Origin: Patescibacteria group bacterium
GTDB taxonomy: Bacteria; Patescibacteriota; UBA1384; JBBRAU01
Reading direction: 5' to 3'
DNA length: 64,000 bases
Assembly: GCA_038206475.1 (NCBI GenBank)
Contig: JBBRAU010000001.1
Location: forward strand, 71,235 to 135,234
Positions 1 through 64,000 of the stretch are shown here, piece after piece. The notes beneath the pieces were generated by a model, which saw only the letters and a list, made by a program, of their open reading frames with translations, ran no database searches and was not told where the DNA came from. Both the position numbers and the translations under genes were made by a program. The first letter of the stretch is position 1, and every line of letters begins with the position of its first letter.

Positions 1-786
1 AGCAAACAGGTCGCGGTTATAGAAGAGGGCGAGCGTATCGATGCTCCAGGGTAGTGCGTACAGCTTGTGGTCGCCGGTCAGTGCCGCTTGATCTACTTTG
101 CCGCTCTTGTCGGCCAGCGGCCTGGGCCAGATCAAATCAAAACCAGCCGACGGCGAGTAAGCGCTCAGGAAGTTAGTGACGCTTAAGCTGCTCGGGGCCG
201 GCGTTAGCTTATCCTTTTGACGGGCCAACCAATCGTTCCGGATTTGCAGAATATCCGGCGGATTGCCCTCGGCGATGGCATTGTTTAGATCGACTTCGTA
301 GGTGGCAAAGTCTTTTTTTACATAGTGAATGGTGACGTTGGGATGAGCAGCGTGGTAGGCGTCGGTCAATGTTTGGACAGCATCGGCGTTCTCAAACAAC
401 CCCCACATCGTCAGCTCCATTGTTTGCGGCGTAGTAGTGGTTGGCTTTGAACGACCGACCAGCTTTGGCAGCAGCCAAATGAGCAAACCAATAATGGCTA
501 CGGCAGCAATGACACCCAAAATGAGCGGCAACTTTATTTTACGCTTGGCTATCGCTAAACGATTAGGAGAGACGGATTTCGGCGGCACAACCGAAGCTGG
601 TAACGGCGGTGGAGTTACAAAAGCAGCCGGCGGCGGAGTGGCAGGTGAAGCGGGGGCTTCAAGTTGTGTAGGCGCCGGCGCACCACTCTCAGCATGTGGT
701 TCAGGCGACGCGCCTTTGGCTGGTGGTGGCGCCAGCGGCGTTTCTGGTGGTTCGGCCACGTCCTCTCCTTTTTTAGCAACTGCCAT
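1..786 (-). CDS. ABC transporter substrate-binding protein (solute-binding family 1-like), C-terminus beyond window start; Pro-rich N-terminal extension then one TM helix
   Basis: Manual minus-strand translation gives an uninterrupted frame running off position 1 (..LAIAKRKIKLPLILGVIAAVAIIGLL..TMELTMWGLFENADAVQTLTDAYHAAHPNVTIHYVKKDFATYE..). ATG is at 786 and an alternative GTG at 759 is preceded by AAGGAGAGG. The ORF track omits it because it is open-ended. The plus ORF 437..811 is its antisense. Confidence 0.6.
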   Translation of the reverse strand, partial: MAVAKKGEDVAEPPETPLAPPPAKGASPEPHAESGAPAPTQLEAPASPATPPPAAFVTPPPLPASVVPPKSVSPNRLAIAKRKIKLPLILGVIAAVAIIGLLIWLLPKLVGRSKPTTTTPQTMELTMWGLFENADAVQTLTDAYHAAHPNVTIHYVKKDFATYEVDLNNAIAEGNPPDILQIRNDWLARQKDKLTPAPSSLSVTNFLSAYSPSAGFDLIWPRPLADKSGKVDQAALTGDHKLYALPWSIDTLALFYNRDLFA

Positions 787-895
787 ACGGCAACAGAGCC
801 GCAGCGGTTAAGTGGCAACTATAGTGTAGCGCAGACGAGAGGTGTGGGCTATGCCACGACAGCACATGATGCCGCAGACGCCAGCCCGCGCCGGT

Positions 896-1765
896 TTACT
901 TAAGGACGGTTTTTAGGTAGCGGCTGAAAGCTGCTTCCACGTCAGGATCGCGCAGGGCAAACTCGACATTTGCTTTCAGATAACCCAATTTATTGCCGCA
1001 GTCGTAGTAGGTGCCATTATTAATCCTCCGAGCGTAAACCGCCTCGTGTTGAGCCAGCGCATTAATAGCCTCGGGCAGCCAAATTTCTCCGGCTTTACCA
1101 GGCTTCTGCTGGCGCAGCAGCTCAAAAATAGTCGGCGACAAGACGTAGCCGCCGATGGCCCGTAGTTTCGACGGTTCTTGGCCTAGGCCCGGCTTTTCAA
1201 TGACCGCTTCTACTTTCGTCACCTGATCAGTCACCCGAATGCCTTTAACAAAACCATAGCGCTCTGCATCTTCTGGGCTCTCCTGCGGCAGGACAGAAAT
1301 AATCGAGCCGTGATACTCAGCAAACGAATCAAGTAATTGCTTGATCCAGCCCGGCTCAGCGTAGACAAATTCATCCCCCCAGACGACTAGGAAGGGCTCG
1401 TCACCAACCACCTCAGCCGCCTGCAAGACGGCATGGCCGTTGCCGAGCTGCTCCTTTTGCCGAACGTAGACAAATTTGGCCATATCAGAGATGCGCCGAA
1501 TTTCGTGGTACATCTCCATTTTGCCGGCTTGTTTGAGCCGCTCTTCCAGCTCAAAGTTGTAGTCAAAATGATCTTCGATTGGCCGTTTATTGGAGCCGGT
1601 AATTAAAATAACCTCTTCAATGCCAGCACCAACCGCCTCTTCAACGATGTATTGGATAATTGGCTTGTCGACAATTGGCAGCATCTCTTTGGGCTGCGCT
1701 TTGGTGGCTGGTAAAAAACGCGTACCAAAACCGGCCGCCGGAATAACCATTTTGCGAATCTTCAT
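896..1765 (-). CDS. galU: UTP--glucose-1-phosphate uridylyltransferase
   Basis: N-terminus MKIRKMVIPAAGFGTRFLPATKAQPKEMLPIVDKPIIQY is the canonical GalU nucleotidyltransferase motif; 289 aa. Confidence 0.85.
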   Translation of the reverse strand: MKIRKMVIPAAGFGTRFLPATKAQPKEMLPIVDKPIIQYIVEEAVGAGIEEVILITGSNKRPIEDHFDYNFELEERLKQAGKMEMYHEIRRISDMAKFVYVRQKEQLGNGHAVLQAAEVVGDEPFLVVWGDEFVYAEPGWIKQLLDSFAEYHGSIISVLPQESPEDAERYGFVKGIRVTDQVTKVEAVIEKPGLGQEPSKLRAIGGYVLSPTIFELLRQQKPGKAGEIWLPEAINALAQHEAVYARRINNGTYYDCGNKLGYLKANVEFALRDPDVEAAFSRYLKTVLK

Positions 1766-1807
1766 ATATACTCCTGAGGCGGCAAGTCTGTTTGTTAAAG
1801 CGTCCGC

Positions 1808-2260
1808 CTAAGCGGCTTCCACTTTGACAACTTTGGTGCGCAGCCGCTCAATTTTTGGCAAGGTAACGGTTAAAATGCCGTCTTTCAAGACCGCCTGGGC
1901 CCGCTCTGCGTTAACGGCGACTGGTAGCTGGTAAACACGGGAGAAAGCGCCCCAATAGCATTCTTGGCTAAAATAGTCGCGGTGCGCCTCAGTCATCTCG
2001 TCTTTGCGCTCGCCTTTAATTGTGACTGTCTCGTCGGTAACCGCAATATCTAAATGCTCCGGCTTAACGCCGGCAATCGGTGCTTTAATCACCACATCAT
2101 CAGCGGTTTGGTAAACGTCGATTGCTAATTGGCCTTCCAACGGCTCTTCAGTGGCAGCTGAAGCCAGCCAGTCGGATTCGACTGGTGTCTCCTCATCGTC
2201 AGCTAAAAGTTTGGCTGCTTGAGCAATTTTCTTCAGCGGATTTCTACTCTCGTCGGACAT
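1808..2260 (-). CDS. Hsp20/alpha-crystallin family small heat shock protein
   Basis: The C-terminal GILTVTLPK motif and overall length match the Hsp20 family. The ORF-track start at 2275 is TTG. The likely ATG at 2260 (MSDESRNPL) has AAAGG 5 nt upstream. Confidence 0.7.
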   Translation of the reverse strand: MSDESRNPLKKIAQAAKLLADDEETPVESDWLASAATEEPLEGQLAIDVYQTADDVVIKAPIAGVKPEHLDIAVTDETVTIKGERKDEMTEAHRDYFSQECYWGAFSRVYQLPVAVNAERAQAVLKDGILTVTLPKIERLRTKVVKVEAA

Positions 2261-2385
2261 CAGAACCTTTCTCAACCAGTGCGCTTCTTTTGCACTTGAC
2301 CTATGCTACCAGTGTGGCGAAACTATGCAATAACGTCAACGAACTGGTTAGTCGGGCACCGCGTCTGAGGCTGCGCGATTATCTC

Positions 2386-3018
2386 ATGCCTGAGTCATGT
2401 ATTCTCTGTGGTCGGCTTAGCCAGAGCCTGTGCCACAACTGCCAAGAGCTACTGCTGAGTCGCGTCCGCTTCGGCACTTGTGGCGCGTGCGGCCGTGTCC
2501 TCCGCCGTGAACGCTGCGTAAAGTGCACCATCCGCCTACCTAAAGTGCGCCGCGCCGTGGCGCTTGGACCCTACAAAGAAGAAATCTGGCAGCAGCTGAT
2601 CATTCAGCTTAAATTTCACAACCAACCAAGCTTAGCCGATTGGCTTGGCCGGCTACTTGGCCTCGTCATCCAGCGCGAACTACCAGAGCGACCGAGCTGT
2701 CTCGTGCCCATACCCAGCAGCCGCTCGCGAATCAGAGAGCGCGGCTACAATCAGGCTGTCCTATTGGCTGAAGCGATCAACCGCGAACTGGCTGTGCCGG
2801 TTCATTTTCACCTGGCACGTCAAAGCAACCTGCACCAAGTTGGTCACAGCCGGAAGGAGCGTTTAGCGCAAGCCGATCATTTTTTTCGACTCAAAAGTGA
2901 GGCGTGTCCACGTCCGCTGCTTATAGATGACGTAATCACGACCGGTGCCACGTTACTGGCCGCCGCCAGCACGCTTGACAGGCGCTGCGATGCTGCTGTC
3001 GTGGCGTATGACGTGTAA
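2386..3018 (+). CDS. comFC: ComF-family phosphoribosyltransferase (competence protein ComFC-like)
   Basis: N-terminal Cys cluster (CILCGRL..CHNC..CGAC), a RERGYNQA motif and the C-terminal PRTase signature LLIDDVITTGATL. The start was moved to the in-frame ATG at 2386 because the 2122 start overlaps hsp20. Confidence 0.7.
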   Translation: MPESCILCGRLSQSLCHNCQELLLSRVRFGTCGACGRVLRRERCVKCTIRLPKVRRAVALGPYKEEIWQQLIIQLKFHNQPSLADWLGRLLGLVIQRELPERPSCLVPIPSSRSRIRERGYNQAVLLAEAINRELAVPVHFHLARQSNLHQVGHSRKERLAQADHFFRLKSEACPRPLLIDDVITTGATLLAAASTLDRRCDAAVVAYDV

Positions 3019-3027
3019 TATAAAACC

Positions 3028-3045
3028 GGAGACAAAGCTCCGGAG
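3028..3045. terminator. Hairpin CCGGAG-acaaag-CTCCGG shared by convergent comF and a small minus-strand ORF
   Basis: Perfect 6-bp stem immediately after the comF stop, and 5 nt beyond the stop of the small minus-strand ORF. Confidence 0.4.
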
Positions 3046-3049
3046 AAAA

Positions 3050-3199
3050 TTAGCGAAACGGCCGACCTGTAACTGATACTGGATGAACCGAAGAATGCCG
3101 TTGGTTGTGCAGACGGAAAGCCATGTTTTGCAGTAAAATACCGAATACCACCGCTGCCATAAACCACCAAAAGAGGCACGAACTGCGTGGCTTTTGCAT
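3050..3199 (-). CDS. Hypothetical small membrane protein (~49 aa)
   Basis: GGAGG SD lies 6 nt upstream of ATG (minus strand). The translation MQKPRSSCLFWWFMAAVVFGILLQNMAFRLHNQ... contains one predicted TM helix. It is not in the ORF track because it is under 60 aa. Confidence 0.3.
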   Translation of the reverse strand: MQKPRSSCLFWWFMAAVVFGILLQNMAFRLHNQRHSSVHPVSVTGRPFR

Positions 3200-3253
3200 C
3201 ATAAACCTCCCATTTCTTTCAAGAGCGGGTAATTGTAGAGGAGTTGGTTACAA

Positions 3254-3330
3254 ATGGTACACCCGGCAGGACTTGAACCTGCGACCTTCGGCTCCGCAAG
3301 CCGACGTTCTATCCACTGAACTACGGGTGC
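3254..3330 (-). tRNA. tRNA-Arg, anticodon read as GCG
   Basis: Manual cloverleaf: acceptor GCACCCG, D-arm GTTC/AGTGGATA/GAAC, anticodon stem TCGGC with loop TTGCGGA, T-arm GCAGG/TTCAAGT/CCTGC, then CCA encoded. Confidence 0.8.
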
Positions 3331-3472
3331 AAGCAGCAGTCTCGGAGCGCAGCTCCGGGGCTAGTGCCTATACCTGTTTTTGTCGTTTAGTGGCCAGGAT
3401 ACTATAGGTAATCTTGGTATCTGGGCACCAAGGACTATAAATTAACAGAAAACAATAAAAATAACTAGCCTT

Positions 3473-3563
<91 letters not shown>

Positions 3564-3575
3564 AGATGCGTGTTG

Positions 3576-4439
3576 TTAACGGCGGTCGCCTTTCTTACGA
3601 ATCGTGATTTCGACTGAGCCGCGCTTCTCCCGTTTTATCTCGCTAGGCATAGACAAGCTAGCCGCCTCACCGATTTCGGCCGCCTCGGACGGGGCCGCTA
3701 GCGTCTCTACGCGCGACGGGACTAACTCGCCGCGGCGGAAAAACCAGAGCTGTTGGGCAACGGTAAACAGGTTAGTCGTGATCCAATAGAGCGGCAGTGC
3801 CGGCGGCAAGCTCAAAGCAATCACAAACGAAACTGCCGGCATCGTAAACATCAACTGGCGGTTCATCTCCGCGCCCGGTTGTTTAATAGTTGGCTGGAGC
3901 ATGCGAGTTTGCCAGAACTGAATAAGGGCCGCTGCCAGTGCTAAACCAATAACCGCCAGCATTGCCGCGTTTGGTGGAAAATGAATACGTTCAACGTGGG
4001 TCAAACTCAAGCCAAATAGTGAGCTGCCAACATTGGTTGGATGGGGTGTAAAGCTGTAAATGTCTTTTGCTGGCAACGCAGAGAGGTTAGCCCGAAACAC
4101 ACTATACAGCACAAACAGAAACGGCAGCTGGACTAAAAGCGGCAGGCAGCCGCCAAACGGGTTGACGCCTTCCTTTTTGTAGAGCTTATTCATCTCGGCA
4201 TTTTGACGGGCAGGTTCGCCTTTAAACTCTTCGCGAATGCGGTTCATGACTGGCTGTAGTCGCTGAAGTTTGATTTGGGCAACTAAGCCGCGGTAGGAGA
4301 GCCGAATAAACAGCAGGCGCACTAATAGCGTTAGCAGTACCACTGCGACGGCTAAATTATGACCAGGCGTAACTGCCAGCAGCCACAACATAATGTTTAA
4401 GAGAGGCTGATAAATAAGCAAATGAAATAGGGCGGCCAT
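3576..4439 (-). CDS. yidC: Membrane protein insertase YidC (short form)
   Basis: Polytopic membrane protein in the conserved rnpA-yidD-yidC context. The start was moved to the ATG at 4437-4439, which overlaps the yidD stop as TAATG. The ORF-track start at 4547 would overlap yidD by 109 nt. Confidence 0.75.
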   Translation of the reverse strand: MAALFHLLIYQPLLNIMLWLLAVTPGHNLAVAVVLLTLLVRLLFIRLSYRGLVAQIKLQRLQPVMNRIREEFKGEPARQNAEMNKLYKKEGVNPFGGCLPLLVQLPFLFVLYSVFRANLSALPAKDIYSFTPHPTNVGSSLFGLSLTHVERIHFPPNAAMLAVIGLALAAALIQFWQTRMLQPTIKQPGAEMNRQLMFTMPAVSFVIALSLPPALPLYWITTNLFTVAQQLWFFRRGELVPSRVETLAAPSEAAEIGEAASLSMPSEIKREKRGSVEITIRKKGDRR

Positions 4440-4678
4440 TAGCGACAAACCTTCAACTGCTGCCAACCCAGGCGCAGACCCTGGCTTGGGCCGTGAAGCA
4501 AAATAGCCTGGCGGGTATACTCGCTGCAGGTCGGCTGAAAACGGCAAACGCCCCGCGGGAACAATACCCGGCCAAGTAAACTATGGTCAGGCGACACTGT
4601 CACTTGATACAGCCAAATACAGCTCGAGAGTAAGTATTTAATCATGGAGAAGTTTTGTTTGCCGAAGTAGTTGCTCAA
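4439..4678 (-). CDS. yidD: Membrane protein insertion efficiency factor YidD
   Basis: YQ..VSP...CRFQPTCSEY motif; located between rnpA and yidC. Confidence 0.75.
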   Translation of the reverse strand: MSNYFGKQNFSMIKYLLSSCIWLYQVTVSPDHSLLGRVLFPRGVCRFQPTCSEYTRQAILLHGPSQGLRLGWQQLKVCR

Positions 4679-4985
4679 GCGCAGACGAGAGTGCAGCGTG
4701 GTTATCTTCCGGAAACCGCCGGCGGACCTGAATTAAGATATCCACCCCTGGCTGCAGCTTACCCTGCAGTTCTGCTAAGTCGGCCCGAATCATCCGTTTG
4801 TAGCGGTTGCGGATAACCGCCCGTTTATCAACTTTCTTCCCAACGACGACCGTTCCGCGCCACAAACCACCACGCACACGCGAACGCACAACCAGTAACA
4901 ACTCAGAGCTCTTGAAGCGGCGGCCGTGGCGAAGAATCGCCTCAACCTCGTACCGACGACGAAGACGGTGACTGCTCGGAAGCAT
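4638..4985 (-). CDS. rnpA: Ribonuclease P protein component
   Basis: Basic 115-aa protein with an RLRR motif, in the conserved position downstream of rpmH. Confidence 0.8.
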   Translation of the reverse strand: MLPSSHRLRRRYEVEAILRHGRRFKSSELLLVVRSRVRGGLWRGTVVVGKKVDKRAVIRNRYKRMIRADLAELQGKLQPGVDILIQVRRRFPEDNHAALSSALEQLLRQTKLLHD

Positions 4986-4990
4986 ACGGT

Positions 4991-5128
4991 TTAGCGTGCA
5001 GCGGTACGGGTGAGCTGACTGCGTCCCTTAGCTCGCCGGGCTGACAATACATTACGACCAGCTTTGGTTTGCATACGGGAGCGAAAACCGGAGGTTTTAC
5101 TCATTTTACGGGTAGGGCTTTTTTGCAT
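4991..5128 (-). CDS. rpmH: 50S ribosomal protein L34
   Basis: Manual translation MQKSPTRKMSKTSGFRSRMQTKAGRNVLSARRAKGRSQLTRTAAR matches the L34 signature (GFR.RM.TK.GR.VL..RRAKGR). It is under 60 aa and so absent from the ORF track. Confidence 0.75.
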   Translation of the reverse strand: MQKSPTRKMSKTSGFRSRMQTKAGRNVLSARRAKGRSQLTRTAAR

Positions 5129-5196
5129 TCCGTTCCTTTATCTCTTGTATTGAATAGCTATATGTGACGATACGACAAAATAGCGCTGAATTCAAG

Positions 5197-5205
5197 GTTG
5201 CGGCC
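5197..5205. promoter_or_regulatory. Consensus DnaA box TGTGGATAA upstream of dnaA
   Basis: Exact 9-mer (reverse complement of TTATCCACA) about 55 nt upstream of the dnaA GTG start. Confidence 0.5.
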
Positions 5206-5259
5206 TGTGGATAACTTTGATTATGTGAGTGGAGGAGAAGAACGAAAAAAAGGAAGGCC

Positions 5260-6609
5260 GTGGTGGATATCAACAAGGTTTGGGACGCAGCACTGGTTGA
5301 ACTCAAAGCAAGCATCTCGCAAGCAACCTTCCAAACCTGGTTTTCTGACGCCTATATTGAGGATTACGACAACAAACAGCTGACTATCGCTGTCCGCACC
5401 ATTTTCCATAAAGCGAGGTTTGACCACGACTTTCGCCGGCCACTGCAGGAAATTATCAGCCGCCTCTCAGATAGCGAAGTTGAGAGTGTAGTCGCCACAG
5501 TAGACAGTAAACCAGCACCAGAGAAGGCGGCGGCTGAAGGCGGCTTATTTGCCGCGGCAGCAAAACCAACAATAAAAGCACCTCAAGCCAACCCAACTAT
5601 TAAGCCAAAATATACCTTTGAAACGTTCATCATTGGCAACCACAATCAACTAGCCAACGCCGCCTCAAAAGCCGCTGCCGATAACCCCGGCGAAACATAC
5701 AACCCACTCTTTATCTACGGCGGGCCAGGACTTGGTAAGACACATTTAATGCAAGCAATCGGGAACGCCGTTTGGAAACGGCGGCCTGGGACATCCGTGC
5801 TTTACGTTTCTTGCGAGCAATTTACCAACGACTTTATTCAGTCGGTCTCAAGCGGCCGCATGAAATACTTCAAAGATAACTACCGCACTGTTGATATCCT
5901 CTTAATTGATGATATTCAATTCTTAACCAAGAAACAGGGAACGCAAGAAGAGTTTTTTCACACTTTTAACACGCTTCACCAAGCCAATAAACAAATTGTA
6001 CTCACCTCTGACCGACCACCAAAAGCCTTAAATGGTTTAGAGGATCGTTTGGTTTCTCGATTTGAATGGGGAATAGTGGCCGATATTCAACCACCAGACT
6101 ATGAGACCAGAATGGCAATTTTACTATCAAAATGCCGAGAGAAAAATATCTCCGTCAACCCAGATATTTTAGAGTTTTTAGCCCGCCGAATAGAGGAGAA
6201 TGTACGAGAATTGGAAGGGGCGTTAAATAAGGTTATTGGCCTAACCCTACTGCAACCCAATATCACTATCACTCAAGTTGAGCAAGCAATGCGTGAGATG
6301 GCACCTATCTTTAAACGACAGGCGCCACCAATTCAACACATCTTTACCGCTGTTGCCCGATTTTACAATATTGATGTAAACGACTTGCTTGGCTCTCGGC
6401 GCCAGCGTGAATTAGTTCGACCGCGTCAAGTTGGGATGTATTTAGCGAAACAGTTAACTAGTTTATCATATCCAGCAATTGGTAAAGAAATGCGTGGTAA
6501 AGATCACACCACCGTCATCCATGGTGTTAGAAAAATTGAAGCAGATTTAAAAACTGATCCAACATTATATCAAGAGATTAATGAGGTGAAAGAGAAGTTA
6601 TTCTCTTGA
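5260..6609 (+). CDS. dnaA: Chromosomal replication initiator DnaA
   Basis: AAA+ Walker A GPGLGKTHL, sensor and box motifs, and the C-terminal DNA-binding helix (KDHTTVIHG); 449 aa, GTG start. Confidence 0.95.
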   Translation: MVDINKVWDAALVELKASISQATFQTWFSDAYIEDYDNKQLTIAVRTIFHKARFDHDFRRPLQEIISRLSDSEVESVVATVDSKPAPEKAAAEGGLFAAAAKPTIKAPQANPTIKPKYTFETFIIGNHNQLANAASKAAADNPGETYNPLFIYGGPGLGKTHLMQAIGNAVWKRRPGTSVLYVSCEQFTNDFIQSVSSGRMKYFKDNYRTVDILLIDDIQFLTKKQGTQEEFFHTFNTLHQANKQIVLTSDRPPKALNGLEDRLVSRFEWGIVADIQPPDYETRMAILLSKCREKNISVNPDILEFLARRIEENVRELEGALNKVIGLTLLQPNITITQVEQAMREMAPIFKRQAPPIQHIFTAVARFYNIDVNDLLGSRRQRELVRPRQVGMYLAKQLTSLSYPAIGKEMRGKDHTTVIHGVRKIEADLKTDPTLYQEINEVKEKLFS

Positions 6610-6883
6610 GTTTTCCCCAAGCTGTGTCTTATTAAGTTTTGTTATATATAACCAGTAGTAGTGGTGGTAGTGCTGGGGATAGTGAGGATAAGACGAGTGG
6701 CGGCACCGTGATGAGAATGGGGAAAAGTGCTGGATAAAGCGTGAATAGTGGGGTATAGAGAGAGGAGAAGGTGGGGATAGAATAGTCGGCGCCGAAAAAG
6801 GAATGTTTCTGTCCGGCGTAAGTTAGTAATTATTATCCGCGGTCTATCCACAAGTTGTCCACAGGGGTTGGTAAGGAGAAATA
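6610..6883. promoter_or_regulatory. oriC (dnaA-dnaN intergenic): AT-rich DUE, purine-rich GGATA(G/A) repeats, three phased DnaA boxes
   Basis: TTATCCgCg (6833), cTATCCACA (6844) and TTgTCCACA (6855) lie in direct orientation at 11-bp spacing. AT-rich TTATATATAACC is at ~6640. The G/A-rich stretch 6655-6800 holds several GGATAG and GGATAA units, which are reverse-orientation box cores. Confidence 0.7.
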
Positions 6884-8002
6884 ATGCAGGTTGAGATTGA
6901 ACGGGAGCAGTTGTCGCAAGCCGTGTCGCGGGTGAGCCGTATTATTGCCCTCCGCCCAGCATTGCCGATGCTGGCTAATATTTTACTCACCCAGTCAGAG
7001 CAGTCACTTGAGTTGTTTGCGACTGATTTAGAGTTGGGTATTGTTACAACCATTCCCTTAACAAAAGACACTCCCCATGATACTTCACAGTTAGTTATTC
7101 CGGCTCGCCCATTGTTTGAGTTTTTAGCCACCAACACTGATCAGCGCATCACCCTCACCTCGAACGGTCCAGGTCTGCGTCTGGAGAGCGAACATATGAA
7201 GGCGGAAATTTCTGGTGTTGAGCTTGGTGAATTTCCGACACCGCCAACCGATACACCTAAATATCAAATAACGGTTAAAAAGATTGATTTTATTCAGGCG
7301 CTGCGCCAGGTTGGGATTGCGCCAGCGGCCCAGGATACGCGACCGGTGCTGACGGGGATGTTGGTTGTTGTGAGGGAGGCTATATTGACCTTAGTGGCAA
7401 CGGACAGCTTCCGTTTAGCCGAGAAGCACCTGACCATTACTGCACCAGAATCGGTGCTGCCGAGCATAATTATTCCCGGTCGTACGGCCAGCGAGTTGCT
7501 GCGCCTAGCAGGGACGGACAGCCACGGTGATGTTGAATTTCGCTTTGATGAGCACCAGTGCCAATTTTTGGTTGGTGGAACTCGTCTTGTTTCACGGTTG
7601 ATTGACGGCAGTTTTCCAGCCTACCAGGGGATTATCCCGCAAGCCTTCCAAACCGAGGCACACCTTAAGCGGGCAGAGCTTTTGAGCTTAGTTAAAGCCG
7701 CTAATGTTTTCTCGCGCGAAAGCGGCTCAAGTATCAAAATGAATTTTTCAACAGATGGCTTTATCCAGGTTCGCTCTGGACAGGGTCAGTTTGGCCAAGT
7801 AGAGACCAGGATGGAGGCTGAAGTAACCGGTGAGTCTATTGAGATCGCTTTCAACGCCCGCTTCGTTCTAGACGTTTTAAATGTCTTATCTGGCCAGGAT
7901 ATTGTCTTCCGCCTTAACGGCAAAACCACGCCAGCGCTGGTGACGACGCCGGATGACCCAAACTATCGCTACGTAATGACACCGCTGCGGATTGAAGGCT
8001 AG
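6884..8002 (+). CDS. dnaN: DNA polymerase III beta sliding clamp
   Basis: 372 aa with three-domain clamp architecture, immediately downstream of dnaA and oriC; AAGGAG RBS. Confidence 0.95.
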   Translation: MQVEIEREQLSQAVSRVSRIIALRPALPMLANILLTQSEQSLELFATDLELGIVTTIPLTKDTPHDTSQLVIPARPLFEFLATNTDQRITLTSNGPGLRLESEHMKAEISGVELGEFPTPPTDTPKYQITVKKIDFIQALRQVGIAPAAQDTRPVLTGMLVVVREAILTLVATDSFRLAEKHLTITAPESVLPSIIIPGRTASELLRLAGTDSHGDVEFRFDEHQCQFLVGGTRLVSRLIDGSFPAYQGIIPQAFQTEAHLKRAELLSLVKAANVFSRESGSSIKMNFSTDGFIQVRSGQGQFGQVETRMEAEVTGESIEIAFNARFVLDVLNVLSGQDIVFRLNGKTTPALVTTPDDPNYRYVMTPLRIEG

Positions 8003-9056
8003 GGTGTTGCAGCTGCCAGCGTTGCAGCTGACGAACTTCCGTTCACACACTGACTTGCAGTTGACGCTGGGTGAACAAACGATTTTGCTCGGTCCTAACG
8101 GCGCCGGCAAAACCAACATTTTAGAAGCGATTTATTTTTTAGCCACGACCAGTGGTTTTCGCGGTAAGGGCGACGCCATATTAATCCGTGAGCATGAGAC
8201 GGTAGCCCGGGTAGTTGGCGGTGAGTTTGAGGCAGCACTGGCCAAAGATGGCCGGCGTACGAAGAAAATATTCAAGCTGCGCGGGCTTGAGAAGAAGCTG
8301 AGTGAAGTACCCGGCGAGCTGCCGGTGGTGCTGTTTTCTCCCGAGCTGCTCCAGGTGATTGCTGGCAGTCCAGCCGAGCGACGGCGATTTTTGAACCTAT
8401 TTCTGGCCCAACTTGACCTGCGCTATGCGACGCTGCTTCAGAAGTATCGCCTACGCCTATTGCAGCGCAACGCTCTATTGCAAGCGATTAAGAATGGCGA
8501 GCGTAAAGAGGAGGAGCTGCAGTTTTGGGACACGGAGCTTGCGGCAGTCGGAGGGCAGATCACCTCCGCCCGCCGTCAGTTTTTGGCTAATCTCAGCCGC
8601 GTGCTCGAACAGACCGCTCTACCAATGTTGAACTTACATGAAGTCAGTTTGCGTCTGATTGAGACTGTACCCCACGGGCGTAGTTTAGAGGAAGCACTGA
8701 TGGCGGCGCGCGGTACGGATGTGCGCTACGGCCAAACAACGGTTGGACCGCATCGCGACGACCTCAGTTTTCGCTTTCTCGGCAAAGCCTTAGCAGACTT
8801 TGGCTCGCGGGGGGAGTGGCGGCGGGCGCTGCTAACTGTTCAGTTTGCCGTGCTGTTGCTACTGGAAGAGGCCGGCAAAACCGGTCTGCTGCTGCTTGAT
8901 GATGTCTATTCAGAGCTTGATGCCGAGCACCGGCATCTCTTGTCGGCCATGATTGCCGGTCGGCCGGTTGTTGTCACAACCACCGAACGGGCTAATATCG
9001 GCGGTGAACTGCCAACGTCGGCGACGGTTATTGAGGTGGTGCGCCATGAGCCTTGA
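7992..9056 (+). CDS. recF: DNA replication and repair protein RecF
   Basis: Walker A GPNGAGKTN and ABC signature-like LLLDDVYSELD; overlaps dnaN by 11 nt. Confidence 0.9.
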   Translation: MKARVLQLPALQLTNFRSHTDLQLTLGEQTILLGPNGAGKTNILEAIYFLATTSGFRGKGDAILIREHETVARVVGGEFEAALAKDGRRTKKIFKLRGLEKKLSEVPGELPVVLFSPELLQVIAGSPAERRRFLNLFLAQLDLRYATLLQKYRLRLLQRNALLQAIKNGERKEEELQFWDTELAAVGGQITSARRQFLANLSRVLEQTALPMLNLHEVSLRLIETVPHGRSLEEALMAARGTDVRYGQTTVGPHRDDLSFRFLGKALADFGSRGEWRRALLTVQFAVLLLLEEAGKTGLLLLDDVYSELDAEHRHLLSAMIAGRPVVVTTTERANIGGELPTSATVIEVVRHEP

Positions 9057-9345
9057 GCCACTCGGGAGTGTGCTTAGACGAGCCGGCCAGAGCCGCCGCG
9101 AGCTCTCGGCGGCTCATATTTGCGCATTCGCTGAGGCGATGGGAGATGGCCGTTTTCGCGCTAAGAGCTATAAAAATGGTGTTTTAACGCTTGCTGCGCC
9201 TAGCGCCGCCGCCGCCCATAGTTTGAGTTTAGAGACGACGCATTTACAAACCGAAATTAATACATATTTTGGGGGAAAAGCGGTACGCCAAATTCGCGTT
9301 CGGCCAGAATCAAAAGTCAATAACCAAAGTGAATATGGTCAATAA
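9046..9345 (+). CDS. DUF721-like small protein downstream of recF
   Basis: Conserved position after recF. The ATG at 9046 overlaps the recF stop. 99 aa, basic. Confidence 0.5.
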   Translation: MSLEPLGSVLRRAGQSRRELSAAHICAFAEAMGDGRFRAKSYKNGVLTLAAPSAAAAHSLSLETTHLQTEINTYFGGKAVRQIRVRPESKVNNQSEYGQ

Positions 9346-12300
9346 CTGACTGCGACAAAATGGAGCCGACAGCTGGGTTTTCGGGGTCAAACGGGCCGTC
9401 TTGGTCAAAAGACAGACTCTGTCGCGGCTGCAGGTTAATTGGTAAACCGTACACAAAAACCAAGGCATTGTGGATGGCTGTCTGGGCGGCTGGCCGGAAT
9501 AGCGAGACGTCTTGACTAGCTCTACTAGCTTCAACAATCGCGGCGGTATCAGCACTATCCGGACTTACTAAATTGCCTCGACCTAGAGCGGCAATGGACG
9601 CCAAACTACTATCCGAAAAACTTAATAAATCAATTGAATTGAGTCTGCTGAGCGTCAAACTTGGGTAACTGCCAGCCACAGGTGGATTGGCCCAGGCCGA
9701 CAAGGATGGCAAACCTAGGCCGGCTTTGCCGTCGAGCTGGCTAAAGATGGACTTGTCTAATTTGAAGGTATCAGAGCCGAGTAGGCGTAGCGGGTTGAGC
9801 TGCAGCCTAGCCAAGGTGTTTGACTGGTTGGCCAATATATCGCCTAAATTACCCAAAATAGCCAGCTCGGATAGGCTGTCATATTGCTTTAGTGTGTCGG
9901 TTGTATGCGGATACAGTACGTCCAATTTCTGTAAATATTGAAGCGCGCTCAAGTTATGCAAACTTTGCAGTGCGCTAGCGACCGCGGTTCTTGCGTCGGT
10001 TGGTTCAATGTCTGCATCGGAAATGTCTAGGATCGCACCAGTGCTGTCTAACGTAGCCAGGTGAGAAATATTGAGCCGACCTAGTTGGCGCAGCTCGCCC
10101 AGGTAGCGCAAACTGTCCAGCGCCGCTAAATCATGCGTGACGGGCAGGTCGGAGCCACTCTGGATATTGCCGAGTGCCTCGAGACTGGAGAGTGCCTGGA
10201 GCGAGTCTAAGCTGTTGGTTAGCGCTTTAATAGCTGGCGTATCGGCGGTGGCGCCGACTGGATTCGGTAGGTTGTTCATGCCATCAATTGCTTGCCCCAA
10301 GCCTTTGAGTTGATCAAGCGTGGCAAGTACGCTCAGGACCTTACTGAGATCACCGCCGTTTTGCTGCTCATACTTGGTGACCGCCGCATTAAAATCTTTG
10401 ACGCTACTTACATATTGATCCAGGTCTCGGCTGAAGCTATCGCCCCAGCCGAAGAAGGAGCCAACTAAATCTTTAACCACACCGGCAACAATTGGGCCGG
10501 CGATCGGACCAAAGGTAGTGTTGCAGTAGGCGTCGATGGCGGCATTAGCAAGTGACTCAGCGCTAATATCTCCTGACAACACTTGTTTGATGGCGGCCGC
10601 TTCGGCTGGCGTGAACTGTTGGTCGAGTTGTTTTTCCAAACTATCGATTGCCTGCTGCTTGGCCTTAGCCTCAGCTTCGGCGACCGCTGATTTGATCGGC
10701 TGGGTAATTTGCTCGGCATATTGCTGTCTGACATACCGCGACATTGCTTGTTTGACAGCAGCGGCATCAAAATTGGCATCTTTTATATACTGGTCAACCA
10801 CTTGGTTCAGTTGGCGCAGACCATCGGTTGCTGCTTGGATATCCTGGCCGATCTGGCTCTGACTAATGGCTTGGCTAACCGCTTGTTTGGCCGCCGCTTG
10901 CAGCGCTTGCTTGTTGAGACTGGCTTTTAGGTCGTTGTACTGACTCTTGAGACCGACAATTTGTTGTGTGACTTGAGCGTCAATCGCCGCTTGGGCATTT
11001 TTGACCGCCTGATTAATTAGTACTCGTAGGCTAGTTGAAACGGCGGATCGCAGATCGCTAGCGCTGCGGTTTGTCCGCTGAAGGATAGGTTGCACGGTTC
11101 GGTTGATCTCGTCGTGGACAGCGCTCTGACTAATTATTGCCTCGGACAGGTTGAGGCTGCGCAGCGCCTGAATCACGCTTTCCTCTATTGTTGCTGAGTC
11201 AGCGCTACTCGGCGAGGTGCTGCTAAGGCTAAGCACGGTCGGGTCCACCCGGCTGAGCGCCTGATTCAGCAAGCTCTGCACGTCCCACTGCTTGAGCCGG
11301 TCATTTAGGGTTTGTTGTAGTGCCTGTTTGATAGAGGCCTCGTCGAGCTGTTTAACCGCCAGCGCAACTTGCATTGCCTGATCAATTTGAGCGCTGGTTT
11401 GCGGATCAAGGCTAATTTGCGGCGTGAGCTGGTTAAATTTATCACGTAGTTGCTGCTTGACGGTTTGAATATCGGTTTTAGCCTGCTTGGCTTGATCGAT
11501 AATTTGATTAACCTGCTGAACCGTCTCGGCAGCGCTCTCTTGTTGTTCGGTCCAGCCGCCTTGGCTGTGGCGGTTCTGGGCAGCCTTACTGACCTGCTGA
11601 AGCACGGTATTTAAGTCGATGTCGCCGCCTTGCTGGGCGGTTTGTATAATGATGGTTTCAAAATCGTTCTCGGCTAATGCTGATTCAAGCGGATCTGCGT
11701 TGCTATCGTCGCCTTGGCCGGCTGTATGCACTTTCTCCGCCTTCTCAATAACCGTTTGGCCGGCGGTGACCACTGGTTGCAGTGCTTGGCGTCGTGCCAC
11801 GGAAGTGCGCGATTCACGGACAAGTTTATCGAGTGTGGAAAAGGTGCTGTCCAATGTTAGGAAAAATGCGGACCAGTGCGCGGCTTGCGTTTGGGTAGGC
11901 CAGAAAGCGCTGGTGAAACCTAGTCGAGCTAAGGGATTTGGCTGTCCGGCATGAAGCTGATTGAGCGGCTTGGTGGGGTCATACTGACCGCGCAAGTCAT
12001 GCTGGTGCCGCTCGGCCCTGAGGCTACCGATAAAGCTATTCCAAGCGACACCAACCGGCTGCCATTCAGTTTGGTTGAGCAGGCTGGGGAAGGTGGGTAA
12101 TTTTTTGTAGTTTTGGTTGAATGTTTGGTAGAGGGCGATGGCATTGCTCTGATCAGTGGCTGTTTTGGCCTCGGGTTGCAGTGTTTGGGCTAGGCTTTTT
12201 AGTAACGGGATTGCGGCGGCGTTCAAATCGTCATTGGTGCTTCTGGCCCAACCGAGCTTGGTTGGGATGAGCCGGCCGCTGCCAACCTCGCTAACTGTAC

Positions 12301-13033
12301 CGAGGGCAAATACGTCCACTGCCTGGCCGAGAGTGTGGCTAGAGATAACCGGCACCTTACCCGGATCTTGCTCTCGTGAGAGGAGTGGCTCTTGCACACC
12401 GACCGGGGGGTTGGTGGCGTAGCCGTCGCGAATGGAGGCTTCAACGTGGCCGAACTGACGGCCCAGTTCATCGAGTAGTTGGATGACGCGGGCATCTACC
12501 TCGCAGTCGGCCGGCTTACTCTGGCAGGTTTGTAAATCAGTAATGTCGGTAGCTGGCAGTACGTAGCGGCCAAGCGCACTCTGGCCGCTACCGGTAGCTT
12601 TTGGCGCACTAGCCACGATGTTTTTGAGGGCAGTTTGTGCGCTTTGGCTGCTGGATAGCTTTTGGAAACTGGTGCGCGGCGTAGCCTGGTCGCTGCTGTT
12701 TTGCATTGAGACTGCCACGATAAAGAGCAGCAGAAGAAGAAGCAAGATGCCAACAACCCATACCCAGGGGTTGGCGACCGCAACTGTTTCGAGCAGTTTG
12801 GCGGCCGCCTGTTTGGCGATATTTTTTACTTCCGATTTAACCACTTTTTTCGTGGCGGCCTCTCCTTTTTTCACCAAACGCTGTGCCCCCTCCCGCACCG
12901 CCTCGGTCGGTGACTGATTGCCTGCAGGCGATTCCGTCTGATCTGCCGTTTCGTCTTGATCATCAATATCGTCAACCTCGGGCGGGGTTGTGGGTGGCGG
13001 AGTAGCGATGAGAGATTCTGGGTCACTGGCCAT
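9317..13033 (-). CDS. Giant secreted or surface protein: Pro-rich N-terminus, one TM anchor, long coiled or alpha region, C-terminal leucine-rich-repeat-like region
   Basis: ~1238 aa. The start was moved to the ATG at 13033 (MASDPESL), which has GGAGG 8 nt upstream. TM VWVVGILLLLLLLFIVAV. The C-terminal third has repeated L..L..L..L.N patterns (DLAALDSLRYLGELRQLGRLNISHLATLD..). Confidence 0.55.
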   Translation of the reverse strand: MASDPESLIATPPPTTPPEVDDIDDQDETADQTESPAGNQSPTEAVREGAQRLVKKGEAATKKVVKSEVKNIAKQAAAKLLETVAVANPWVWVVGILLLLLLLFIVAVSMQNSSDQATPRTSFQKLSSSQSAQTALKNIVASAPKATGSGQSALGRYVLPATDITDLQTCQSKPADCEVDARVIQLLDELGRQFGHVEASIRDGYATNPPVGVQEPLLSREQDPGKVPVISSHTLGQAVDVFALGTVSEVGSGRLIPTKLGWARSTNDDLNAAAIPLLKSLAQTLQPEAKTATDQSNAIALYQTFNQNYKKLPTFPSLLNQTEWQPVGVAWNSFIGSLRAERHQHDLRGQYDPTKPLNQLHAGQPNPLARLGFTSAFWPTQTQAAHWSAFFLTLDSTFSTLDKLVRESRTSVARRQALQPVVTAGQTVIEKAEKVHTAGQGDDSNADPLESALAENDFETIIIQTAQQGGDIDLNTVLQQVSKAAQNRHSQGGWTEQQESAAETVQQVNQIIDQAKQAKTDIQTVKQQLRDKFNQLTPQISLDPQTSAQIDQAMQVALAVKQLDEASIKQALQQTLNDRLKQWDVQSLLNQALSRVDPTVLSLSSTSPSSADSATIEESVIQALRSLNLSEAIISQSAVHDEINRTVQPILQRTNRSASDLRSAVSTSLRVLINQAVKNAQAAIDAQVTQQIVGLKSQYNDLKASLNKQALQAAAKQAVSQAISQSQIGQDIQAATDGLRQLNQVVDQYIKDANFDAAAVKQAMSRYVRQQYAEQITQPIKSAVAEAEAKAKQQAIDSLEKQLDQQFTPAEAAAIKQVLSGDISAESLANAAIDAYCNTTFGPIAGPIVAGVVKDLVGSFFGWGDSFSRDLDQYVSSVKDFNAAVTKYEQQNGGDLSKVLSVLATLDQLKGLGQAIDGMNNLPNPVGATADTPAIKALTNSLDSLQALSSLEALGNIQSGSDLPVTHDLAALDSLRYLGELRQLGRLNISHLATLDSTGAILDISDADIEPTDARTAVASALQSLHNLSALQYLQKLDVLYPHTTDTLKQYDSLSELAILGNLGDILANQSNTLARLQLNPLRLLGSDTFKLDKSIFSQLDGKAGLGLPSLSAWANPPVAGSYPSLTLSRLNSIDLLSFSDSSLASIAALGRGNLVSPDSADTAAIVEASRASQDVSLFRPAAQTAIHNALVFVYGLPINLQPRQSLSFDQDGPFDPENPAVGSILSQSVIDHIHFGY

Positions 13034-14195
13034 CTGGGGCCTCCGGGTCAACGCTCCAGAGCGTTTGGCCGCTCTCGAAGTACAAGCTGGTGTTGGCTGA
13101 CGGCCAGAGCAGCTTGTCGGGATGATGAGTCGTTGTGGCGGTATAGAACAGCGGAGTTTGTCGGCCGGCAGTATCAACACGCATTAGTTGGTCTGAGTTG
13201 CCAGTTTTCGGCACCGCCGCAAGCAGGTGGTTTTGGTTGTCAAAGGCAGTTTTAGTCAGTGTTGTGGTGATAGAGTCTCCGATGAGTTGGCCACGGGCTA
13301 CATTAACCAACTGGACTGACCGGCCGCCAATAGACAATGCGGCCAGTAAACCGCTACGTGCCAGTAAGAAGTCGGTTACGGTCGCGCCGGAGCTTAAGCC
13401 GGCCACTTCTTTGGTTAGCAGGTCAACGGCACGAAAACTTTGGTCAGCTACCAAGTACATATGGCCGCCGTCAGGGGCAAAACGCAGCCGGCTGACCGCC
13501 TTAATATCTGGCAGGACAATACTTTTACTAATGTGCTCAAAGGTGCTGTCAAAGAGTTGCAGCTGCAGCGGTTGGCTAGGCAATATTTGGATGGCGGCAG
13601 CCTGCTTGCCGTCGAAAGACCAAATCGGCTGGCTAAGCGAGTCGTCTAGCTTGCGCTCGGTTTGGTGCAATAGATCGCGGCGGTCAAAGCTAAACAAGCT
13701 ATATGCGCCGCTACGGCGGATGAGTGCCAGAAACCCATCGGGACTAAACTGAATATCGTCAGCCGGTGGGTTTAGTGTGCTTAAAATTGTCGTCAATCGG
13801 CTACCGTCCGGTGAACTAAAGAGCGGCGCTTGCACAATATAGCGGCCGCTTGCGGTCAAAAAGCGAATCGTTTGGCTGGTGACGAGCCAGTTGCCGCGGC
13901 TGCCACTGGCAGCCAACGGCTTTGGCTCAGGGATGCGCCGCAGATGCAGGGCAAAGCTGGTTGTCAGTAATGGTTTGATGGTGATGATTTGGCTGGTCGG
14001 CACATAGCCGTCATGGCTAACGGCTAGTTGATATTGACCCGGCCGCAGCCGGCTGCCGCTGGCAACGCTTTTGCCTTCCAGCTGAGCTGAACTGTCCTCT
14101 GGCCAAACTGCCAACGTCAATTTTCCTTGTCTGAGTAGCCAAACACTGCCGGCTAGCAGCGCAAGAATGATCACGACTACGCCAGAGCGTTTCAT
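13023..14195 (-). CDS. Secreted protein with N-terminal anchor and beta-propeller-like repeats (T4SS-cluster associated)
   Basis: N-terminal TM or signal MKRSGVVVIILALLAGSVWLL. Repetitive beta-strand-rich sequence. Overlaps the next gene by 4 nt. Confidence 0.45.
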   Translation of the reverse strand: MKRSGVVVIILALLAGSVWLLRQGKLTLAVWPEDSSAQLEGKSVASGSRLRPGQYQLAVSHDGYVPTSQIITIKPLLTTSFALHLRRIPEPKPLAASGSRGNWLVTSQTIRFLTASGRYIVQAPLFSSPDGSRLTTILSTLNPPADDIQFSPDGFLALIRRSGAYSLFSFDRRDLLHQTERKLDDSLSQPIWSFDGKQAAAIQILPSQPLQLQLFDSTFEHISKSIVLPDIKAVSRLRFAPDGGHMYLVADQSFRAVDLLTKEVAGLSSGATVTDFLLARSGLLAALSIGGRSVQLVNVARGQLIGDSITTTLTKTAFDNQNHLLAAVPKTGNSDQLMRVDTAGRQTPLFYTATTTHHPDKLLWPSANTSLYFESGQTLWSVDPEAPDGQ

Positions 14196-14878
14196 GTTTG
14201 AATCTTCCAGACAATGTGTAACTTGCTTGGGTCAAGGCCGATGCTTTTTACCCAGTTTAGAGCATCTTGCTTGGCATTATCTACGGCCTGGCTCCACTCG
14301 GCATCAGCCATCGGCCGATTGAGCGGCATGGTGATCGTAAAGGTGTAGCTGTCTTGTGCTTCGTCATAATCAACCAAGGTTAGCGGCGGCCCGGGCTCAT
14401 CCGGCGGCAGGTGTTTGAGGAGCGGATGGGCGTCAAGGTAGGCATCTTGGCGCGCCGCATACTGTTCGTCAGAACGACCAAGCAGCGTTATCGCGGCCTC
14501 GTCTTTGCTCGCTGCGTCAGTGGTTGTTGTGAAGTGAAAACGATATGTGCTGCGCAGTCGGCCAACGTGGACGGTGACGGTATATTGTGTACTCGCCTCA
14601 AGCACTGCGCTAGCCCAAAAAAACAGGGTCTTACTATTTGCACCGCTTGTTTTTGGTGCCCAGTCAGCTGTGGGCTGGCTGGTGACAATAACTGAGTTGG
14701 CTGACAGAGCGCGATTAAAAGTGAGTTGAAGCCCCTGGTCTAGCGGAACGTCTACGGCGCCGTCGAGAGGCAGTACGCTGGCCAATCGGGCTTGCCGGTG
14801 AGCGAGGAATAGAAAAATCGCAACTATCGCTAGCGCAATAACTCCGCCAAGAACAAGCCGGCGTTTGTCCATTATCAT
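14192..14878 (-). CDS. Membrane-anchored hypothetical protein (T4SS-cluster associated)
   Basis: N-terminal TM LVLGGVIALAIVAIFLFLA; ATGA overlap with the upstream gene. Confidence 0.45.
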   Translation of the reverse strand: MIMDKRRLVLGGVIALAIVAIFLFLAHRQARLASVLPLDGAVDVPLDQGLQLTFNRALSANSVIVTSQPTADWAPKTSGANSKTLFFWASAVLEASTQYTVTVHVGRLRSTYRFHFTTTTDAASKDEAAITLLGRSDEQYAARQDAYLDAHPLLKHLPPDEPGPPLTLVDYDEAQDSYTFTITMPLNRPMADAEWSQAVDNAKQDALNWVKSIGLDPSKLHIVWKIQT

Positions 14879-16113
14879 TGCTTTACCCTTCCCCAGCCTA
14901 GTGGAGTATCACCACCTCTTTTTCCAAGGCTGTTGCCTTGACGCGGGAAGTTGGCGGTCGTTTTGCTATGGACGTCTGATTGTCTCACTTCAATTTGGTT
15001 GTCAGAAACAGCGGTAATAACAGCCACGTGGCCAAACTTATTGGCCCGCCCATCGTTAATGAAGAGAGTATCTCCTGGCTGAGGAGCACCAGCTCCATTA
15101 TTGATATAGATTTGGTTTTTCTGAAAATACTCAGCCATATTTTGAACACCAAGCAGAGCGGTAATATTTGGCGTCAGAGGATGCCCGGCTTGCTGGTAGG
15201 CCAAAATCGGTAAGTAGGTGCACCACAGACGGCCGGTCTGTTTTGGAGCGCCTGGAGTAATGAGGTCGGGGAATCTTGGATCAAAAGCGATAATGTTGAC
15301 AGTCGTGCCAGGGTTGTCGATGCTTGGGAACGCACGGCGTTGCAGCTCATTGGCGATTCTAATAGCATTAGCCACCACTTGAGCTTGCAGACCGCTACTG
15401 GGGCCGCCTTGACTCTCAAAACCGACACAGGTGCCGGACAATGCTGTGAAGTTGCCGCTGGCGTCATAGACGGCTTGGTTGAGTAATGCGTAGACGGTGT
15501 AGGCGCCATTGCGGCTGTCGGTTTTGCCGAGAAAATTCATGTGTGTGTGGCCGGCGTCAATATTATTCATGACATAAGCCGAGCGGTCGGGGACAGGCGC
15601 GGAACCGGTGCCATTATAGCGCCAGAGCGCTTCTTTAATGAGTTCTGGGTCAGAGCTCAGTTTCTTGCCTCCGACCAGCTTGCCTTTTACTTTGTCGGTT
15701 AAGAAGGTGGCGGCTTTTAAGACGGCTTTTGGGAAATTACTCAGTGCTGGGTCATTTGGGTTCTGCAGATGCAGGTCATGCAGGCCCATTGGCCCTTCGC
15801 CATTGGGCGGGTTCGCTGGGCTCATGCCACTCTCGCGGTAATGCATACCGGCCAGCACCGCCCACGGTACGCCAGTCGCACTTTCGGCTTGCTTGTAAAC
15901 GGCGAGGTTGTGATTGAGGTTAGCCGTTACGTCTTTTTCGAATTCTTTATCAATATTGGCCCCAGCGCACTGCGTGTTGCTGAGCACGTTACCGGAGCTA
16001 TCGCCCGTGAGCGGCGTTGTGTCCGAGCCGCCGAGCAAGATGAGCACCCCGCCAACGGTGGCGACGCTAACTAAAATGATAAGTGCAATGCGGGTCATTA
16101 CGCTCCGTGACAA
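14875..16113 (-). CDS. Cell-wall hydrolase with lytic-transglycosylase-like and C-terminal CHAP domains (VirB1/PrgK/TraG-like)
   Basis: N-terminal TM, an ES-containing SLT-like segment (YRESGMSPANPPNGEGPMGLH) and a C-terminal CHAP-like segment (GDTLFINDGRANKFGHVAVITAV). Confidence 0.6.
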   Translation of the reverse strand: MSRSVMTRIALIILVSVATVGGVLILLGGSDTTPLTGDSSGNVLSNTQCAGANIDKEFEKDVTANLNHNLAVYKQAESATGVPWAVLAGMHYRESGMSPANPPNGEGPMGLHDLHLQNPNDPALSNFPKAVLKAATFLTDKVKGKLVGGKKLSSDPELIKEALWRYNGTGSAPVPDRSAYVMNNIDAGHTHMNFLGKTDSRNGAYTVYALLNQAVYDASGNFTALSGTCVGFESQGGPSSGLQAQVVANAIRIANELQRRAFPSIDNPGTTVNIIAFDPRFPDLITPGAPKQTGRLWCTYLPILAYQQAGHPLTPNITALLGVQNMAEYFQKNQIYINNGAGAPQPGDTLFINDGRANKFGHVAVITAVSDNQIEVRQSDVHSKTTANFPRQGNSLGKRGGDTPLGWGRVKQ

Positions 16114-17327
16114 CCGCGATTGGGCAGGCCAAAGTACAGATCATATTTCGTACAAGAGACGGCCTGGCCGCCATCTTGTAGCTCAAAGTGTAGATGCGAA
16201 CCACAGGGGTGGGCGTAGATGGCCGCTAACTGAGTGCCGCGCGCAACTCTGTAGACGCCGGACGCATTGGCTGGAATTACTCCGGCCGTTGTCACGTGGG
16301 CGTAGTAAGCATGGTAGCGGCCGTCATCTGAGCGAAAATCAATACCTTGGCCTACAATTTGACCTTGGCAGCGGCCGGCACCATGTTGACGTAGCAATCC
16401 AGTGGCTTTAGCGGTACCATCGGCAATCGCATATACTGGCGTACCGGTGCTAACAGGTAAGTCGCCGCCGGACGCGTCGCCTTGGCCACGATTGATATAA
16501 AAACTATGGTCAGTGTGAGTGCGCGGCTGCGGTTCTGATTTACCGAGGGGCGCCGTTAACTTGCCAATGCCGGGTAGTGCCCGCGGCACTGCAGACACAA
16601 GCTGCGGGCAGTCGGTAGTAATCTCGCTGAGTGCATCGCGAACGTTGTTAAGCCATGGCACACAGAGCTTGTTACTGGCTGGGTCGCCACAATATTTCAT
16701 CTCCAAAGAGTTAAGATCGGTGATGCCCTTCTTAAAATAAACGCGGGCTAGGTAAGGGCCGGCGTAGGCGATGCTATCCTCAAAACTGCCAAAAACTTTA
16801 AAGTAGCGATCCTGTAGGTGAATGTTTTGTTCCGTTTTGGGGTTGGCAACCGTAATATTAAACGGATTGTGGGCGTACACCCCGTTGAAGTCCATGATCG
16901 TGCGATTGGGCGGCAAGGCTAGCGAAGTCTCCATGCTGGCGATTGCCACCAAGAGGGCCGGATTATAAGCGTAGCCTTCCTGCGCTTGGGCTTGGTCGGT
17001 AGCGGCAGTGATGAAGTTGACGCCCAGTGTTTTAAGCGGCGACTTGCCGCCGGATTTTTTATCAATCCATTGATTTAAACAAATAGCCGCGGCCGCGCGG
17101 TCGGCCAGTGGTGGGGCCCCTAAATTATCGATCAGGCCGGCATTGGTTTGATTCTCGCCGCCGGCCAAGTTGGCTAAGCGCAAGAAAGCAGATCCAACAC
17201 TAATGACGGCCGCGATCACTAGAGCAATGGAGGCGCCAATCAGGATAATGGAAGCACTGCTAAGCAGGCCGCCGGCTATGATTGAGGCGGCTAGGCCATT
17301 TTTGTTGGGGGAGCTCGGACTGGCCAT
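16098..17327 (-). CDS. M23/LytM family metallopeptidase, membrane anchored
   Basis: C-terminal HxH motif GSHLHFELQD typical of M23; N-terminal TM. Confidence 0.65.
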   Translation of the reverse strand: MASPSSPNKNGLAASIIAGGLLSSASIILIGASIALVIAAVISVGSAFLRLANLAGGENQTNAGLIDNLGAPPLADRAAAAICLNQWIDKKSGGKSPLKTLGVNFITAATDQAQAQEGYAYNPALLVAIASMETSLALPPNRTIMDFNGVYAHNPFNITVANPKTEQNIHLQDRYFKVFGSFEDSIAYAGPYLARVYFKKGITDLNSLEMKYCGDPASNKLCVPWLNNVRDALSEITTDCPQLVSAVPRALPGIGKLTAPLGKSEPQPRTHTDHSFYINRGQGDASGGDLPVSTGTPVYAIADGTAKATGLLRQHGAGRCQGQIVGQGIDFRSDDGRYHAYYAHVTTAGVIPANASGVYRVARGTQLAAIYAHPCGSHLHFELQDGGQAVSCTKYDLYFGLPNRGCHGA

Positions 17328-17345
17328 GGGTGCAATCTCCCTAAA

Positions 17346-19265
17346 TTACGCTTGAGCGATCGGCGGTGGAGGTTGAGGCACAGAAGCGGGATCAGGTGGC
17401 GTAGGAGCGACCGGTGTTGCGTCGGTTACAGCAGGGGGCTCGGTCGCTGCGACTACTGCGGCTGGCTCTGTCGCTGGGGTCTCGATAGGCGGGGCTGCCG
17501 GTGTAGTTGGCTGCAAGAGCAGCCGCGGATCAGAGTTAATCATTTGATCTTCGGTGTATGAGGCAACAATCTTAATGGCCACATGGTTTAAGCCGGCAAA
17601 TAACAGACCCTCACCGACGTCGCTCTCCAGTAGCAGATACTTCTCGCCTTCGGTTAAATTAAACGTCTCGGCCACTTTATCAATTGAGGCCGGCGACTGC
17701 TTTAGCAGCAGCTGTAGCGAGGAGTTGGAGACAACCGCTTTGCCGTATTTTGAGTCTAAGAAATCTTCAACGTCCTGTGAGATGACCGTTAGTGCCAGGT
17801 AGTACTTGCGGGCGCGTTTGGCCAAGCCAAACAGGAAGCGGGCGGTGTCTTCGTGCTGCATCATCCACCACGCCTCATCAATGATTAAGATGCGCGGCCG
17901 CGTTTCATGGCGAATGGTGTTCCAAATGTAGGTTAAGACCAAATACATAGCGACCGGCCGCAGCTCCTCTTCAAGGTCGCGGATGGAGAAGACGGTGAAG
18001 CCCGGATTTAAACTGAAGTTGGTCGGCTTGTTGAACAAGCCGGAAAAGGTGCCGGTAGTGTACTTTTCTAAGCGCGACAAGAGCGAGCCAGAGCCTTGCA
18101 TATTGGCCAGCACGGCGGTGAGGTCAGCCATTGTCGGCGGCGGATTTTGGTGCGTCGCTGGGTCAACGGTAATATCGCGCAGAGCGTATGTTTCAAACAC
18201 GGCACGGTCCAATAGTGCATCTTCCTCTGGTGTTAGTTGGCCGAGCATTAACGACAGTAGGCCGTGTAGGGTGATGACGGCCGAGCGCAACACCTCCTCG
18301 CCTGACTCATCACTCTCAATAGTCAGCGGCAGGTCAAATGGGTTAATGCGCTGTTCAGAGTTTAAGGACAGCGGTAAGTAGCTGCCGCCGACGCCCTCGG
18401 CCAGAGCTTTGTACTCGTTCTCCGGATCAATAATGATGACGTCAACGCCAAACATCAGCGAGCGCAAGGCCTCTAACTTCACCGCATACGATTTGCCTGA
18501 GCCAGATTTAGCCAGCACCACCATATTGGCGTTCTCGAGGGAGAAGCGGTCAAACAGAATGAGCGAGTTATTGTGCCGGTTGATGCCGTACAGCACGCCT
18601 TCGTTTGAGGTTAGGGTAGCCGAGACGAAGGGGAACGAGGTGGACAGCGAGCCGGTGTCGAGGTTGCGCAAAACTTGCAGCTGGTCGTTGGCTAGCGGCA
18701 GGGTGCTATTGAAGCCTTGTTCAGTGCGCAGCAGCGCCGGTTTGGTGTAGATGAGTAGGCCGCCCAAGGTGGACTCGAGCCGGCGCAAATTATCATCCAG
18801 CTCTTTTTGCGATTTAGCGTAGAGCGTGAAGTAAATGCCAACGTGGAATAGGCGCAGCTCACCCTTCTGCAAAACGTCGCGCAACTCTTCAACATCGCCG
18901 AGGGCCGTGTCAAGCTCTGGGTCGCGGGCCAGGCCCTTGTCCTGCTGAATGACGCGGCTGGACTCTAGCCGCCCAACTTGTTTCTTGAGCTGCGTCATGA
19001 CCTTCTCAGACTCTTGCGGGTAAATGTAGATGCTCACGTCAAGCTCAAGGTCTGAGTTAATCAGTGGTGATAGCCAGTTGGTTTGCACGTAACGCGGGTA
19101 AGTGTAGACGTAGAGCGTTTGGCAAAAGTAGCTGCCAAGCTGCAGGGCGTTTGGCGTAATCTGGACCGCTGCCGGCGCAATAATGTCTAAGAGCGACGAG
19201 GCGCCCGACTCAACTGCTGCGCTGTCGATATTCTCCTGCGAGGGTTTGGCTGGCCAGAGCTTCAC
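17346..19265 (-). CDS. virB4: Type IV secretion/conjugation ATPase, VirB4 family (PrgJ/TrsE-like)
   Basis: Walker A LAKSGSGKS, Walker B IIIDEAW, and a Gram-positive VirB4-style N-terminal domain; 639 aa. Confidence 0.85.
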   Translation of the reverse strand: MKLWPAKPSQENIDSAAVESGASSLLDIIAPAAVQITPNALQLGSYFCQTLYVYTYPRYVQTNWLSPLINSDLELDVSIYIYPQESEKVMTQLKKQVGRLESSRVIQQDKGLARDPELDTALGDVEELRDVLQKGELRLFHVGIYFTLYAKSQKELDDNLRRLESTLGGLLIYTKPALLRTEQGFNSTLPLANDQLQVLRNLDTGSLSTSFPFVSATLTSNEGVLYGINRHNNSLILFDRFSLENANMVVLAKSGSGKSYAVKLEALRSLMFGVDVIIIDPENEYKALAEGVGGSYLPLSLNSEQRINPFDLPLTIESDESGEEVLRSAVITLHGLLSLMLGQLTPEEDALLDRAVFETYALRDITVDPATHQNPPPTMADLTAVLANMQGSGSLLSRLEKYTTGTFSGLFNKPTNFSLNPGFTVFSIRDLEEELRPVAMYLVLTYIWNTIRHETRPRILIIDEAWWMMQHEDTARFLFGLAKRARKYYLALTVISQDVEDFLDSKYGKAVVSNSSLQLLLKQSPASIDKVAETFNLTEGEKYLLLESDVGEGLLFAGLNHVAIKIVASYTEDQMINSDPRLLLQPTTPAAPPIETPATEPAAVVAATEPPAVTDATPVAPTPPDPASVPQPPPPIAQA

Positions 19266-19957
19266 GAGGTACCTTCCGGCTGGTTGCGGATAACTGAGGC
19301 CATGAGCTGGCTGGGATCAACCAATTTTTCGGTGCTGGCCGTTTCTAAGTTGTAGCTTTGATAATACAGCTCGATCAGCTCTTTGGTCTCCAGGCCGGCA
19401 GCGCGGATGCCCAGACTGGCCAGGCCATTAGCCACCACGCTGGCCCGCTCGGTTAACTCGGCTCGGCCGGCTTGAAACTGCTCACGGCTGATTGGGATGT
19501 GCTCGGTGCGGCTGCTCTTCAAGCGGGAAAAAAAGCCTTCTGGCTTCAGGCTGTCGGGCTGCCAAGCCAGCACAATAAAGAACTTTTTATCCATAATGTT
19601 GGCCGCTTCAATTAAGCGTTTCACGAACGTGACGTAGTCGGTCATCTGTAGCTGCAGCGGTGCGCTGGCGGTCTGGTTTTGGTGGGCCTCGAGGTCGGTT
19701 AAGTAGGCAGACAGGTCAAGCTGGCGCGACTGGACCAAAATCTGGACTGGGAAAGTCAGTGAGTTGATAAAATTCTGGTACTGGTAAATGAGGGCGTTTT
19801 GCTCCTGTTCACTCTTTAAGGCAAAGTTCAACGAGGACGCAAGCAACACCAGTCGCAGGCCACCGCTTTTGAGTACCACCAAACCATCCTCAATCGTCGA
19901 GAAGTTGAGGAACTGTTGCGCCGCGCTGGTCTTCTTCTGCTTGGCTGAGATGCCCAC
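19262..19957 (-). CDS. Hypothetical T4SS-associated protein; N-terminus resembles the VirB4 N-terminal region
   Basis: 231 aa in an operon between a VirB3-like TM protein and VirB4. Motif IEDGLVVLKSGGLRLVLLASSLNFALKSEQEQ resembles the start of TraC/VirB4 proteins. Confidence 0.4.
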   Translation of the reverse strand: MGISAKQKKTSAAQQFLNFSTIEDGLVVLKSGGLRLVLLASSLNFALKSEQEQNALIYQYQNFINSLTFPVQILVQSRQLDLSAYLTDLEAHQNQTASAPLQLQMTDYVTFVKRLIEAANIMDKKFFIVLAWQPDSLKPEGFFSRLKSSRTEHIPISREQFQAGRAELTERASVVANGLASLGIRAAGLETKELIELYYQSYNLETASTEKLVDPSQLMASVIRNQPEGTS

Positions 19958-20030
19958 TCCTTATTACAAAACCTTCTGCCGAACGACGGCAATTGTGAGT
20001 CTGCCCCTGTCTTTAGTGTAGCGGCTTCGG

Positions 20031-20558
20031 CTACTCGCTACTACTTGGTGGCTCAGGAGTTGCGACGGTTGGCCGGGCCTCGGTGCTGGACAGCACTCGG
20101 CCGGCTAAGGACACACGACCGGCCTCAGTTTGGCCGTTAGCCTCATCGGCGCTCCAGCCGCGGTGGTCAAGCACGGCCGCCAGTTGATCTAAGTCAGATT
20201 GTTTGACGTTTTTACTCGGTGGTAGAGGCGCATTTTTTGGCTTGGCTTGGCCGATAAAGTGTGGATCTCGGCTGTGCTGCCAGATGAACCGTTGGCCGCG
20301 CAGCAGGTAATAAAAGAAGGCGGCAATCATGACGCCAAACGGCTGATCCTGGACTCTCAGGAAAGCGAGAGAGAGGGCTAACAGCGTCGGTACAAAAGCA
20401 ATGGCCAAGAATGTGGCGATGCCAAAGCGGCCGACCACCAGCTGAAAGAGAATATAGTCAAACAGGCCGCCGGTAAACAAGTAGCCAAATTGACGCATGG
20501 TCAGTGGTCCGACCACCTTGTCTTCGAGATCAATTTTATGGGGGGTTTTATATTGCAT
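20031..20558 (-). CDS. Small polytopic membrane protein (VirB3/PrgI-like position)
   Basis: 175 aa with 2-3 TM helices, directly upstream of the VirB4 module. Confidence 0.4.
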   Translation of the reverse strand: MQYKTPHKIDLEDKVVGPLTMRQFGYLFTGGLFDYILFQLVVGRFGIATFLAIAFVPTLLALSLAFLRVQDQPFGVMIAAFFYYLLRGQRFIWQHSRDPHFIGQAKPKNAPLPPSKNVKQSDLDQLAAVLDHRGWSADEANGQTEAGRVSLAGRVLSSTEARPTVATPEPPSSSE

Positions 20559-20567
20559 AGTTTTAGT

Positions 20568-22217
20568 CTAGGCGCTTTTTGCGCCGTCTGGCGAGAACTT
20601 ACCTAGGCCCAGCCAGTCGGTATTTAAGACTTGCACTAACGTGGCGTTAGCTGTGGCGCCGGGCGTGCTACTCACCGGCATGTCGTCGGTTTGGAGGCCG
20701 CCGGTTTCAAATTCGGGATAATAGGCTGTTTCTTCATCGCCGCCCCGTTGGTTCTCTTTAAGCTGAGCGGTGGTTCGGGTGCTTTGACTGAGGCGGTCAA
20801 AGAGCGCAAATTGCTGCCGGCTAATGTTCAACGCCGCGCTTAGGTCCTCGACGTGCTGTTCGCTGCCCAGCAGCGTGGCCAGCTGGCTGTTGATATCCTC
20901 ACCGGGCTGGGCTTGGCTGATAGTGCTGACCAACTGCTCAATTTTAGCGGCCGTATCTGGCCCAAGCGGATTATCTTCGCGGCCCGGTGGTATGCGTAGC
21001 AGTCGGTAGCTGAGCATGTGGGCGCCGCCCAGCTGAGCCCGTTCAAGCTGGCGAGTATGCCAGGCCGTGCCGTATTCCGCCTGAGCGGCCTCCGGCAGCT
21101 TCCAGCCCTGCTCTGTTTGCTCACAGCTGCCGCTATCCCGGCAGAATTGTTCTCGGCTGAGGATAGCTGGCAGTACGTGGTTGGGCACGCGGCTAAAATC
21201 GGAGAAGTTTTCAGCATTGCGTTCACTGTTTAGCTGGCGCGTTAGCGCTTCAAATCGGCCGGCTTGACCGGCCGCTTCGGCCTGGGTCACTGCCTGGCGT
21301 AGTTTATGGAGGTAGTGTGCCTCGGTCCAGAGTGCCGGGTTTTGGCCGAGCGTCTGCCACTCTTCGCCTTCTCGGCCAATGAGGCCTTCTAACTTCAGCC
21401 GGTGCTCAAAGCCGTGCCAGCTCTCGTGGGCCAGGTGGCGGGCCAGGTCAATATTGCGGCTCTTGTCGAATAGGGTTGGCATAGCCAGCATCTTGCCGGA
21501 CTCCGGCACATACAAGGCCGCTGCCTGAAAGGCCTGCTCGCGGTGTACCGTCGTGTCAAGCTTGTAGTACTTATTAAGGTCAACGTTTTGGTCAACGATA
21601 TCGATGCCGCCCGGTATCAAAAAGTGCAGCTGGTCAGCGCTCGTCTGGCCGGTCACCACCAGCTCGGCCAGTCCATCGCGCATTTCGGCTTGTTGCTCTG
21701 GCGTACCGCCGGTAATCTCGATCTGGTCCAGCGTAAGCAACTCCTGCACCAGTTTGGTCGGCTCAATGGTTAAACCGCGATTCTGCCAAAACTCGGCCAA
21801 GTCGTCGCCTTCGCGCTCTAAAAAGGCAGCAATGGCTTGGCTGCGCCAGGCCTCAGTTTGCACTTGGTGCTCCTCTGCGCTAAGTGCATTGAGCGGCGCT
21901 TGCTCCAACTGCCGGCCAATTTCAGCCAGCGATGGCATTAGCTGCTCGTTTACTTTTGACCAGAGGGCGCGGATGTCCATTTTGGGCTGCTTGGCCTGCT
22001 CGGCACTTTGGTCTATGCGCGCCCGAAAGTCGGCCTCGGCCTGCTCGGCGCTATATTCGGGCGGCTGGTCTGTTTCGGCCTCGGGCGCGCTCGGCGTAGC
22101 TTCAACCGCTGGTTCGGCCAGCATGGTCGGGTTGCCGTATTCACCGGTGGTGTACGACTTCATAGCCTGTTTGGTGGTGTATTCCGGTATCTGCCATGCT
22201 CCGGATTCTGGGTTCAT
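20568..22217 (-). CDS. Hypothetical 549-aa protein with an HExxH motif
   Basis: HLAHESWHGFEH contains HESWH. No further family support from the sequence alone. Confidence 0.45.
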   Translation of the reverse strand: MNPESGAWQIPEYTTKQAMKSYTTGEYGNPTMLAEPAVEATPSAPEAETDQPPEYSAEQAEADFRARIDQSAEQAKQPKMDIRALWSKVNEQLMPSLAEIGRQLEQAPLNALSAEEHQVQTEAWRSQAIAAFLEREGDDLAEFWQNRGLTIEPTKLVQELLTLDQIEITGGTPEQQAEMRDGLAELVVTGQTSADQLHFLIPGGIDIVDQNVDLNKYYKLDTTVHREQAFQAAALYVPESGKMLAMPTLFDKSRNIDLARHLAHESWHGFEHRLKLEGLIGREGEEWQTLGQNPALWTEAHYLHKLRQAVTQAEAAGQAGRFEALTRQLNSERNAENFSDFSRVPNHVLPAILSREQFCRDSGSCEQTEQGWKLPEAAQAEYGTAWHTRQLERAQLGGAHMLSYRLLRIPPGREDNPLGPDTAAKIEQLVSTISQAQPGEDINSQLATLLGSEQHVEDLSAALNISRQQFALFDRLSQSTRTTAQLKENQRGGDEETAYYPEFETGGLQTDDMPVSSTPGATANATLVQVLNTDWLGLGKFSPDGAKSA

Positions 22218-25200
22218 TGGGCTGCTCCGCTGTCGCTTGGCGGTGGTACAGCAGCAGGTGGTTCAGGTGCGGCAGGCGATTCAATAGTGGCGGGTGGTGT
22301 AGGCGGCGGCAGGGATGGCGCGACACTCGGCGCAGCCGGTGTAGACAGGCTCGGCTGGGAGGCAAACGGCGTTGCATTCGGTATAGCCGGAGAGGTTGGC
22401 GCCGCGCTTGCTGGTTGAGCCTCTGGCGGCTGGCCGCTTGACTGCACTAAGCGCGTAACTTCTTTAGAGATGGCGGCCGGGCCAACCTTGGGGCCATCGG
22501 CAAAACTTTTTACGTCGCCAAGCAACTGGCTTTTAGTCAGCGGATTGTCACTTAGCCTGCCGGCGATAGTGTCGCCGATTTCAGCGGCGCCACCAGCTTC
22601 TAGTTTGGCCACAAAGCTAGAGCGGCTAAAGTTGGTGCCAGCCTCTTTGTTTATTCTATTGACCAATAGGCCGGCCTTGTAGTTCATGTTCGCCGCGTTG
22701 TCCACGACGTCATTAAATTGACCGAGAGTGTCTTTAAAGCTGGCGTAATCGGCTAAATCTTGGCCTTGCAGCCCGCTTGGCGACTGCGCCATCATCTCGC
22801 CCAAGCTCTTGTTTTGAGTTGCCATCTGTTTGCTGGCGTATTTTTTGTAGAACGGGTGACGGGTGAGAGTCGCGAGCATCTGCTGACCGGTGCGGCCGAC
22901 CATAAAGGCGCGAATCCAGCGCAGTCGCTCAGCTGGGTTGGGGATGTCAAACGCCTGCGCGCCTGGTTTGGCTGTGTTTGGACGCCCGGCTGCCGAGGCT
23001 TGGATGGTTGCTGTTGACGACGGTTGCTGCTTTTGCTGTTCAATGAGATTTGTGAAGTGCCCGGCTAATTCTTCGCGCAGCACTTTAAACTCTTCTGGCA
23101 GATTAGCTACTTGCTCGGCCTCATCTTCATCAACAACGTCTTTAATCTCAGCCTCAGGCTCGGCGGTTGTGTCTGCAGGCTCTGCTTCGGTCTCACTAGA
23201 CCCTGCTTCGTCTTCGCTCGTCTCTGAGGCAGTACTTTCTTCTTGAACAGGTTCAGCAGCTTTGTCGGTCACATCAGGCACAACGGGCATTGGCGCCACG
23301 GTCGGCATCACGGCCGCAGCCTGCGTAAATGATTCTTTCAAATCCTGAATTTGGCGGTCGTACTCGCTGCCGTTGGCCGGATCGCGCTGTTTGTTTTGCT
23401 CCAGCTCAGTAATCTTTTCCAACACGGCGATTTGCTCCGGCGAGTAACCGGCTGCCGCCCCCGTCGTTTCTGACGAATCCGGCTCCGACGTTGTCTGCGC
23501 AGATGATTCTTCTGTTTGAGGAGGTTTTGTAGCTTTGCCGGTCGTGTCAGGCACAACGGTCGTGGGTGAGCTATTTGGATTGTCGCCACCTGCCTGCTGA
23601 AACGCTTCATCGGTGGAGGCGGCGTGGCTAACATGCTGCTTCAAATCTTGAATTTGTTGATCGTATTCGCTGCCTTTAGTTGGATCGTTCAGCTTCTCTT
23701 GTTCTAACTGGGCAATTTGCTCGAGTGCAGCAACATCGTCGGGCGAGAAGCCTTCGCTGGCTGGCGTACCTGTTGCCTCTGACAAATTCGGCTCCGGCGC
23801 TACCTGGACCGGCTGGCCGCTTGAGTTCAAATGAACATTTTCGGCATTGATGGTGATGGTGCCAGCGTTGTTTGTGGGCGCAGATGGGGTCTTGTGGTCA
23901 GCTCCACTGTTGCCATATTTTGGGTTTTCCGGATCGGCCTGGTTTTCGGCAGCTTCTGGATTTTGGGCCTCTTCCGCGGAATCTTTTTTGTCTTGCAGGC
24001 CTTCGGCTTCAGGTTCTGCGGCAGAAAATTGGCCTCCTAAGGCGTTAAACACCTCATCTGTGCGGGTTGAGCCTCCGCCACGGCCTCGTTGTTCTTGCCG
24101 GTAGAGATTGGTTGCTTGACGCATGCCCTCCTGGAATCTTCCAATTTGCCCCCAATCTTTAATGTTATGTTGGCGTGCGTAGGCCTTCTGTTTAATATCC
24201 CCGCTTTCTGACATAACTTCTGAGATTACCGTAGCCATTGGAACTCCGCGGCTAGCACTTTCTCTTTGCACATAGTCTAACAAGTGATCCGCAACACCAA
24301 CTTTTTTCATGTGGGCGACTACGGCATTCGAATCTACCATAGTGCTTACATCATCTTTCATAATTTCTTTTAATGCCGTTGCCTTGACTCGATCTCCCCC
24401 GCCGATAGGTGAGCCATAGAGTTTATTGCGTCCTACTGCTCTATTAAAATCTTTATCGAATAGCTTGCCCGCGTCCTCATTCCCTTTTTTAATGGCATGT
24501 ACGGCTGCATAAGGAGAACCGGCCAAATTAATGGCACGTCCGGTGAAGTATTTTACTCGCCCTGTGAAGCTTCTATCTTCTTTATTTACATCTGCCATAC
24601 GATTTCCGCCGGCCCACTTGGGGATTGCTTGAGTATATTTATTGAAACTACCCTGGATGTTGCCGCCCATAATTGATGGAATCCGGACGGCGTACCACAG
24701 CAAGAAGGCCGCGGCAAAGGCGCCGACTAAATTTACATCAGGCGAAATAGCGTAGCACGATAAATCGGTCGTGGGAGTGCCAGAACCGATGCGGCCTGGC
24801 AGCGAAGCGAGCTCTAAGACAAACATAATGGCCGGGGCCATAAATACCCAACTGGTCAAGTATTTTTGCCACTTACCGCGCCAATCCTTAAACCAAGGGA
24901 ACGCGCCACCAATCAATACGACTGGAGCGGCTACGGTTGTCACATATATCACGGCCGGACGGATAACCAGTTGGATAGCGATGAGTAAGATGAGAACAAA
25001 GGCGACAAGCATAAACAGAAAGCTCAAAATCCCTAGACCGATACTAGCCACATTAGCGTCGGCTAGGGCGAGAGTGTTGGTAAAGCTTTTGCACCCTTCG
25101 GCGTATTTAAATGTTTGAGTAATGCCGAACGAGTTGCCCAGAGCATGACCAAGATCTAAGTGACCGGGTGTAGCTTGAGCAAACATGCTATCCAGGCCGC

Positions 25201-26818
25201 GGGTGAGGACATCGGCGACGTCAACGATAAATCGAATAACAAATAAACTTAGGCTAGCGGTGACTGTGGCCACAATAATATTTGGCAACAGTTTGCGCAC
25301 ACCCCAGTTCTCCAGGTCGATGTGTAGAATATTAGAGAATACAGCAATCAACAGCAGCAAGCCGACAAATCCGGAAGCAATTGAAGTGGTTAGTTTCCAG
25401 CCATCGACTACCCATCGGTTATGCAAATATGAGGCATTGCTGTCGTTAGCCTTCAACACAAAGGCAACGTTTCGCCAGTCGCCTTGGGTAGGATTATTGT
25501 TTGAAGTCGCGGCAAAAAATGCAACCTGGTTAATGCCCCAATTAAGACCATCGCCCATAGATCCGACCAACTCGCAGAACACCCACCGCACAACACCGGC
25601 AATGTACTCGCTATTGAGTGGAGGGAGACTGCAGCCATATTTATCTGCACTCGAGGGGGGGACTGAGCCTCTTTCCGTTTGTTGTGATCCGTTATCAACA
25701 ATGGGAGCTCCGTCAGCCGAGCGGAACACTCGACCCTGGAGAGCACTGCCCTTTGGCACAAGCACTATGTCGAAATTACGATCCTTAGCTGCTAGCTGGG
25801 CGTTAAATGCGTAAGTAGTGGGCTGGGTTAGTGGCTCATGGTTGGGCGCTTGGGCTGAAAAGGAATAAGCCTGAATACCAGTTGGAGTGACAAATAACTT
25901 AACCTGCCCTTTACTGTCAGCCTTAAACGCTCGTTCTTTGGTGAGGCCAACTGTGCCGGTTGGGAAAGATAAAAGGGGTTGGCCTGCATTCACGGCATCT
26001 TGTGTGTTGGCCTTCAGCTCTGGACCACCAGTATTAGCGATCTTTAAAACAACCTCAGCACCGGCGATCGGTTTAGAGTGGTCAGCGGAAACATCTTTAC
26101 GCCCATCGATATCTTTACTAGCCACATTTCCTTGGGCATCTTTTGCGGCCTCGTAAATTTGGAAAACAATAGAAATCTTGCCATCTTCGGCGTGGCTAAT
26201 ATCGGTGCCTGAGATAGTGACAATTTGGCCACCTGGTTGAGGCCAAATTTGTTTTTGGTTGCTTGCTAAACCTGCTGAGGCCAAGTAAATATGCTTACCA
26301 TTTTTGGTGATTTGATGGATATCCACACTGCCCTTGCTGCTGTAGCCGGTAATTTGAAAGGCGACTTTGTCGCTTCCCCAGGTGAAAGAAATACGATAAG
26401 TTTTATCGTTGCTAGCATTGCCAAACCCCGCGATTGCCGGACTGAATCTGGCAACTTCTTGGTAAGGGTCATAAATCCGGTAAATGCTAGATTCCACGTT
26501 TGTTTTGGTGTCTACCATCTGCACAGTGTCACCCACGCCTTTGCCAGAGCTGTCGCGAAAAGTGGTCAGTTGAGAGGCCGAGTTGGCCGAAGTGTCCTCA
26601 AAGAAGCATATGAAGTTGGTAGGGTCAATAAGCGCCAACGTCGGATGGTCTTCAAGTGAGACTATATCGGCACAAGCAGCATGGGTCTTGGGGGCGGTAA
26701 GTACACTAAACGTCGCAAAGGCAACAAAAAAGAGCAATCCGAAAATGGCTTTCATCCAAACACGCGTTCCCACCTTTTGTAGCACGGCTCTAGTGTAGCA
26801 GGACGGTACGGGGACCAA
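22214..26818 (-). CDS. Giant polytopic membrane protein, VirB6/TrbL-like core, with a large extracellular N-domain and a low-complexity acidic/Pro-rich C-terminal tail
   Basis: 1534 aa. Signal or TM at the N-terminus. Cluster of at least 6 TM helices around aa 480-760. The C-terminal tail contains two ~45-aa internal repeats (..LEQIAQLEQEKLNDPTKGSEYDQQIQDLK.. and ..LEKITELEQNKQRDPANGSEYDRQIQDLK..). Confidence 0.55.
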   Translation of the reverse strand: MVPVPSCYTRAVLQKVGTRVWMKAIFGLLFFVAFATFSVLTAPKTHAACADIVSLEDHPTLALIDPTNFICFFEDTSANSASQLTTFRDSSGKGVGDTVQMVDTKTNVESSIYRIYDPYQEVARFSPAIAGFGNASNDKTYRISFTWGSDKVAFQITGYSSKGSVDIHQITKNGKHIYLASAGLASNQKQIWPQPGGQIVTISGTDISHAEDGKISIVFQIYEAAKDAQGNVASKDIDGRKDVSADHSKPIAGAEVVLKIANTGGPELKANTQDAVNAGQPLLSFPTGTVGLTKERAFKADSKGQVKLFVTPTGIQAYSFSAQAPNHEPLTQPTTYAFNAQLAAKDRNFDIVLVPKGSALQGRVFRSADGAPIVDNGSQQTERGSVPPSSADKYGCSLPPLNSEYIAGVVRWVFCELVGSMGDGLNWGINQVAFFAATSNNNPTQGDWRNVAFVLKANDSNASYLHNRWVVDGWKLTTSIASGFVGLLLLIAVFSNILHIDLENWGVRKLLPNIIVATVTASLSLFVIRFIVDVADVLTRGLDSMFAQATPGHLDLGHALGNSFGITQTFKYAEGCKSFTNTLALADANVASIGLGILSFLFMLVAFVLILLIAIQLVIRPAVIYVTTVAAPVVLIGGAFPWFKDWRGKWQKYLTSWVFMAPAIMFVLELASLPGRIGSGTPTTDLSCYAISPDVNLVGAFAAAFLLWYAVRIPSIMGGNIQGSFNKYTQAIPKWAGGNRMADVNKEDRSFTGRVKYFTGRAINLAGSPYAAVHAIKKGNEDAGKLFDKDFNRAVGRNKLYGSPIGGGDRVKATALKEIMKDDVSTMVDSNAVVAHMKKVGVADHLLDYVQRESASRGVPMATVISEVMSESGDIKQKAYARQHNIKDWGQIGRFQEGMRQATNLYRQEQRGRGGGSTRTDEVFNALGGQFSAAEPEAEGLQDKKDSAEEAQNPEAAENQADPENPKYGNSGADHKTPSAPTNNAGTITINAENVHLNSSGQPVQVAPEPNLSEATGTPASEGFSPDDVAALEQIAQLEQEKLNDPTKGSEYDQQIQDLKQHVSHAASTDEAFQQAGGDNPNSSPTTVVPDTTGKATKPPQTEESSAQTTSEPDSSETTGAAAGYSPEQIAVLEKITELEQNKQRDPANGSEYDRQIQDLKESFTQAAAVMPTVAPMPVVPDVTDKAAEPVQEESTASETSEDEAGSSETEAEPADTTAEPEAEIKDVVDEDEAEQVANLPEEFKVLREELAGHFTNLIEQQKQQPSSTATIQASAAGRPNTAKPGAQAFDIPNPAERLRWIRAFMVGRTGQQMLATLTRHPFYKKYASKQMATQNKSLGEMMAQSPSGLQGQDLADYASFKDTLGQFNDVVDNAANMNYKAGLLVNRINKEAGTNFSRSSFVAKLEAGGAAEIGDTIAGRLSDNPLTKSQLLGDVKSFADGPKVGPAAISKEVTRLVQSSGQPPEAQPASAAPTSPAIPNATPFASQPSLSTPAAPSVAPSLPPPTPPATIESPAAPEPPAAVPPPSDSGAAQ

Positions 26819-26821
26819 AAC

Positions 26822-27478
26822 CTACGAGCCGAGGCTTGAGAGCAGGGTTAGGCGTGCCGTCTCGGCGCTCGTTGGGCCAAGTTGGCTGAGCGCTTGCAGG
26901 GCAACCATGTTGTCCGGGTCAAGCCGTAGGACGTCGCGGTAATAACTGGCGGCGGCCGTCGTTTGGTTGGCGTCGGCGTTTATGGCTAGGTGGGCCAGCA
27001 ACAGTAAGTAGGGAATATCTGCGGCATGTTCGGATTGGTGGATAGACAGCATGGCTTGCGCTTGCACCGGGTAGCCCCGCCCGGCCAGCTCGGTCGCCAC
27101 CTTGACCGGATCAGCTGCTCCGCCTACTTGAAGCAAGTCAATTGTCTCAACGGCTTGGACGTTGCCATGCTCGGCCAAAAACTGCCGCCCAGCGCTTAGG
27201 TCGCGGCTTATTTGGGCAGCCAGGTTGAGCCGGTTGGTGGCCGTTTTGTTCCATGGCTCGACGCTGTGCGCCAGCTGATACCAGGTTTCGGCCCGGGCGG
27301 TTTGGACGGCTGCCAGCTCTTGATCGCCCTGGTCAATGGCCCAAGTGAAGCCGCGGCCGGCGAGTGGTAAGTAGAGCAGCAGCAACAACAAGACCAAAAC
27401 AAGCACCGCTAGCGACAGGCCGCTCCCTAGGCGCCGCCGGCGCTTGACTGCCTCGGCGGAAATGATTGGATTAGCCAC
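26822..27478 (-). CDS. Membrane-anchored TPR-like repeat protein
   Basis: N-terminal TM LSLAVLVLVLLLLLLYL followed by helical repeat-like sequence. Confidence 0.45.
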   Translation of the reverse strand: MANPIISAEAVKRRRRLGSGLSLAVLVLVLLLLLLYLPLAGRGFTWAIDQGDQELAAVQTARAETWYQLAHSVEPWNKTATNRLNLAAQISRDLSAGRQFLAEHGNVQAVETIDLLQVGGAADPVKVATELAGRGYPVQAQAMLSIHQSEHAADIPYLLLLAHLAINADANQTTAAASYYRDVLRLDPDNMVALQALSQLGPTSAETARLTLLSSLGS

Positions 27479-27481
27479 AAT

Positions 27482-29653
27482 CTAAGTAGTTGGCCAATCG
27501 GCTACCATAATCAGTTCGGACAGTTGCGGATCCAGCTGGCGCAGATGTTGCCAGAGCGCCTCAGTAACGTACGGCACATACGGGTGCAACAACTTCAGTA
27601 GTTGAGCTAGGCTGTAGCCAAGTGCCTGCTGCGCGGCGGTGTCGCTTCCTTGCAGCGCCGGCTTGAGTTCTTCGAGGAAGCGGTCGCAGAAAGTGTGCCA
27701 GAAATAGTCGTACAAAAATTCACCGGCCTGGCCGATTTTCCACTGATCAAGCAGGCGGTTGGCCTCAGTGGTTGCCTCGGTTACGCTAGTCAGCAGTTGG
27801 TCGGCTACGGCCGACTGTCCGGCTTCCGACGGTTCAGAAAACGACGGGCCAGCGTACGCTTCCAGGCTCGTCAGTACAAAGCGACCGGCGTTCCAGATTT
27901 TGTTCGAGAAGTTGCGAAAACCGCGGATTTTTTCTTCATACATGGCCATGGATTGCCCTGGGCTGTTCCCGACCACAAGCGCCATGCGCAGAGCGTCAGT
28001 GCCGTACTTGGCTGTGATAGTCAGCGGGTCAATGACGTTGAACTTGGATTTGGACATTTTTTTACCTTGGCGGTCGGTAATCATGCCATGCAGGTAGACG
28101 GCTTTGAACGGCACCTCGCCGCGCAGGTAAATACCTAAGTAGATCATGCGGGCCACCCACCAGGTCAAAATATCATGTCCGGTTTCCATAACCGCATGCG
28201 GATAGAAGGTTTCTAGGAACTCGGGTCCAAACTCCTCAAGGACGGCGTAGGGCAGCTGCGACGAGGAGAACCAGGTGTCAAATACGTCTGGGTCAGGCGT
28301 TAGCTCGTGGCTGCCGCACTGGTTGCACCGGGGCGGTGTATCGCCGGCGGTCACTGTCCAGTCATGGCACTGGGCGCACTGCCAAGCGGGGATGGGAATG
28401 CCCCACCAAACCTGGCGCGACAGATTCCAGTCGCGCAGGCCGTCCATCCAGTTGAGAAAGACGGTTTGAAAACGTTCGGGAACTACGGTGATCTTGCCGC
28501 TGGCCACGGCCTCTTTGCCAAGCTCGGCCAAATTCTTGGCCGGGTCGGCGTCACGCACTTTTAAGTACCACTGTGGTATTGGCAGCGGTTCTATGACTGT
28601 GCCGCATTTGTAGCAGGTAGCGACGCTCGAGGTATGCGTGGAGCTGCCAACCAAGAAGCCTTGAGCGGTTAAATCGGCCAATATTTGTTCACGAGCCGGT
28701 TTCACTTTTAGGCCGCGGTAAGCCTCCGGTGCGTTGTCGTTGAGCTTACCGCGCAGGTCAATAACTTGAATGCTCGGCAGATCGTGGCGGCTGGCTACCT
28801 CAAAGTCATGCAGGTCGTGCGCTGGTGTAATTTTTACCGCGCCAGTGCCAAATTTTGGGTCAACCATCTGGTCGGCAATAATCGGGATAGTGCGCTCGGT
28901 CAGCGGCAATTTGACCATTTTGTCGACTATACTGCTGTAGCGGGTATCATCGGGATGAACAGCCACGGCGGTGTCGCCGAACAGGGTTTCCGGTCGTGTT
29001 GTGGCAACGATGATTTCGCCGCTGCCATCTGTCAGCGGGTAGCGGAGTTTCCACAGGAGCCCCTCCGTTTCGGTGTGCTCGACCTCTAAGTCGGAGAAAG
29101 CGGTTTGGTGTTTAGTGCAGTAGTTAACCAGGCGCTCACCACGGTAAATCAGGCCGTCGTCATGCAACCGCTTAAAGCTCGCTTTGACCGCATCAACAAT
29201 TTTCGGGTCCAGCGTGAAGTACAAATGCGACCAATCCAGCGAAAAGCCCATCGATTTAAGCTGGGCGATAATGGTTGATTGGTTGTCTTTGGTGTAGGCC
29301 ATTACGGCGTCATAAAAACCTTGGCGGTCAAAATCGAAGCGGCTTTTACCTTCTTTTTCCAGCTTTTTTTCAAAAACGACTTGGGTTTCAAAACCGGCGT
29401 GATCGGTGCCCGGAATCCAGAAAGCTCGTTTGCCTTGCATGCGCGCCCGCCGAATGAGGATGTCTTGGATGGTGTACATGGCGTTGCCGATATGAATGGC
29501 CTCACTGGCGTTTGGTGGCGGCAGCAGAATGGCAAACGGTTCGCCGTCACCCTGGGGCTGGAAGCCGCCCGAATGCTCCCACTTGGCATAGAGGGGGGCT
29601 TCTTCGGATTCGTGATCCCAGTTTTTAGGGAGAAGTGATTCGAATGGCATCAA
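27482..29653 (-). CDS. valS: Valine--tRNA ligase (short form, 723 aa)
   Basis: Class I HIGH motif PPPNASEAIHIGNAM and KMSKS (GKKMSKSKFNVIDP). The PPPN..H.G. spacing is the ValRS type. Confidence 0.8.
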   Translation of the reverse strand: MMPFESLLPKNWDHESEEAPLYAKWEHSGGFQPQGDGEPFAILLPPPNASEAIHIGNAMYTIQDILIRRARMQGKRAFWIPGTDHAGFETQVVFEKKLEKEGKSRFDFDRQGFYDAVMAYTKDNQSTIIAQLKSMGFSLDWSHLYFTLDPKIVDAVKASFKRLHDDGLIYRGERLVNYCTKHQTAFSDLEVEHTETEGLLWKLRYPLTDGSGEIIVATTRPETLFGDTAVAVHPDDTRYSSIVDKMVKLPLTERTIPIIADQMVDPKFGTGAVKITPAHDLHDFEVASRHDLPSIQVIDLRGKLNDNAPEAYRGLKVKPAREQILADLTAQGFLVGSSTHTSSVATCYKCGTVIEPLPIPQWYLKVRDADPAKNLAELGKEAVASGKITVVPERFQTVFLNWMDGLRDWNLSRQVWWGIPIPAWQCAQCHDWTVTAGDTPPRCNQCGSHELTPDPDVFDTWFSSSQLPYAVLEEFGPEFLETFYPHAVMETGHDILTWWVARMIYLGIYLRGEVPFKAVYLHGMITDRQGKKMSKSKFNVIDPLTITAKYGTDALRMALVVGNSPGQSMAMYEEKIRGFRNFSNKIWNAGRFVLTSLEAYAGPSFSEPSEAGQSAVADQLLTSVTEATTEANRLLDQWKIGQAGEFLYDYFWHTFCDRFLEELKPALQGSDTAAQQALGYSLAQLLKLLHPYVPYVTEALWQHLRQLDPQLSELIMVADWPTT

Positions 29654-30744
29654 ATTCTTTCTTCAATGCTTGTAGATTCAGGTAAAGGTAAACGAGCAGT
29701 GGGGACGGCGAAGCGGGATGCGCTGCCACTGGCCAGCTGAAATAGAGCAGCGACGCCAATCATGGCGGCATTGTCAGTATAAAGCCCTGAGGAGGGGAAA
29801 TACACCGGCAGACCTAATTTTTGGCCCAACGCTGAGGCCTCAGCCTTGAGCAGCTGATTATTCGCGACGCCGCCGACAATAGCCAGGCCGCTGGGACTGG
29901 TTGCTTCAGCTGCTCGGCGCAGTTGAGAAATGAGGCTGCCCGTAACTGCCTGTTGAAAACTGGCGGCCAGATCGGCTCGGTCTTGCTCTGATAGGTCTGG
30001 CAACGCCGCAACTTGCCGGCGCAGCGCTGTTTTTAGGCCCGAGAATGAGAAATCCAGTGACGCTTGGTGCTGCATTGGTGTAGGTAGCGGAAAACGGCTT
30101 GGGTTGCCGTGTTCGGCCAATTTGCTCAGGCTTGGGCCGCCCGGGTAGGCCAAGCCCAAAAACTGCGCCGCCTTATCAAAAGCTTCGCCGGCGGCGTCAT
30201 CACGCGTGCGGCCCAGTAGTTGATACTGGCCTGGGCGTTCGATCAGGTATAGCGAGCTGTGGCCGCCGCTGGCAGTTAAAGCCAATATTGGCCAGCTGGC
30301 TTCCGGCGCATCAGGCAAGAAAGACAGCAAATGGCCTTCATAGTGGTTAATCGGCAAAAGTGGCAGATCGTTGGCAAAGGCGATGGCGTTAGCAAATTCC
30401 GTACCGACGAGTAGTGAGCCAATTAAGCCTGGTCCTTCGGTGACGGCAATGGCATCAATCTTATCCAAATGCTCCTGGCTGGAATTTTGCTGCCAGCCAT
30501 CGAGCGAGCCGTGTTGCCAGACGTAGAGGGTCTGATCAACCACTGGCAGCATGGCTTGCAGTTGCGCCCTGGCGGCAACCTCCGGCACGACGCCGCCGGT
30601 TAGCTGGTGTAGCGGGATCTGTGAAGAAATGATGTTAGATGCAATCTGAATATCTCGAACGCCTCCACTTAAAATGTCGCCGCCGACAATCGCCGCGGCA
30701 GTTTCATCGCAACTTGTCTCGATTGACAGAATATGTTTTTGCAC
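29650..30744 (-). CDS. tsaD: tRNA N6-adenosine threonylcarbamoyltransferase TsaD
   Basis: N-terminal ILSIETSCDETAAAIV motif of the Kae1/TsaD family; 364 aa. Confidence 0.9.
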   Translation of the reverse strand: MQKHILSIETSCDETAAAIVGGDILSGGVRDIQIASNIISSQIPLHQLTGGVVPEVAARAQLQAMLPVVDQTLYVWQHGSLDGWQQNSSQEHLDKIDAIAVTEGPGLIGSLLVGTEFANAIAFANDLPLLPINHYEGHLLSFLPDAPEASWPILALTASGGHSSLYLIERPGQYQLLGRTRDDAAGEAFDKAAQFLGLAYPGGPSLSKLAEHGNPSRFPLPTPMQHQASLDFSFSGLKTALRRQVAALPDLSEQDRADLAASFQQAVTGSLISQLRRAAEATSPSGLAIVGGVANNQLLKAEASALGQKLGLPVYFPSSGLYTDNAAMIGVAALFQLASGSASRFAVPTARLPLPESTSIEERI

Positions 30745-30796
30745 ACATCTGTTGTAGCACAGGCGTGGCAGGTGCGGCCAGGGCTTGTGCGTCCAC

Positions 30797-30851
30797 CGAC
30801 AATTTTGCCACGACGCTTCGCGTCGGCAAATATGCTACTCCGCTTCGCGTC
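30797..30851. promoter_or_regulatory. Tandem direct repeat (two ~24-nt copies of CGCTTCGCGTCGGCAAATATGCTA), each containing the palindrome GACGCttcGCGTC, upstream of the femX-mur operon
   Basis: Copies are 31 bp apart in the tsaD/femX divergent intergenic region. TTGCCA lies 17 nt before AAATAT, a -35/-10-like pair. Confidence 0.45.
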
Positions 30852-30874
30852 GGCAAATATGCTAGGCTTGGGTC

Positions 30875-31813
30875 ATGCAGTCATTTATGCAAACTGAAGC
30901 GTGGGCTGATTTTAAGGTCCGCTTTGGCTGGACCAAGCACCGTGTCGCTGATGTTTGGGTGCTTGAGAGGCCAATTCTGTTCGGCAAGAGCTTGCTCTAT
31001 GCGCCCGAGGTGTGGCTGCCAGAGCAGTTTGACGCAGCCAAAACCATTATCGAGCAGCTGTCGCAGTTTACGGGGGAGCGGCCAGAGGCCATGGCGTTGC
31101 GGCTGGAGGTGCTAAACCGGCATGACCACAGCCCGCTGGGTCTAGCTGAATTCGGTTTTGTGCCGAGTTTTGAGGAGGTGCAACCGCGCTGGCGTCAAGT
31201 AATACCAATCGAGGATGACGCTGAGGGACTACTTAAGCAAATGACCGAGAAGGGCCGCTACAACGTCAAGTTGGCTGCTAGGCGCGGCGTTGAGGTGAAG
31301 GTGCGCGATGAGCAGATGTTTTTAGAAGAAGACACGCACCTGTTTTATAAACTCTACTTAGCGACTGCAACGCGGCAACACTTTTCGCCACGGCCGGAAG
31401 GCTACATTCGCGAGCTGCTGAAGCTGCTGTACCAGCAGAAGTGGGGCGCCCTTATTGTGGCTGAGCGTGACGGTCAGCCACTGTGCGCCCATATCGTTTC
31501 TTGGTACGACGGCCTGGCCTCATACTTATACGGCGCCTCAATTCCTGACGACCAAGGTTCGATGGCGCCCTATCTGGTGCACTTTCAAAGCATGCTTGAA
31601 GCCAAAGAACACGGTTGTCGTGAGTATGACCTATTGGCAATTGGCCCGCCGGATGGTTTATCGCCGCTGTCGAAGAAATACGCCGGCCTGACGCAGTTCA
31701 AACAACGCTTCGGCGGCCGAGCGGTGGCTATCGTTGGTGCCTACGACTTTATTATGCAGCCGTTTTGGTACAAGCTGTATCGTACACTTGAGAAATCGCG
31801 CCGGCGGCTGTGA
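30875..31813 (+). CDS. FemAB/FemX-family peptidoglycan bridge aminoacyltransferase
   Basis: N-terminus MQSFMQTEAWADFKVRFGW and overall GNAT-duplication architecture typical of lipid II aminoacyl-tRNA-dependent transferases; 312 aa. Confidence 0.7.
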   Translation: MQSFMQTEAWADFKVRFGWTKHRVADVWVLERPILFGKSLLYAPEVWLPEQFDAAKTIIEQLSQFTGERPEAMALRLEVLNRHDHSPLGLAEFGFVPSFEEVQPRWRQVIPIEDDAEGLLKQMTEKGRYNVKLAARRGVEVKVRDEQMFLEEDTHLFYKLYLATATRQHFSPRPEGYIRELLKLLYQQKWGALIVAERDGQPLCAHIVSWYDGLASYLYGASIPDDQGSMAPYLVHFQSMLEAKEHGCREYDLLAIGPPDGLSPLSKKYAGLTQFKQRFGGRAVAIVGAYDFIMQPFWYKLYRTLEKSRRRL

Positions 31814-33087
31814 TGGCGCGCCTCAGGTCTCTCATTCCATCGCCGCTACTGCACGTCTATCATGCGCTGCAAGGTTGGTTTTGGGCGGCCGCTTACGGCT
31901 TTCCGGCCCGCGGCGTAACGGTGATTGGCGTCACCGGTACTAACGGTAAAACAACCACCTGCCATTTCATCACGGCCATCTTAAAAGCGGCTGGACATAC
32001 CGTTGGTATGCAAACAACAATTGACGTTGAAATTGCCGGCATGGTAACAAAAAACAACTCAAAAATGACCACCCCGGGCCGCCGACGGTTTAATGCGCTA
32101 CTCCGGCAGATGCGCCAGGCCGGCTGTACCCACTTAGTACTCGAAACCTCAAGCCACGCCATTGACCAGTCGCGGATTGTTGGCATCCCGTACACGGCGG
32201 CGGTGTTAACTAATATTACGCGTGACCACCTGGATTACCATAAAACGATGGATGCATATGCGGCCACCAAACTACGCCTGTGGTCTGAGCAGCAGCTTGA
32301 ATTGTCGGTTATTAATCGGGCGGACCCGCGTTGGGCCACCTTCTATGAGCAGCCAGCCAAGCGTCGTTTGCTCTACGGGTTGGCCGAGGTTAGCTCCGAG
32401 CAAGGTATTGCGGCCGAGGTAATTAAGCTTGGAAAGCCAACCACGTTTTCGGCGGTGTGCGGCGACCAGAAACTGCCAATCACACTCAATCTGCCCGGCC
32501 GATTCAATATTGAAAACGCCATGGCGGCGATTGCCGTGGGTGTTGGCCTCGACGTGCCCTCGTCTGCCATTGCATCTGGTATCGCCTCGGTCACAGCGGT
32601 AGCCGGCCGCATGGAGTTGGTTGAGGCCGGCCAGCCGTTCACGATTATCTTGGACTATGCACATACGCCTGACGCGCTGGAAAAGCTGTACCAAACGGTT
32701 AAACCAGAAACAGACGGCCGACTAATCGCTGTGCTTGGCGCCACCGGCAACCGCGACCGCGGCAAGCGGCCAACGCTCGGCGCGCTGGCCGACCAGTACG
32801 CCGATATTGTCGTTTTAACTGACGAAGACCCATACGACGAAGATCCGGCGGCGATTATTACCGCTGTGCAGGCCGGAGTCAAGCATAAAACAGTGGGTCA
32901 GACCCTGTACACAGCACCCAACCGCGCTGACGGCATTCGGCAGGCGCTGGATTTGGCTCAGCCAGGCGACAGTGTGATTATCTCTGGCAAGGGCGCGGAA
33001 GAGGTGATGGCCGTCGCTGGCGGCAAGCTTGTCCCCTGGTCTGACCGCAAAGTGGTTGAGCGAGCGTTGGCCAAAATAAGCGCTTGA
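31810..33087 (+). CDS. Mur ligase family protein (MurE-like motifs, lacks the usual N-terminal domain)
   Basis: P-loop GVTGTNGKTTT close to the N-terminus and DYAHTPDALEKL in the C-terminal half. ATGA-coupled to femX. 425 aa. Confidence 0.65.
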   Translation: MMARLRSLIPSPLLHVYHALQGWFWAAAYGFPARGVTVIGVTGTNGKTTTCHFITAILKAAGHTVGMQTTIDVEIAGMVTKNNSKMTTPGRRRFNALLRQMRQAGCTHLVLETSSHAIDQSRIVGIPYTAAVLTNITRDHLDYHKTMDAYAATKLRLWSEQQLELSVINRADPRWATFYEQPAKRRLLYGLAEVSSEQGIAAEVIKLGKPTTFSAVCGDQKLPITLNLPGRFNIENAMAAIAVGVGLDVPSSAIASGIASVTAVAGRMELVEAGQPFTIILDYAHTPDALEKLYQTVKPETDGRLIAVLGATGNRDRGKRPTLGALADQYADIVVLTDEDPYDEDPAAIITAVQAGVKHKTVGQTLYTAPNRADGIRQALDLAQPGDSVIISGKGAEEVMAVAGGKLVPWSDRKVVERALAKISA

Positions 33088-33189
33088 CGCTTTGAACTGT
33101 GCGCGCTTCGCGCTACACTCAAAGCAGCAAAAACAACAAAAGCAGGATTCTCACAACCTCGGGTGGTGAGAAGGAGGAAGGGCAAAAGC

Positions 33190-35307
33190 ATGCCGCGCCG
33201 CAAAAAAATCCGCCTACGTTGGTGGCAATCGCAACGCGAAGATGGCTCCGTCGCCACTGACTTTGGTATCGCTCCAGAGACAGCCCGCGAAATGGTCGCC
33301 GCGCTGCTGCTGCTGCTTGGCGTTTTGCTCGTCCTGTCACTCCTGGGCATCGGCGGCAAAGCCGGCACAGCGCTGTCGAGTCTGCTGCACAAAAGCTTCG
33401 GCTTAACGGCCTATTTAGTGCCGGTCGTGGCCTTGTCTCTCGGCTCAGCCTTCTGGACCGAAAAGAAAGAGCAAGCCAAGCCATCGAATGTGCTCGGCCT
33501 CCTTTTGGGGTTAGTGTTCTTGTCGGCTTTCTTTCACGTCTTTATTGCCCCGGACAACATGGCCGAGATAGCGCGGAGTGGTCAAGCCGGCGGCAGCCTT
33601 GGCGCCCTGTTGGCGCGCCCGGCTCGTGAGACATTTGGCGTCATTGGTGCATTCTTCTTATTTATTATACTCGACGTTGTAGCCTGGGCGATTGGCCTAA
33701 ACACCTCAATCAAAACCTTCTTCCAGCCGTTTTTGCCGGAGGGTGACGGAGCGGTCAAGGTTAACCAAGGCAACGCCGTCTCAGTTTTTCAACTGGCCAA
33801 GCGTGGTATCGGCGGTTTGCGCATGCGGGCTGAGCGCTCGCAGGCACCGGTGGTTGAGGTTGATATGGCGCCGCCAATGCGCTCGGTCAAGGGCGCTAAC
33901 TGGGAGTTTCCGCCGGTTGAGCTGCTAGAAGACGGTAATGACCAAGTCAGCTCCGGCAATATCACCAAAAATGCCGAAATCATCCAAAAGACGCTCAAGG
34001 AGTTTGGTGTTGATGTGACGATGGGCGAGGTGAACGTTGGCCCGACCGTCGCTCAGTACACCTTGAAGCCGACTGAGGGTGTTAAGTTGAACCAAATTGT
34101 CGCCCGCCAGAATGACCTGGCGCTGTCGCTGGCGGCTAAGTCGCTGCGTATTGAAGCGCCCATCCCCGGCAAAGCCGCCGTTGGCGTTGAGGTACCAAAC
34201 AAGGTGGCCGCCAAGGTGACACTGAAGGAGATTCTGCAGTCCAAAGACTTCCGCGCCTTAAAGTCGCCGCTCGGCATGGCGATCGGTCGCGATGTGGCCG
34301 GCGCCCCGGTGGCGCTAGACTTGGAGAAAATGCCGCACGTCTTGATTGCCGGCGCCACGGGCTCCGGCAAGAGCGTCTGTATTAATTCGCTCATTTTAAC
34401 CTTTTTGTTCGGCAATACGCCGGCTGATTTGCGCCTGCTGTTGGTTGACCCAAAGCGGGTAGAGCTGACCAACTACAACGGTATTCCGCACCTGTTGACC
34501 CCGGTCATTACGGAGGCCGACAAAACTGTTTCGGCTCTGAAATGGCTGGTGGCCGAGATGGACCGGCGTTATCGCACCTTCTCCGAGCACGGTCGGCGCA
34601 ACATTGTGGCCTACAACGAAAGTCCGCCAGACAGCGCCGCACCGATGCCGCGTATTGTCTGTGTCATTGATGAGTTAGCCGACCTGATGGCTGTTTCCTC
34701 CAAAGAAGTTGAGGCCTCAATCGTGCGGTTGGCCCAAATGGCCCGTGCGACTGGCATTCACTTGATTGTTGCAACCCAGCGGCCGTCGGTTGATGTCATC
34801 ACCGGCTTGATTAAGGCCAATGTGCCGATGCGCTTCGCCTTTGCCGTCGCCTCACAGGTAGACTCACGAACGATTTTGGACCAGTCGGGTGCCGACAAGC
34901 TGCTTGGAAACGGCGATATGCTCATTTTAGGCAACGACGTTACTAAGCCGCGTCGTGTCCAAGGCGCCTACACTTCTGATAAAGAGATTAATAAGGTGAT
35001 CGAGTTTTTGAAAGAACGCTCGGTGGCCCAGTACGACCAGTCAATTACTGAGTTCAAGCCGTCTGGTGGCATGGCTGGCGCTCTCGGCGGCGAGCATTCC
35101 GGCGAAGATGAAATGTACGACCAGGCGATGGAGGTAGTCGTGCAGGCCGGCAAAGCCTCAGCCTCGCTGTTGCAGCGCCGCCTAAAGGTTGGTTACGCCC
35201 GAGCTGCACGGTTGCTCGACCTGCTGGAAGAGGACGGCGTGATCGGCCCCGGCGACGGTGCTAAGCCGCGCGACATCTTAGTCTCCCGCGACCACACCGA
35301 CTACTAG
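33190..35307 (+). CDS. ftsK: DNA translocase FtsK/SpoIIIE
   Basis: N-terminal TM helices, motor domain Walker A GATGSGKSV, Walker B and C-terminal gamma domain. The start was placed at ATG 33190 (GAAGGAGG upstream); the ORF-track start at 33163 is GTG. Confidence 0.9.
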   Translation: MPRRKKIRLRWWQSQREDGSVATDFGIAPETAREMVAALLLLLGVLLVLSLLGIGGKAGTALSSLLHKSFGLTAYLVPVVALSLGSAFWTEKKEQAKPSNVLGLLLGLVFLSAFFHVFIAPDNMAEIARSGQAGGSLGALLARPARETFGVIGAFFLFIILDVVAWAIGLNTSIKTFFQPFLPEGDGAVKVNQGNAVSVFQLAKRGIGGLRMRAERSQAPVVEVDMAPPMRSVKGANWEFPPVELLEDGNDQVSSGNITKNAEIIQKTLKEFGVDVTMGEVNVGPTVAQYTLKPTEGVKLNQIVARQNDLALSLAAKSLRIEAPIPGKAAVGVEVPNKVAAKVTLKEILQSKDFRALKSPLGMAIGRDVAGAPVALDLEKMPHVLIAGATGSGKSVCINSLILTFLFGNTPADLRLLLVDPKRVELTNYNGIPHLLTPVITEADKTVSALKWLVAEMDRRYRTFSEHGRRNIVAYNESPPDSAAPMPRIVCVIDELADLMAVSSKEVEASIVRLAQMARATGIHLIVATQRPSVDVITGLIKANVPMRFAFAVASQVDSRTILDQSGADKLLGNGDMLILGNDVTKPRRVQGAYTSDKEINKVIEFLKERSVAQYDQSITEFKPSGGMAGALGGEHSGEDEMYDQAMEVVVQAGKASASLLQRRLKVGYARAARLLDLLEEDGVIGPGDGAKPRDILVSRDHTDY

Positions 35308-35430
35308 GCATCGGCCTTTAGTCGGTTTTTATTCGTCTTGCGCGGTACATGCGACCGTCGTAGACTACATGATAAGGCAGGACGCGAGTCTTTCAGGGCG
35401 CTTTTTCTCTCGACACTACAATAGCGAGGA

Positions 35431-36141
35431 GTGGCAATAGCAGCAGCCGGTTTTAGACTACGCAACATTAAAACCAGTCTCACTTTAGGTGAGAAGCTGG
35501 CTGCTGCTCGTACCAAGCAGCAGCTTTCGATTGACCAGGTGGAAGAGGCGACGAAGATCCGGGCCAAATACCTGCGGGCGATTGAAGGCGGTCGCTACCA
35601 CGAACTGCCAACCGGCGCCTACCCGCGCGGTTTCGTCTTCACCTATGGCAGTCACCTCGGCCTAGCGGAGAGCGATCTCTGCGTTGATTGGCAGCGCGAA
35701 GCCAAACTTGCGCCCTGCGAAATGCATATTGTGGCCGAGCCGTCTCTGCAGCTCCGCCGCTTTTTTGTGACGCCTCGGTTGCTGGCTACCTCCGGCGCCG
35801 CCCTAAGCGTACTAACGGTGCTCTGCTATGTGCTCATTCAAATTGCCCACTTAACCGGTGGCCCCGACCTGGCGATTGCGGCCCCGGCCAATCGTTCCGT
35901 CGTGACGGTTGACCATGTGGTAGTCAGTGGCCAAACAATTCGCGAGTCGCACGTTGAAATTAACGGCCAGGTGGTGCAAACCGACCAGGACGGCAGTTTT
36001 AGCCAAGGTTTGCAGCTTGACCCAGGCCTGAACACCATTGACGTCATGGCGCGCGGTCAAAATGGCCGCGAAACCAAAAATACGCTCCTGGTTGAGCGCC
36101 AAGCCTCGCTGGGTGTAAACACCGCCTCACTCATCCCGTAA
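35431..36141 (+). CDS. RodZ-like HTH (XRE) membrane protein
   Basis: N-terminal HTH (LGEKLAAARTKQQLSIDQVEEATKIRAKYLRAIE), a central TM and a C-terminal DUF4115-like domain. Confidence 0.5.
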   Translation: MAIAAAGFRLRNIKTSLTLGEKLAAARTKQQLSIDQVEEATKIRAKYLRAIEGGRYHELPTGAYPRGFVFTYGSHLGLAESDLCVDWQREAKLAPCEMHIVAEPSLQLRRFFVTPRLLATSGAALSVLTVLCYVLIQIAHLTGGPDLAIAAPANRSVVTVDHVVVSGQTIRESHVEINGQVVQTDQDGSFSQGLQLDPGLNTIDVMARGQNGRETKNTLLVERQASLGVNTASLIP

Positions 36142-36223
36142 TCGCGGCTTGTGATCTTGTTGGCTGCCACAGCCATTTTTTGTGGCTACGGGTAGGCTGT
36201 TGCCAGCGGCAAATTTGTGTACA

Positions 36224-37342
36224 ATGATGGGGAGAACAAAAGCCGAAACAGCAAAGAAAAGCGAGGTAGCTGTGGTTACACAAGAAGAAGGCAAGCGCGA
36301 GGCACTGGATGTGGCCCTGGCCCACATTGAAAAGCAATTCGGCAAGGGCTCTATTATGCGTCTAACCGAGAATAATGCTCTCCAAATTGCCACAACACCG
36401 ACCGGCTCGCTTGGCTTGGATATTGCTCTTGGCGCCGGTGGCCTTCCCTATGGCCGCGTAATCGAGATTTACGGTCCAGAATCATCTGGTAAAACTACCC
36501 TTGCGCTGTCGGCCATTGCTGAGGCGCAAAAGCATGGCGGCACCTGTGCCTTAATTGACGCTGAGCACGCTTTTGACCCAGACTTTGGCCAAAAAATAGG
36601 CGTTAATTTGGATGAGCTTTTGGTTTCGCAGCCAGATACCGGCGAGCAGGCTTTGGAAATTACCGAAACGCTGGTACGTTCTAACGCCGTCGACATTATT
36701 GTCATCGACTCGGTGGCTGCCTTGGTGCCGCGGGCTGAAATTGAAGGCGAAATGGGTGACGCCATGGTCGGCGTGCAAGCGCGGTTAATGTCGCAAGCGC
36801 TGCGCAAGTTGACCGGCGCTATTTCTAAAGCTAAAACGGTGGTCATTTTTATCAATCAAATCCGGATGAAAATCGGCGTTATGTTTGGCAACCCAGAGAC
36901 GACTTCGGGCGGCAATGCGCTGAAGTTTTATGCCTCGGTGCGTTTGGATATTCGGCGCAAAGAGGCTCTTAAGCAGGGCGACCAAACTATTGGCAACCAC
37001 GTGGCAGTGAAGGTGGTTAAGAATAAGGTGGCGCCGCCGTTTCGGGTGGCTGAGTTTGATATTTTGTGGGGTGAGGGTATCTCACACGAAGGCGAGCTCT
37101 TGGATCTCGGCGCTGAATACGGCGTGGTTAAAAAAAGCGGCAGTTGGTACGAATATGACGAGCAAAAGCTTGGCCAAGGCAAAGAGGGCGCCCGTGGTTA
37201 TCTGAAGGAACATCCACAAATTGCCGAAGCGATTGAAAAGGCTATCCGTATTGCTGCCGGTATTGTCATTGATAAAGAGGCACTTGAAGCCGCCCCTGTT
37301 GCCGCCAAATCCGCGGACGATAGCACTCCGGCTGCTGTCTAG
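36224..37342 (+). CDS. recA: Recombinase RecA
   Basis: Walker [10 protein letters not shown] and the canonical RecA core ([15 protein letters not shown]..). The ORF-track start at 36182 is GTG. ATG 36224 gives a normal N-terminus. Confidence 0.95.
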
Positions 37343-37742
37343 GCGCGCCTACTCGGCCGCTGAGCTGACCGAACGTCTGGCTCGTCGGGAGGTGCCGCCA
37401 GAGCAGATTGCAACAACACTGGCTTGGTTACAAGATAAGCAGCTGTTGTCTGATGAGCAGGTCGCGGCGAGTGTGGTGCGGCTATCGGTGCGTCACGGCC
37501 GCTTTTGGTTGCAGGGCAAACTGCATCAACGAGGCATCGCTAAAGAGACGGCCGAGCAGGCGCTGGCGGCACGTTCAGCAGCCGACGACCAAGAACTGGC
37601 TCTGGCTGAAGCTAGGCGGCAAAGTACAGCGCTTGCTGGACTGCCGCGAGAGCTGCAGCGCCGCCGATTGACCGGCCGGTTGCTTCGGCGTGGTTTTGCC
37701 GCTACAGTAGTACGTGACGTCTGTCGGCAGGTACTTTCCTAG
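37221..37742 (+). CDS. recX: Regulatory protein RecX
   Basis: [33 protein letters not shown] pattern of RecX three-helix repeats. The true start is uncertain because the ATG at 37221 overlaps recA by ~120 nt. Confidence 0.65.
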
Positions 37743-37833
37743 CACTGCATGTGACAGTGGTTGCCGGTGGCAACTTTTTTATTCGTCTCAAAATCAATAT
37801 GATGAATGCTGGTGTTAAGACCAGGAGGAAACT

Positions 37834-38862
37834 ATGCGGACAAAAATTCTTTGCGGCATCGGACCAAGTTCCTCCGACCGCAAAACGATTAAGTGGATGA
37901 TCGAAGCCGGCATGTCGATTGCCCGCTTTAATTTTTCGCACGGTGATCCGGAACAGTACAGAACCTGGACCAAGCTCATCCGTGAAGAGGCCGAGAAATT
38001 GGGTAAAAAAGTACCAATCATGCAGGACCTGCAAGGCCCGCGTATTCGCTTAGGCCAGCTCACAGAAGAGAAACAGATCTTAAAAGACGGTGACAAAGTA
38101 ACGATTGTACTGCACCAAGGCAAGCAGGCTAAGACGTCTGAAATTCCGTTCGGCGAAATGCCGTTTCCGTTTGATCTTCATGAAGGTAGCATCGTCATGC
38201 TTAATGAAGGCAAGGTGACGTTAGAGGTAACGAACGGCCGCCCAGGCGACGAGCGTTTCCCGGCGGCGGTCCGTGTCGGTGGTTGGATCGCCTCACGGAA
38301 GGGTATCAATGTGCCAACCTCAGCGCTGAAGATCTCCGCCCTGACAGCCAAAGATAAAGAAGACCTGATGTTTGGCCAAACGCAAAACTATGAGTTAGTT
38401 GGGCTGTCGTTTGTCCAAAATGCACAGGACGTCATTGACCTGCGGGCCATTGTCGGTAAAAAGGTACGCATTTACGCTAAAATCGAGAGCCGTCAAGCGA
38501 TTGAGAACTTTGACGAGATTATGAAGGTTTCGGACGGCATTATTATTGCCCGCGGCGACTTGGGTGTGGAGCTGCCGATCGAAGATATTCCGATCATTCA
38601 AAAAGAGCTTATTTTGCGCTCGCGCTACAACCATGTGCCGACAATTACGGCCACCCAAATGCTGTCGAACATGATTCAGAACCCGCTGCCCACTCGGGCT
38701 GAGGTGTCCGATATTGCTAATGCCGTATTTGATCGCACCGACTGTCTGTGGCTGTCAGACGAAACGGCGGTGGGCCAGTATCCGGTGCTCTGTGTCCAGA
38801 CGATGGCCAAAATTATTGAGCGGACCGAGCGCTTCCTCTACCAAAACCCTACCCTGTTCTAG
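37834..38862 (+). CDS. pyk: Pyruvate kinase (short form lacking the C-terminal regulatory domain)
   Basis: N-terminus KILCGIGPSS..IARFNFSHGD and the active-site region (MVARGDLGVELPIED equivalent IIARGDLGVELPIED); 342 aa. Confidence 0.85.
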   Translation: MRTKILCGIGPSSSDRKTIKWMIEAGMSIARFNFSHGDPEQYRTWTKLIREEAEKLGKKVPIMQDLQGPRIRLGQLTEEKQILKDGDKVTIVLHQGKQAKTSEIPFGEMPFPFDLHEGSIVMLNEGKVTLEVTNGRPGDERFPAAVRVGGWIASRKGINVPTSALKISALTAKDKEDLMFGQTQNYELVGLSFVQNAQDVIDLRAIVGKKVRIYAKIESRQAIENFDEIMKVSDGIIIARGDLGVELPIEDIPIIQKELILRSRYNHVPTITATQMLSNMIQNPLPTRAEVSDIANAVFDRTDCLWLSDETAVGQYPVLCVQTMAKIIERTERFLYQNPTLF

Positions 38863-38963
38863 TACACTAAAGAAAAGCAAAAGGAGGCTGCGGCACTAGC
38901 TGCGGCAGCTCAATGGGCACCTGATGGAAGTCTTGCTTCCGGCAGGCAGCGGTAGGAGTGGGC

Positions 38964-39821
38964 ATGTCTGATGTAACTGCAGTGGCAACAATGGCGCCTG
39001 GTAATCTGCCAGCACCGCCGCCATCTTTCTCTCCGGCACCGGCAGCGCCGGTGGTTTCGCCGTTGCCTAGTGCCGCCCCGGCGGCTGTTCCGACTGCACT
39101 CGCTATGCCGCCATCGCCACCAGCCATGCCAGAAGCTGCTATACCAGCGCCGTTGTCACCTCTGCCTGCTCCCCCCGCTAGTCCACTGCCGGCTAAGCCA
39201 GCTGATCTCCCATCAACGACAACTTCTGGTGTGACGCCCAGCGATGTGCCAACCACACTCAGCAAGTATGGTGTTGAACTCACTGACCAATTAATGCAGT
39301 CAGCCTTGCGCGCCGAAGCCCCGGAGCTCTGGCAATTCAGTAGCCAAGATAAAACCGGCGCCGTTGAGCTGGGCATCGAAACCCTGGTCAAACAACGCCT
39401 ACAGGCCATCCTCAATCACAAACAGCAGTACCATATCGCCGATGATGTGCTGACGGTCGTCAGTGGCGACGGTAAAGCCTATGTTGTGCCGACGGCGGCA
39501 CTAAAAGCGATGGCTCAGCCCAGTCGGCCAGCCGCCGGAAGCTCGGCTGATGACCTGGCCCGCCAGCTGGTGGCAGAAGCACTGCGGGTGCAAGCGGCGA
39601 ATTTTTCTGCCTCAACATTTGAACAAACACTCCAAGCGGCTGGCTACAGCGCCGCTGATTTTACGGCGCCGATCCTCTTTACCGATGACCAGGGTGTGCC
39701 GCAACCGGACCGTTTGGGCCGTCTCCTGCGCGACCGCATTATTAAGCAGGCAGTGTCAGCGGTGCTATCAGGCGACTCCGTGGCGGCAGTACCGCCGGTG
39801 GGAGCGTCGGCCGCCGCCTAA
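38964..39821 (+). CDS. Hypothetical protein with Pro/Ala-rich N-terminal half
   Basis: AGGAG RBS 5 nt before ATG 38964. Co-directional with the pyk operon. The competing minus ORF 38867..39415 is pure low-complexity sequence. Confidence 0.45.
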   Translation: MSDVTAVATMAPGNLPAPPPSFSPAPAAPVVSPLPSAAPAAVPTALAMPPSPPAMPEAAIPAPLSPLPAPPASPLPAKPADLPSTTTSGVTPSDVPTTLSKYGVELTDQLMQSALRAEAPELWQFSSQDKTGAVELGIETLVKQRLQAILNHKQQYHIADDVLTVVSGDGKAYVVPTAALKAMAQPSRPAAGSSADDLARQLVAEALRVQAANFSASTFEQTLQAAGYSAADFTAPILFTDDQGVPQPDRLGRLLRDRIIKQAVSAVLSGDSVAAVPPVGASAAA

Positions 39822-39824
39822 TGG

Positions 39825-41780
39825 ATGGTCCGTCTAGCCATCTCTTCGCTCGCTGATTTGCCGGTATCAAGTCGCGGCCTCTTTGCTGAGCGTCTGGCGC
39901 AGCTGAAACAGGCAACCCTGCCGGTCGTGGCCGGTTTTGTTGTGTCTGAACCGGCGGCGCTACTACTAAAGCGCGGCAAACAATATTCCCTGTGCGAAGA
40001 TGTTTGGAAGCGTATGACCAAACAAACGGAAACTTGGGTGAGTCGTCAGATGCTGGTGCTTTTGGCTGACCAGACGGTACGTCAGGTGCGGGTGGCAGGC
40101 AGTCAGGCGGAGCTGCGCCAGATACTAACCGAAGTGGCCGAGCAGGTTCTGGCGGCTCACAATCACCTGGAACTCATTGTCCTAACGTTGCCGAGTCAGG
40201 TGAGTTGGTCGGGGACGGTGCGGCAGTCGGGAGACAGTATTGAAGTTACGGCCTACCGCGGTTATCCGGCCTTGGTTGGACCAGCGCCTGCACAAGCCGT
40301 TGTGACACTAGATCCAATCACCCTCGTCGTACGCGAGCAGGCGCTAAAGAAACAGCGCTATGCCTTGGGTATCCGCCACGGCCAAACGACACTGGTTCAC
40401 TTTCGGCCGGACGCAGAGACCGTACCCCACGGCATTCTCATTAGGGCAGCGGCGCTGCAGCGGGCACTCGAAGCTGCCGGTCGTACCGAGCCGGTTAGCT
40501 GGATTGCCGACGCTCGGGGCGAGCTGTCGCTGGTTGGATTACCTGGCGCAGAGACGCACCTGTCGCCGGAGCCGTCTGTAGTGCCACTCTCACCCGGTTT
40601 TGCCGTTGGTCCGGTCCGCCTGATTCGCAGCACCGCTGACTTGGTTCGCATTCTACCCGGTGAAATTGTCATCCTTGATCACTTCAAACGCGGTTTACTC
40701 GAATACCTTGACGCCGTCTCTGGTGTGGTTGTGCAAAGTTTGGCCGGCGGCCAGGCGGTACGCAACGCGATTGAGCAGAAGGGCATCCCGCTCATCTATA
40801 CAAAAGCGCTGCCTCGTCTAAAAACGGGACAACTCATCACGCTTGATGCCATCTCTGGTCAACTGGCACCCGGTAAACTGCGCCGACCGGATGCTGTGCC
40901 CCGTACTGTCCAGCCGAACCCGCCTGGTTTACCGGCCATCGTGGCTGAAGTTGGCTCAGCAGACGCGGCAATTATCGCCAGCCAGGCTGGCGCTGACGGC
41001 GTCATCTTTATGCCGGAGACCCTGCTGCTATCTCAAGGCGCGGCCCTCGGCCGCCACGTTGGTCACAGTCTTGGCCGAGATCGGCTGGCAGCAGCTCTCA
41101 AACCAAAAATTGAACCGACCGCAGCGCTCTGGCCACATACTTCGTTCCGCTACCGCCTGAGCGACTTACTCAGTGATGAGCGGGCCGAGTTGCTGCCAAA
41201 CAGCAGTGCCGAGGCCAACCCGCTGCTCGGTCAACATGGCCTAAGCTACCACCTAGCCGAGTCTGGTTTGGCCCAGACAGAGTTGGTTGTGCTGCGGCAA
41301 CTGCTGGACGAGAAAATGAGCACTATTGAGCTGGTGTTGCCATTTGCCCGCAGCGCCGGCGAAGTTCAGGCATTTTGCGCTTGGCTTGATCAACACCGTT
41401 TCTTGCCGCATACGCTGCCGCGCCACCTGACCGTGGCTACCCCGGCCCTACTGTCGACGTTATCGCAACTAGCCAGCCTGCCGCTGGCGAGTATTGTGTT
41501 TGATTTGGCGACTTTTGCCCGATTGAGTTTTGGCCAATCAGAGCTTGGCGGCACGGCGCCGCTGGAAATGGTGCTAGCAGAGGCACTTGTGCGCTTGGCC
41601 GCCGCAACCGAACGGCTTGACCTGCCCTGGACCCTGCAGGCGCCGATTGAACTGTTAACGCCAGAGTTGCTAACCGAGGCTAAACGTCACCACGTGCATA
41701 GTCTGTTGGTGGCAGCTACCGAGATAGAAGAGACGCGTCAGCTACTCACCTCGCTGCATCACCACACCTCAGCCGCGTAG
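39825..41780 (+). CDS. PEP-utilizing-enzyme-like protein (mobile-domain-like segment without the phosphohistidine)
   Basis: Segment GEIVILDHF..GVVVQSLAGGQAVRNAIEQKGIPLIY..GQLITLDAISGQL resembles the PEP-utilizers mobile domain, but the conserved TSHAA His is replaced (GGQAVRNAI). Confidence 0.35.
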   Translation: MVRLAISSLADLPVSSRGLFAERLAQLKQATLPVVAGFVVSEPAALLLKRGKQYSLCEDVWKRMTKQTETWVSRQMLVLLADQTVRQVRVAGSQAELRQILTEVAEQVLAAHNHLELIVLTLPSQVSWSGTVRQSGDSIEVTAYRGYPALVGPAPAQAVVTLDPITLVVREQALKKQRYALGIRHGQTTLVHFRPDAETVPHGILIRAAALQRALEAAGRTEPVSWIADARGELSLVGLPGAETHLSPEPSVVPLSPGFAVGPVRLIRSTADLVRILPGEIVILDHFKRGLLEYLDAVSGVVVQSLAGGQAVRNAIEQKGIPLIYTKALPRLKTGQLITLDAISGQLAPGKLRRPDAVPRTVQPNPPGLPAIVAEVGSADAAIIASQAGADGVIFMPETLLLSQGAALGRHVGHSLGRDRLAAALKPKIEPTAALWPHTSFRYRLSDLLSDERAELLPNSSAEANPLLGQHGLSYHLAESGLAQTELVVLRQLLDEKMSTIELVLPFARSAGEVQAFCAWLDQHRFLPHTLPRHLTVATPALLSTLSQLASLPLASIVFDLATFARLSFGQSELGGTAPLEMVLAEALVRLAAATERLDLPWTLQAPIELLTPELLTEAKRHHVHSLLVAATEIEETRQLLTSLHHHTSAA

Positions 41781-41839
41781 ACGTTTGGGCCGTTTTTCAG
41801 TATGGTGCGAGTGCGCTGTATAGCGTCGTTGTTGAAATT

Positions 41840-41927
41840 GGAAGGGTGCTGGAGCGGTCGAACAGGCAGACCTGGAAAGTCTGTGTGGCGCAAGTCACCG
41901 TGGGTTCGAATCCCACCCCTTCCGCCA
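41840..41927 (+). tRNA. tRNA-Ser, anticodon GGA (long variable arm)
   Basis: Manual fold: acceptor GGAAGGG/CCCTTCC, anticodon stem CAGAC/GTCTG with loop CTGGAAA, long variable arm, T-arm GTGGG/TTCGAAT/CCCAC, CCA encoded. Confidence 0.85.
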
Positions 41928-42081
41928 ATTGCGTGACCGCCGTTTAGGCGGTTAAGCAATTGGTTGAGAGGTGATGAATGAAAGCCCAGCGAAACTGGGT
42001 TCGGTCGCGCGCCACGTAGTGGCAAGCGGGGGTACCCCTTGAGGCGTAGCCGAAAGAGGGGTCTATTCACCCCTTCCGCCA
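41928..42081 (+). repeat. tRNA-linked element A: 140-nt insert followed by an exact 14-nt copy (CACCCCTTCCGCCA) of the tRNA-Ser 3' end
   Basis: The direct repeat lies at 41914-41927 and 42068-42081. The element starts with a hairpin that includes the tRNA CCA (CCAATTGCGTGACCGCC/GGCGGTTAAGCAATTGG). It shares blocks GGTTCGGTCG, CGGGGGTACCC, GCGTAGCC and AGGGGTCT with element B. Confidence 0.5.
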
Positions 42082-42150
42082 CATCTCAAAAGAAAATGAC
42101 TCAGCTGGGTCATTGTATTGTGATACGCTAAGACTAAATAAAGGAGGCAG

Positions 42151-42786
42151 ATGGCAACCCATCCGGAACCAAAAATACTGGTGGCATTCTACAGTTTTAC
42201 CGGTCATACGGCCGAGCTGGCGCATGCCGTGGCCAAAGGAGCGGGCAAAGTAACTAGCCAGGTAACGATCCGCCGCATTCCGGAGCTCATCCCTGAAGAT
42301 GCCATTCCGCTGCAGATTCGGAAAATTGAACACGTCTACGCTGATATTCCGCTAGCCACTTCTGACGACCTGGTCAACTGCGACGGCCTGCTGCTCGGTG
42401 GTCCAACGCACTTCTCCGGTCTGGCGGCACAGGTGAAGCAGTACCTCGACCAATTTGGGCCGATTTGGCAGGAGGGCAAATTGGTTGACAAAGTAGCCGG
42501 TGTTTTCACCTCAATGGGCTCTCTACACGGCGGTGAGGAGACGACGCTGCTGATGACTATCACAACCCTAATTGGTATGGGTTTGATTCCGGTCGGCATC
42601 CCGTATCCAATCAAAGGGGCTAGCGAAGATTTTGATGCGGGCTCGCCGTTTGGCGCCATTCACTACGCTGGCCACGACGGCAGCCGAAGCCTACAGGCCT
42701 CTGACCGTCTAACGGCTGAGCTGCTTGGTGAGCGGGTGGCTAAGGTGGCAGCTGCCATGCTCTGCTGTAAAACAAGCGGCCACTAA
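42151..42786 (+). CDS. Flavodoxin-like NAD(P)H:quinone oxidoreductase (WrbA family)
   Basis: N-terminus KILVAFYSFTGHTAELA (flavodoxin-like FMN site); 211 aa; AAAGGAGG RBS. Confidence 0.65.
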   Translation: MATHPEPKILVAFYSFTGHTAELAHAVAKGAGKVTSQVTIRRIPELIPEDAIPLQIRKIEHVYADIPLATSDDLVNCDGLLLGGPTHFSGLAAQVKQYLDQFGPIWQEGKLVDKVAGVFTSMGSLHGGEETTLLMTITTLIGMGLIPVGIPYPIKGASEDFDAGSPFGAIHYAGHDGSRSLQASDRLTAELLGERVAKVAAAMLCCKTSGH

Positions 42787-42841
42787 ACATTGCTTCTGGC
42801 CGAAAAAAAGAGAGCCTCGTGGCTCCCTTTTTTATTCAGAA

Positions 42842-44605
42842 TCACCAACCGCCTCCGCCACCGCCACCGCCGCCAGATCCGGCACCGCCAGAGCTGGTGC
42901 CGGCACTGCTGAACGAGCTCATGGCCGAGCTGAAGTTACTTGCAAATGTGCTTGAATCGAAGCCACCACTGCCGACGTACCACACCGGCGGCGTGAAAGT
43001 AGCTCCCATTTGATCCAACTTCTTCAGCCACTCTTTGGTCAGGCCAAACACCATCGCCCAAGGTAAAAAGCGGTCCAGTTCTCCCTCTTTTTCTAGCCAC
43101 TGTTGGCGATAGCGCTCGGCGACATGCATAAACATGTAAAAGCCCATAACTTGCCGGTACATTGCTAATCCTTTTTCGGTCAGCTCAGAACCGCGGCGGA
43201 ACAAGCGGGTAAATAACAGCAGGATTCCACTAGCGAGCAGGCCGAGTCCCCAAAAGATAGACAGGGCAAACAGGCCGTTTTGCATCAGGGCAATGAAGAG
43301 GCCGCCAATTAATGCCAAGACGACGCCAAAGACGACGTGTTTAATGTTGTTCCAGCTGTAGGTGTTTTCATTAGTCACAAAGCCTTGTTGCTTCAACCAT
43401 TGCCAACCGGCCTCAGAGGGCAGTCTTTGTAGTTGGGCAGCCCGAATGGTGTCTTTGTGCAGATCGTCAAGCGATTGTTCCTTGCCGTTTTGGTCAAACA
43501 GAACACTGGTGATGACTTCGGCTAGTGGCCGACCGCTGGCAGCTGGGCGTTTTTTGAGATGCAGCAGGTAATTTTTATGCCAGAACAGGCCCTTCTTTTC
43601 CTCGATCGTCAGCTCTCCGCGATGCGCCATGTCAATCAAGGTCGCCGGAATAGGCTGGCCATACAGTTCACCTTCGCGGAAGGCATCGGCCAAACCTGGT
43701 TCCAGTGTCGGCGGTTCGTACAGCGGGATAATGGCGCGGGCGTTCTTCCGAGCACTCATGGTCATGCGCTGCCAAATCAGCCAAGCCAGTGTCAGCAGCG
43801 GTAGCAGGCAGGGCAGGACGATCTGCAGCCAGAGTGCCCGCCTGACCGGAGACACTGCCTGGATGGTGCCGCTTGGCAGGAGGCCGCCAGCCGTTAGCTC
43901 CTGGCCGGGCTGCAGGTTTTGGGCCGACGCGGTCATGACGGCGCCGTGAGCTTCGGTTTGGCAGCTTGTTTGAGTGTCGCTAGGCGCGTAGCACAGTGGC
44001 GAGGTCCAGATGCCAGACGCGGTGATGGTCGCTTTGGCGTGTTCGATTGGCACTGTCCAACGGCGGCCGGTGACATTCCACAAAAATTGTTGGCCGTTGC
44101 TTGTTTCAGCCTGAACGGCGGCGGCCTGGTAGTGAATGGTGTAGGTGACGGCGCCGGTATCCACATGCCCGGCGTCACCAATTTTGAGGGTCAATCCGCT
44201 CTCTGCAATAGCCGTGGTGTACGGCGCGGCCACACTGGCCGAGTCGCCTTCGTGCTGCCAGCTAACGTCCCGCAACTTGATGCCTGAGGCGCGGGAACCG
44301 TACAGGTACGATGAATAGGTCAGCGGCAGCGTGCGGTAAATGCCGTGATGCGGATTTTGACCAAAGTCGGCGGTAATTTTTTCCAGAATTTCCGACTGGC
44401 CGTTTTGGCCAATATCTACAGTCGCGACAAAGTTTTTGATAATAAAACCGCTCGAGAGCGAATTCGAGTTTTGATCGTTGACTACTGTGCTGACGGTGTT
44501 ACCGTCGCCAGTGATTTGGACCTGAGTGCTGTCGGCCGCCTGAACCGCCGCGGCAAAGCCAAGCACTGTACAAATGACACCGATAATAAAAAGAGTGTGT
44601 TTCAT
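42842..44605 (-). CDS. DUF2207-like membrane protein with Gly-rich C-terminal tail
   Basis: Signal peptide MKHTLFIIGVICTVLGFAAAVQA (start moved to ATG 44605), large extracellular domain, TM segments, C-terminal SGGAGSGGGGGGGGGW tail. Confidence 0.55.
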   Translation of the reverse strand: MKHTLFIIGVICTVLGFAAAVQAADSTQVQITGDGNTVSTVVNDQNSNSLSSGFIIKNFVATVDIGQNGQSEILEKITADFGQNPHHGIYRTLPLTYSSYLYGSRASGIKLRDVSWQHEGDSASVAAPYTTAIAESGLTLKIGDAGHVDTGAVTYTIHYQAAAVQAETSNGQQFLWNVTGRRWTVPIEHAKATITASGIWTSPLCYAPSDTQTSCQTEAHGAVMTASAQNLQPGQELTAGGLLPSGTIQAVSPVRRALWLQIVLPCLLPLLTLAWLIWQRMTMSARKNARAIIPLYEPPTLEPGLADAFREGELYGQPIPATLIDMAHRGELTIEEKKGLFWHKNYLLHLKKRPAASGRPLAEVITSVLFDQNGKEQSLDDLHKDTIRAAQLQRLPSEAGWQWLKQQGFVTNENTYSWNNIKHVVFGVVLALIGGLFIALMQNGLFALSIFWGLGLLASGILLLFTRLFRRGSELTEKGLAMYRQVMGFYMFMHVAERYRQQWLEKEGELDRFLPWAMVFGLTKEWLKKLDQMGATFTPPVWYVGSGGFDSSTFASNFSSAMSSFSSAGTSSGGAGSGGGGGGGGGW

Positions 44606-44687
44606 GGCCCCAGCATAGAGCTTTTCTGTCTGTAGGCATACGCCCACTCGCGAAATATAGCGATTTATGGTAATTGTAGAGAAGCGA

Positions 44688-44775
44688 GCGCCTGTAGCTC
44701 AGTGGGATAACGACCCGTTGCGCAGCAACGGAACGTTTTCCACTTCGCGCTGCTGGAATTCAAGCTAGTCTCGGA
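44688..44775 (+). pseudogene. Degenerate partial duplicate of tRNA-Arg (first ~20 nt identical to the downstream tRNA 5' end)
   Basis: GAGCGCCTGTAGCTCAGTGG is identical at 44686-44705 and 44798-44817. The upstream copy then diverges and cannot form a D-stem or T-arm. Confidence 0.35.
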
Positions 44776-44799
44776 GCTAAAGCTCCAAGCCCATCTTGA

Positions 44800-44875
44800 G
44801 CGCCTGTAGCTCAGTGGATAGAGCGCTGCCCTCCGAAGGCAGAGGCCACAGGTTCAAGTCCTGTCAGGCGTACCA
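44800..44875 (+). tRNA. tRNA-Arg, anticodon CCG
   Basis: Manual fold: GCGCCTG acceptor, D-arm GCTC/AGTGGATA/GAGC, anticodon stem CTGCC with loop CTCCGAA, T-arm CACAGG/TTCAAGT/CCTGT, CCA encoded. Confidence 0.85.
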
Positions 44876-44921
44876 ACCTAATTCGTTTGGAAAATAAATT
44901 GCGAACTGGGGCAATAACTTT

Positions 44922-46514
44922 GTGAGTACTCATCACCTAAGCAAAAACATGACCAAAGAGCAGGAGCGCACAGAGTTGCACCGTGCTATTTGGCAGATTG
45001 CGAACGATCTGCGCGGAGCAGTGGATGGCTGGGATTTCAAACAGTATGTACTTGGAACGCTTTTTTATCGATTCATTAGCGAGAACTTGACGAACTACAT
45101 CAATGCCGATGAACGTCGCACTGGCAAACAAAATTTTGATTATACAGCGCTTGCCGACGAAGAAGCCGAGTTTGGTCGAGCCGATACGGTGAAAGAAAAA
45201 GGCTTCTATATCTTGCCAAGCGAGCTTTTTGTAAACGTATGCATAAATGCCCGCAGCAACGCCAACCTCAACGAAACGCTTTCTGTTATTTTTCGTAACA
45301 TTGAAAACTCCGCCAAAGGTGCAAGCAGTGAGGATGACCTTCGGGGCCTTTTTGATGACTTAGACGTGAACTCAAGTCGACTCGGAAACACGGTAGAAAC
45401 GAGAAATCGCAAGCTCGCCAAGTTGTTAGAAGCGATCGGCGAGCTTCGCCTCGGTGATTACGCGGATAATACTATTGATGCTTTTGGTGATGCATATGAG
45501 TTCTTGATGACCATGTACGCCTCGACGGCTGGCAAATCCGGAGGCGAATTTTTTACGCCACAGGAGGTCAGCGAGCTCCTCGCTGAAATTACCACTGTCG
45601 GCAAAAAGGAAGTAAACAAAGTTTACGACCCAGCCTGTGGGTCTGGCTCACTGCTCCTCAAATTCGCGAAGGTGTTGGGGCGAGAGAATGTGCGCCAAGG
45701 TTTCTTCGGTCAGGAAATCAATCTTACCACCTATAATCTCTGCCGTATCAACATGTTTCTGCATGATGTGAACTACAACCATTTTGATATTGCTCACGGT
45801 GATACACTTACCGATCCGAAACATTGGGACGACGAGCCGTTTGATGCCATCGTCTCTAATCCGCCTTATTCCATCCACTGGGAAGGTGATGCGGATCCCT
45901 TACTTATCAATGATCCGCGTTTTTCACCGGCCGGAGTGCTGGCACCAAAGAGCAAGGCTGACCTGGCATTTACTATGCACATGCTTTCGTGGCTTTCGAC
46001 CAGCGGCACAGCGGCCATCGTTGAGTTTCCTGGCGTTCTCTATCGCGGTGGTGCGGAGCAAAAAATCCGTAAGTACTTGATAGAGAATAATTACATCGAA
46101 GTCGTCATTCAACTTCCGCCCGATCTCTTTTTCGGCACCACCATTGCCACCTGCGTTATTGTGCTCAAGAAGAGCAAAAAGGACAACAAAACGCTCTTTA
46201 TTGATGCCTCGGCCGAATTTGTACGCAACGGCAATAAAAACAAACTATCACAAGCAAACCGCGCTAAGATTTTAGACGCGTTTACCGCACGCAATGATGC
46301 CGATTACTTTGCCAAATTAGTCGACAATAAAACGATTGCCGAGAATGAGTACAATATTGCCGTATCAAGCTATGTTGTGGCAGAAGACACCCGCGAGGTG
46401 GTGGATATTGCGGTGCTCAATACTGAGATCGCCCGCATTGTTGTGAGGCAGAATGAGCTCCGTACGGCGATTGATAAAATCGTCGTCGATATTGAGGGAA
46501 CAAAAGAACCATGA
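44922..46514 (+). CDS. hsdM: Type I restriction-modification system methyltransferase subunit
   Basis: HsdM N-terminal domain, SAM-binding DPACGSGSLL, catalytic NPPY (VSNPPYSIHW); 530 aa. Confidence 0.9.
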   Translation: MSTHHLSKNMTKEQERTELHRAIWQIANDLRGAVDGWDFKQYVLGTLFYRFISENLTNYINADERRTGKQNFDYTALADEEAEFGRADTVKEKGFYILPSELFVNVCINARSNANLNETLSVIFRNIENSAKGASSEDDLRGLFDDLDVNSSRLGNTVETRNRKLAKLLEAIGELRLGDYADNTIDAFGDAYEFLMTMYASTAGKSGGEFFTPQEVSELLAEITTVGKKEVNKVYDPACGSGSLLLKFAKVLGRENVRQGFFGQEINLTTYNLCRINMFLHDVNYNHFDIAHGDTLTDPKHWDDEPFDAIVSNPPYSIHWEGDADPLLINDPRFSPAGVLAPKSKADLAFTMHMLSWLSTSGTAAIVEFPGVLYRGGAEQKIRKYLIENNYIEVVIQLPPDLFFGTTIATCVIVLKKSKKDNKTLFIDASAEFVRNGNKNKLSQANRAKILDAFTARNDADYFAKLVDNKTIAENEYNIAVSSYVVAEDTREVVDIAVLNTEIARIVVRQNELRTAIDKIVVDIEGTKEP

Positions 46515-47530
46515 AACAGGACGCTCAGAACAATGACATCATCATTTATGAAGGCGAGAACGGCCAGCCGAAAATTGAGGTGCGTGTTGAGGGTGAAACC
46601 GTATGGCTTACTATTGACCAAATGGCCACGTTATTTAACAAAGGACGCTCAACGGTAAATGAGCATATCATCAACATCTATCACGAAAAAGAGCTAGTCG
46701 AGGCTGATTCTGTGAGAAAAATCGGTAATTCCGATTTTTCTACCAAACCCACAAACTACTATAATCTCGACGTTGTCATTTCTGTTGGTTACCGCGTAAG
46801 TTCTGTCCAGGGTACGCGCTTTCGCCAGTGGGCAACCGCACGCCTGCGAGAGTACATCGTCAAAGGCTTCACCATGGACGATGAGCGTCTCAAGAGTTCA
46901 GGTGGCGGAACGTACTGGAAAGAGCTTTTAGAACGCATTCGCGATATTCGGAGCAGCGAGAAGGCCCTTTATCGTCAGGTGTTGGATTTGTATGCGACAA
47001 GTCTAGACTACAACTCAAAAAGCAAAGAAACAGGAGAGTTCTTTAAAACGGTGCAGAACAAACTTCACTACGCCACGAACCAGCAAACTGCCACCGAGCT
47101 TATCCATGCGCGGGCTGATGCTAACAAAGACTTCATGGGACTCACCACCTTTGCCGGAACTATACCTAAGCGATCAGAGGTTTCCATAGCCAAGAATTAT
47201 CTGACCGAAGACGAGCTCTTTCGCCTGAACCGCTTGGTGTCTGCTTTTTTCGACCTTGCTGAAATCAAAGCGCAAGACCATATGCCGATGCATATGAAAG
47301 ACTGGATGGCGGAGCTCGACAAATTTGCTGGGATGTATGGTAAGGGCGTACTGAAAAATGCGGGTGTCGTGAGACATGACGCTGCCATGAAGAAAGCCGA
47401 CCGGGAGTACCGAAAATATCAGGCCAAAACCCTTTCACCCGTTGAAGAAGCATATTTGGCCACGATCAAGGCTTTGCAGAAAAAGGTGGAGAAAAAAGTG
47501 AAAGAGAGCAAGCCAAAGAGTAAAAAGTAA
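46511..47530 (+). CDS. RhuM-family protein embedded in the Type I R-M operon
   Basis: N-terminus DIIIYEGENGQPKIEVRVEGETVWLTIDQMATLFNKGRSTVNEHI resembles the RhuM N-terminal region. Position between hsdM and hsdS, with ATGA overlap to hsdM. Confidence 0.55.
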   Translation: MKQDAQNNDIIIYEGENGQPKIEVRVEGETVWLTIDQMATLFNKGRSTVNEHIINIYHEKELVEADSVRKIGNSDFSTKPTNYYNLDVVISVGYRVSSVQGTRFRQWATARLREYIVKGFTMDDERLKSSGGGTYWKELLERIRDIRSSEKALYRQVLDLYATSLDYNSKSKETGEFFKTVQNKLHYATNQQTATELIHARADANKDFMGLTTFAGTIPKRSEVSIAKNYLTEDELFRLNRLVSAFFDLAEIKAQDHMPMHMKDWMAELDKFAGMYGKGVLKNAGVVRHDAAMKKADREYRKYQAKTLSPVEEAYLATIKALQKKVEKKVKESKPKSKK

Positions 47531-47532
47531 TT

Positions 47533-48672
47533 ATGGCAAAAAATCAAAGCAAAATTGAGAAGCTGATTGCCGAGTACTGTCCCAACGAGGTGGAGTTTAA
47601 AAAGCTCGGAGAGGTCTGTGAAATTACTGATAATAAAAGGAGACCCGTAGCATCGAGTTTACGTGTAGCAGGCAAAATACCATACTATGGTGCAAACAAC
47701 ATACAAGACTATGTTGAAGGTTTCACACATGAAGGTGATTTTGTATTAATTGCTGAGGATGGATCCGCAAACTTAGAAAATTATTCAATCCAGTTTGCGA
47801 CCGGAAAGTTCTGGGCAAATAACCATGTTCATGTTGTTAGAGGATACGATAAATTAAATAATAGGTTTTTATTTCATTATTTAAGAAGCATGAAGTTTAT
47901 TCCATTCTTAACAGGTGGAACTCGTGCAAAGCTTACCAAAAGCAAGATGCTAGAAATAATAATCCCTATTCCGCCGCTTGCGGTGCAGGAGGAGATTGTC
48001 AACATTCTTAATAGCTTTACAGAGCTAGAAGCAGAGCTAGAAGCAGAGCTAGAAGCTAGAAAGATGCAGTACGAGCATTACCGCTCGGCACTTCTGACAT
48101 TTAACGAGGGGGGGGTACGGAGGCCGAGGCTTGATGAAGTATGCCAATCGATTCTCGCAGGCGGAGATTTGCCAGAAAATTATTCGAAGGGTCAAAATAT
48201 GCCAACCCAAGAACTTCCATTCCCCATATATTCAAACGGTTCCGATGATAAAGCGTTGTATGGCTATTCTGATAGCTACAGTATCGGTAGCGAGGCCGTA
48301 ACTATTTCGGCGCGTGGGACCATCGGCTACCACACGGTACGCAAAGCGAAATTCACACCGATTGTTCGTCTCATTACCCTTATTCCCAACACTGAAATTA
48401 TTTCACCAAGGTTTTTAAGCTACGCTCTCGATGTTACTGAAATTGGCCATAGCGGCGGTAGTATTCCACAGTTGACTGTCCCAAATGTCAAAAAAATTCA
48501 AATCCCTGTTCCTGAAATCGCCGAGCAAGAGCGTATCGTGTCTATTTTGGATAAGTTTAATGCACTCGTGAATGACATTTCCGTTGGCCTGCCGGCAGAG
48601 CTTGCTGCGCGTCGGTCGCAATACGAATATTATCGAGGTAAGCTCCTGACATTTAATGAAATGACAGTATGA
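47533..48672 (+). CDS. hsdS: Type I restriction-modification specificity subunit
   Basis: Two target-recognition domains separated and followed by conserved helical repeats (..QYEHYRSALLTFNEG and ..QYEYYRGKLLTFNE). The central region contains an ELEA x3 repeat. Confidence 0.85.
   Translation: MAKNQSKIEKLIAEYCPNEVEFKKLGEVCEITDNKRRPVASSLRVAGKIPYYGANNIQDYVEGFTHEGDFVLIAEDGSANLENYSIQFATGKFWANNHVHVVRGYDKLNNRFLFHYLRSMKFIPFLTGGTRAKLTKSKMLEIIIPIPPLAVQEEIVNILNSFTELEAELEAELEARKMQYEHYRSALLTFNEGGVRRPRLDEVCQSILAGGDLPENYSKGQNMPTQELPFPIYSNGSDDKALYGYSDSYSIGSEAVTISARGTIGYHTVRKAKFTPIVRLITLIPNTEIISPRFLSYALDVTEIGHSGGSIPQLTVPNVKKIQIPVPEIAEQERIVSILDKFNALVNDISVGLPAELAARRSQYEYYRGKLLTFNEMTV
48023..48058 (+). repeat. 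12-bp tandem repeat GAGCTAGAAGCA x3 (encodes ELEA x3) in the hsdS central spacer region
   Basis: Exact tandem copies seen directly in the sequence, inside the central conserved region between TRD1 and TRD2. Confidence 0.85.
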
Positions 48673-49334
48673 ACCAAATTATTTACATCCTCACTAATGA
48701 GTCAATGCCTGAATATATAAAAATCGGGTTTACTCATGGCGAGGTGAACGAAAGAATTAAGCAACTTGACAGAACGGGCGTGCCACTTCCTTTTGAAATT
48801 TACTACGCAGCTACTGTGGAGAATGCAGAGAATGAGGAGAAATGGCTACACTCTATTTTTGCTGACCGTAGAGCGCGCGATAGTCGTGAATTTTTCAGGA
48901 TGAGTCCGGAACACGCAACTCTTGCACTTAAGCGGGTTGAAATTACCGAGGAAAAAATAGAGAACATCCTAACTAAAGAGCAGGAAAAAGAAGTAGACAA
49001 GGCAAAAGAAAGAAGGGCGCGATTTCAGTTTGCTCAGTATGGAATTCCTGTCGGTTCTAAACTGACATTCACTAGAGACGAAGGTATCGTCGCTGAAGTT
49101 GTGGAGAACGATAAAATAAAAATTGGTGACAGCGTAAGCAGCCTATCCACCTGCGCGATGGAGCTGTTGGGGTATCAGAGACGGCCGCAGGGAACCTTAT
49201 ACTTCAAGTTCAAGGACGAGATATTAGATGACAGGCGAAAGAGAATGGATGAGGTGGAACCAACGCCAAAGGGCGTAGAAGCTGCTGGTGATGAGTGGAT
49301 GTCACAACAGGCAGAAATAGAACAAGGAAAATAA
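48669..49334 (+). CDS. T5orf172/GIY-YIG-like domain protein embedded between hsdS and hsdR
   Basis: N-terminus IIYILTNESMPEYIKIGFTHGEVNERIKQLDRTGVPLPFEIYYA fits the T5orf172 (GIY-YIG-like) pattern; 221 aa; ATGA overlap with hsdS. Confidence 0.5.
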   Translation: MNQIIYILTNESMPEYIKIGFTHGEVNERIKQLDRTGVPLPFEIYYAATVENAENEEKWLHSIFADRRARDSREFFRMSPEHATLALKRVEITEEKIENILTKEQEKEVDKAKERRARFQFAQYGIPVGSKLTFTRDEGIVAEVVENDKIKIGDSVSSLSTCAMELLGYQRRPQGTLYFKFKDEILDDRRKRMDEVEPTPKGVEAAGDEWMSQQAEIEQGK

Positions 49335-49335
49335 T

Positions 49336-52300
49336 ATGTCCACTAACAATAAATACCATCTTGTTTCTGAAAATACGCAAAGCACCGTTGTGGCCGAATT
49401 TGCACCAGACGGCGTTCGTGTGGCGCACTATCAAAGCGAAGCAGAACTAGAAAAAGCGCTTATTCAGCAGCTTGAAACACAGGCATATGAATACGTGGCC
49501 ATTGCTACTGAAGCCGACTTGGTGGCGAACCTGAGAAAACAGCTAGAGAAACTGAACAATTTTACGTTTGGCGATAGCGAATGGGAACATTTCTTTACTG
49601 GCGAACTTGCCAACCCGAATCAGAGTATTGAAGAAAAGACAGCGACTATTCAAGAGGACTACATTAAAAACCTTACGCGCGATGACGGCACAATCAAAAA
49701 TGTGTACTTGTTAAAAAAAGACAACATTCATAATAATAGCTTGCAGGTTACCAATCAGTACGCCACAGAAGACGGTATGCGGGCTAATCGCTACGATGTG
49801 ACAGTGCTTGTGAATGGTCTGCCAATGGTGCACATCGAGCTAAAACGGCGCGGTATAGCCATTCAAGAGGCCTTCAATCAGATTAATCGCTATCAGCGCG
49901 AAAGTTTTTGGGCGGCCAGTGGGCTATTCGAATATGTGCAGTTGTTTATTATTTCCAATGGTACTCACACCAAATACTACAGCAACACCACGCGTAAAGA
50001 ACACATTAAAGATGCAAGCGAAGGCGCGGCGAAACAAGGCAAGCGCTCAAGCAACAGTTTTGAATTTACAAACTGGTGGGCCGACGCCACTAACCGGCCA
50101 ATTTCCGATCTAATGGATTTTGCCCAGACCTTTTTTGCCAAACACACGCTTCTTAATATCCTCACTCGTTACTGCGTATTTACGACCGATCGACAGCTTC
50201 TGGTGATGCGCCCATATCAAATTGTGGCAACCGAACGAATACTGAACCGCATTGAGGTGAGTACAAATTATAAGCAGCTCGGCACCATAGAAGCCGGTGG
50301 GTATGTATGGCACACCACTGGGTCAGGGAAAACTCTGACAAGCTTCAAAACAGCCCTACAGGTGAGCAAACTGGCGTATGTAGACAAAGTGGTGTTTGTG
50401 GTTGACCGCAAAGATTTAGACTACCAAACTATGCGCGAATACGACAAGTTCGAGAAAGGCGCAGCCAACAGCAACACCTCGACGGCGGTATTAAAACGAC
50501 AGTTGGAAAATCCGCAAGCCCGAATCATTATCACAACCATTCAAAAGCTCGATCATTTCGTAAGCCGCAACGCCGGACACCGTATTTTTGACGGTCACGT
50601 CGTACTTATTTTTGACGAATGCCATCGCTCACAGTTTGGTGATATGCACGCCGCAATCACAAAGGCCTTCAAGAATTACCACATTTTCGGTTTTACGGGC
50701 ACGCCAATTTTTGCGGTCAACGCGTCCTCTGGAGGCCGTCCAGATTTCAAAACGACCGAGCAGGCCTTTGGCGATAAATTGCACACGTACACCATTGTAG
50801 ACGCGATTGCCGACAAAAATGTTCTACCGTTTAAGGTGGATTATGTTTCTACGGTTCGTGAAGCCGAGGATATTGAAGATAAAAAAGTAAGCGATATTGA
50901 TCGCGAGGCAGTGCTCGCTTCTCCAGAGCGTCTGGCGAATATTGTCGGTTATATTCGTGAGCATTTTGATCAAAAAACGAAGCGCAATAGCTTCTACAAA
51001 CTGAAAGACCGGCGGTTGGCCGGCTTTAATTCTCTCTTTGCCGTTTCGTCAATTGATGTCGCTAAGAAGTACTATGTTGAGTTCAAGCGTCAGCTCGCCG
51101 ACGCGCCAAGTGATAAGCGTCTCAAAATAGCGACCATATTCAGCTTTGGTGTCAATGACGATGATGCCGACGGTATGCTAGATGAAAACTCAGATGACAC
51201 GAGCGGGCTAGACGCAAGTTCACGGGACTTTTTGGAACATGCTATCGCTGACTATAATGCGATTTTTGGGACTTCGTACGACACGTCGTCCGACAAATTT
51301 TCCAATTATTACAAAGATGTGAGCTTGCGCGTTAAAGGCCGCGAGATTGATATTTTGATCGTCGTCAACATGTTTTTAACTGGCTTTGATGCAACAACGC
51401 TTAACACACTCTGGGTTGATAAAAACTTGCGACTTCACGGCCTATTGCAAGCTTTCTCGCGGACAAACCGTATTCTCAACAGCGTAAAGACTTTTGGCCA
51501 TATCGTGTGCTTCCGCAATTTAGAAAAGGCAACGAATGAATCAATTGCGCTTTTTGGTGATAAAGAAGCCAGAGGCGTTGTATTGCTAAAATCATATGCT
51601 GAATACTACGGGGGTTACGTGCACGGTGATAAGGCGGTGCTTGGCTATGCAAATCTCGTCGCTGAGCTGCTTGAGAAGTATCCTATTGGGCAGGCTATTA
51701 TTGGCGAACAAAGTCAAAAGCATTTTATCAGACTATATGGCGCAATTTTGCGTGTGCGGAACATTTTGACGACATTTGATGAATTTGTGGGCAACGAAAT
51801 TTTGACCGCGCGTGATGTGCAAGACTACCACAGCATGTACATTGACCTCTATAACGAATTTAGCAAAGGCGTGGAAGACGACAAAGAGAACATTATCGAT
51901 GACGTCGTATTTGAGATGGAACTGATCAAACAGATTGAAATAAATATTGACTACATTTTGGGGCTCATCAAACACTATCATGAAGATCATACTCAAAACC
52001 GTGAGCTTTTGGCGGATATCAACAAAGCAATCGACTCAAGTATTGAACTGCGAAACAAAAAGGATCTTATTAATCAATTTATTTTATCGCTCGACATACA
52101 CTCAGTGGTTGATGATGATTGGCAGAAGTTTGTCAACCAGAAAAAGACGGAAGAACTTGAGCAAATTATTGAGACCGAAGGGCTGGATCGCGATGCCACC
52201 TATACGTTTGTGCGAAACGCCTTCCGCGACGGAGGCGTAATGGTGACCGGCACAGACATCTCTCGTGTTCTGCCTCCGGTATCTCGCTTTTTAGCAACCG

Positions 52301-52395
52301 GCGAGCGTTCTGAGAAACGCAATAGCGTGCTCAATAAATTAACGAGTTTCTTTGAGCGATTCTTCGATATCTCCGGCGGTTCATTCACGGACTAG
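49336..52395 (+). CDS. hsdR: Type I restriction endonuclease R subunit
   Basis: N-terminal nuclease domain, DEAD-box helicase motifs (TGSGKTLT, DECHRSQ), 1019 aa. Confidence 0.9.
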   Translation: MSTNNKYHLVSENTQSTVVAEFAPDGVRVAHYQSEAELEKALIQQLETQAYEYVAIATEADLVANLRKQLEKLNNFTFGDSEWEHFFTGELANPNQSIEEKTATIQEDYIKNLTRDDGTIKNVYLLKKDNIHNNSLQVTNQYATEDGMRANRYDVTVLVNGLPMVHIELKRRGIAIQEAFNQINRYQRESFWAASGLFEYVQLFIISNGTHTKYYSNTTRKEHIKDASEGAAKQGKRSSNSFEFTNWWADATNRPISDLMDFAQTFFAKHTLLNILTRYCVFTTDRQLLVMRPYQIVATERILNRIEVSTNYKQLGTIEAGGYVWHTTGSGKTLTSFKTALQVSKLAYVDKVVFVVDRKDLDYQTMREYDKFEKGAANSNTSTAVLKRQLENPQARIIITTIQKLDHFVSRNAGHRIFDGHVVLIFDECHRSQFGDMHAAITKAFKNYHIFGFTGTPIFAVNASSGGRPDFKTTEQAFGDKLHTYTIVDAIADKNVLPFKVDYVSTVREAEDIEDKKVSDIDREAVLASPERLANIVGYIREHFDQKTKRNSFYKLKDRRLAGFNSLFAVSSIDVAKKYYVEFKRQLADAPSDKRLKIATIFSFGVNDDDADGMLDENSDDTSGLDASSRDFLEHAIADYNAIFGTSYDTSSDKFSNYYKDVSLRVKGREIDILIVVNMFLTGFDATTLNTLWVDKNLRLHGLLQAFSRTNRILNSVKTFGHIVCFRNLEKATNESIALFGDKEARGVVLLKSYAEYYGGYVHGDKAVLGYANLVAELLEKYPIGQAIIGEQSQKHFIRLYGAILRVRNILTTFDEFVGNEILTARDVQDYHSMYIDLYNEFSKGVEDDKENIIDDVVFEMELIKQIEINIDYILGLIKHYHEDHTQNRELLADINKAIDSSIELRNKKDLINQFILSLDIHSVVDDDWQKFVNQKKTEELEQIIETEGLDRDATYTFVRNAFRDGGVMVTGTDISRVLPPVSRFLATGERSEKRNSVLNKLTSFFERFFDISGGSFTD

Positions 52396-52505
52396 CCAAA
52401 GTCACCATACGTAAATGGCAAGAGTAGGGTTTGGGCATCTTGGAAAAATAGCTACTCTAAAGCGCGTTTTTTGACACTCTGCTCGCGCCTTGCTTGAGTG
52501 AAGTT

Positions 52506-55451
52506 ATGCCAGACGACCTCGTTCAACAAGTAAAGCAACGCCTTGACATCCTTGACTTGGTCCAAGGCTATGTTCAGTTGAAAAAAACCGGCATTAACTG
52601 GAAGGGCCTCTGCCCGTTCCACCAAGAGAAAACGCCGTCGTTTACCGTCAACCAAGAACGTCAGAGCTGGCACTGTTTTGGCTGCTTCCCGAAGGGTTCT
52701 CATGTAAAAACTCCAAGAGGTTTTTGCGATATTGACCAACTTCGAGCAGGAGACGTTGTTATCTCGGGGAAAGGGCAGGAAAAGTCCGTACTCACGACGC
52801 ATCGTCATATGTATAAGGGCGAGCTCGTCCGTATTTCTTTATGCAAGCTTGGTGGCGAAGTGGCGCTAACCGGGGATCATAAAGTATTCGCTTTACGCGG
52901 AGCGCCTTACACCAAAATCTATAAAAACTTCAGCCGACGCTTGAAGCGCTACCAACAACTGCCAGCGGACCAATATCGACAAAAGCTCGACCGCTACTTC
53001 CCTGTCGAAAAAGTGGAGGCACACGAGTTAACGATTGGCGATTTGTTATTATATCCAATCTCCTACAGGACCGAACCAATCTCTTCGCTAGTCCCTTGTG
53101 ACCATTTAACAAAAACATTCCGTCTTGGGCCGAAACCGAGTGATTTACCAAAAGAGCTCCCGATTACTGACAGTCTACTGAAATTACTCGGATACTATAT
53201 TGCTGAGGGTAGTAACCATCGTGCCTACATTCGATTTAGCCTCGGTGGCCATGAGCTGAAACTCGCTAAAGAGATTCAAGTCTTGCTCAAAGAAGTGTTT
53301 GGCCTGGTCTCTAGCATCCACGTTCGCCAAGGAGGCAAGCCCGGGATAGAGGTTACGTGCTGTCACGCTGCGCTAGCCGATATTTTTGGCAACTTGTGTG
53401 GCAAAGGGGCGGCCAATAAACACATCCCTTTTGAGCTTCGGCACTTGCCAGTAGGCCAACAGCAGGTGCTGCTTAACGCCATCTGGACGGGTGACGGTAC
53501 TGCTCGTGCTAAACATCGGTCACTTAAAATTGAACGCTCAATCGGCAGTATTTCGCAGACACTGGCCGAGCAAATAGTTGATATCTTGCTGCGCAGGCAT
53601 ATCTTTCCCTCGCTTCAGGTTATCCAAGCACATACGAGCGGCGATGGCGTCAAACACAGAATGGCCTACACTGTTGTTTGGGGAGAGGCTGGTGAGGATA
53701 AATACAATAGTGTCTACCAAGCGGCGGGCGGTACTCATTATTGGGTGTTGCCAGTTGTCCATATAGCAAAAGAACCCTTCTGCGACGAGGTGTTCAACCT
53801 GACGATTGAGGATGACCATTCGTATGTCGCGCGCAATTTCGCGGTTGCCAACTGCGGCGAGGGCGGGGACATTTTTACCTTTGTCGAAAAGATTGAACAC
53901 GTTGAATTTAAAGAGGCGCTGGAGCTGCTGGCTGGCCGGGTTGGGCTGGAGGTCAAACCGCAAACGCCGGTTGAGCGTCAGCAGAAGGGCGAAAAGGCGA
54001 AACTTGAGGAGCTATACCAGCTGGCCAGCCGCTTCTACCACGCGTTGCTCATTAACCATCCGCTTGGCCAAGCTGCCCGCGATTACCTCGCCAAGCGGGG
54101 TGTTTCAGCTGAGTCGGTCAAAGCGTGGCAATTGGGTGTGGCGCCCGACCACTGGGACGCCCTGCTCTCGGCACTGCAAAAGCGCGGTTTCACGGCCGAT
54201 GAGTTGGTCAAGGCCGGATTGGCCGTCAAAAATGAGCGCGGCAACATTTATGACCGCTTTCGGAACCGCTTGTTGTTCCCGATTATCACCGCCAGCGGCC
54301 AACCGGTCGCTTTCTCTGGCCGGGTGATAACGGCTGATCAAGAACCCAAATACTTAAACTCGCCTGAGAGCCTGCTCTATCGCAAGAGCAGTGTTGTGAT
54401 GGGACTGAATTTAGCCAAAGAGGCAATTCGGAAGGCCGGCCAAGTAATGGTGGTCGAAGGCAATTTAGATGTCCTTATTTGCCAGCAGTTTGGCCTGACC
54501 AACACCGTCGCTACCGGCGGCACGGCGCTAACGTCTGACCACCTGCGCTTACTGGCTCGCTACGCCCCAGTCGTTATTTTTGCCTTTGATGCGGACGCCG
54601 CCGGCCAGAAAGCGGCTGAAAAGGCGGCGCTGTTGGCGCTAGAGGTGGGCCTGGAGCCACGCTTCATTGCCTTGCCGGCCGGAGATGACCCAGACTCGCT
54701 GCTACGCCGGGATGAAGCCGCCTTCCGCCAGGCTATGGCTGCCGCTCTGCCGGCCGTGCCGTACTTTTTAGAACGGGCGCTCAATGAGTATGGCCAGGCT
54801 ACCGCACAAGCCAAAAAGCAGGTGGCGGCAGCGGTGGTGCCGTTGCTCCGCCGCATACACGATCCAGTCGAGCAGGCGGATTCATTGCAGCAGGTGGCCG
54901 ACCGACTGCATGTGCCACGAGAGGCCATAGAGAGTGCTGTTTCAGCTGAGACGAAGGCAAAAACGACCGTTCCGGTGGTAGCGGCGACCGCCCGCCGCGG
55001 TCCGCTCGAGCCAAGCCAGCGCTTGTTTGGCCTGCTGCTGCTCTCGGAACGGCCACTGCCACCGCTTGACCCACTGCTACAGGATAGTCCAGACAAAACG
55101 CTGCAGTTTTTGCAGGCTCGGCAGGCAGAGGGGATTGGCGACAAGATGAGTTGGGCGACGTGGCAGGCCAAGCAACCGCAGCCAATCCAGGCGCGTTTGG
55201 CCTCACTGCTGACCGTGGCGGCCGAAGCCTACGGTGAGTTGCCACAGGAGCAGTTCGAGGCTGAAATTACGCTGCTTTTGGCGGCGCTGCGTTCCCGGGT
55301 TCTTGAGCACCAGCAATCGGACCGCCAGGCCGAAATTCGGCTGGCCGAGCAGGCGGGCGACAAGGCGCGCGTACGCTCACTGCTGCAAGAGATGATGGAT
55401 GATTTGGTCATGCCCCCACCGGCCAGCGCGGATCCTCGTCAAAAAACATAA
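52506..55451 (+). CDS. dnaG: DNA primase DnaG interrupted by an intein
   Basis: Zinc ribbon CPFHQEKTPSF..WHCFG. The extein resumes CGEGGDIFTFV. TOPRIM (VVEGNLDVL) and a C-terminal helicase-binding domain are present. Start taken at ATG 52506 (MPDDLVQQVK); the ORF-track 52494 is TTG. Confidence 0.85.
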   Translation: MPDDLVQQVKQRLDILDLVQGYVQLKKTGINWKGLCPFHQEKTPSFTVNQERQSWHCFGCFPKGSHVKTPRGFCDIDQLRAGDVVISGKGQEKSVLTTHRHMYKGELVRISLCKLGGEVALTGDHKVFALRGAPYTKIYKNFSRRLKRYQQLPADQYRQKLDRYFPVEKVEAHELTIGDLLLYPISYRTEPISSLVPCDHLTKTFRLGPKPSDLPKELPITDSLLKLLGYYIAEGSNHRAYIRFSLGGHELKLAKEIQVLLKEVFGLVSSIHVRQGGKPGIEVTCCHAALADIFGNLCGKGAANKHIPFELRHLPVGQQQVLLNAIWTGDGTARAKHRSLKIERSIGSISQTLAEQIVDILLRRHIFPSLQVIQAHTSGDGVKHRMAYTVVWGEAGEDKYNSVYQAAGGTHYWVLPVVHIAKEPFCDEVFNLTIEDDHSYVARNFAVANCGEGGDIFTFVEKIEHVEFKEALELLAGRVGLEVKPQTPVERQQKGEKAKLEELYQLASRFYHALLINHPLGQAARDYLAKRGVSAESVKAWQLGVAPDHWDALLSALQKRGFTADELVKAGLAVKNERGNIYDRFRNRLLFPIITASGQPVAFSGRVITADQEPKYLNSPESLLYRKSSVVMGLNLAKEAIRKAGQVMVVEGNLDVLICQQFGLTNTVATGGTALTSDHLRLLARYAPVVIFAFDADAAGQKAAEKAALLALEVGLEPRFIALPAGDDPDSLLRRDEAAFRQAMAAALPAVPYFLERALNEYGQATAQAKKQVAAAVVPLLRRIHDPVEQADSLQQVADRLHVPREAIESAVSAETKAKTTVPVVAATARRGPLEPSQRLFGLLLLSERPLPPLDPLLQDSPDKTLQFLQARQAEGIGDKMSWATWQAKQPQPIQARLASLLTVAAEAYGELPQEQFEAEITLLLAALRSRVLEHQQSDRQAEIRLAEQAGDKARVRSLLQEMMDDLVMPPPASADPRQKT
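52683..53852 (+). mobile_element. Intein (390 aa) with LAGLIDADG homing endonuclease inserted in the DnaG zinc-binding motif
   Basis: Begins with Cys right after HCFG (CFPKGSHVKT..) and has a block-B-like TGDH. Two LAGLIDADG-like motifs are LLGYYIAEGS and LLNAIWTGDG. It ends ..DDHSYVARNFAVAN followed by extein Cys. Removing it restores HCFGCGEGGD. Confidence 0.7.
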
Positions 55452-55521
55452 TTTGTGGTAGTATGAAATTGAATAGCAATAGGCGCTCAACAACTAGGCG
55501 CCGGCACCTCTGTGTCGGCAA

Positions 55522-56673
55522 TTGCGAGGCTACGTGACCAAAAAAGTCATTCGTATACAAAAAGAGGATCGGCCAGACTTTCCGGATGGGGTTTTAGAGT
55601 TAGTGGACAAAGGCCGTGGCAGCGGTTTTGTGACGCTGCAGGAGTTGCAGCAAGCCTGGCCTGAGCCAGAATCTGACCTAAATCTTTTGGACGATATTTT
55701 CAACTATCTGTTTGAAAAAGGGGTTGAGGTGCGCGACACGGCGGTTGATGAAGTGGGGTTATTGAGAAGCCAGGCAAAGAATGAAAATATCTCGCGCCTG
55801 TCATTGAAAGATCAGCTCAAAGAGCAAAGTGACGATTTGCGCGATATCTCGGACGACTCAGTGCGTATGTACTTGCGTGAAATCGGCCGCATTCCGCTTC
55901 TTACCGCCGAGGATGAAATTCGATTGGCCAAGCGTATTGCCAAAGGCGACAAAGTGGCCAAGCGGAAGCTGGCCGAAGCTAATTTGCGCTTGGTTGTCTC
56001 CATCGCTAAAAAATACATTGGCCGCGGGTTGGGCCTCTTGGACTTGGTGCAAGAGGGCAACACCGGCCTGCTGCGCGCGGTTGAGAAGTTTGACTACCGA
56101 AAGGGCTACAAATTCTCTACCTATGCCACCTGGTGGGTGCGCCAGGCCATCACGCGGGCTATTGCCGACCAAGCCCGCACCATTCGCATTCCGGTACACA
56201 TGATTGAAACGATCAACAAGCTCATTCGCACCCAGCGTCAGCTGGTGCAAGACCTTGGCCGCGAGCCGCTGCCCGAGGAGATTGCCGCCGAGATGGGCGT
56301 GGATGTTGACAAGGTAGAGCACATCTTAAAAATCTCGCAAGAGACGGTTTCGCTGGAGGCGCCGGTGGGTGAGGAGGAGGACTCCAAGCTGGCTGACTTT
56401 ATTCAAGATACCGAGAGTCTGTCGCCTGAGGAGTCGGCCATCTATCAGCTGCTCAAGGACCATGTTGCCGAGTCGCTGCAGAACCTGTCACCGCGTGAGC
56501 AAAAAATTCTGCGTATGCGCTTTGGCCTGGACGACGGCAAAAGCCACACACTTGAGGAAGTTGGCCAAGAGTTTGGCGTCACGCGTGAGCGCATTCGCCA
56601 AATTGAAGCCAAGGCGCTGCAGAAGTTGAAAAAGCACGAAACGGCCAAAAACCTCAAAGACTACCTGGACTAA
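55522..56673 (+). CDS. rpoD: RNA polymerase primary sigma factor (sigma-70)
   Basis: Regions 2-4 conserved ([54 protein letters not shown]). TTG or GTG start is uncertain. Confidence 0.9.
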
Positions 56674-56689
56674 CCTAGCGGTAGGAAAA

Positions 56690-56715
56690 ATCGAGCCGGA
56701 GGGCTCGATTTTTTG
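56690..56715 (+). terminator. Intrinsic terminator after rpoD
   Basis: ATCGAGCC-ggag-GGCTCGAT followed by TTTTTT. Confidence 0.5.
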
Positions 56716-56744
56716 TGCCTGTTATGCTAATTTGGGCATATTGT

Positions 56745-56819
56745 TCCTGGGTAGCTCAATGGCAGAGCGGCTGGCTGTTAACCAGCGGGTTGTCGGTTCG
56801 AGTCCGACCCCAGGAGCCA
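56745..56819 (+). tRNA. tRNA-Asn, anticodon GTT
   Basis: Manual fold: acceptor TCCTGGG/CCCAGGA, anticodon stem GCTGG with loop CTGTTAA, T-arm GTCGG/TTCGAGT/CCGAC, CCA encoded. Confidence 0.85.
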
Positions 56820-56955
56820 AAACAATGCAGGCGTAGCCTGTTTTTGTTTTGGCTCCTGGGGGACAGGAGTTGAACTGCCGCATGGCGGTTCGGTCGTGAG
56901 CGGAGTGAACGGGGGTACCCTGCGTAGCCAGGGGTCTGTCCGACCCCAGGAGCCA
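56820..56955 (+). repeat. tRNA-linked element B: ~118-nt insert followed by an exact 18-nt copy (GTCCGACCCCAGGAGCCA) of the tRNA-Asn 3' end
   Basis: The direct repeat lies at 56802-56819 and 56938-56955. An 18-nt perfect inverted copy of the tRNA 3' end plus trailer (56808-56825 vs 56844-56861) forms a long hairpin. It shares conserved blocks with element A. Confidence 0.5.
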
Positions 56956-57021
56956 ATACCGAGATTTAGAAGATTAAGCATCGCGGCCCTTGACGCAATG
57001 CTGATTGTAGTATTTTATGGA

Positions 57022-58743
57022 TTATCCGAAGGTGAAGGCAAAAGCCTCAATGCTTGGACTTTCGAAGATAAGGGTAAGGACGTGCCAGTCTCCCGCAGTC
57101 TTCAAATGAATTAGGTGGTACAGTCGATCTTCGGAAATCTGGAAGTTGCCATTTTTGACGTCGGCTCCGCCCGAAGCACCCGCTGCCTTGCCATCAAGCA
57201 GTACCCGCACGGTGGCGGAAACGCCGTTTTGCGGCTTCATAACCAAATAAACGTCTTTACCGGTAAAATGGAATGAGAGCGAATCTCCGGATGCGCTGGA
57301 AGTAATAGAGTCGGTTCCGCTTTGCCAGTTTCCAGAAAGGCCCCATTCGTTATTGCCAAGTTTCAGCGGATTAGTTTCCGATGAGTACCTATCCCGGCGC
57401 GCCAAACCCAAATAGGTTTCTGGAGACTGCTGTTCATGGGGAGTGGTATCGGACAGCTTTGGTGCCATGGAGGGCAGGGCGGAAACCTTGGCCTCTTTCA
57501 GAAGTGAGCGGATGTTGGCCTCAGTTTCGTCATAATTTCCCTCGCCGAAATGGGTAGCCCGCACCTGCCCCTTGGCGTCAATCAGGTACTCGGCCGGCCA
57601 ATACTGGTTGTCGTAGGCTTTCCACGTAGCAAAGTCATTGTCCTGGGCTACCGGATAGTGAATTGCGTACTGCTTGATGGCCGCTGCAAGGTTTTTGCTC
57701 TCCTTTTCGAAGGCGAACTCTGGTGAGTGTACACCCACCACCACAAAGCCCTGATCTTTGTAGGTATCGTACCAGTTGGTTATGTGTGGAAGGGTTCTAA
57801 TGCAGTTAATGCAGGAATAGGTCCAGAAATCGACCAATACTACCTTGCCTCTCAGACTTTCTACAGTGAGTGGCTTACTATTCAGCCAGCCGGTGATGCC
57901 GGAGAATTCGGGAGCTTTCCCCAGCACTGGCAGGCCTGAGGAGGCTCCGTTGATGATTTGTGAAGTGCTGGGCATGGCATTGTCGTCATTACTTTTTAAT
58001 TTTTTCAACTGACCTTTCACCAAATCGCCTTGCTCCAACTGCTGGGTTAAGCCGGAGCTAATGCTGCTTGGCAGCTTGGCCAATAAACTCGTTTGTAGCG
58101 TTCGGTCAAGGCCGAAGAGCATTGCAATTGCCGTGAACACCATGATGGCTCCAAACACCATTTGTACTTTTGGTATTGACTTATTGACTGAGCGCATGCG
58201 GCGCAATAAGCCTTGGCCGCCGTAGGTAAGAATCAAAAGCGGAATGCTAACGCCCAGCGCGTAGGCCTCGGTAATTAAAACTGAAGCAAGGGTTACAGTG
58301 CTGGAAGCGGCCAAGGATATAACTGAGGCGACAATAGGCCCAACGCAAGGCGTCCACACTAAGCCAAGGCTGACGCCAATAACGAATCCGCCTAAAAAAT
58401 CGCTGCGCTTGGAATCTATTTTCACCTGAGGAATACGGCTGCTCACCCAAGCTTCAAACGCCGCAAGCAATTTGGGCACGAGAAGCATGACGCCAAAAAC
58501 CAGAATTACGATGATGGCGAATAAGCGAAGGCCATCAGGGCTTATCCCCAGATGCCGTGTTAGCCAGCTAAGAGAAAGGGTAAAAAAGGTAAAGCTCAAG
58601 ACCAGCCCGGTTACAATACCAAGAGGCCGTTGTTTGCCGCCGCTAATCCCGGCTGAAAGCACTATCGGTAGGACCGGCAGGATGCAAGGGGCGAATATGG
58701 TGGCAATTCCGGCCAGGAACGCGAAAAGGATAAGTAAGGGCAT
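57022..58743 (-). CDS. Thiol:disulfide interchange protein: DsbD/CcdA-like transmembrane domain fused to a thioredoxin-like (TlpA/ResA) domain
   Basis: N-terminal polytopic region with conserved Cys pair (FAPCILPVLP). Periplasmic redoxin domain with WTYSCINC (CxxC). 573 aa. Confidence 0.65.
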   Translation of the reverse strand: MPLLILFAFLAGIATIFAPCILPVLPIVLSAGISGGKQRPLGIVTGLVLSFTFFTLSLSWLTRHLGISPDGLRLFAIIVILVFGVMLLVPKLLAAFEAWVSSRIPQVKIDSKRSDFLGGFVIGVSLGLVWTPCVGPIVASVISLAASSTVTLASVLITEAYALGVSIPLLILTYGGQGLLRRMRSVNKSIPKVQMVFGAIMVFTAIAMLFGLDRTLQTSLLAKLPSSISSGLTQQLEQGDLVKGQLKKLKSNDDNAMPSTSQIINGASSGLPVLGKAPEFSGITGWLNSKPLTVESLRGKVVLVDFWTYSCINCIRTLPHITNWYDTYKDQGFVVVGVHSPEFAFEKESKNLAAAIKQYAIHYPVAQDNDFATWKAYDNQYWPAEYLIDAKGQVRATHFGEGNYDETEANIRSLLKEAKVSALPSMAPKLSDTTPHEQQSPETYLGLARRDRYSSETNPLKLGNNEWGLSGNWQSGTDSITSSASGDSLSFHFTGKDVYLVMKPQNGVSATVRVLLDGKAAGASGGADVKNGNFQISEDRLYHLIHLKTAGDWHVLTLIFESPSIEAFAFTFG

Positions 58744-58866
58744 GGATTAAAAGGTCAGAACGTCGTCATAGGTGGAAAGCACCTCTTGTTTCAGGGTCTT
58801 TCCTTGAGCATCTATTCGTACAAAAGCGGTCTGGTGGGTAATAGCGTACTTTTTCTTCAAATCCTT

Positions 58867-59283
58867 TTATTGGTCGTAGTCCACCTTGACAATAACCGTG
58901 TTAGCACCAAGTTTTGAGAGATCATCGGTATTTTCCAGCTTTTTCTGGATGGCCTGGCAGTCAGGGCACCAGGAAGCATCGAAGAAGTAGACAACGTCTT
59001 TACCGTGGTCTTTGACTAAGGCTTGGACGTTCGCTTCCGAAGTATAAGAAATGAAAACAGCCCCAGTATCCTTTTTTATAGCCATAGTCTCTTGCTCTTT
59101 TTCTTTCATCATTATTACTTCATCAGCAGTGGCGGTTGGTGCGATTTCCTTTTGCATCGGTTTTTCTGACTTCATCATGATATCGGTAGCATTTCTATTG
59201 AAAAGACTGGATTGGTTTGCATAGACTGTACCTGCCACAATTACTACGAGAGCTACAACTGTTGGAACGAAGTATTTGTTCAT
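58867..59283 (-). CDS. Secreted thioredoxin-family protein
   Basis: Signal or TM MNKYFVPTVVALVVIVAG and the CxxC motif FFDASWCPDCQ. Confidence 0.6.
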   Translation of the reverse strand: MNKYFVPTVVALVVIVAGTVYANQSSLFNRNATDIMMKSEKPMQKEIAPTATADEVIMMKEKEQETMAIKKDTGAVFISYTSEANVQALVKDHGKDVVYFFDASWCPDCQAIQKKLENTDDLSKLGANTVIVKVDYDQ

Positions 59284-59294
59284 GTTCTCCTTGG

Positions 59295-59651
59295 TTACTT
59301 ATATCGATGGTACAAAAAGGCGAACAATCGGCCTGTTGCAGCCAAGCCTAGCACCGTCCAAAAGGCCATAGCCAGCTCGGAGTGGGGATAAAATATTGTT
59401 GCTGCCAGCAGACCGGCAATGACTATGTAGAGAGCAGCACTATCAGACTCAAGCTGCAGCAGATGCTCGCGCTCGTCCTTCTCACCGGCACTCACTACTT
59501 TCGTCAGAACGACCAGCAGCAAAATGAGAGCTGCTGAGACGACTGATGTTGGTCCCATGCCGAAATGTGGGGCGAACAGACGCTCTAATAAATAGATAAG
59601 CACACCGAATATGATGAGGCCGGCTAATTTTAAAGGGGCATTCGCTTTCAT
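59295..59651 (-). CDS. Small membrane protein (3-4 TM), partner of the upstream XRE regulator
   Basis: 118 aa, hydrophobic. ATGA overlap with the XRE gene at 59648-59651. Confidence 0.45.
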   Translation of the reverse strand: MKANAPLKLAGLIIFGVLIYLLERLFAPHFGMGPTSVVSAALILLLVVLTKVVSAGEKDEREHLLQLESDSAALYIVIAGLLAATIFYPHSELAMAFWTVLGLAATGRLFAFLYHRYK

Positions 59652-59851
59652 TTTTGTTCCTTTAATTGAAAGATATCTTCTACCCGTACCTTAAAAAAAG
59701 CAGCAAGCCGTAAGGCCAGGACCACCGAAGATTGATACTTGTTTTGCTCGATGGCGATCACTGTCTGGCGGATCACGCCAATTTCCTCAGCCAATCCTTG
59801 CTGAGTAAGGCCAAGCTCGGCCCGCAGTACTTTGAGTCGGTTGGTTAACAT
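59648..59851 (-). CDS. XRE-family HTH transcriptional regulator (68 aa)
   Basis: LKVLRAELGLTQQGLAEEIGVIRQTVIAIEQNKYQSS is a Cro/C1-type HTH. Start placed at ATG 59851 (MLTNRLK). Confidence 0.65.
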   Translation of the reverse strand: MLTNRLKVLRAELGLTQQGLAEEIGVIRQTVIAIEQNKYQSSVVLALRLAAFFKVRVEDIFQLKEQK

Positions 59852-60144
59852 AACTTGAATGTATGGTATACAATACATTTTGTCAAAAGTGACGTACATA
59901 TTCATGCTGGCCGGATCGAATATTAAGATATATCCCCATGATCATAAGCCCGCTGCGGGCCTTAGTTGCCATTTTGGTAGTGAGACACAGGGATGCTTGA
60001 GGTTGGGTATAGTGCTCGGCCTCTTTTTGTTCTGCCGAGTTATAACAATTTGGTATCTCAGGAGCCACGTCTAACCCAGTTTGGGTTGGGTTATTACCAA
60101 GTGTAAAAATATCGCCTTAGGCGATATTTTGTTATGGTCAGTTT

Positions 60145-60744
60145 GTGTCAGAAGGATTAGGGTTTTCCCTGGGAGAATTTGAACCACAGGTACCAGTGGA
60201 GAATTTTCTCAAACCAGAACGGCGTATATCAGTAGAAATTTCTAACCAGGCATTCGAGCATTTTCCCGAAATATCGCCTGAAGAGCTTGAATCCAAGCAG
60301 GAGCGCTATTTCCTGCTGCTTGGTAATTCAGGCATCGAAGGCAGTGTCAAAATTAACGGCGTGATGCAGCTTGAAGACACAACCGGTTTTTACCAGGAAG
60401 GCAGGGAGTCTGTTGCCGGAGTAAATATCTCAGCACTAAAATCTATAGCGGATGGGGTAAGGACGCTTGGTCCAGAATATACATCTTGGCACTTTGTTGG
60501 TGAAATGCACACCCATCCGGTGATTCAGGAAGAACTTGATGTAAATCAACGCTCACACCACCCCTCAGAGGAAGATATACAGGCATGGATTGCCTGCTAT
60601 GAACGTGGAGAATTGACTGGCGATACGCCCTTCATTTTTGCGATTGCCGGAGCTCAAGAAAATGGCAGTACTGGGTATGCGTATTATCGAGTAGTTAAGG
60701 AGAGCGATCGATTGGTGGTCGTATCTGTAGCGGAGCATGACTGA
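60145..60744 (+). CDS. JAB/MPN (JAMM-like) domain protein
   Basis: GEMHTHPV...SHHPSEEDI gives HxH ... S..D spacing resembling the JAMM metalloprotease motif. GTG start. 199 aa. Confidence 0.45.
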   Translation: MSEGLGFSLGEFEPQVPVENFLKPERRISVEISNQAFEHFPEISPEELESKQERYFLLLGNSGIEGSVKINGVMQLEDTTGFYQEGRESVAGVNISALKSIADGVRTLGPEYTSWHFVGEMHTHPVIQEELDVNQRSHHPSEEDIQAWIACYERGELTGDTPFIFAIAGAQENGSTGYAYYRVVKESDRLVVVSVAEHD

Positions 60745-60882
60745 TCAGTTATAACTTCCTGCCATCTCAGGAGCCAAGGTATTGATGTAATCAGTAAAAA
60801 ATTGTATTAGCATAAACAACTCAGGCTTTCGAGCCTGTTTTATATATTGCTTTGTAACTTGACCGAACGCATTTGGGAGAAC

Positions 60883-61071
60883 ACGATGGAGAACTTGCCT
60901 AGGCGCAACATCGGAGTGACTGGCTTCATGACCCCTCAGGAGATTGATGCCGTTCAGAAGACTTTTTCAATGCTGAATCATGAACACCGAGTACTGAACA
61001 AGGGCGGAGTCTATCCGCGCTTCATGATCGGTATTCTAGTTAGCGCCAAGACGGCAGTTAAACAAAAATAG
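60883..61071 (+). CDS. Hypothetical small protein (~62 aa)
   Basis: GGGAG SD 6 nt before ATG 60883. Followed by a clean intrinsic terminator (61064-61090: AAATAGCC-gtcaat-GGCTATTT + TTT). Confidence 0.35.
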   Translation, partial: TMENLPRRNIGVTGFMTPQEIDAVQKTFSMLNHEHRVLNKGGVYPRFMIGILVSAKTAVKQK

Positions 61072-61269
61072 CCGTCAATGGCTATTTTTGTTAGGGCCAA
61101 ATCATACCCGCAGCACATTGCGCCATATTCTTCAGGGGTAGGTATCACCGATAAATTAGCTTGAACATGGTTGTTAATGTGCGGTATTCCTCGATACGCT
61201 ACCCACTTTCAATACTTTATGGTTGACAATCACGTACGAATAGTCCATATTCACACGCAAGCTGTTGTC

Positions 61270-61308
61270 CTCGTCCCTTCGAGCGTGTTTCACGCTCGAA
61301 GGGACGAG
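61270..61308 (+). promoter_or_regulatory. Perfect 18-bp inverted repeat with 3-nt loop in the leader of the 61365 gene
   Basis: CTCGTCCCTTCGAGCGTG-ttt-CACGCTCGAAGGGACGAG. No U-tract follows. It sits between a TTGACA-containing region and the AAGGAG RBS of the next gene. Confidence 0.5.
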
Positions 61309-61364
61309 AGTGAACAATCTGACGCGCTCACAGGCGCCTATATCAACAAGGAGATGATTTTATC

Positions 61365-62282
61365 ATGAAGTCTGTAACCCCAGAGCAAGCGAGACAAGTG
61401 CTCGACTTCCTCCGAGACGGCATTCTGCCGACCCTGCAATACGCAGGGTACGACACTGTACAAGCGGCTATCTCCCGTTCCGAACGGGTGCACAAACTGC
61501 AACAGGCCGTCCGGCCTCTCATTACCGAGTTTCTCAATCCCAACCCTTACAAGGACGAAAAGAAGAATCCAAACCATGAGTTCAATTACACCACCGAGCA
61601 TCTTCCCCGTGTCGAAGAGCAGGCGGTCAAGCAACTGGCGGGCCTCGGCCTCACCGCTCAACCCATCCTCGTTCCCTTGACCGGCAAACAGGAACAGGGA
61701 GCCGACGGTATGATGGCGCTGCCGTATCTCGCCGACCTCGGTCGCAAGATGGGCATCGACAACCCGACCCGCTCCGGCTATGCCGAAGTGACGAACCGGG
61801 TGCTCACCGCCCTCAACAATTCTCACCGGTTCTACAAATACCGTAAGGCAAAGGTCGACAGTGACCATCTCCGTCTCAACGACGAAGTGGCGAGCTTGAT
61901 CGAGAAGCTGGAGAGCGAATCGACCATACCGGCCCAACCAGGCATCATTCGCTTCCATCTCTTGCCCATCAGCACCGGCGCGGTCTACGCGGGCTACTCG
62001 CCGAGAAACGCCCGTACTGATGCCTTACTCTCCGGCAACCTCCCCCTCGGCTCAGCCCACACCGGCTGCATTCTCCTGTCCTGGACGCGGCGGCTGGAAA
62101 AGTGGGAGCAGCGCCTCATCGACTGTTCTGCCGACGAGTGTCGCTTGGAGAATGGCGAGTGGCTTGGCTGCTTGTACTTCCACTTCGGTGGAGACAAGTT
62201 ACGCCTCGATGTCTGCGACGCTGGCAATGCCCTTGCCAGCACCGGATCGCCCGTGGCCTATCTCGACGCTAGGCCATCGTAG
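61365..62282 (+). CDS. Hypothetical protein (305 aa), no recognisable family
   Basis: AAGGAG RBS. Ends with an intrinsic terminator at 62306-62345 (GAGAGACAACC-aaaacatc-GGTTGTCTCTC + TTTTGTTTTG). Confidence 0.45.
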   Translation: MKSVTPEQARQVLDFLRDGILPTLQYAGYDTVQAAISRSERVHKLQQAVRPLITEFLNPNPYKDEKKNPNHEFNYTTEHLPRVEEQAVKQLAGLGLTAQPILVPLTGKQEQGADGMMALPYLADLGRKMGIDNPTRSGYAEVTNRVLTALNNSHRFYKYRKAKVDSDHLRLNDEVASLIEKLESESTIPAQPGIIRFHLLPISTGAVYAGYSPRNARTDALLSGNLPLGSAHTGCILLSWTRRLEKWEQRLIDCSADECRLENGEWLGCLYFHFGGDKLRLDVCDAGNALASTGSPVAYLDARPS

Positions 62283-62595
62283 CGTGCCATTCGCTCCTTT
62301 CACCTGAGAGACAACCAAAACATCGGTTGTCTCTCTTTTGTTTTGTTTAAAAACCAATACCCTCCGCAGTAACTCAAGAGATTGGTTTTTCAGTTAATCC
62401 TTAAAAAGACCGGCGCTTTAGCCAAACTAATGCCGAGGTACAAAATAGAAATTGCCGAGTTTGAGCTACCTGTGCAGTGCGGCGAAGAGGAGGGGGCTGT
62501 CCGCCGAGGCGTAATTGGACTCTTGAGGAGCGAGAGCTAGAGCCGCGAAGATTTCGCCGTTCCTGAGAGAAAGCAGGTATTGCTCAGCTGACCTT

Positions 62596-63066
62596 TCACC
62601 CGTCGTCCGAGACATTATGCGCTATGGCGGCGCGAATTAGTTCTTTTAAAGCTTTTTCGTCAATTTGGTCGTCCTGGTGAAAATCGATGGCGCGTCGCGT
62701 GCTGCCTTCCAGGCTTGAGTTGAAAAGACCGGAAGGGTCCTTTAGTGCGGCGCCCTTGGCGAAGGTTAGCTTGACAACATCTTTGTATACCTCGCCGGTG
62801 CAGATCATGCCTGCATGCAACCAAACCGGTACGCCAAGTGGGCTGCTGGGCTTGACCCACTTACATGCTTCAGCCACCTCGGGGTCAGCCTGCTTGATGA
62901 GAGTACGGATATGTGCGAGCATCTCACCACGCCAATCGACGAGCTCTTTGATGCGTGTGTCAATCATGCGAGATGGAGAATCTTCGGCTGTATCTTGAGT
63001 AGTTTGTGTAGAGTTATTCACCTTAGTATCGTAACGGCATACCTCACTTTGAAGCAATGGTTTCAT
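62596..63066 (-). CDS. DUF1801 (YdhG-like) domain protein
   Basis: Pattern WRGEMLAHIRTLI..ADPEV.E..KW..P..G......YKD.VKL.F.KGA.L.D resembles the YdhG/DUF1801 family. The start may be the internal Met (MIDTRIKEL). Confidence 0.45.
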   Translation of the reverse strand: MKPLLQSEVCRYDTKVNNSTQTTQDTAEDSPSRMIDTRIKELVDWRGEMLAHIRTLIKQADPEVAEACKWVKPSSPLGVPVWLHAGMICTGEVYKDVVKLTFAKGAALKDPSGLFNSSLEGSTRRAIDFHQDDQIDEKALKELIRAAIAHNVSDDG

Positions 63067-63124
63067 GGCCTTGAGGCAGGCGAGAGACGTGAGAAAAACT
63101 ACTGTCCTGCGTGTGTCTGGCCGC

Positions 63125-63439
63125 CTAGTGCGGCCGAGATTTTCTACTGAGCACCCAGCTTACCGATGGACTTATCGGCTTATCGGTGCGATGCGGGCAA
63201 CCAATCCAACAGCACGGCCGGCGTTTGCCTTCCAACAACTTTGTCCGCACGCGCTCAATATGTTCTCTACGCGTTTCTTCCTTTTTGACGAACTCAACCC
63301 AACAAATCCACTCGTTGCGCGCGAGAGGTGTAAGACCTTGCCAGATATCGCGCAACGATGCAGAAGATATGAGAGTTTTTTTTAAATCGGCTGGCACACT
63401 GTGTACCACACCACCAGCAAGTTCGTCTTTAATTGTCAT
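63125..63439 (-). CDS. YdeI/OmpD-associated-like small protein
   Basis: 104 aa; a W..L.P..R.EWI.W motif and basic C-terminus fit this small family. Confidence 0.4.
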   Translation of the reverse strand: MTIKDELAGGVVHSVPADLKKTLISSASLRDIWQGLTPLARNEWICWVEFVKKEETRREHIERVRTKLLEGKRRPCCWIGCPHRTDKPISPSVSWVLSRKSRPH

Positions 63440-63534
63440 AGCTGCATTTTTAATCAGTTGTGGTATTTATGCAACAGAGTGTATGGTTGTAAACGTTTAA
63501 TCATGTAAAGCATGAGTATGAAGATAGGAGTCTA

Positions 63535-63846
63535 GTGCACAATAACCAACTGATGGGACGGGGCACCTTGCATGGACTTGGCGTGATGGCATACTGCGCG
63601 GCTGTGTCGCAGGTCATTAGCCACAGCGACCAATTGTTTGGCCACATGGACACGGTATTGACCGGTGCCGCCTTTTTGATGCTGCTGACACTGTCGGCTG
63701 CCACTGTCGGAGCGCTCATTTTTGGCAAGCCGGCGCTTTTGTACGCCGAAGGTAAAAAGCAGCAAGCGATTATGCTTGTCGGTTACACCTTGGGCACGCT
63801 TGCTATACTGACTATTCTGCTGATGGTGGTGGTTGCTGCACGGTAG
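63535..63846 (+). CDS. Small membrane protein
   Basis: Two to three predicted TM helices (AAFLMLLTLSAATVGALIFG, LGTLAILTILLMVVVAA). Confidence 0.35.
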   Translation: MHNNQLMGRGTLHGLGVMAYCAAVSQVISHSDQLFGHMDTVLTGAAFLMLLTLSAATVGALIFGKPALLYAEGKKQQAIMLVGYTLGTLAILTILLMVVVAAR

Positions 63847-64000
63847 CGATCTGAGACATTTAGCATAAAAAAGCCAGTTTTTGCCTAAGCGCCGACAAGG
63901 CCGAGTAGGTGGTAAAATTGTAATGGCGCGTTCCTTTTGAGCGGAAGGTCAAATGACGCCTTTGTATTTCATCCCAGATTGGCCACAGACGCACTTTAGT

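What the first reader, a model, noticed from the sequence alone, without database searches (positions are those of the whole stretch)
60038..60776. JAB/MPN-domain gene bracketed by 30-nt imperfect direct repeats, in a low-GC accessory segment
AGTTATAAC-(8 nt variable)-ATCTCAGGAGCCA occurs at 60038-60067, 78 nt upstream of the JAB gene. It occurs again at 60747-60776, 3 nt after the gene's stop and ~100 nt upstream of the next small gene. Identical ends around a variable core could be a duplicated promoter/operator, since TTATAAC is -10-like and AGGAG is SD-like. They could also be cassette boundary sites. The surrounding 59.3-63.9 kb region is visibly lower in GC and holds only small or unknown genes: XRE, a membrane protein, JAB, a 62-aa protein, a 305-aa protein, DUF1801 and a YdeI-like protein. 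Prokaryotic JAB proteins recur in ubiquitin-like and CBASS-type defense modules.
Basis: seen in the sequence. Interest (0 to 1): 0.5.

Follow-up and report, generated by a model that had tools for sequence, protein, structure and literature searches.

The report
tRNA-Asn-end insertion scars flanking JAB gene
The two 30-base repeats around this small metalloprotease gene most likely mark the edges of DNA inserted at the end of a nearby tRNA-Asn gene in a Patescibacteria chromosome, which is an ordinary kind of genome variability seen here in an unusually small, one-gene form.

Summary
The repeat AGTTATAAC-N8-ATCTCAGGAGCCA is real: 60038-60067 and 60747-60776, 2 matches against 0 expected. It brackets a 199-aa ORF that belongs to a small family (~76 clusters) with the JAMM/MPN+ fold and an intact E..HxH..S..D motif.

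The repeat is probably not a promoter or ribosome-binding site, and the gene has no defence-type partners. The right block is the 3' end of tRNA-Asn (ACCCCAGGAGCCA, 56807-56819, same strand, 3.2 kb upstream) with two transitions, and conservation stops exactly at CCA. That tRNA also has a 22-nt copy of its 3' end (21/22 identical, first 18 exact) 136 nt downstream. After repeat 2 comes a copy of the tRNA's own downstream flank and terminator.

A metagenome contig carries the same 30-mer at the stop codon of an unrelated WapI-like immunity gene, followed by a flank resembling the tRNA-Asn downstream flank of a relative. The closest JAB homologue is bracketed by an 11-nt repeat of a tRNA-Lys 3' end.

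Best reading (about 0.6): att-type junction scars of serial insertions at tRNA-Asn. The JAB gene is a 709-bp one-gene unit with conserved ends. No recombinase was found. Moderate interest; a variant of a known kind.

The parts
56745..56819 (+). tRNA-Asn(GTT) gene. Its last 13 nt are ACCCCAGGAGCCA. Proposed target (attB/attL side) of the insertions.
   Evidence: ARAGORN, Rfam tRNA 69 bits, sequence.
56820..56844 (+). Native downstream flank and terminator of tRNA-Asn: AAACAATG-CAGGCGTAGCCTGTTTT.
   Evidence: The pattern CAGGC-N(2-7)-GCCTGTTTT occurs only here and after repeat 2 (0.01 expected).
56938..56959 (+). 22-nt direct repeat of the tRNA-Asn 3' end (21/22 identical, first 18 nt exact), 136 nt downstream of the original. 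A separate att-type scar.
   Evidence: and 105 (family D3).
57007..59901 (-). Four-gene block: 573-aa DsbD/thioredoxin-like protein, 138-aa thioredoxin-like protein, 118-aa membrane protein, XRE regulator. It lies between the tRNA-end copy and repeat 1 and is conserved in the closest genome at another locus.
   Evidence: 77% nt identity to L001 11737-8843, stopping at the XRE start. L001 has no tRNA-Asn, rpoD or 30-mer nearby. Pfam.
59999..60023 (+). Terminator-like hairpin H0 with a T run, 14 nt before repeat 1.
60038..60067 (+). Repeat 1 (AGTTATAAC-AATTTGGT-ATCTCAGGAGCCA). Proposed junction between two tandem insertions.
60070..60137 (+). Left end of the JAB unit: a small hairpin (60070-60090), a perfect 12-bp hairpin H1 (60106-60130) and TTTTGTTATGG (60127-60137), ending 7 nt before the start codon. 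It is conserved in contig L081 in front of an unrelated gene.
   Evidence: I17; 85% over 41 nt, E=3.5e-7.
60145..60744 (+). 199-aa JAMM/MPN+ (JAB) metalloprotease-like gene with residues E53, H122, H124, S141 and D144 intact. The start at GTG 60145 is supported by homologues. The public annotation starts 17 codons later.
60747..60776 (+). Repeat 2 (AGTTATAAC-TTCCTGCC-ATCTCAGGAGCCA). Proposed attR-type right junction.
60814..60841 (+). AAACAACT-CAGGCTTTCGAGCCTGTTTT (hairpin H2): a copy of the native tRNA-Asn downstream flank and terminator, 37 nt after repeat 2.
60886..61071 (+). 61-aa ORF of unknown function. Its last codons contain AGTTAAAC, a one-base-shorter version of the left block.
   Evidence: no family match.
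61061..61096 (+). Hairpin H3 (13-bp perfect stem) plus TTTTGTTAGGG. The same 18-nt 3' half occurs in L081 seven nt before a DUF218 gene.
   Evidence: (I11).

Best explanation
**What it is.** The two 30-mers are att-type junction scars left by serial insertion of foreign DNA at the 3' (CCA) end of the tRNA-Asn gene at 56745-56819. Each scar has two parts. The short tRNA-derived core is CAGGAGCCA, within the conserved block ATCTCAGGAGCCA. On its left is a conserved sequence from the end of the inserted element (AGTTATAAC, 8 variable nt, AT).

**Proposed layout.**
- tRNA-Asn with a supplied terminator.
- A 118-nt remnant bounded by a near-exact copy of the tRNA 3' end.
- A 3-kb four-gene block.
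- Repeat 1.
- A 709-bp one-gene unit: a hairpin-bearing left end, the JAB gene, and repeat 2.
- The displaced original downstream flank and terminator of the tRNA.

The left-end hairpin H1 would terminate the tRNA or upstream transcript. The cargo ORF starts 14 nt after it.

**Shown.**
- The right block matches the tRNA-Asn 3' end in register.
- The tRNA's native flank and terminator recur after repeat 2.
- The same 30-mer and the same left end recur around an unrelated gene in another Patescibacteria contig.
- JAB-family genes sit beside tRNA genes or tRNA-end repeats in three other contexts.

**Inferred.**
- The units were inserted by site-specific recombination with the crossover inside or next to CAGGAGCCA.
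- The recombinase acts in trans or has been lost.
- AGTTATAAC is a recombinase-binding or element-end motif.

The JAB protein is probably passive cargo: an active JAMM-type metallopeptidase of unknown substrate.
For: **1. Match to the tRNA end.** Apart from the two repeats, the only matches to ATCTCAGGAGCCA with up to 2 mismatches in 128 kb of both strands are the tRNA-Asn 3' terminus and its downstream copy, both in register at CCA. CAGGAGCCA occurs 5 times against 0.58 expected. Identity among all three full copies stops exactly after CCA.

**2. The tRNA is a recombination target.** It lies on the same strand 3.2 kb upstream, and a 22-nt repeat of its 3' end (21/22 identical, first 18 exact) lies 136 nt downstream.

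**3. Displaced native flank.** AAACAA-NN-CAGGC-loop-GCCTGTTTT follows both the tRNA (56820-56844) and repeat 2 (60814-60841). The pattern occurs nowhere else, with 0.01 expected.

**4. Independent contig L081**.
- The identical blocks overlap the stop codon of a WapI-like immunity gene (Pfam E=3e-13).
- They are followed by TTTGAAAAAG plus a hairpin. In relative L095 the tRNA-Asn is followed by TTTGAAAAGG plus a hairpin.
- A degenerate copy and a near-identical H1 hairpin precede that gene.
- A tRNA-Asn 3' fragment lies 270 nt further on.
- So the ends are the same and the cargo differs.

**5. JAB-family contexts.**
- L084: tRNA-Lys, 108 nt, JAB, then an 11-nt repeat TGGCCCTCCAA of the tRNA-Lys 3' end.
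- L085/L086: JAB abuts a 22-nt tRNA-Ala 3' fragment about 170 nt from tRNA-Ala.
- L087: tRNA-Ala lies 424 nt upstream.

**6. Variability.** Synteny with the closest genome (L001) ends at the XRE start, about 130 nt before repeat 1, and L001 carries other accessory genes there. The region downstream of tRNA-Asn differs in L091, L092 and L095. GC is 0.44-0.49 from 56956 to 61100, against 0.545 for the first 44.8 kb.

**7. Known precedent.** In Dehalococcoides, tandem islands are bounded by repeats of the ssrA 3' end. Each repeat is preceded by a conserved motif that does not match ssrA itself (PMC3146451). Integrase-less att-flanked units (CIMEs) and tandem accretion are described in PMC5704250.
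Against: - No integrase or recombinase gene lies between 56.8 and 64.0 kb, nor among the other window ORFs scanned. The window ends at 64 kb and the rest of the genome was not available.
- The tRNA-derived part is short: 9 nt exact, 11/13 overall.
- The 8-nt centre differs between copies. That is incompatible with these two copies being the attL/attR pair of one tyrosine-recombinase event whose crossover lies in the centre.
- Only three full copies and one degenerate copy of the 30-mer are known. One exact-pattern scan each of the genome and metagenome collections and two of the viral contigs gave only L081 and one chance hit.
- Distant family members sit in core-like operons: yceG-JAB-mreB in L089 and murB/dacA in L087. 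L087 also has YdeI and membrane-protein homologues within 4 kb, as in the window. JAB may therefore be an old resident of this neighbourhood rather than a recent import.
- No excised form or empty site was observed.
- The JAB start lies 14 nt after a terminator-like hairpin, so how the gene is transcribed is unexplained.
Confidence: 0.6

Rival explanations
1. Regulatory DNA element. The two conserved blocks would be a duplicated promoter or operator (TATAAC as -10, AGGAG as SD), or a two-box binding site for a regulator such as the neighbouring XRE protein, controlling JAB and the 61-aa gene.
For: - Two invariant blocks around a variable spacer is what a protein-binding site looks like.
- GTTATAAC is an 8-bp palindrome.
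- JAB starts only 14 nt after hairpin H1, so it must be transcribed from somewhere upstream, possibly through or from repeat 1.
Against: - Neither copy has a -35 partner, and the scan did not call them.
- TATAAC lacks the conserved final T.
- No start codon follows AGGAG at a usable distance.
- The motif lies at the 3' end of ORFs, on the stop codon in L081, and each copy is followed by a terminator-like hairpin.
- The XRE block is conserved in L001 without the motif.
- This reading does not explain the in-register match to the tRNA-Asn 3' end or the duplicated tRNA flank.
Confidence: 0.1
2. Functional RNA element in the 3' UTR. The transcript would end each cassette mRNA with a small hairpin (YYUG/CAGG) followed by AGCCA, mimicking the tRNA-Asn acceptor end. 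It could serve as a processing, stability or decoy signal, for example for RNase P/Z, the CCA-adding enzyme or a tRNA-targeting toxin.
For: - The variable core keeps YYTG in all three full copies (TTTG, CCTG, CTTG). YYUG can pair with the invariant CAGG through C-G or U-G pairs.
- In repeat 2 the core TCCTG equals the first 5 nt of tRNA-Asn, giving a 5-6 bp acceptor-like microhelix plus GCCA.
- The position is always just after a stop codon.
- The L081 cargo is a WapI-like immunity protein. From my own knowledge, WapA toxins are tRNases; this was not tested here.
Against: - With three sequences there is no statistical covariation.
- The stem is only 4 bp in two copies, and the two sites do not share a predicted fold.
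- No Rfam family matches.
- This reading does not explain the left block or the duplicated tRNA flank.
Confidence: 0.1
3. Integron-type cassette array. The roughly 100-nt units from AGTTATAAC (inverse-core-like) to GTTATGG/GTTAGGG (core-like GTTRRRY) would be attC sites recombined by an IntI-type integrase.
For: - Two of the four copies (both in L081) overlap the preceding ORF's stop codon and repeat 2 starts 2 nt after one. A GTTRRRY-like heptamer lies 7 nt before the start codon of JAB and of two L081 ORFs. At H3 no usable start codon follows it.
- The ORFs are co-oriented and short, and lie in an accessory region.
Against: - The heptamers fit the consensus only 5-6 of 7.
- The 60038-60137 unit folds into three separate hairpins, not one imperfect hairpin with extrahelical bases.
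- Repeat 2 and the L081 copy have no GTTRRRY partner.
- H3 is a 40-nt perfect hairpin, shorter than known attC sites (my own knowledge).
- No intI is present in the window.
Confidence: 0.05
4. Leftover of a local duplication, or recombinase-independent capture. For example, circular DNA carrying a tRNA-Asn copy could have integrated by Campbell-type homologous recombination, after which the redundant tRNA copies decayed. The repeats would have no present function and no dedicated enzyme.
For: - The tRNA-end fragments and the duplicated terminator are compatible with decayed tRNA gene copies.
- L084 keeps bits of both the 5' part (ATTAGCTC) and the 3' end of tRNA-Lys after JAB.
- No recombinase was found.
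Against: - Three copies in two organisms share exactly the same 22 block bases with a saturated core, which uniform decay cannot produce.
- The left block does not resemble the tRNA or its 5' flank above chance.
Confidence: 0.1

Closest known systems
Tandem genomic islands at the 3' end of a tRNA or tmRNA gene, bounded by direct repeats of that end (for example Dehalococcoides ssrA islands, PMC3146451)
   Same: - The target is the 3' end of a small stable-RNA gene.
- Repeats of that end recur downstream in the same orientation and separate unrelated accessory genes.
- Each repeat is preceded by a conserved motif that does not match the target gene itself.
- GC is lower and synteny with relatives is broken.
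   Different: - No integration module is present here, whereas Dehalococcoides islands carry a serine recombinase, DsiB.
- The unit is tiny: 709 bp with one gene.
- The tRNA-derived repeat is only 9-13 nt.
- The organism is a Patescibacteria (CPR) bacterium.
Cis-mobilizable elements (CIMEs) and site-specific accretion (PMC5704250)
   Same: A DNA segment flanked by att-type repeats but lacking integration and transfer genes, lying in tandem with other units at one target gene.
   Different: - CIMEs are defined relative to a known parental ICE or IME and its integrase. None is identified here.
- Mobilisation was not shown.
Integron gene cassettes (attC sites)
   Same: Single promoter-less ORFs, a boundary motif at or on the stop codon, conserved boundaries with exchangeable cargo, and co-orientation.
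   Different: - No intI was found.
- The boundary does not fold like an attC.
- The boundary carries a tRNA 3'-end sequence.
- The array starts at a tRNA gene rather than at attI.
Prokaryotic JAB/JAMM proteins of CBASS (Cap3) and bacterial ubiquitin-like operons
   Same: JAMM/MPN+ fold and a complete E..HxH..S..D motif. Weak matches to PADLOC JAB models.
   Different: - Stand-alone gene with no CD-NTase, E1/E2 or Ubl neighbour in any of seven contexts.
- Family members occur in yceG-mreB and murB/dacA neighbourhoods.
- The distinct N-terminal region (residues 1-60) is conserved within the family.

Membership tests
tRNA-gene-linked genomic island / integrative element scar | Lies downstream of a tRNA gene, in the orientation of its 3' end | tested here: met
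   tRNA-Asn is at 56745-56819 (+). The repeats are at 60038 and 60747 (+), 3.2 and 3.9 kb downstream.
tRNA-gene-linked genomic island / integrative element scar | Bounded by a direct repeat of the tRNA 3' end | tested here: met
   The match is 11/13 (9/9 exact) and in register at CCA. These are the only such matches in the window. The tRNA's flank and terminator are duplicated after repeat 2. The repeat is short, so this feature is met only weakly.
tRNA-gene-linked genomic island / integrative element scar | Encodes an integrase or recombinase next to one att site | tested here: not met
   No recombinase domain was found in ORFs of 56.8-64.0 kb, nor in 19 other window ORFs scanned. The rest of the genome was not available.
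tRNA-gene-linked genomic island / integrative element scar | Absent or different at the same place in relatives; atypical composition | tested here: met
   L001 synteny ends at the XRE gene. L091, L092 and L095 have other genes after tRNA-Asn. GC is 0.44-0.49 against 0.545.
tRNA-gene-linked genomic island / integrative element scar | Excision or integration demonstrated (empty site, circular junction) | not testable with these tools
   Reads of SRR19962014 could not be accessed. The one other assembly of this locus (L082) is identical.
Integron cassette array | intI integrase with attI and Pc next to the array | tested here: not met
   None was found in the window.
Integron cassette array | attC: a single imperfect hairpin with R''/L''-L'/R' boxes and extrahelical bases | tested here: not met
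   60030-60140 folds into three separate hairpins. The heptamers fit 5-6 of 7. Repeat 2 has no R' partner.
   The scan did not call either copy. No start codon follows AGGAG at a usable distance (after R2 a TTG lies 8 nt downstream but opens only TTG-ATG-TAA). The copies lie at ORF 3' ends and before terminator-like hairpins.
JAMM/MPN+ (JAB) metalloprotease | MPN fold with the E...HxH...S..D zinc and catalytic motif | tested here: met
   AF2 model pLDDT 94. Foldseek hits to BRCC36, Rpn11, CSN5 and AMSH at E about 1e-7. E53, H122, H124 and D144 are invariant and S141 is nearly invariant in 49 family members. 18 of 49 members hit Pfam Prok-JAB.
CBASS Cap3 / bacterial ubiquitin-like defence operon | JAB gene adjacent to CD-NTase plus E1/E2 (Cap2), or to Ubl/E1/E2 genes | tested here: not met
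   The neighbours here are XRE, a membrane protein, a 61-aa ORF and a 305-aa orphan. No such partner occurs in L084-L090.

The most novel reading that the evidence does not exclude
Patescibacteria may carry a family of integrase-less, single-gene cassettes of about 0.7 kb. Each would have a conserved left end of about 70 nt (terminator hairpin plus TTTTGTTAKGG just before the start codon) and a 30-nt right end (AGTTATAAC-N8-ATCTCAGGAGCCA). They would insert one after another at the CCA end of tRNA-Asn and carry exchangeable cargo, such as a JAMM protease here and a WapI-like immunity gene in L081. That would be an integron-like cassette array that uses a tRNA gene's 3' end as its attachment site, with a recombinase supplied in trans.
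Probability: 0.2. Interest if true: 0.7.

Novelty: new variant of a known kind. Interest (0 to 1): 0.4.

Why it matters
Gene flow in the ultra-small, host-dependent CPR/Patescibacteria is poorly understood, and my three full-text literature searches surfaced no paper focused on mobile elements in this group. Suppose these short tRNA-end-bearing junctions really delimit one-gene units with conserved ends and swappable cargo. They would then give a simple sequence signature for finding accessory-gene insertion sites and their cargo across CPR genomes, and would point to a recombinase still to be identified. If they are only decayed scars, the finding is an ordinary tRNA-linked variable region. 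In either case it corrects the annotation: the JAB start codon moves, and there is no defence operon here.

Tried and rejected
1. **Left block versus the tRNA-Asn 5' flank.** GTTATAACAATTTGG resembles GTTATGCTAATTTGGG (56721-56736), which tempted me to read the 30-mer as an internally deleted tRNA gene. An objective scan of the window gave several better chance hits (scores 16-24) than my hand-computed score of 15 for that flank, which was not among the top hits. Rejected.
2. **tRNA relic beyond 13 nt.** No T-arm is present and C61 is absent.
3. **Rfam.** No family matches in 58.5-64 kb at E<=10 apart from chance miRNA or sRNA hits.
4. **Common RNA fold.** The two copies have none.
5. **Sigma-54-like reading of the minus strand.** The -12 element fits 2 of 4 by inspection. 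Rejected.
6. **Small peptide MAPE..YN on the minus strand, and the 37-aa ORF called across repeat 1 in L082.** There is no support in the second copy.
7. **Extra copies.** The L001 ATCTCAGGAG hit lies inside a GluRS/GlnRS gene. The viral hit L083 lies in AT-rich, apparently coding sequence (judged by eye). Both are treated as chance.
8. **GC-rich spacers between tRNAs and their fragments versus the group I introns of relatives' tRNA-Asn.** No homology beyond the tRNA end.
9. **att-like repeats around the four-gene block in L001.** None.
10. **JAB family in other collections.** No match for the JAB protein in phage records or for the family profile in IMG/VR contigs. No DNA match for 59900-61400 in plasmids.
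11. **305-aa ORF.** Its only match in the 5.8-billion-protein database is its own NCBI record, and it has no Pfam, PHROG or PADLOC hit. The single-sequence AF2 model has pLDDT 38, so no fold search was run.
12. **61-aa ORF.** No family match.
Full report
**1. Observation**

The 30-mer AGTTATAAC-N8-ATCTCAGGAGCCA occurs at 60038-60067 and 60747-60776 on the + strand. With up to 3 mismatches these are the only matches in the window, and none occurred in 100 shuffles. The 9-nt and 13-nt blocks are identical, 2 of 8 core bases agree, and nothing aligns beyond the 30 nt. Neither block occurs elsewhere in the 64 kb, except as described in section 4.

**2. Setting**

The window is chromosomal DNA of a Patescibacteria (CPR) bacterium.
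- It holds yidC, dnaA, dnaN and recF at 3.6-9 kb.
- A type I restriction-modification island follows tRNA-Arg at 44.9-52.4 kb.
- Then come dnaG (with an intein), rpoD and tRNA-Asn(GTT) at 56745-56819.
- The closest genome representative is L001, a 'Patescibacteria group bacterium' with 82% aa identity on the 573-aa protein.
- Nucleotide synteny with L001 covers 57007-59901 (573-aa DsbD/thioredoxin-like protein, thioredoxin-like protein, membrane protein, XRE). It stops at the XRE start codon, about 130 nt before repeat 1.
- None of the JAB, 61-aa, 305-aa, DUF1801, YdeI or 103-aa genes occur in L001's 21.7-kb locus. L001 instead has a RelB/YafQ pair and other small genes there.
- GC is 0.46 for the JAB unit and 0.435 for the 61-aa unit, against 0.545 for the first 44.8 kb. 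The 305-aa gene region is 0.56.

**3. The gene**

- The 199-aa ORF matched only its own NCBI record (P0001) in the word-indexed search of 5.8 billion proteins.
- Full HMMER against 1.84 billion cluster representatives found 76 relatives at E<=1e-3, 66 of them at E<=1e-10. The best is 43% identical and most are 170-215 aa, apart from some fragments and one 599-aa protein.
- In an alignment of 49 members, E53, G60, G119, H122, H124 and D144 are invariant and S141 is nearly so. This is the JAMM motif.
- 18 of 49 members hit Pfam Prok-JAB.
- The AF2 model has pLDDT 94. It matches BRCC36, Rpn11, CSN5, AMSH and an archaeal Rpn11 homologue at E about 1e-7.
- Homologues align upstream of the annotated start (the conserved P-V before D/E-F-L), so the gene starts at GTG 60145, not 60196.
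- No family member was found in phage records or IMG/VR contigs, and the 59900-61400 DNA has no plasmid match.
- None of seven genomic contexts contains E1/E2/Ubl/cyclase partners. L089 has yceG-JAB-mreB-mreC-PBP2. L087 has murB, a D-Ala-D-Ala carboxypeptidase, tRNA-Ala, a 117-aa ORF, JAB and an amino-acid kinase.
- The defence reading is therefore not supported.

**4. What the repeat is**

A scan of metagenome contigs found one further exact copy, in L081, at 640-669. A blast of L081 against the window returned both the repeats and the 3' end of tRNA-Asn.
- The tRNA ends ...GTCCGACCCCAGGAGCCA.
- The right block ATCTCAGGAGCCA equals its last 13 nt with two transitions.
- Apart from the repeats, the only matches with up to 2 mismatches in the window are that terminus and a downstream copy of it, both in register at CCA.
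- With 1.18 chance matches expected per 128 kb, a match falling exactly on one of five tRNA termini has a probability of about 5e-5.
- CAGGAGCCA occurs 5 times against 0.58 expected.
- Conservation among all three full copies ends exactly at CCA.
- The tRNA-Asn 3' end is repeated at 56938-56959 (22 nt, 95%, first 18 exact). This shows that the tRNA has been a recombination target.

**5. The displaced flank**

The tRNA is followed by AAACAATG-CAGGCGTAGCCTGTTTT. Thirty-seven nt after repeat 2 comes AAACAACT-CAGGCTTTCGAGCCTGTTTT. The pattern CAGGC-N(2-7)-GCCTGTTTT occurs only at these two places, with 0.01 expected. Repeat 2 therefore sits where an attR would, next to the tRNA's original downstream flank.

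The same holds in L081. Its 30-mer is followed by TTTGAAAAAG plus a hairpin. In relative L095 (RpoD 88% identical) the tRNA-Asn is followed by TTTGAAAAGG plus a hairpin.

**6. Conserved ends, different cargo**

L081 shares three non-coding pieces with the window, in the same order and strand:
- the H1 hairpin plus TTTTGTTATGGT (85% over 41 nt, E=3.5e-7);
- the 30-mer;
- the 3' half of H3 plus TTTTGTTAGGG (18/18).

The ORFs between them are unrelated. In L081 a WapI-like immunity gene (Pfam E=3e-13) is preceded by a degenerate copy of the repeat on the previous gene's stop codon and by H1. It ends inside the 30-mer, using TTA TAA as its last codons. For JAB and for two L081 ORFs, TTTTGTTAKGG lies 7 nt before the start codon; after H3 in the window no start codon follows.

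Each unit therefore has a left end (hairpin, T run, start), a cargo ORF and a right end (the 30-mer).

**7. Other JAB contexts**

- L084: tRNA-Lys, 108 nt, JAB, 24 nt, then TGGCCCTCCAA. This is an 11-nt repeat of the tRNA-Lys acceptor 3' strand plus CCA.
- L085/L086: JAB is followed 21 nt later by a 22-nt fragment of the 3' end of the tRNA-Ala gene that lies about 170 nt further on.
- L087: tRNA-Ala lies 424 nt upstream.

That is three of four informative contexts, and I estimate tRNA genes occur about once per 20 kb in such genomes.

**8. Mechanism**

The simplest account is serial insertion at the tRNA-Asn 3' end, as described for tandem islands at tRNA and tmRNA genes.

In Dehalococcoides the repeats of the ssrA 3' end are each preceded by a conserved motif that does not match ssrA, because it comes from the element (PMC3146451). 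The left block here would be the equivalent. Units that keep att sites but have no integrase are known as CIMEs and arise by accretion and decay (PMC5704250).

What is inferred and not shown:
- that a site-specific recombinase did this;
- that the crossover lies at or next to CAGGAGCCA;
- that AGTTATAAC is a binding site.

The differing 8-nt centres exclude the two copies being products of one tyrosine-recombinase event with its crossover in the centre. They fit better as the right ends of two related elements.

**9. Weak points**

- No recombinase was found in the window.
- The tRNA-derived core is short, and only four copies of the motif are known.
- Distant family members are in core-like operons. 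L087 also has YdeI (59% identical) and the 103-aa membrane protein within 4 kb of JAB, as in the window. The neighbourhood may therefore be partly ancestral.
- JAB starts 14 nt after a terminator-like hairpin, so its transcription is unexplained.
- My attractive idea that the left block derives from the tRNA's 5' flank failed an objective test.

**10. Verdict**

The 'cassette boundary' reading is supported in a refined form. The promoter/SD and defence readings are not supported. This is a small, integrase-less variant of the well-known tRNA-linked insertion scar, in a phylum where such things are little described. Interest is moderate (0.4). There is about a 0.2 chance that it represents a real cassette system with a tRNA end as its attachment site.

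Noticed in passing
window 44800-52395: A type I restriction-modification operon (HsdM, RhuM-family protein, HsdS, T5orf172-domain protein, HsdR) lies in a low-GC segment (0.45) that starts right after tRNA-Arg(CCG). This looks like a second tRNA-linked island in the window.
   Followed up: partly
window 52494-55451: DnaG primase is 985 aa because it carries an intein with a LAGLIDADG domain. DnaG of relatives is 568-612 aa.
   Followed up: no
window 56820-56959: A 118-nt GC-rich, hairpin-rich segment lies between tRNA-Asn and a 22-nt repeat of its 3' end. It may be a tiny or emptied insertion. L081 (700-951) and L085 (6385-6580) have similar GC-rich spacers next to tRNA fragments, with no detectable homology among them.
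   Followed up: partly
L095 4292-4576; L091 6118-6700: In two relatives the tRNA-Asn gene appears to be split in the anticodon loop by a long insertion that looks like a group I intron by eye. It is about 210 nt in L095 and about 510 nt with a 96-aa ORF in L091. ARAGORN therefore missed both genes. I did not run Rfam on either locus. The window's tRNA-Asn has no such insertion.
   Followed up: no
window 61223-61364: A promoter-like site (TTGACA-17-CATATT) is followed by a perfect 18-bp inverted repeat (61270-61308) and an AAGGAG ribosome-binding site in front of the 305-aa orphan ORF. This could be an operator or an attenuator. The ORF's only database match is its own NCBI record and its single-sequence structure model is poor.
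   Followed up: partly
window 60106-60137 and 61061-61096; L081 131-163 and 1497-1525: A hairpin type AAA(T)AT(C)GCC-loop-GGC(G)ATATTTT followed by GTTAKGG occurs only in this 1-kb stretch of the window and twice in L081. In three of the four cases it ends 7 nt before a start codon. It may be a portable terminator plus ribosome-binding module.
   Followed up: partly
L081 171-647: The ORF bounded by the same 30-mer in the metagenome contig is a WapI-like immunity protein with no toxin gene beside it. Next to it, on the other strand, is a 149-aa basic ORF with no family match.
   Followed up: partly
L087 6001-10301 and window 60145-63846: JAB, a YdeI/OmdA protein (59% identical) and a small membrane protein (32% identical) lie within 4 kb of each other in both genomes, despite different intervening genes.
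   Followed up: no
window 59845-60023: A + strand promoter-like site (TTAACA-18-TACAAT) diverges from the XRE gene, and a terminator-like hairpin lies 150 nt downstream. Together they could define a small transcript antisense to the XRE 5' end. Fold z-score is only -1.0.
   Followed up: no
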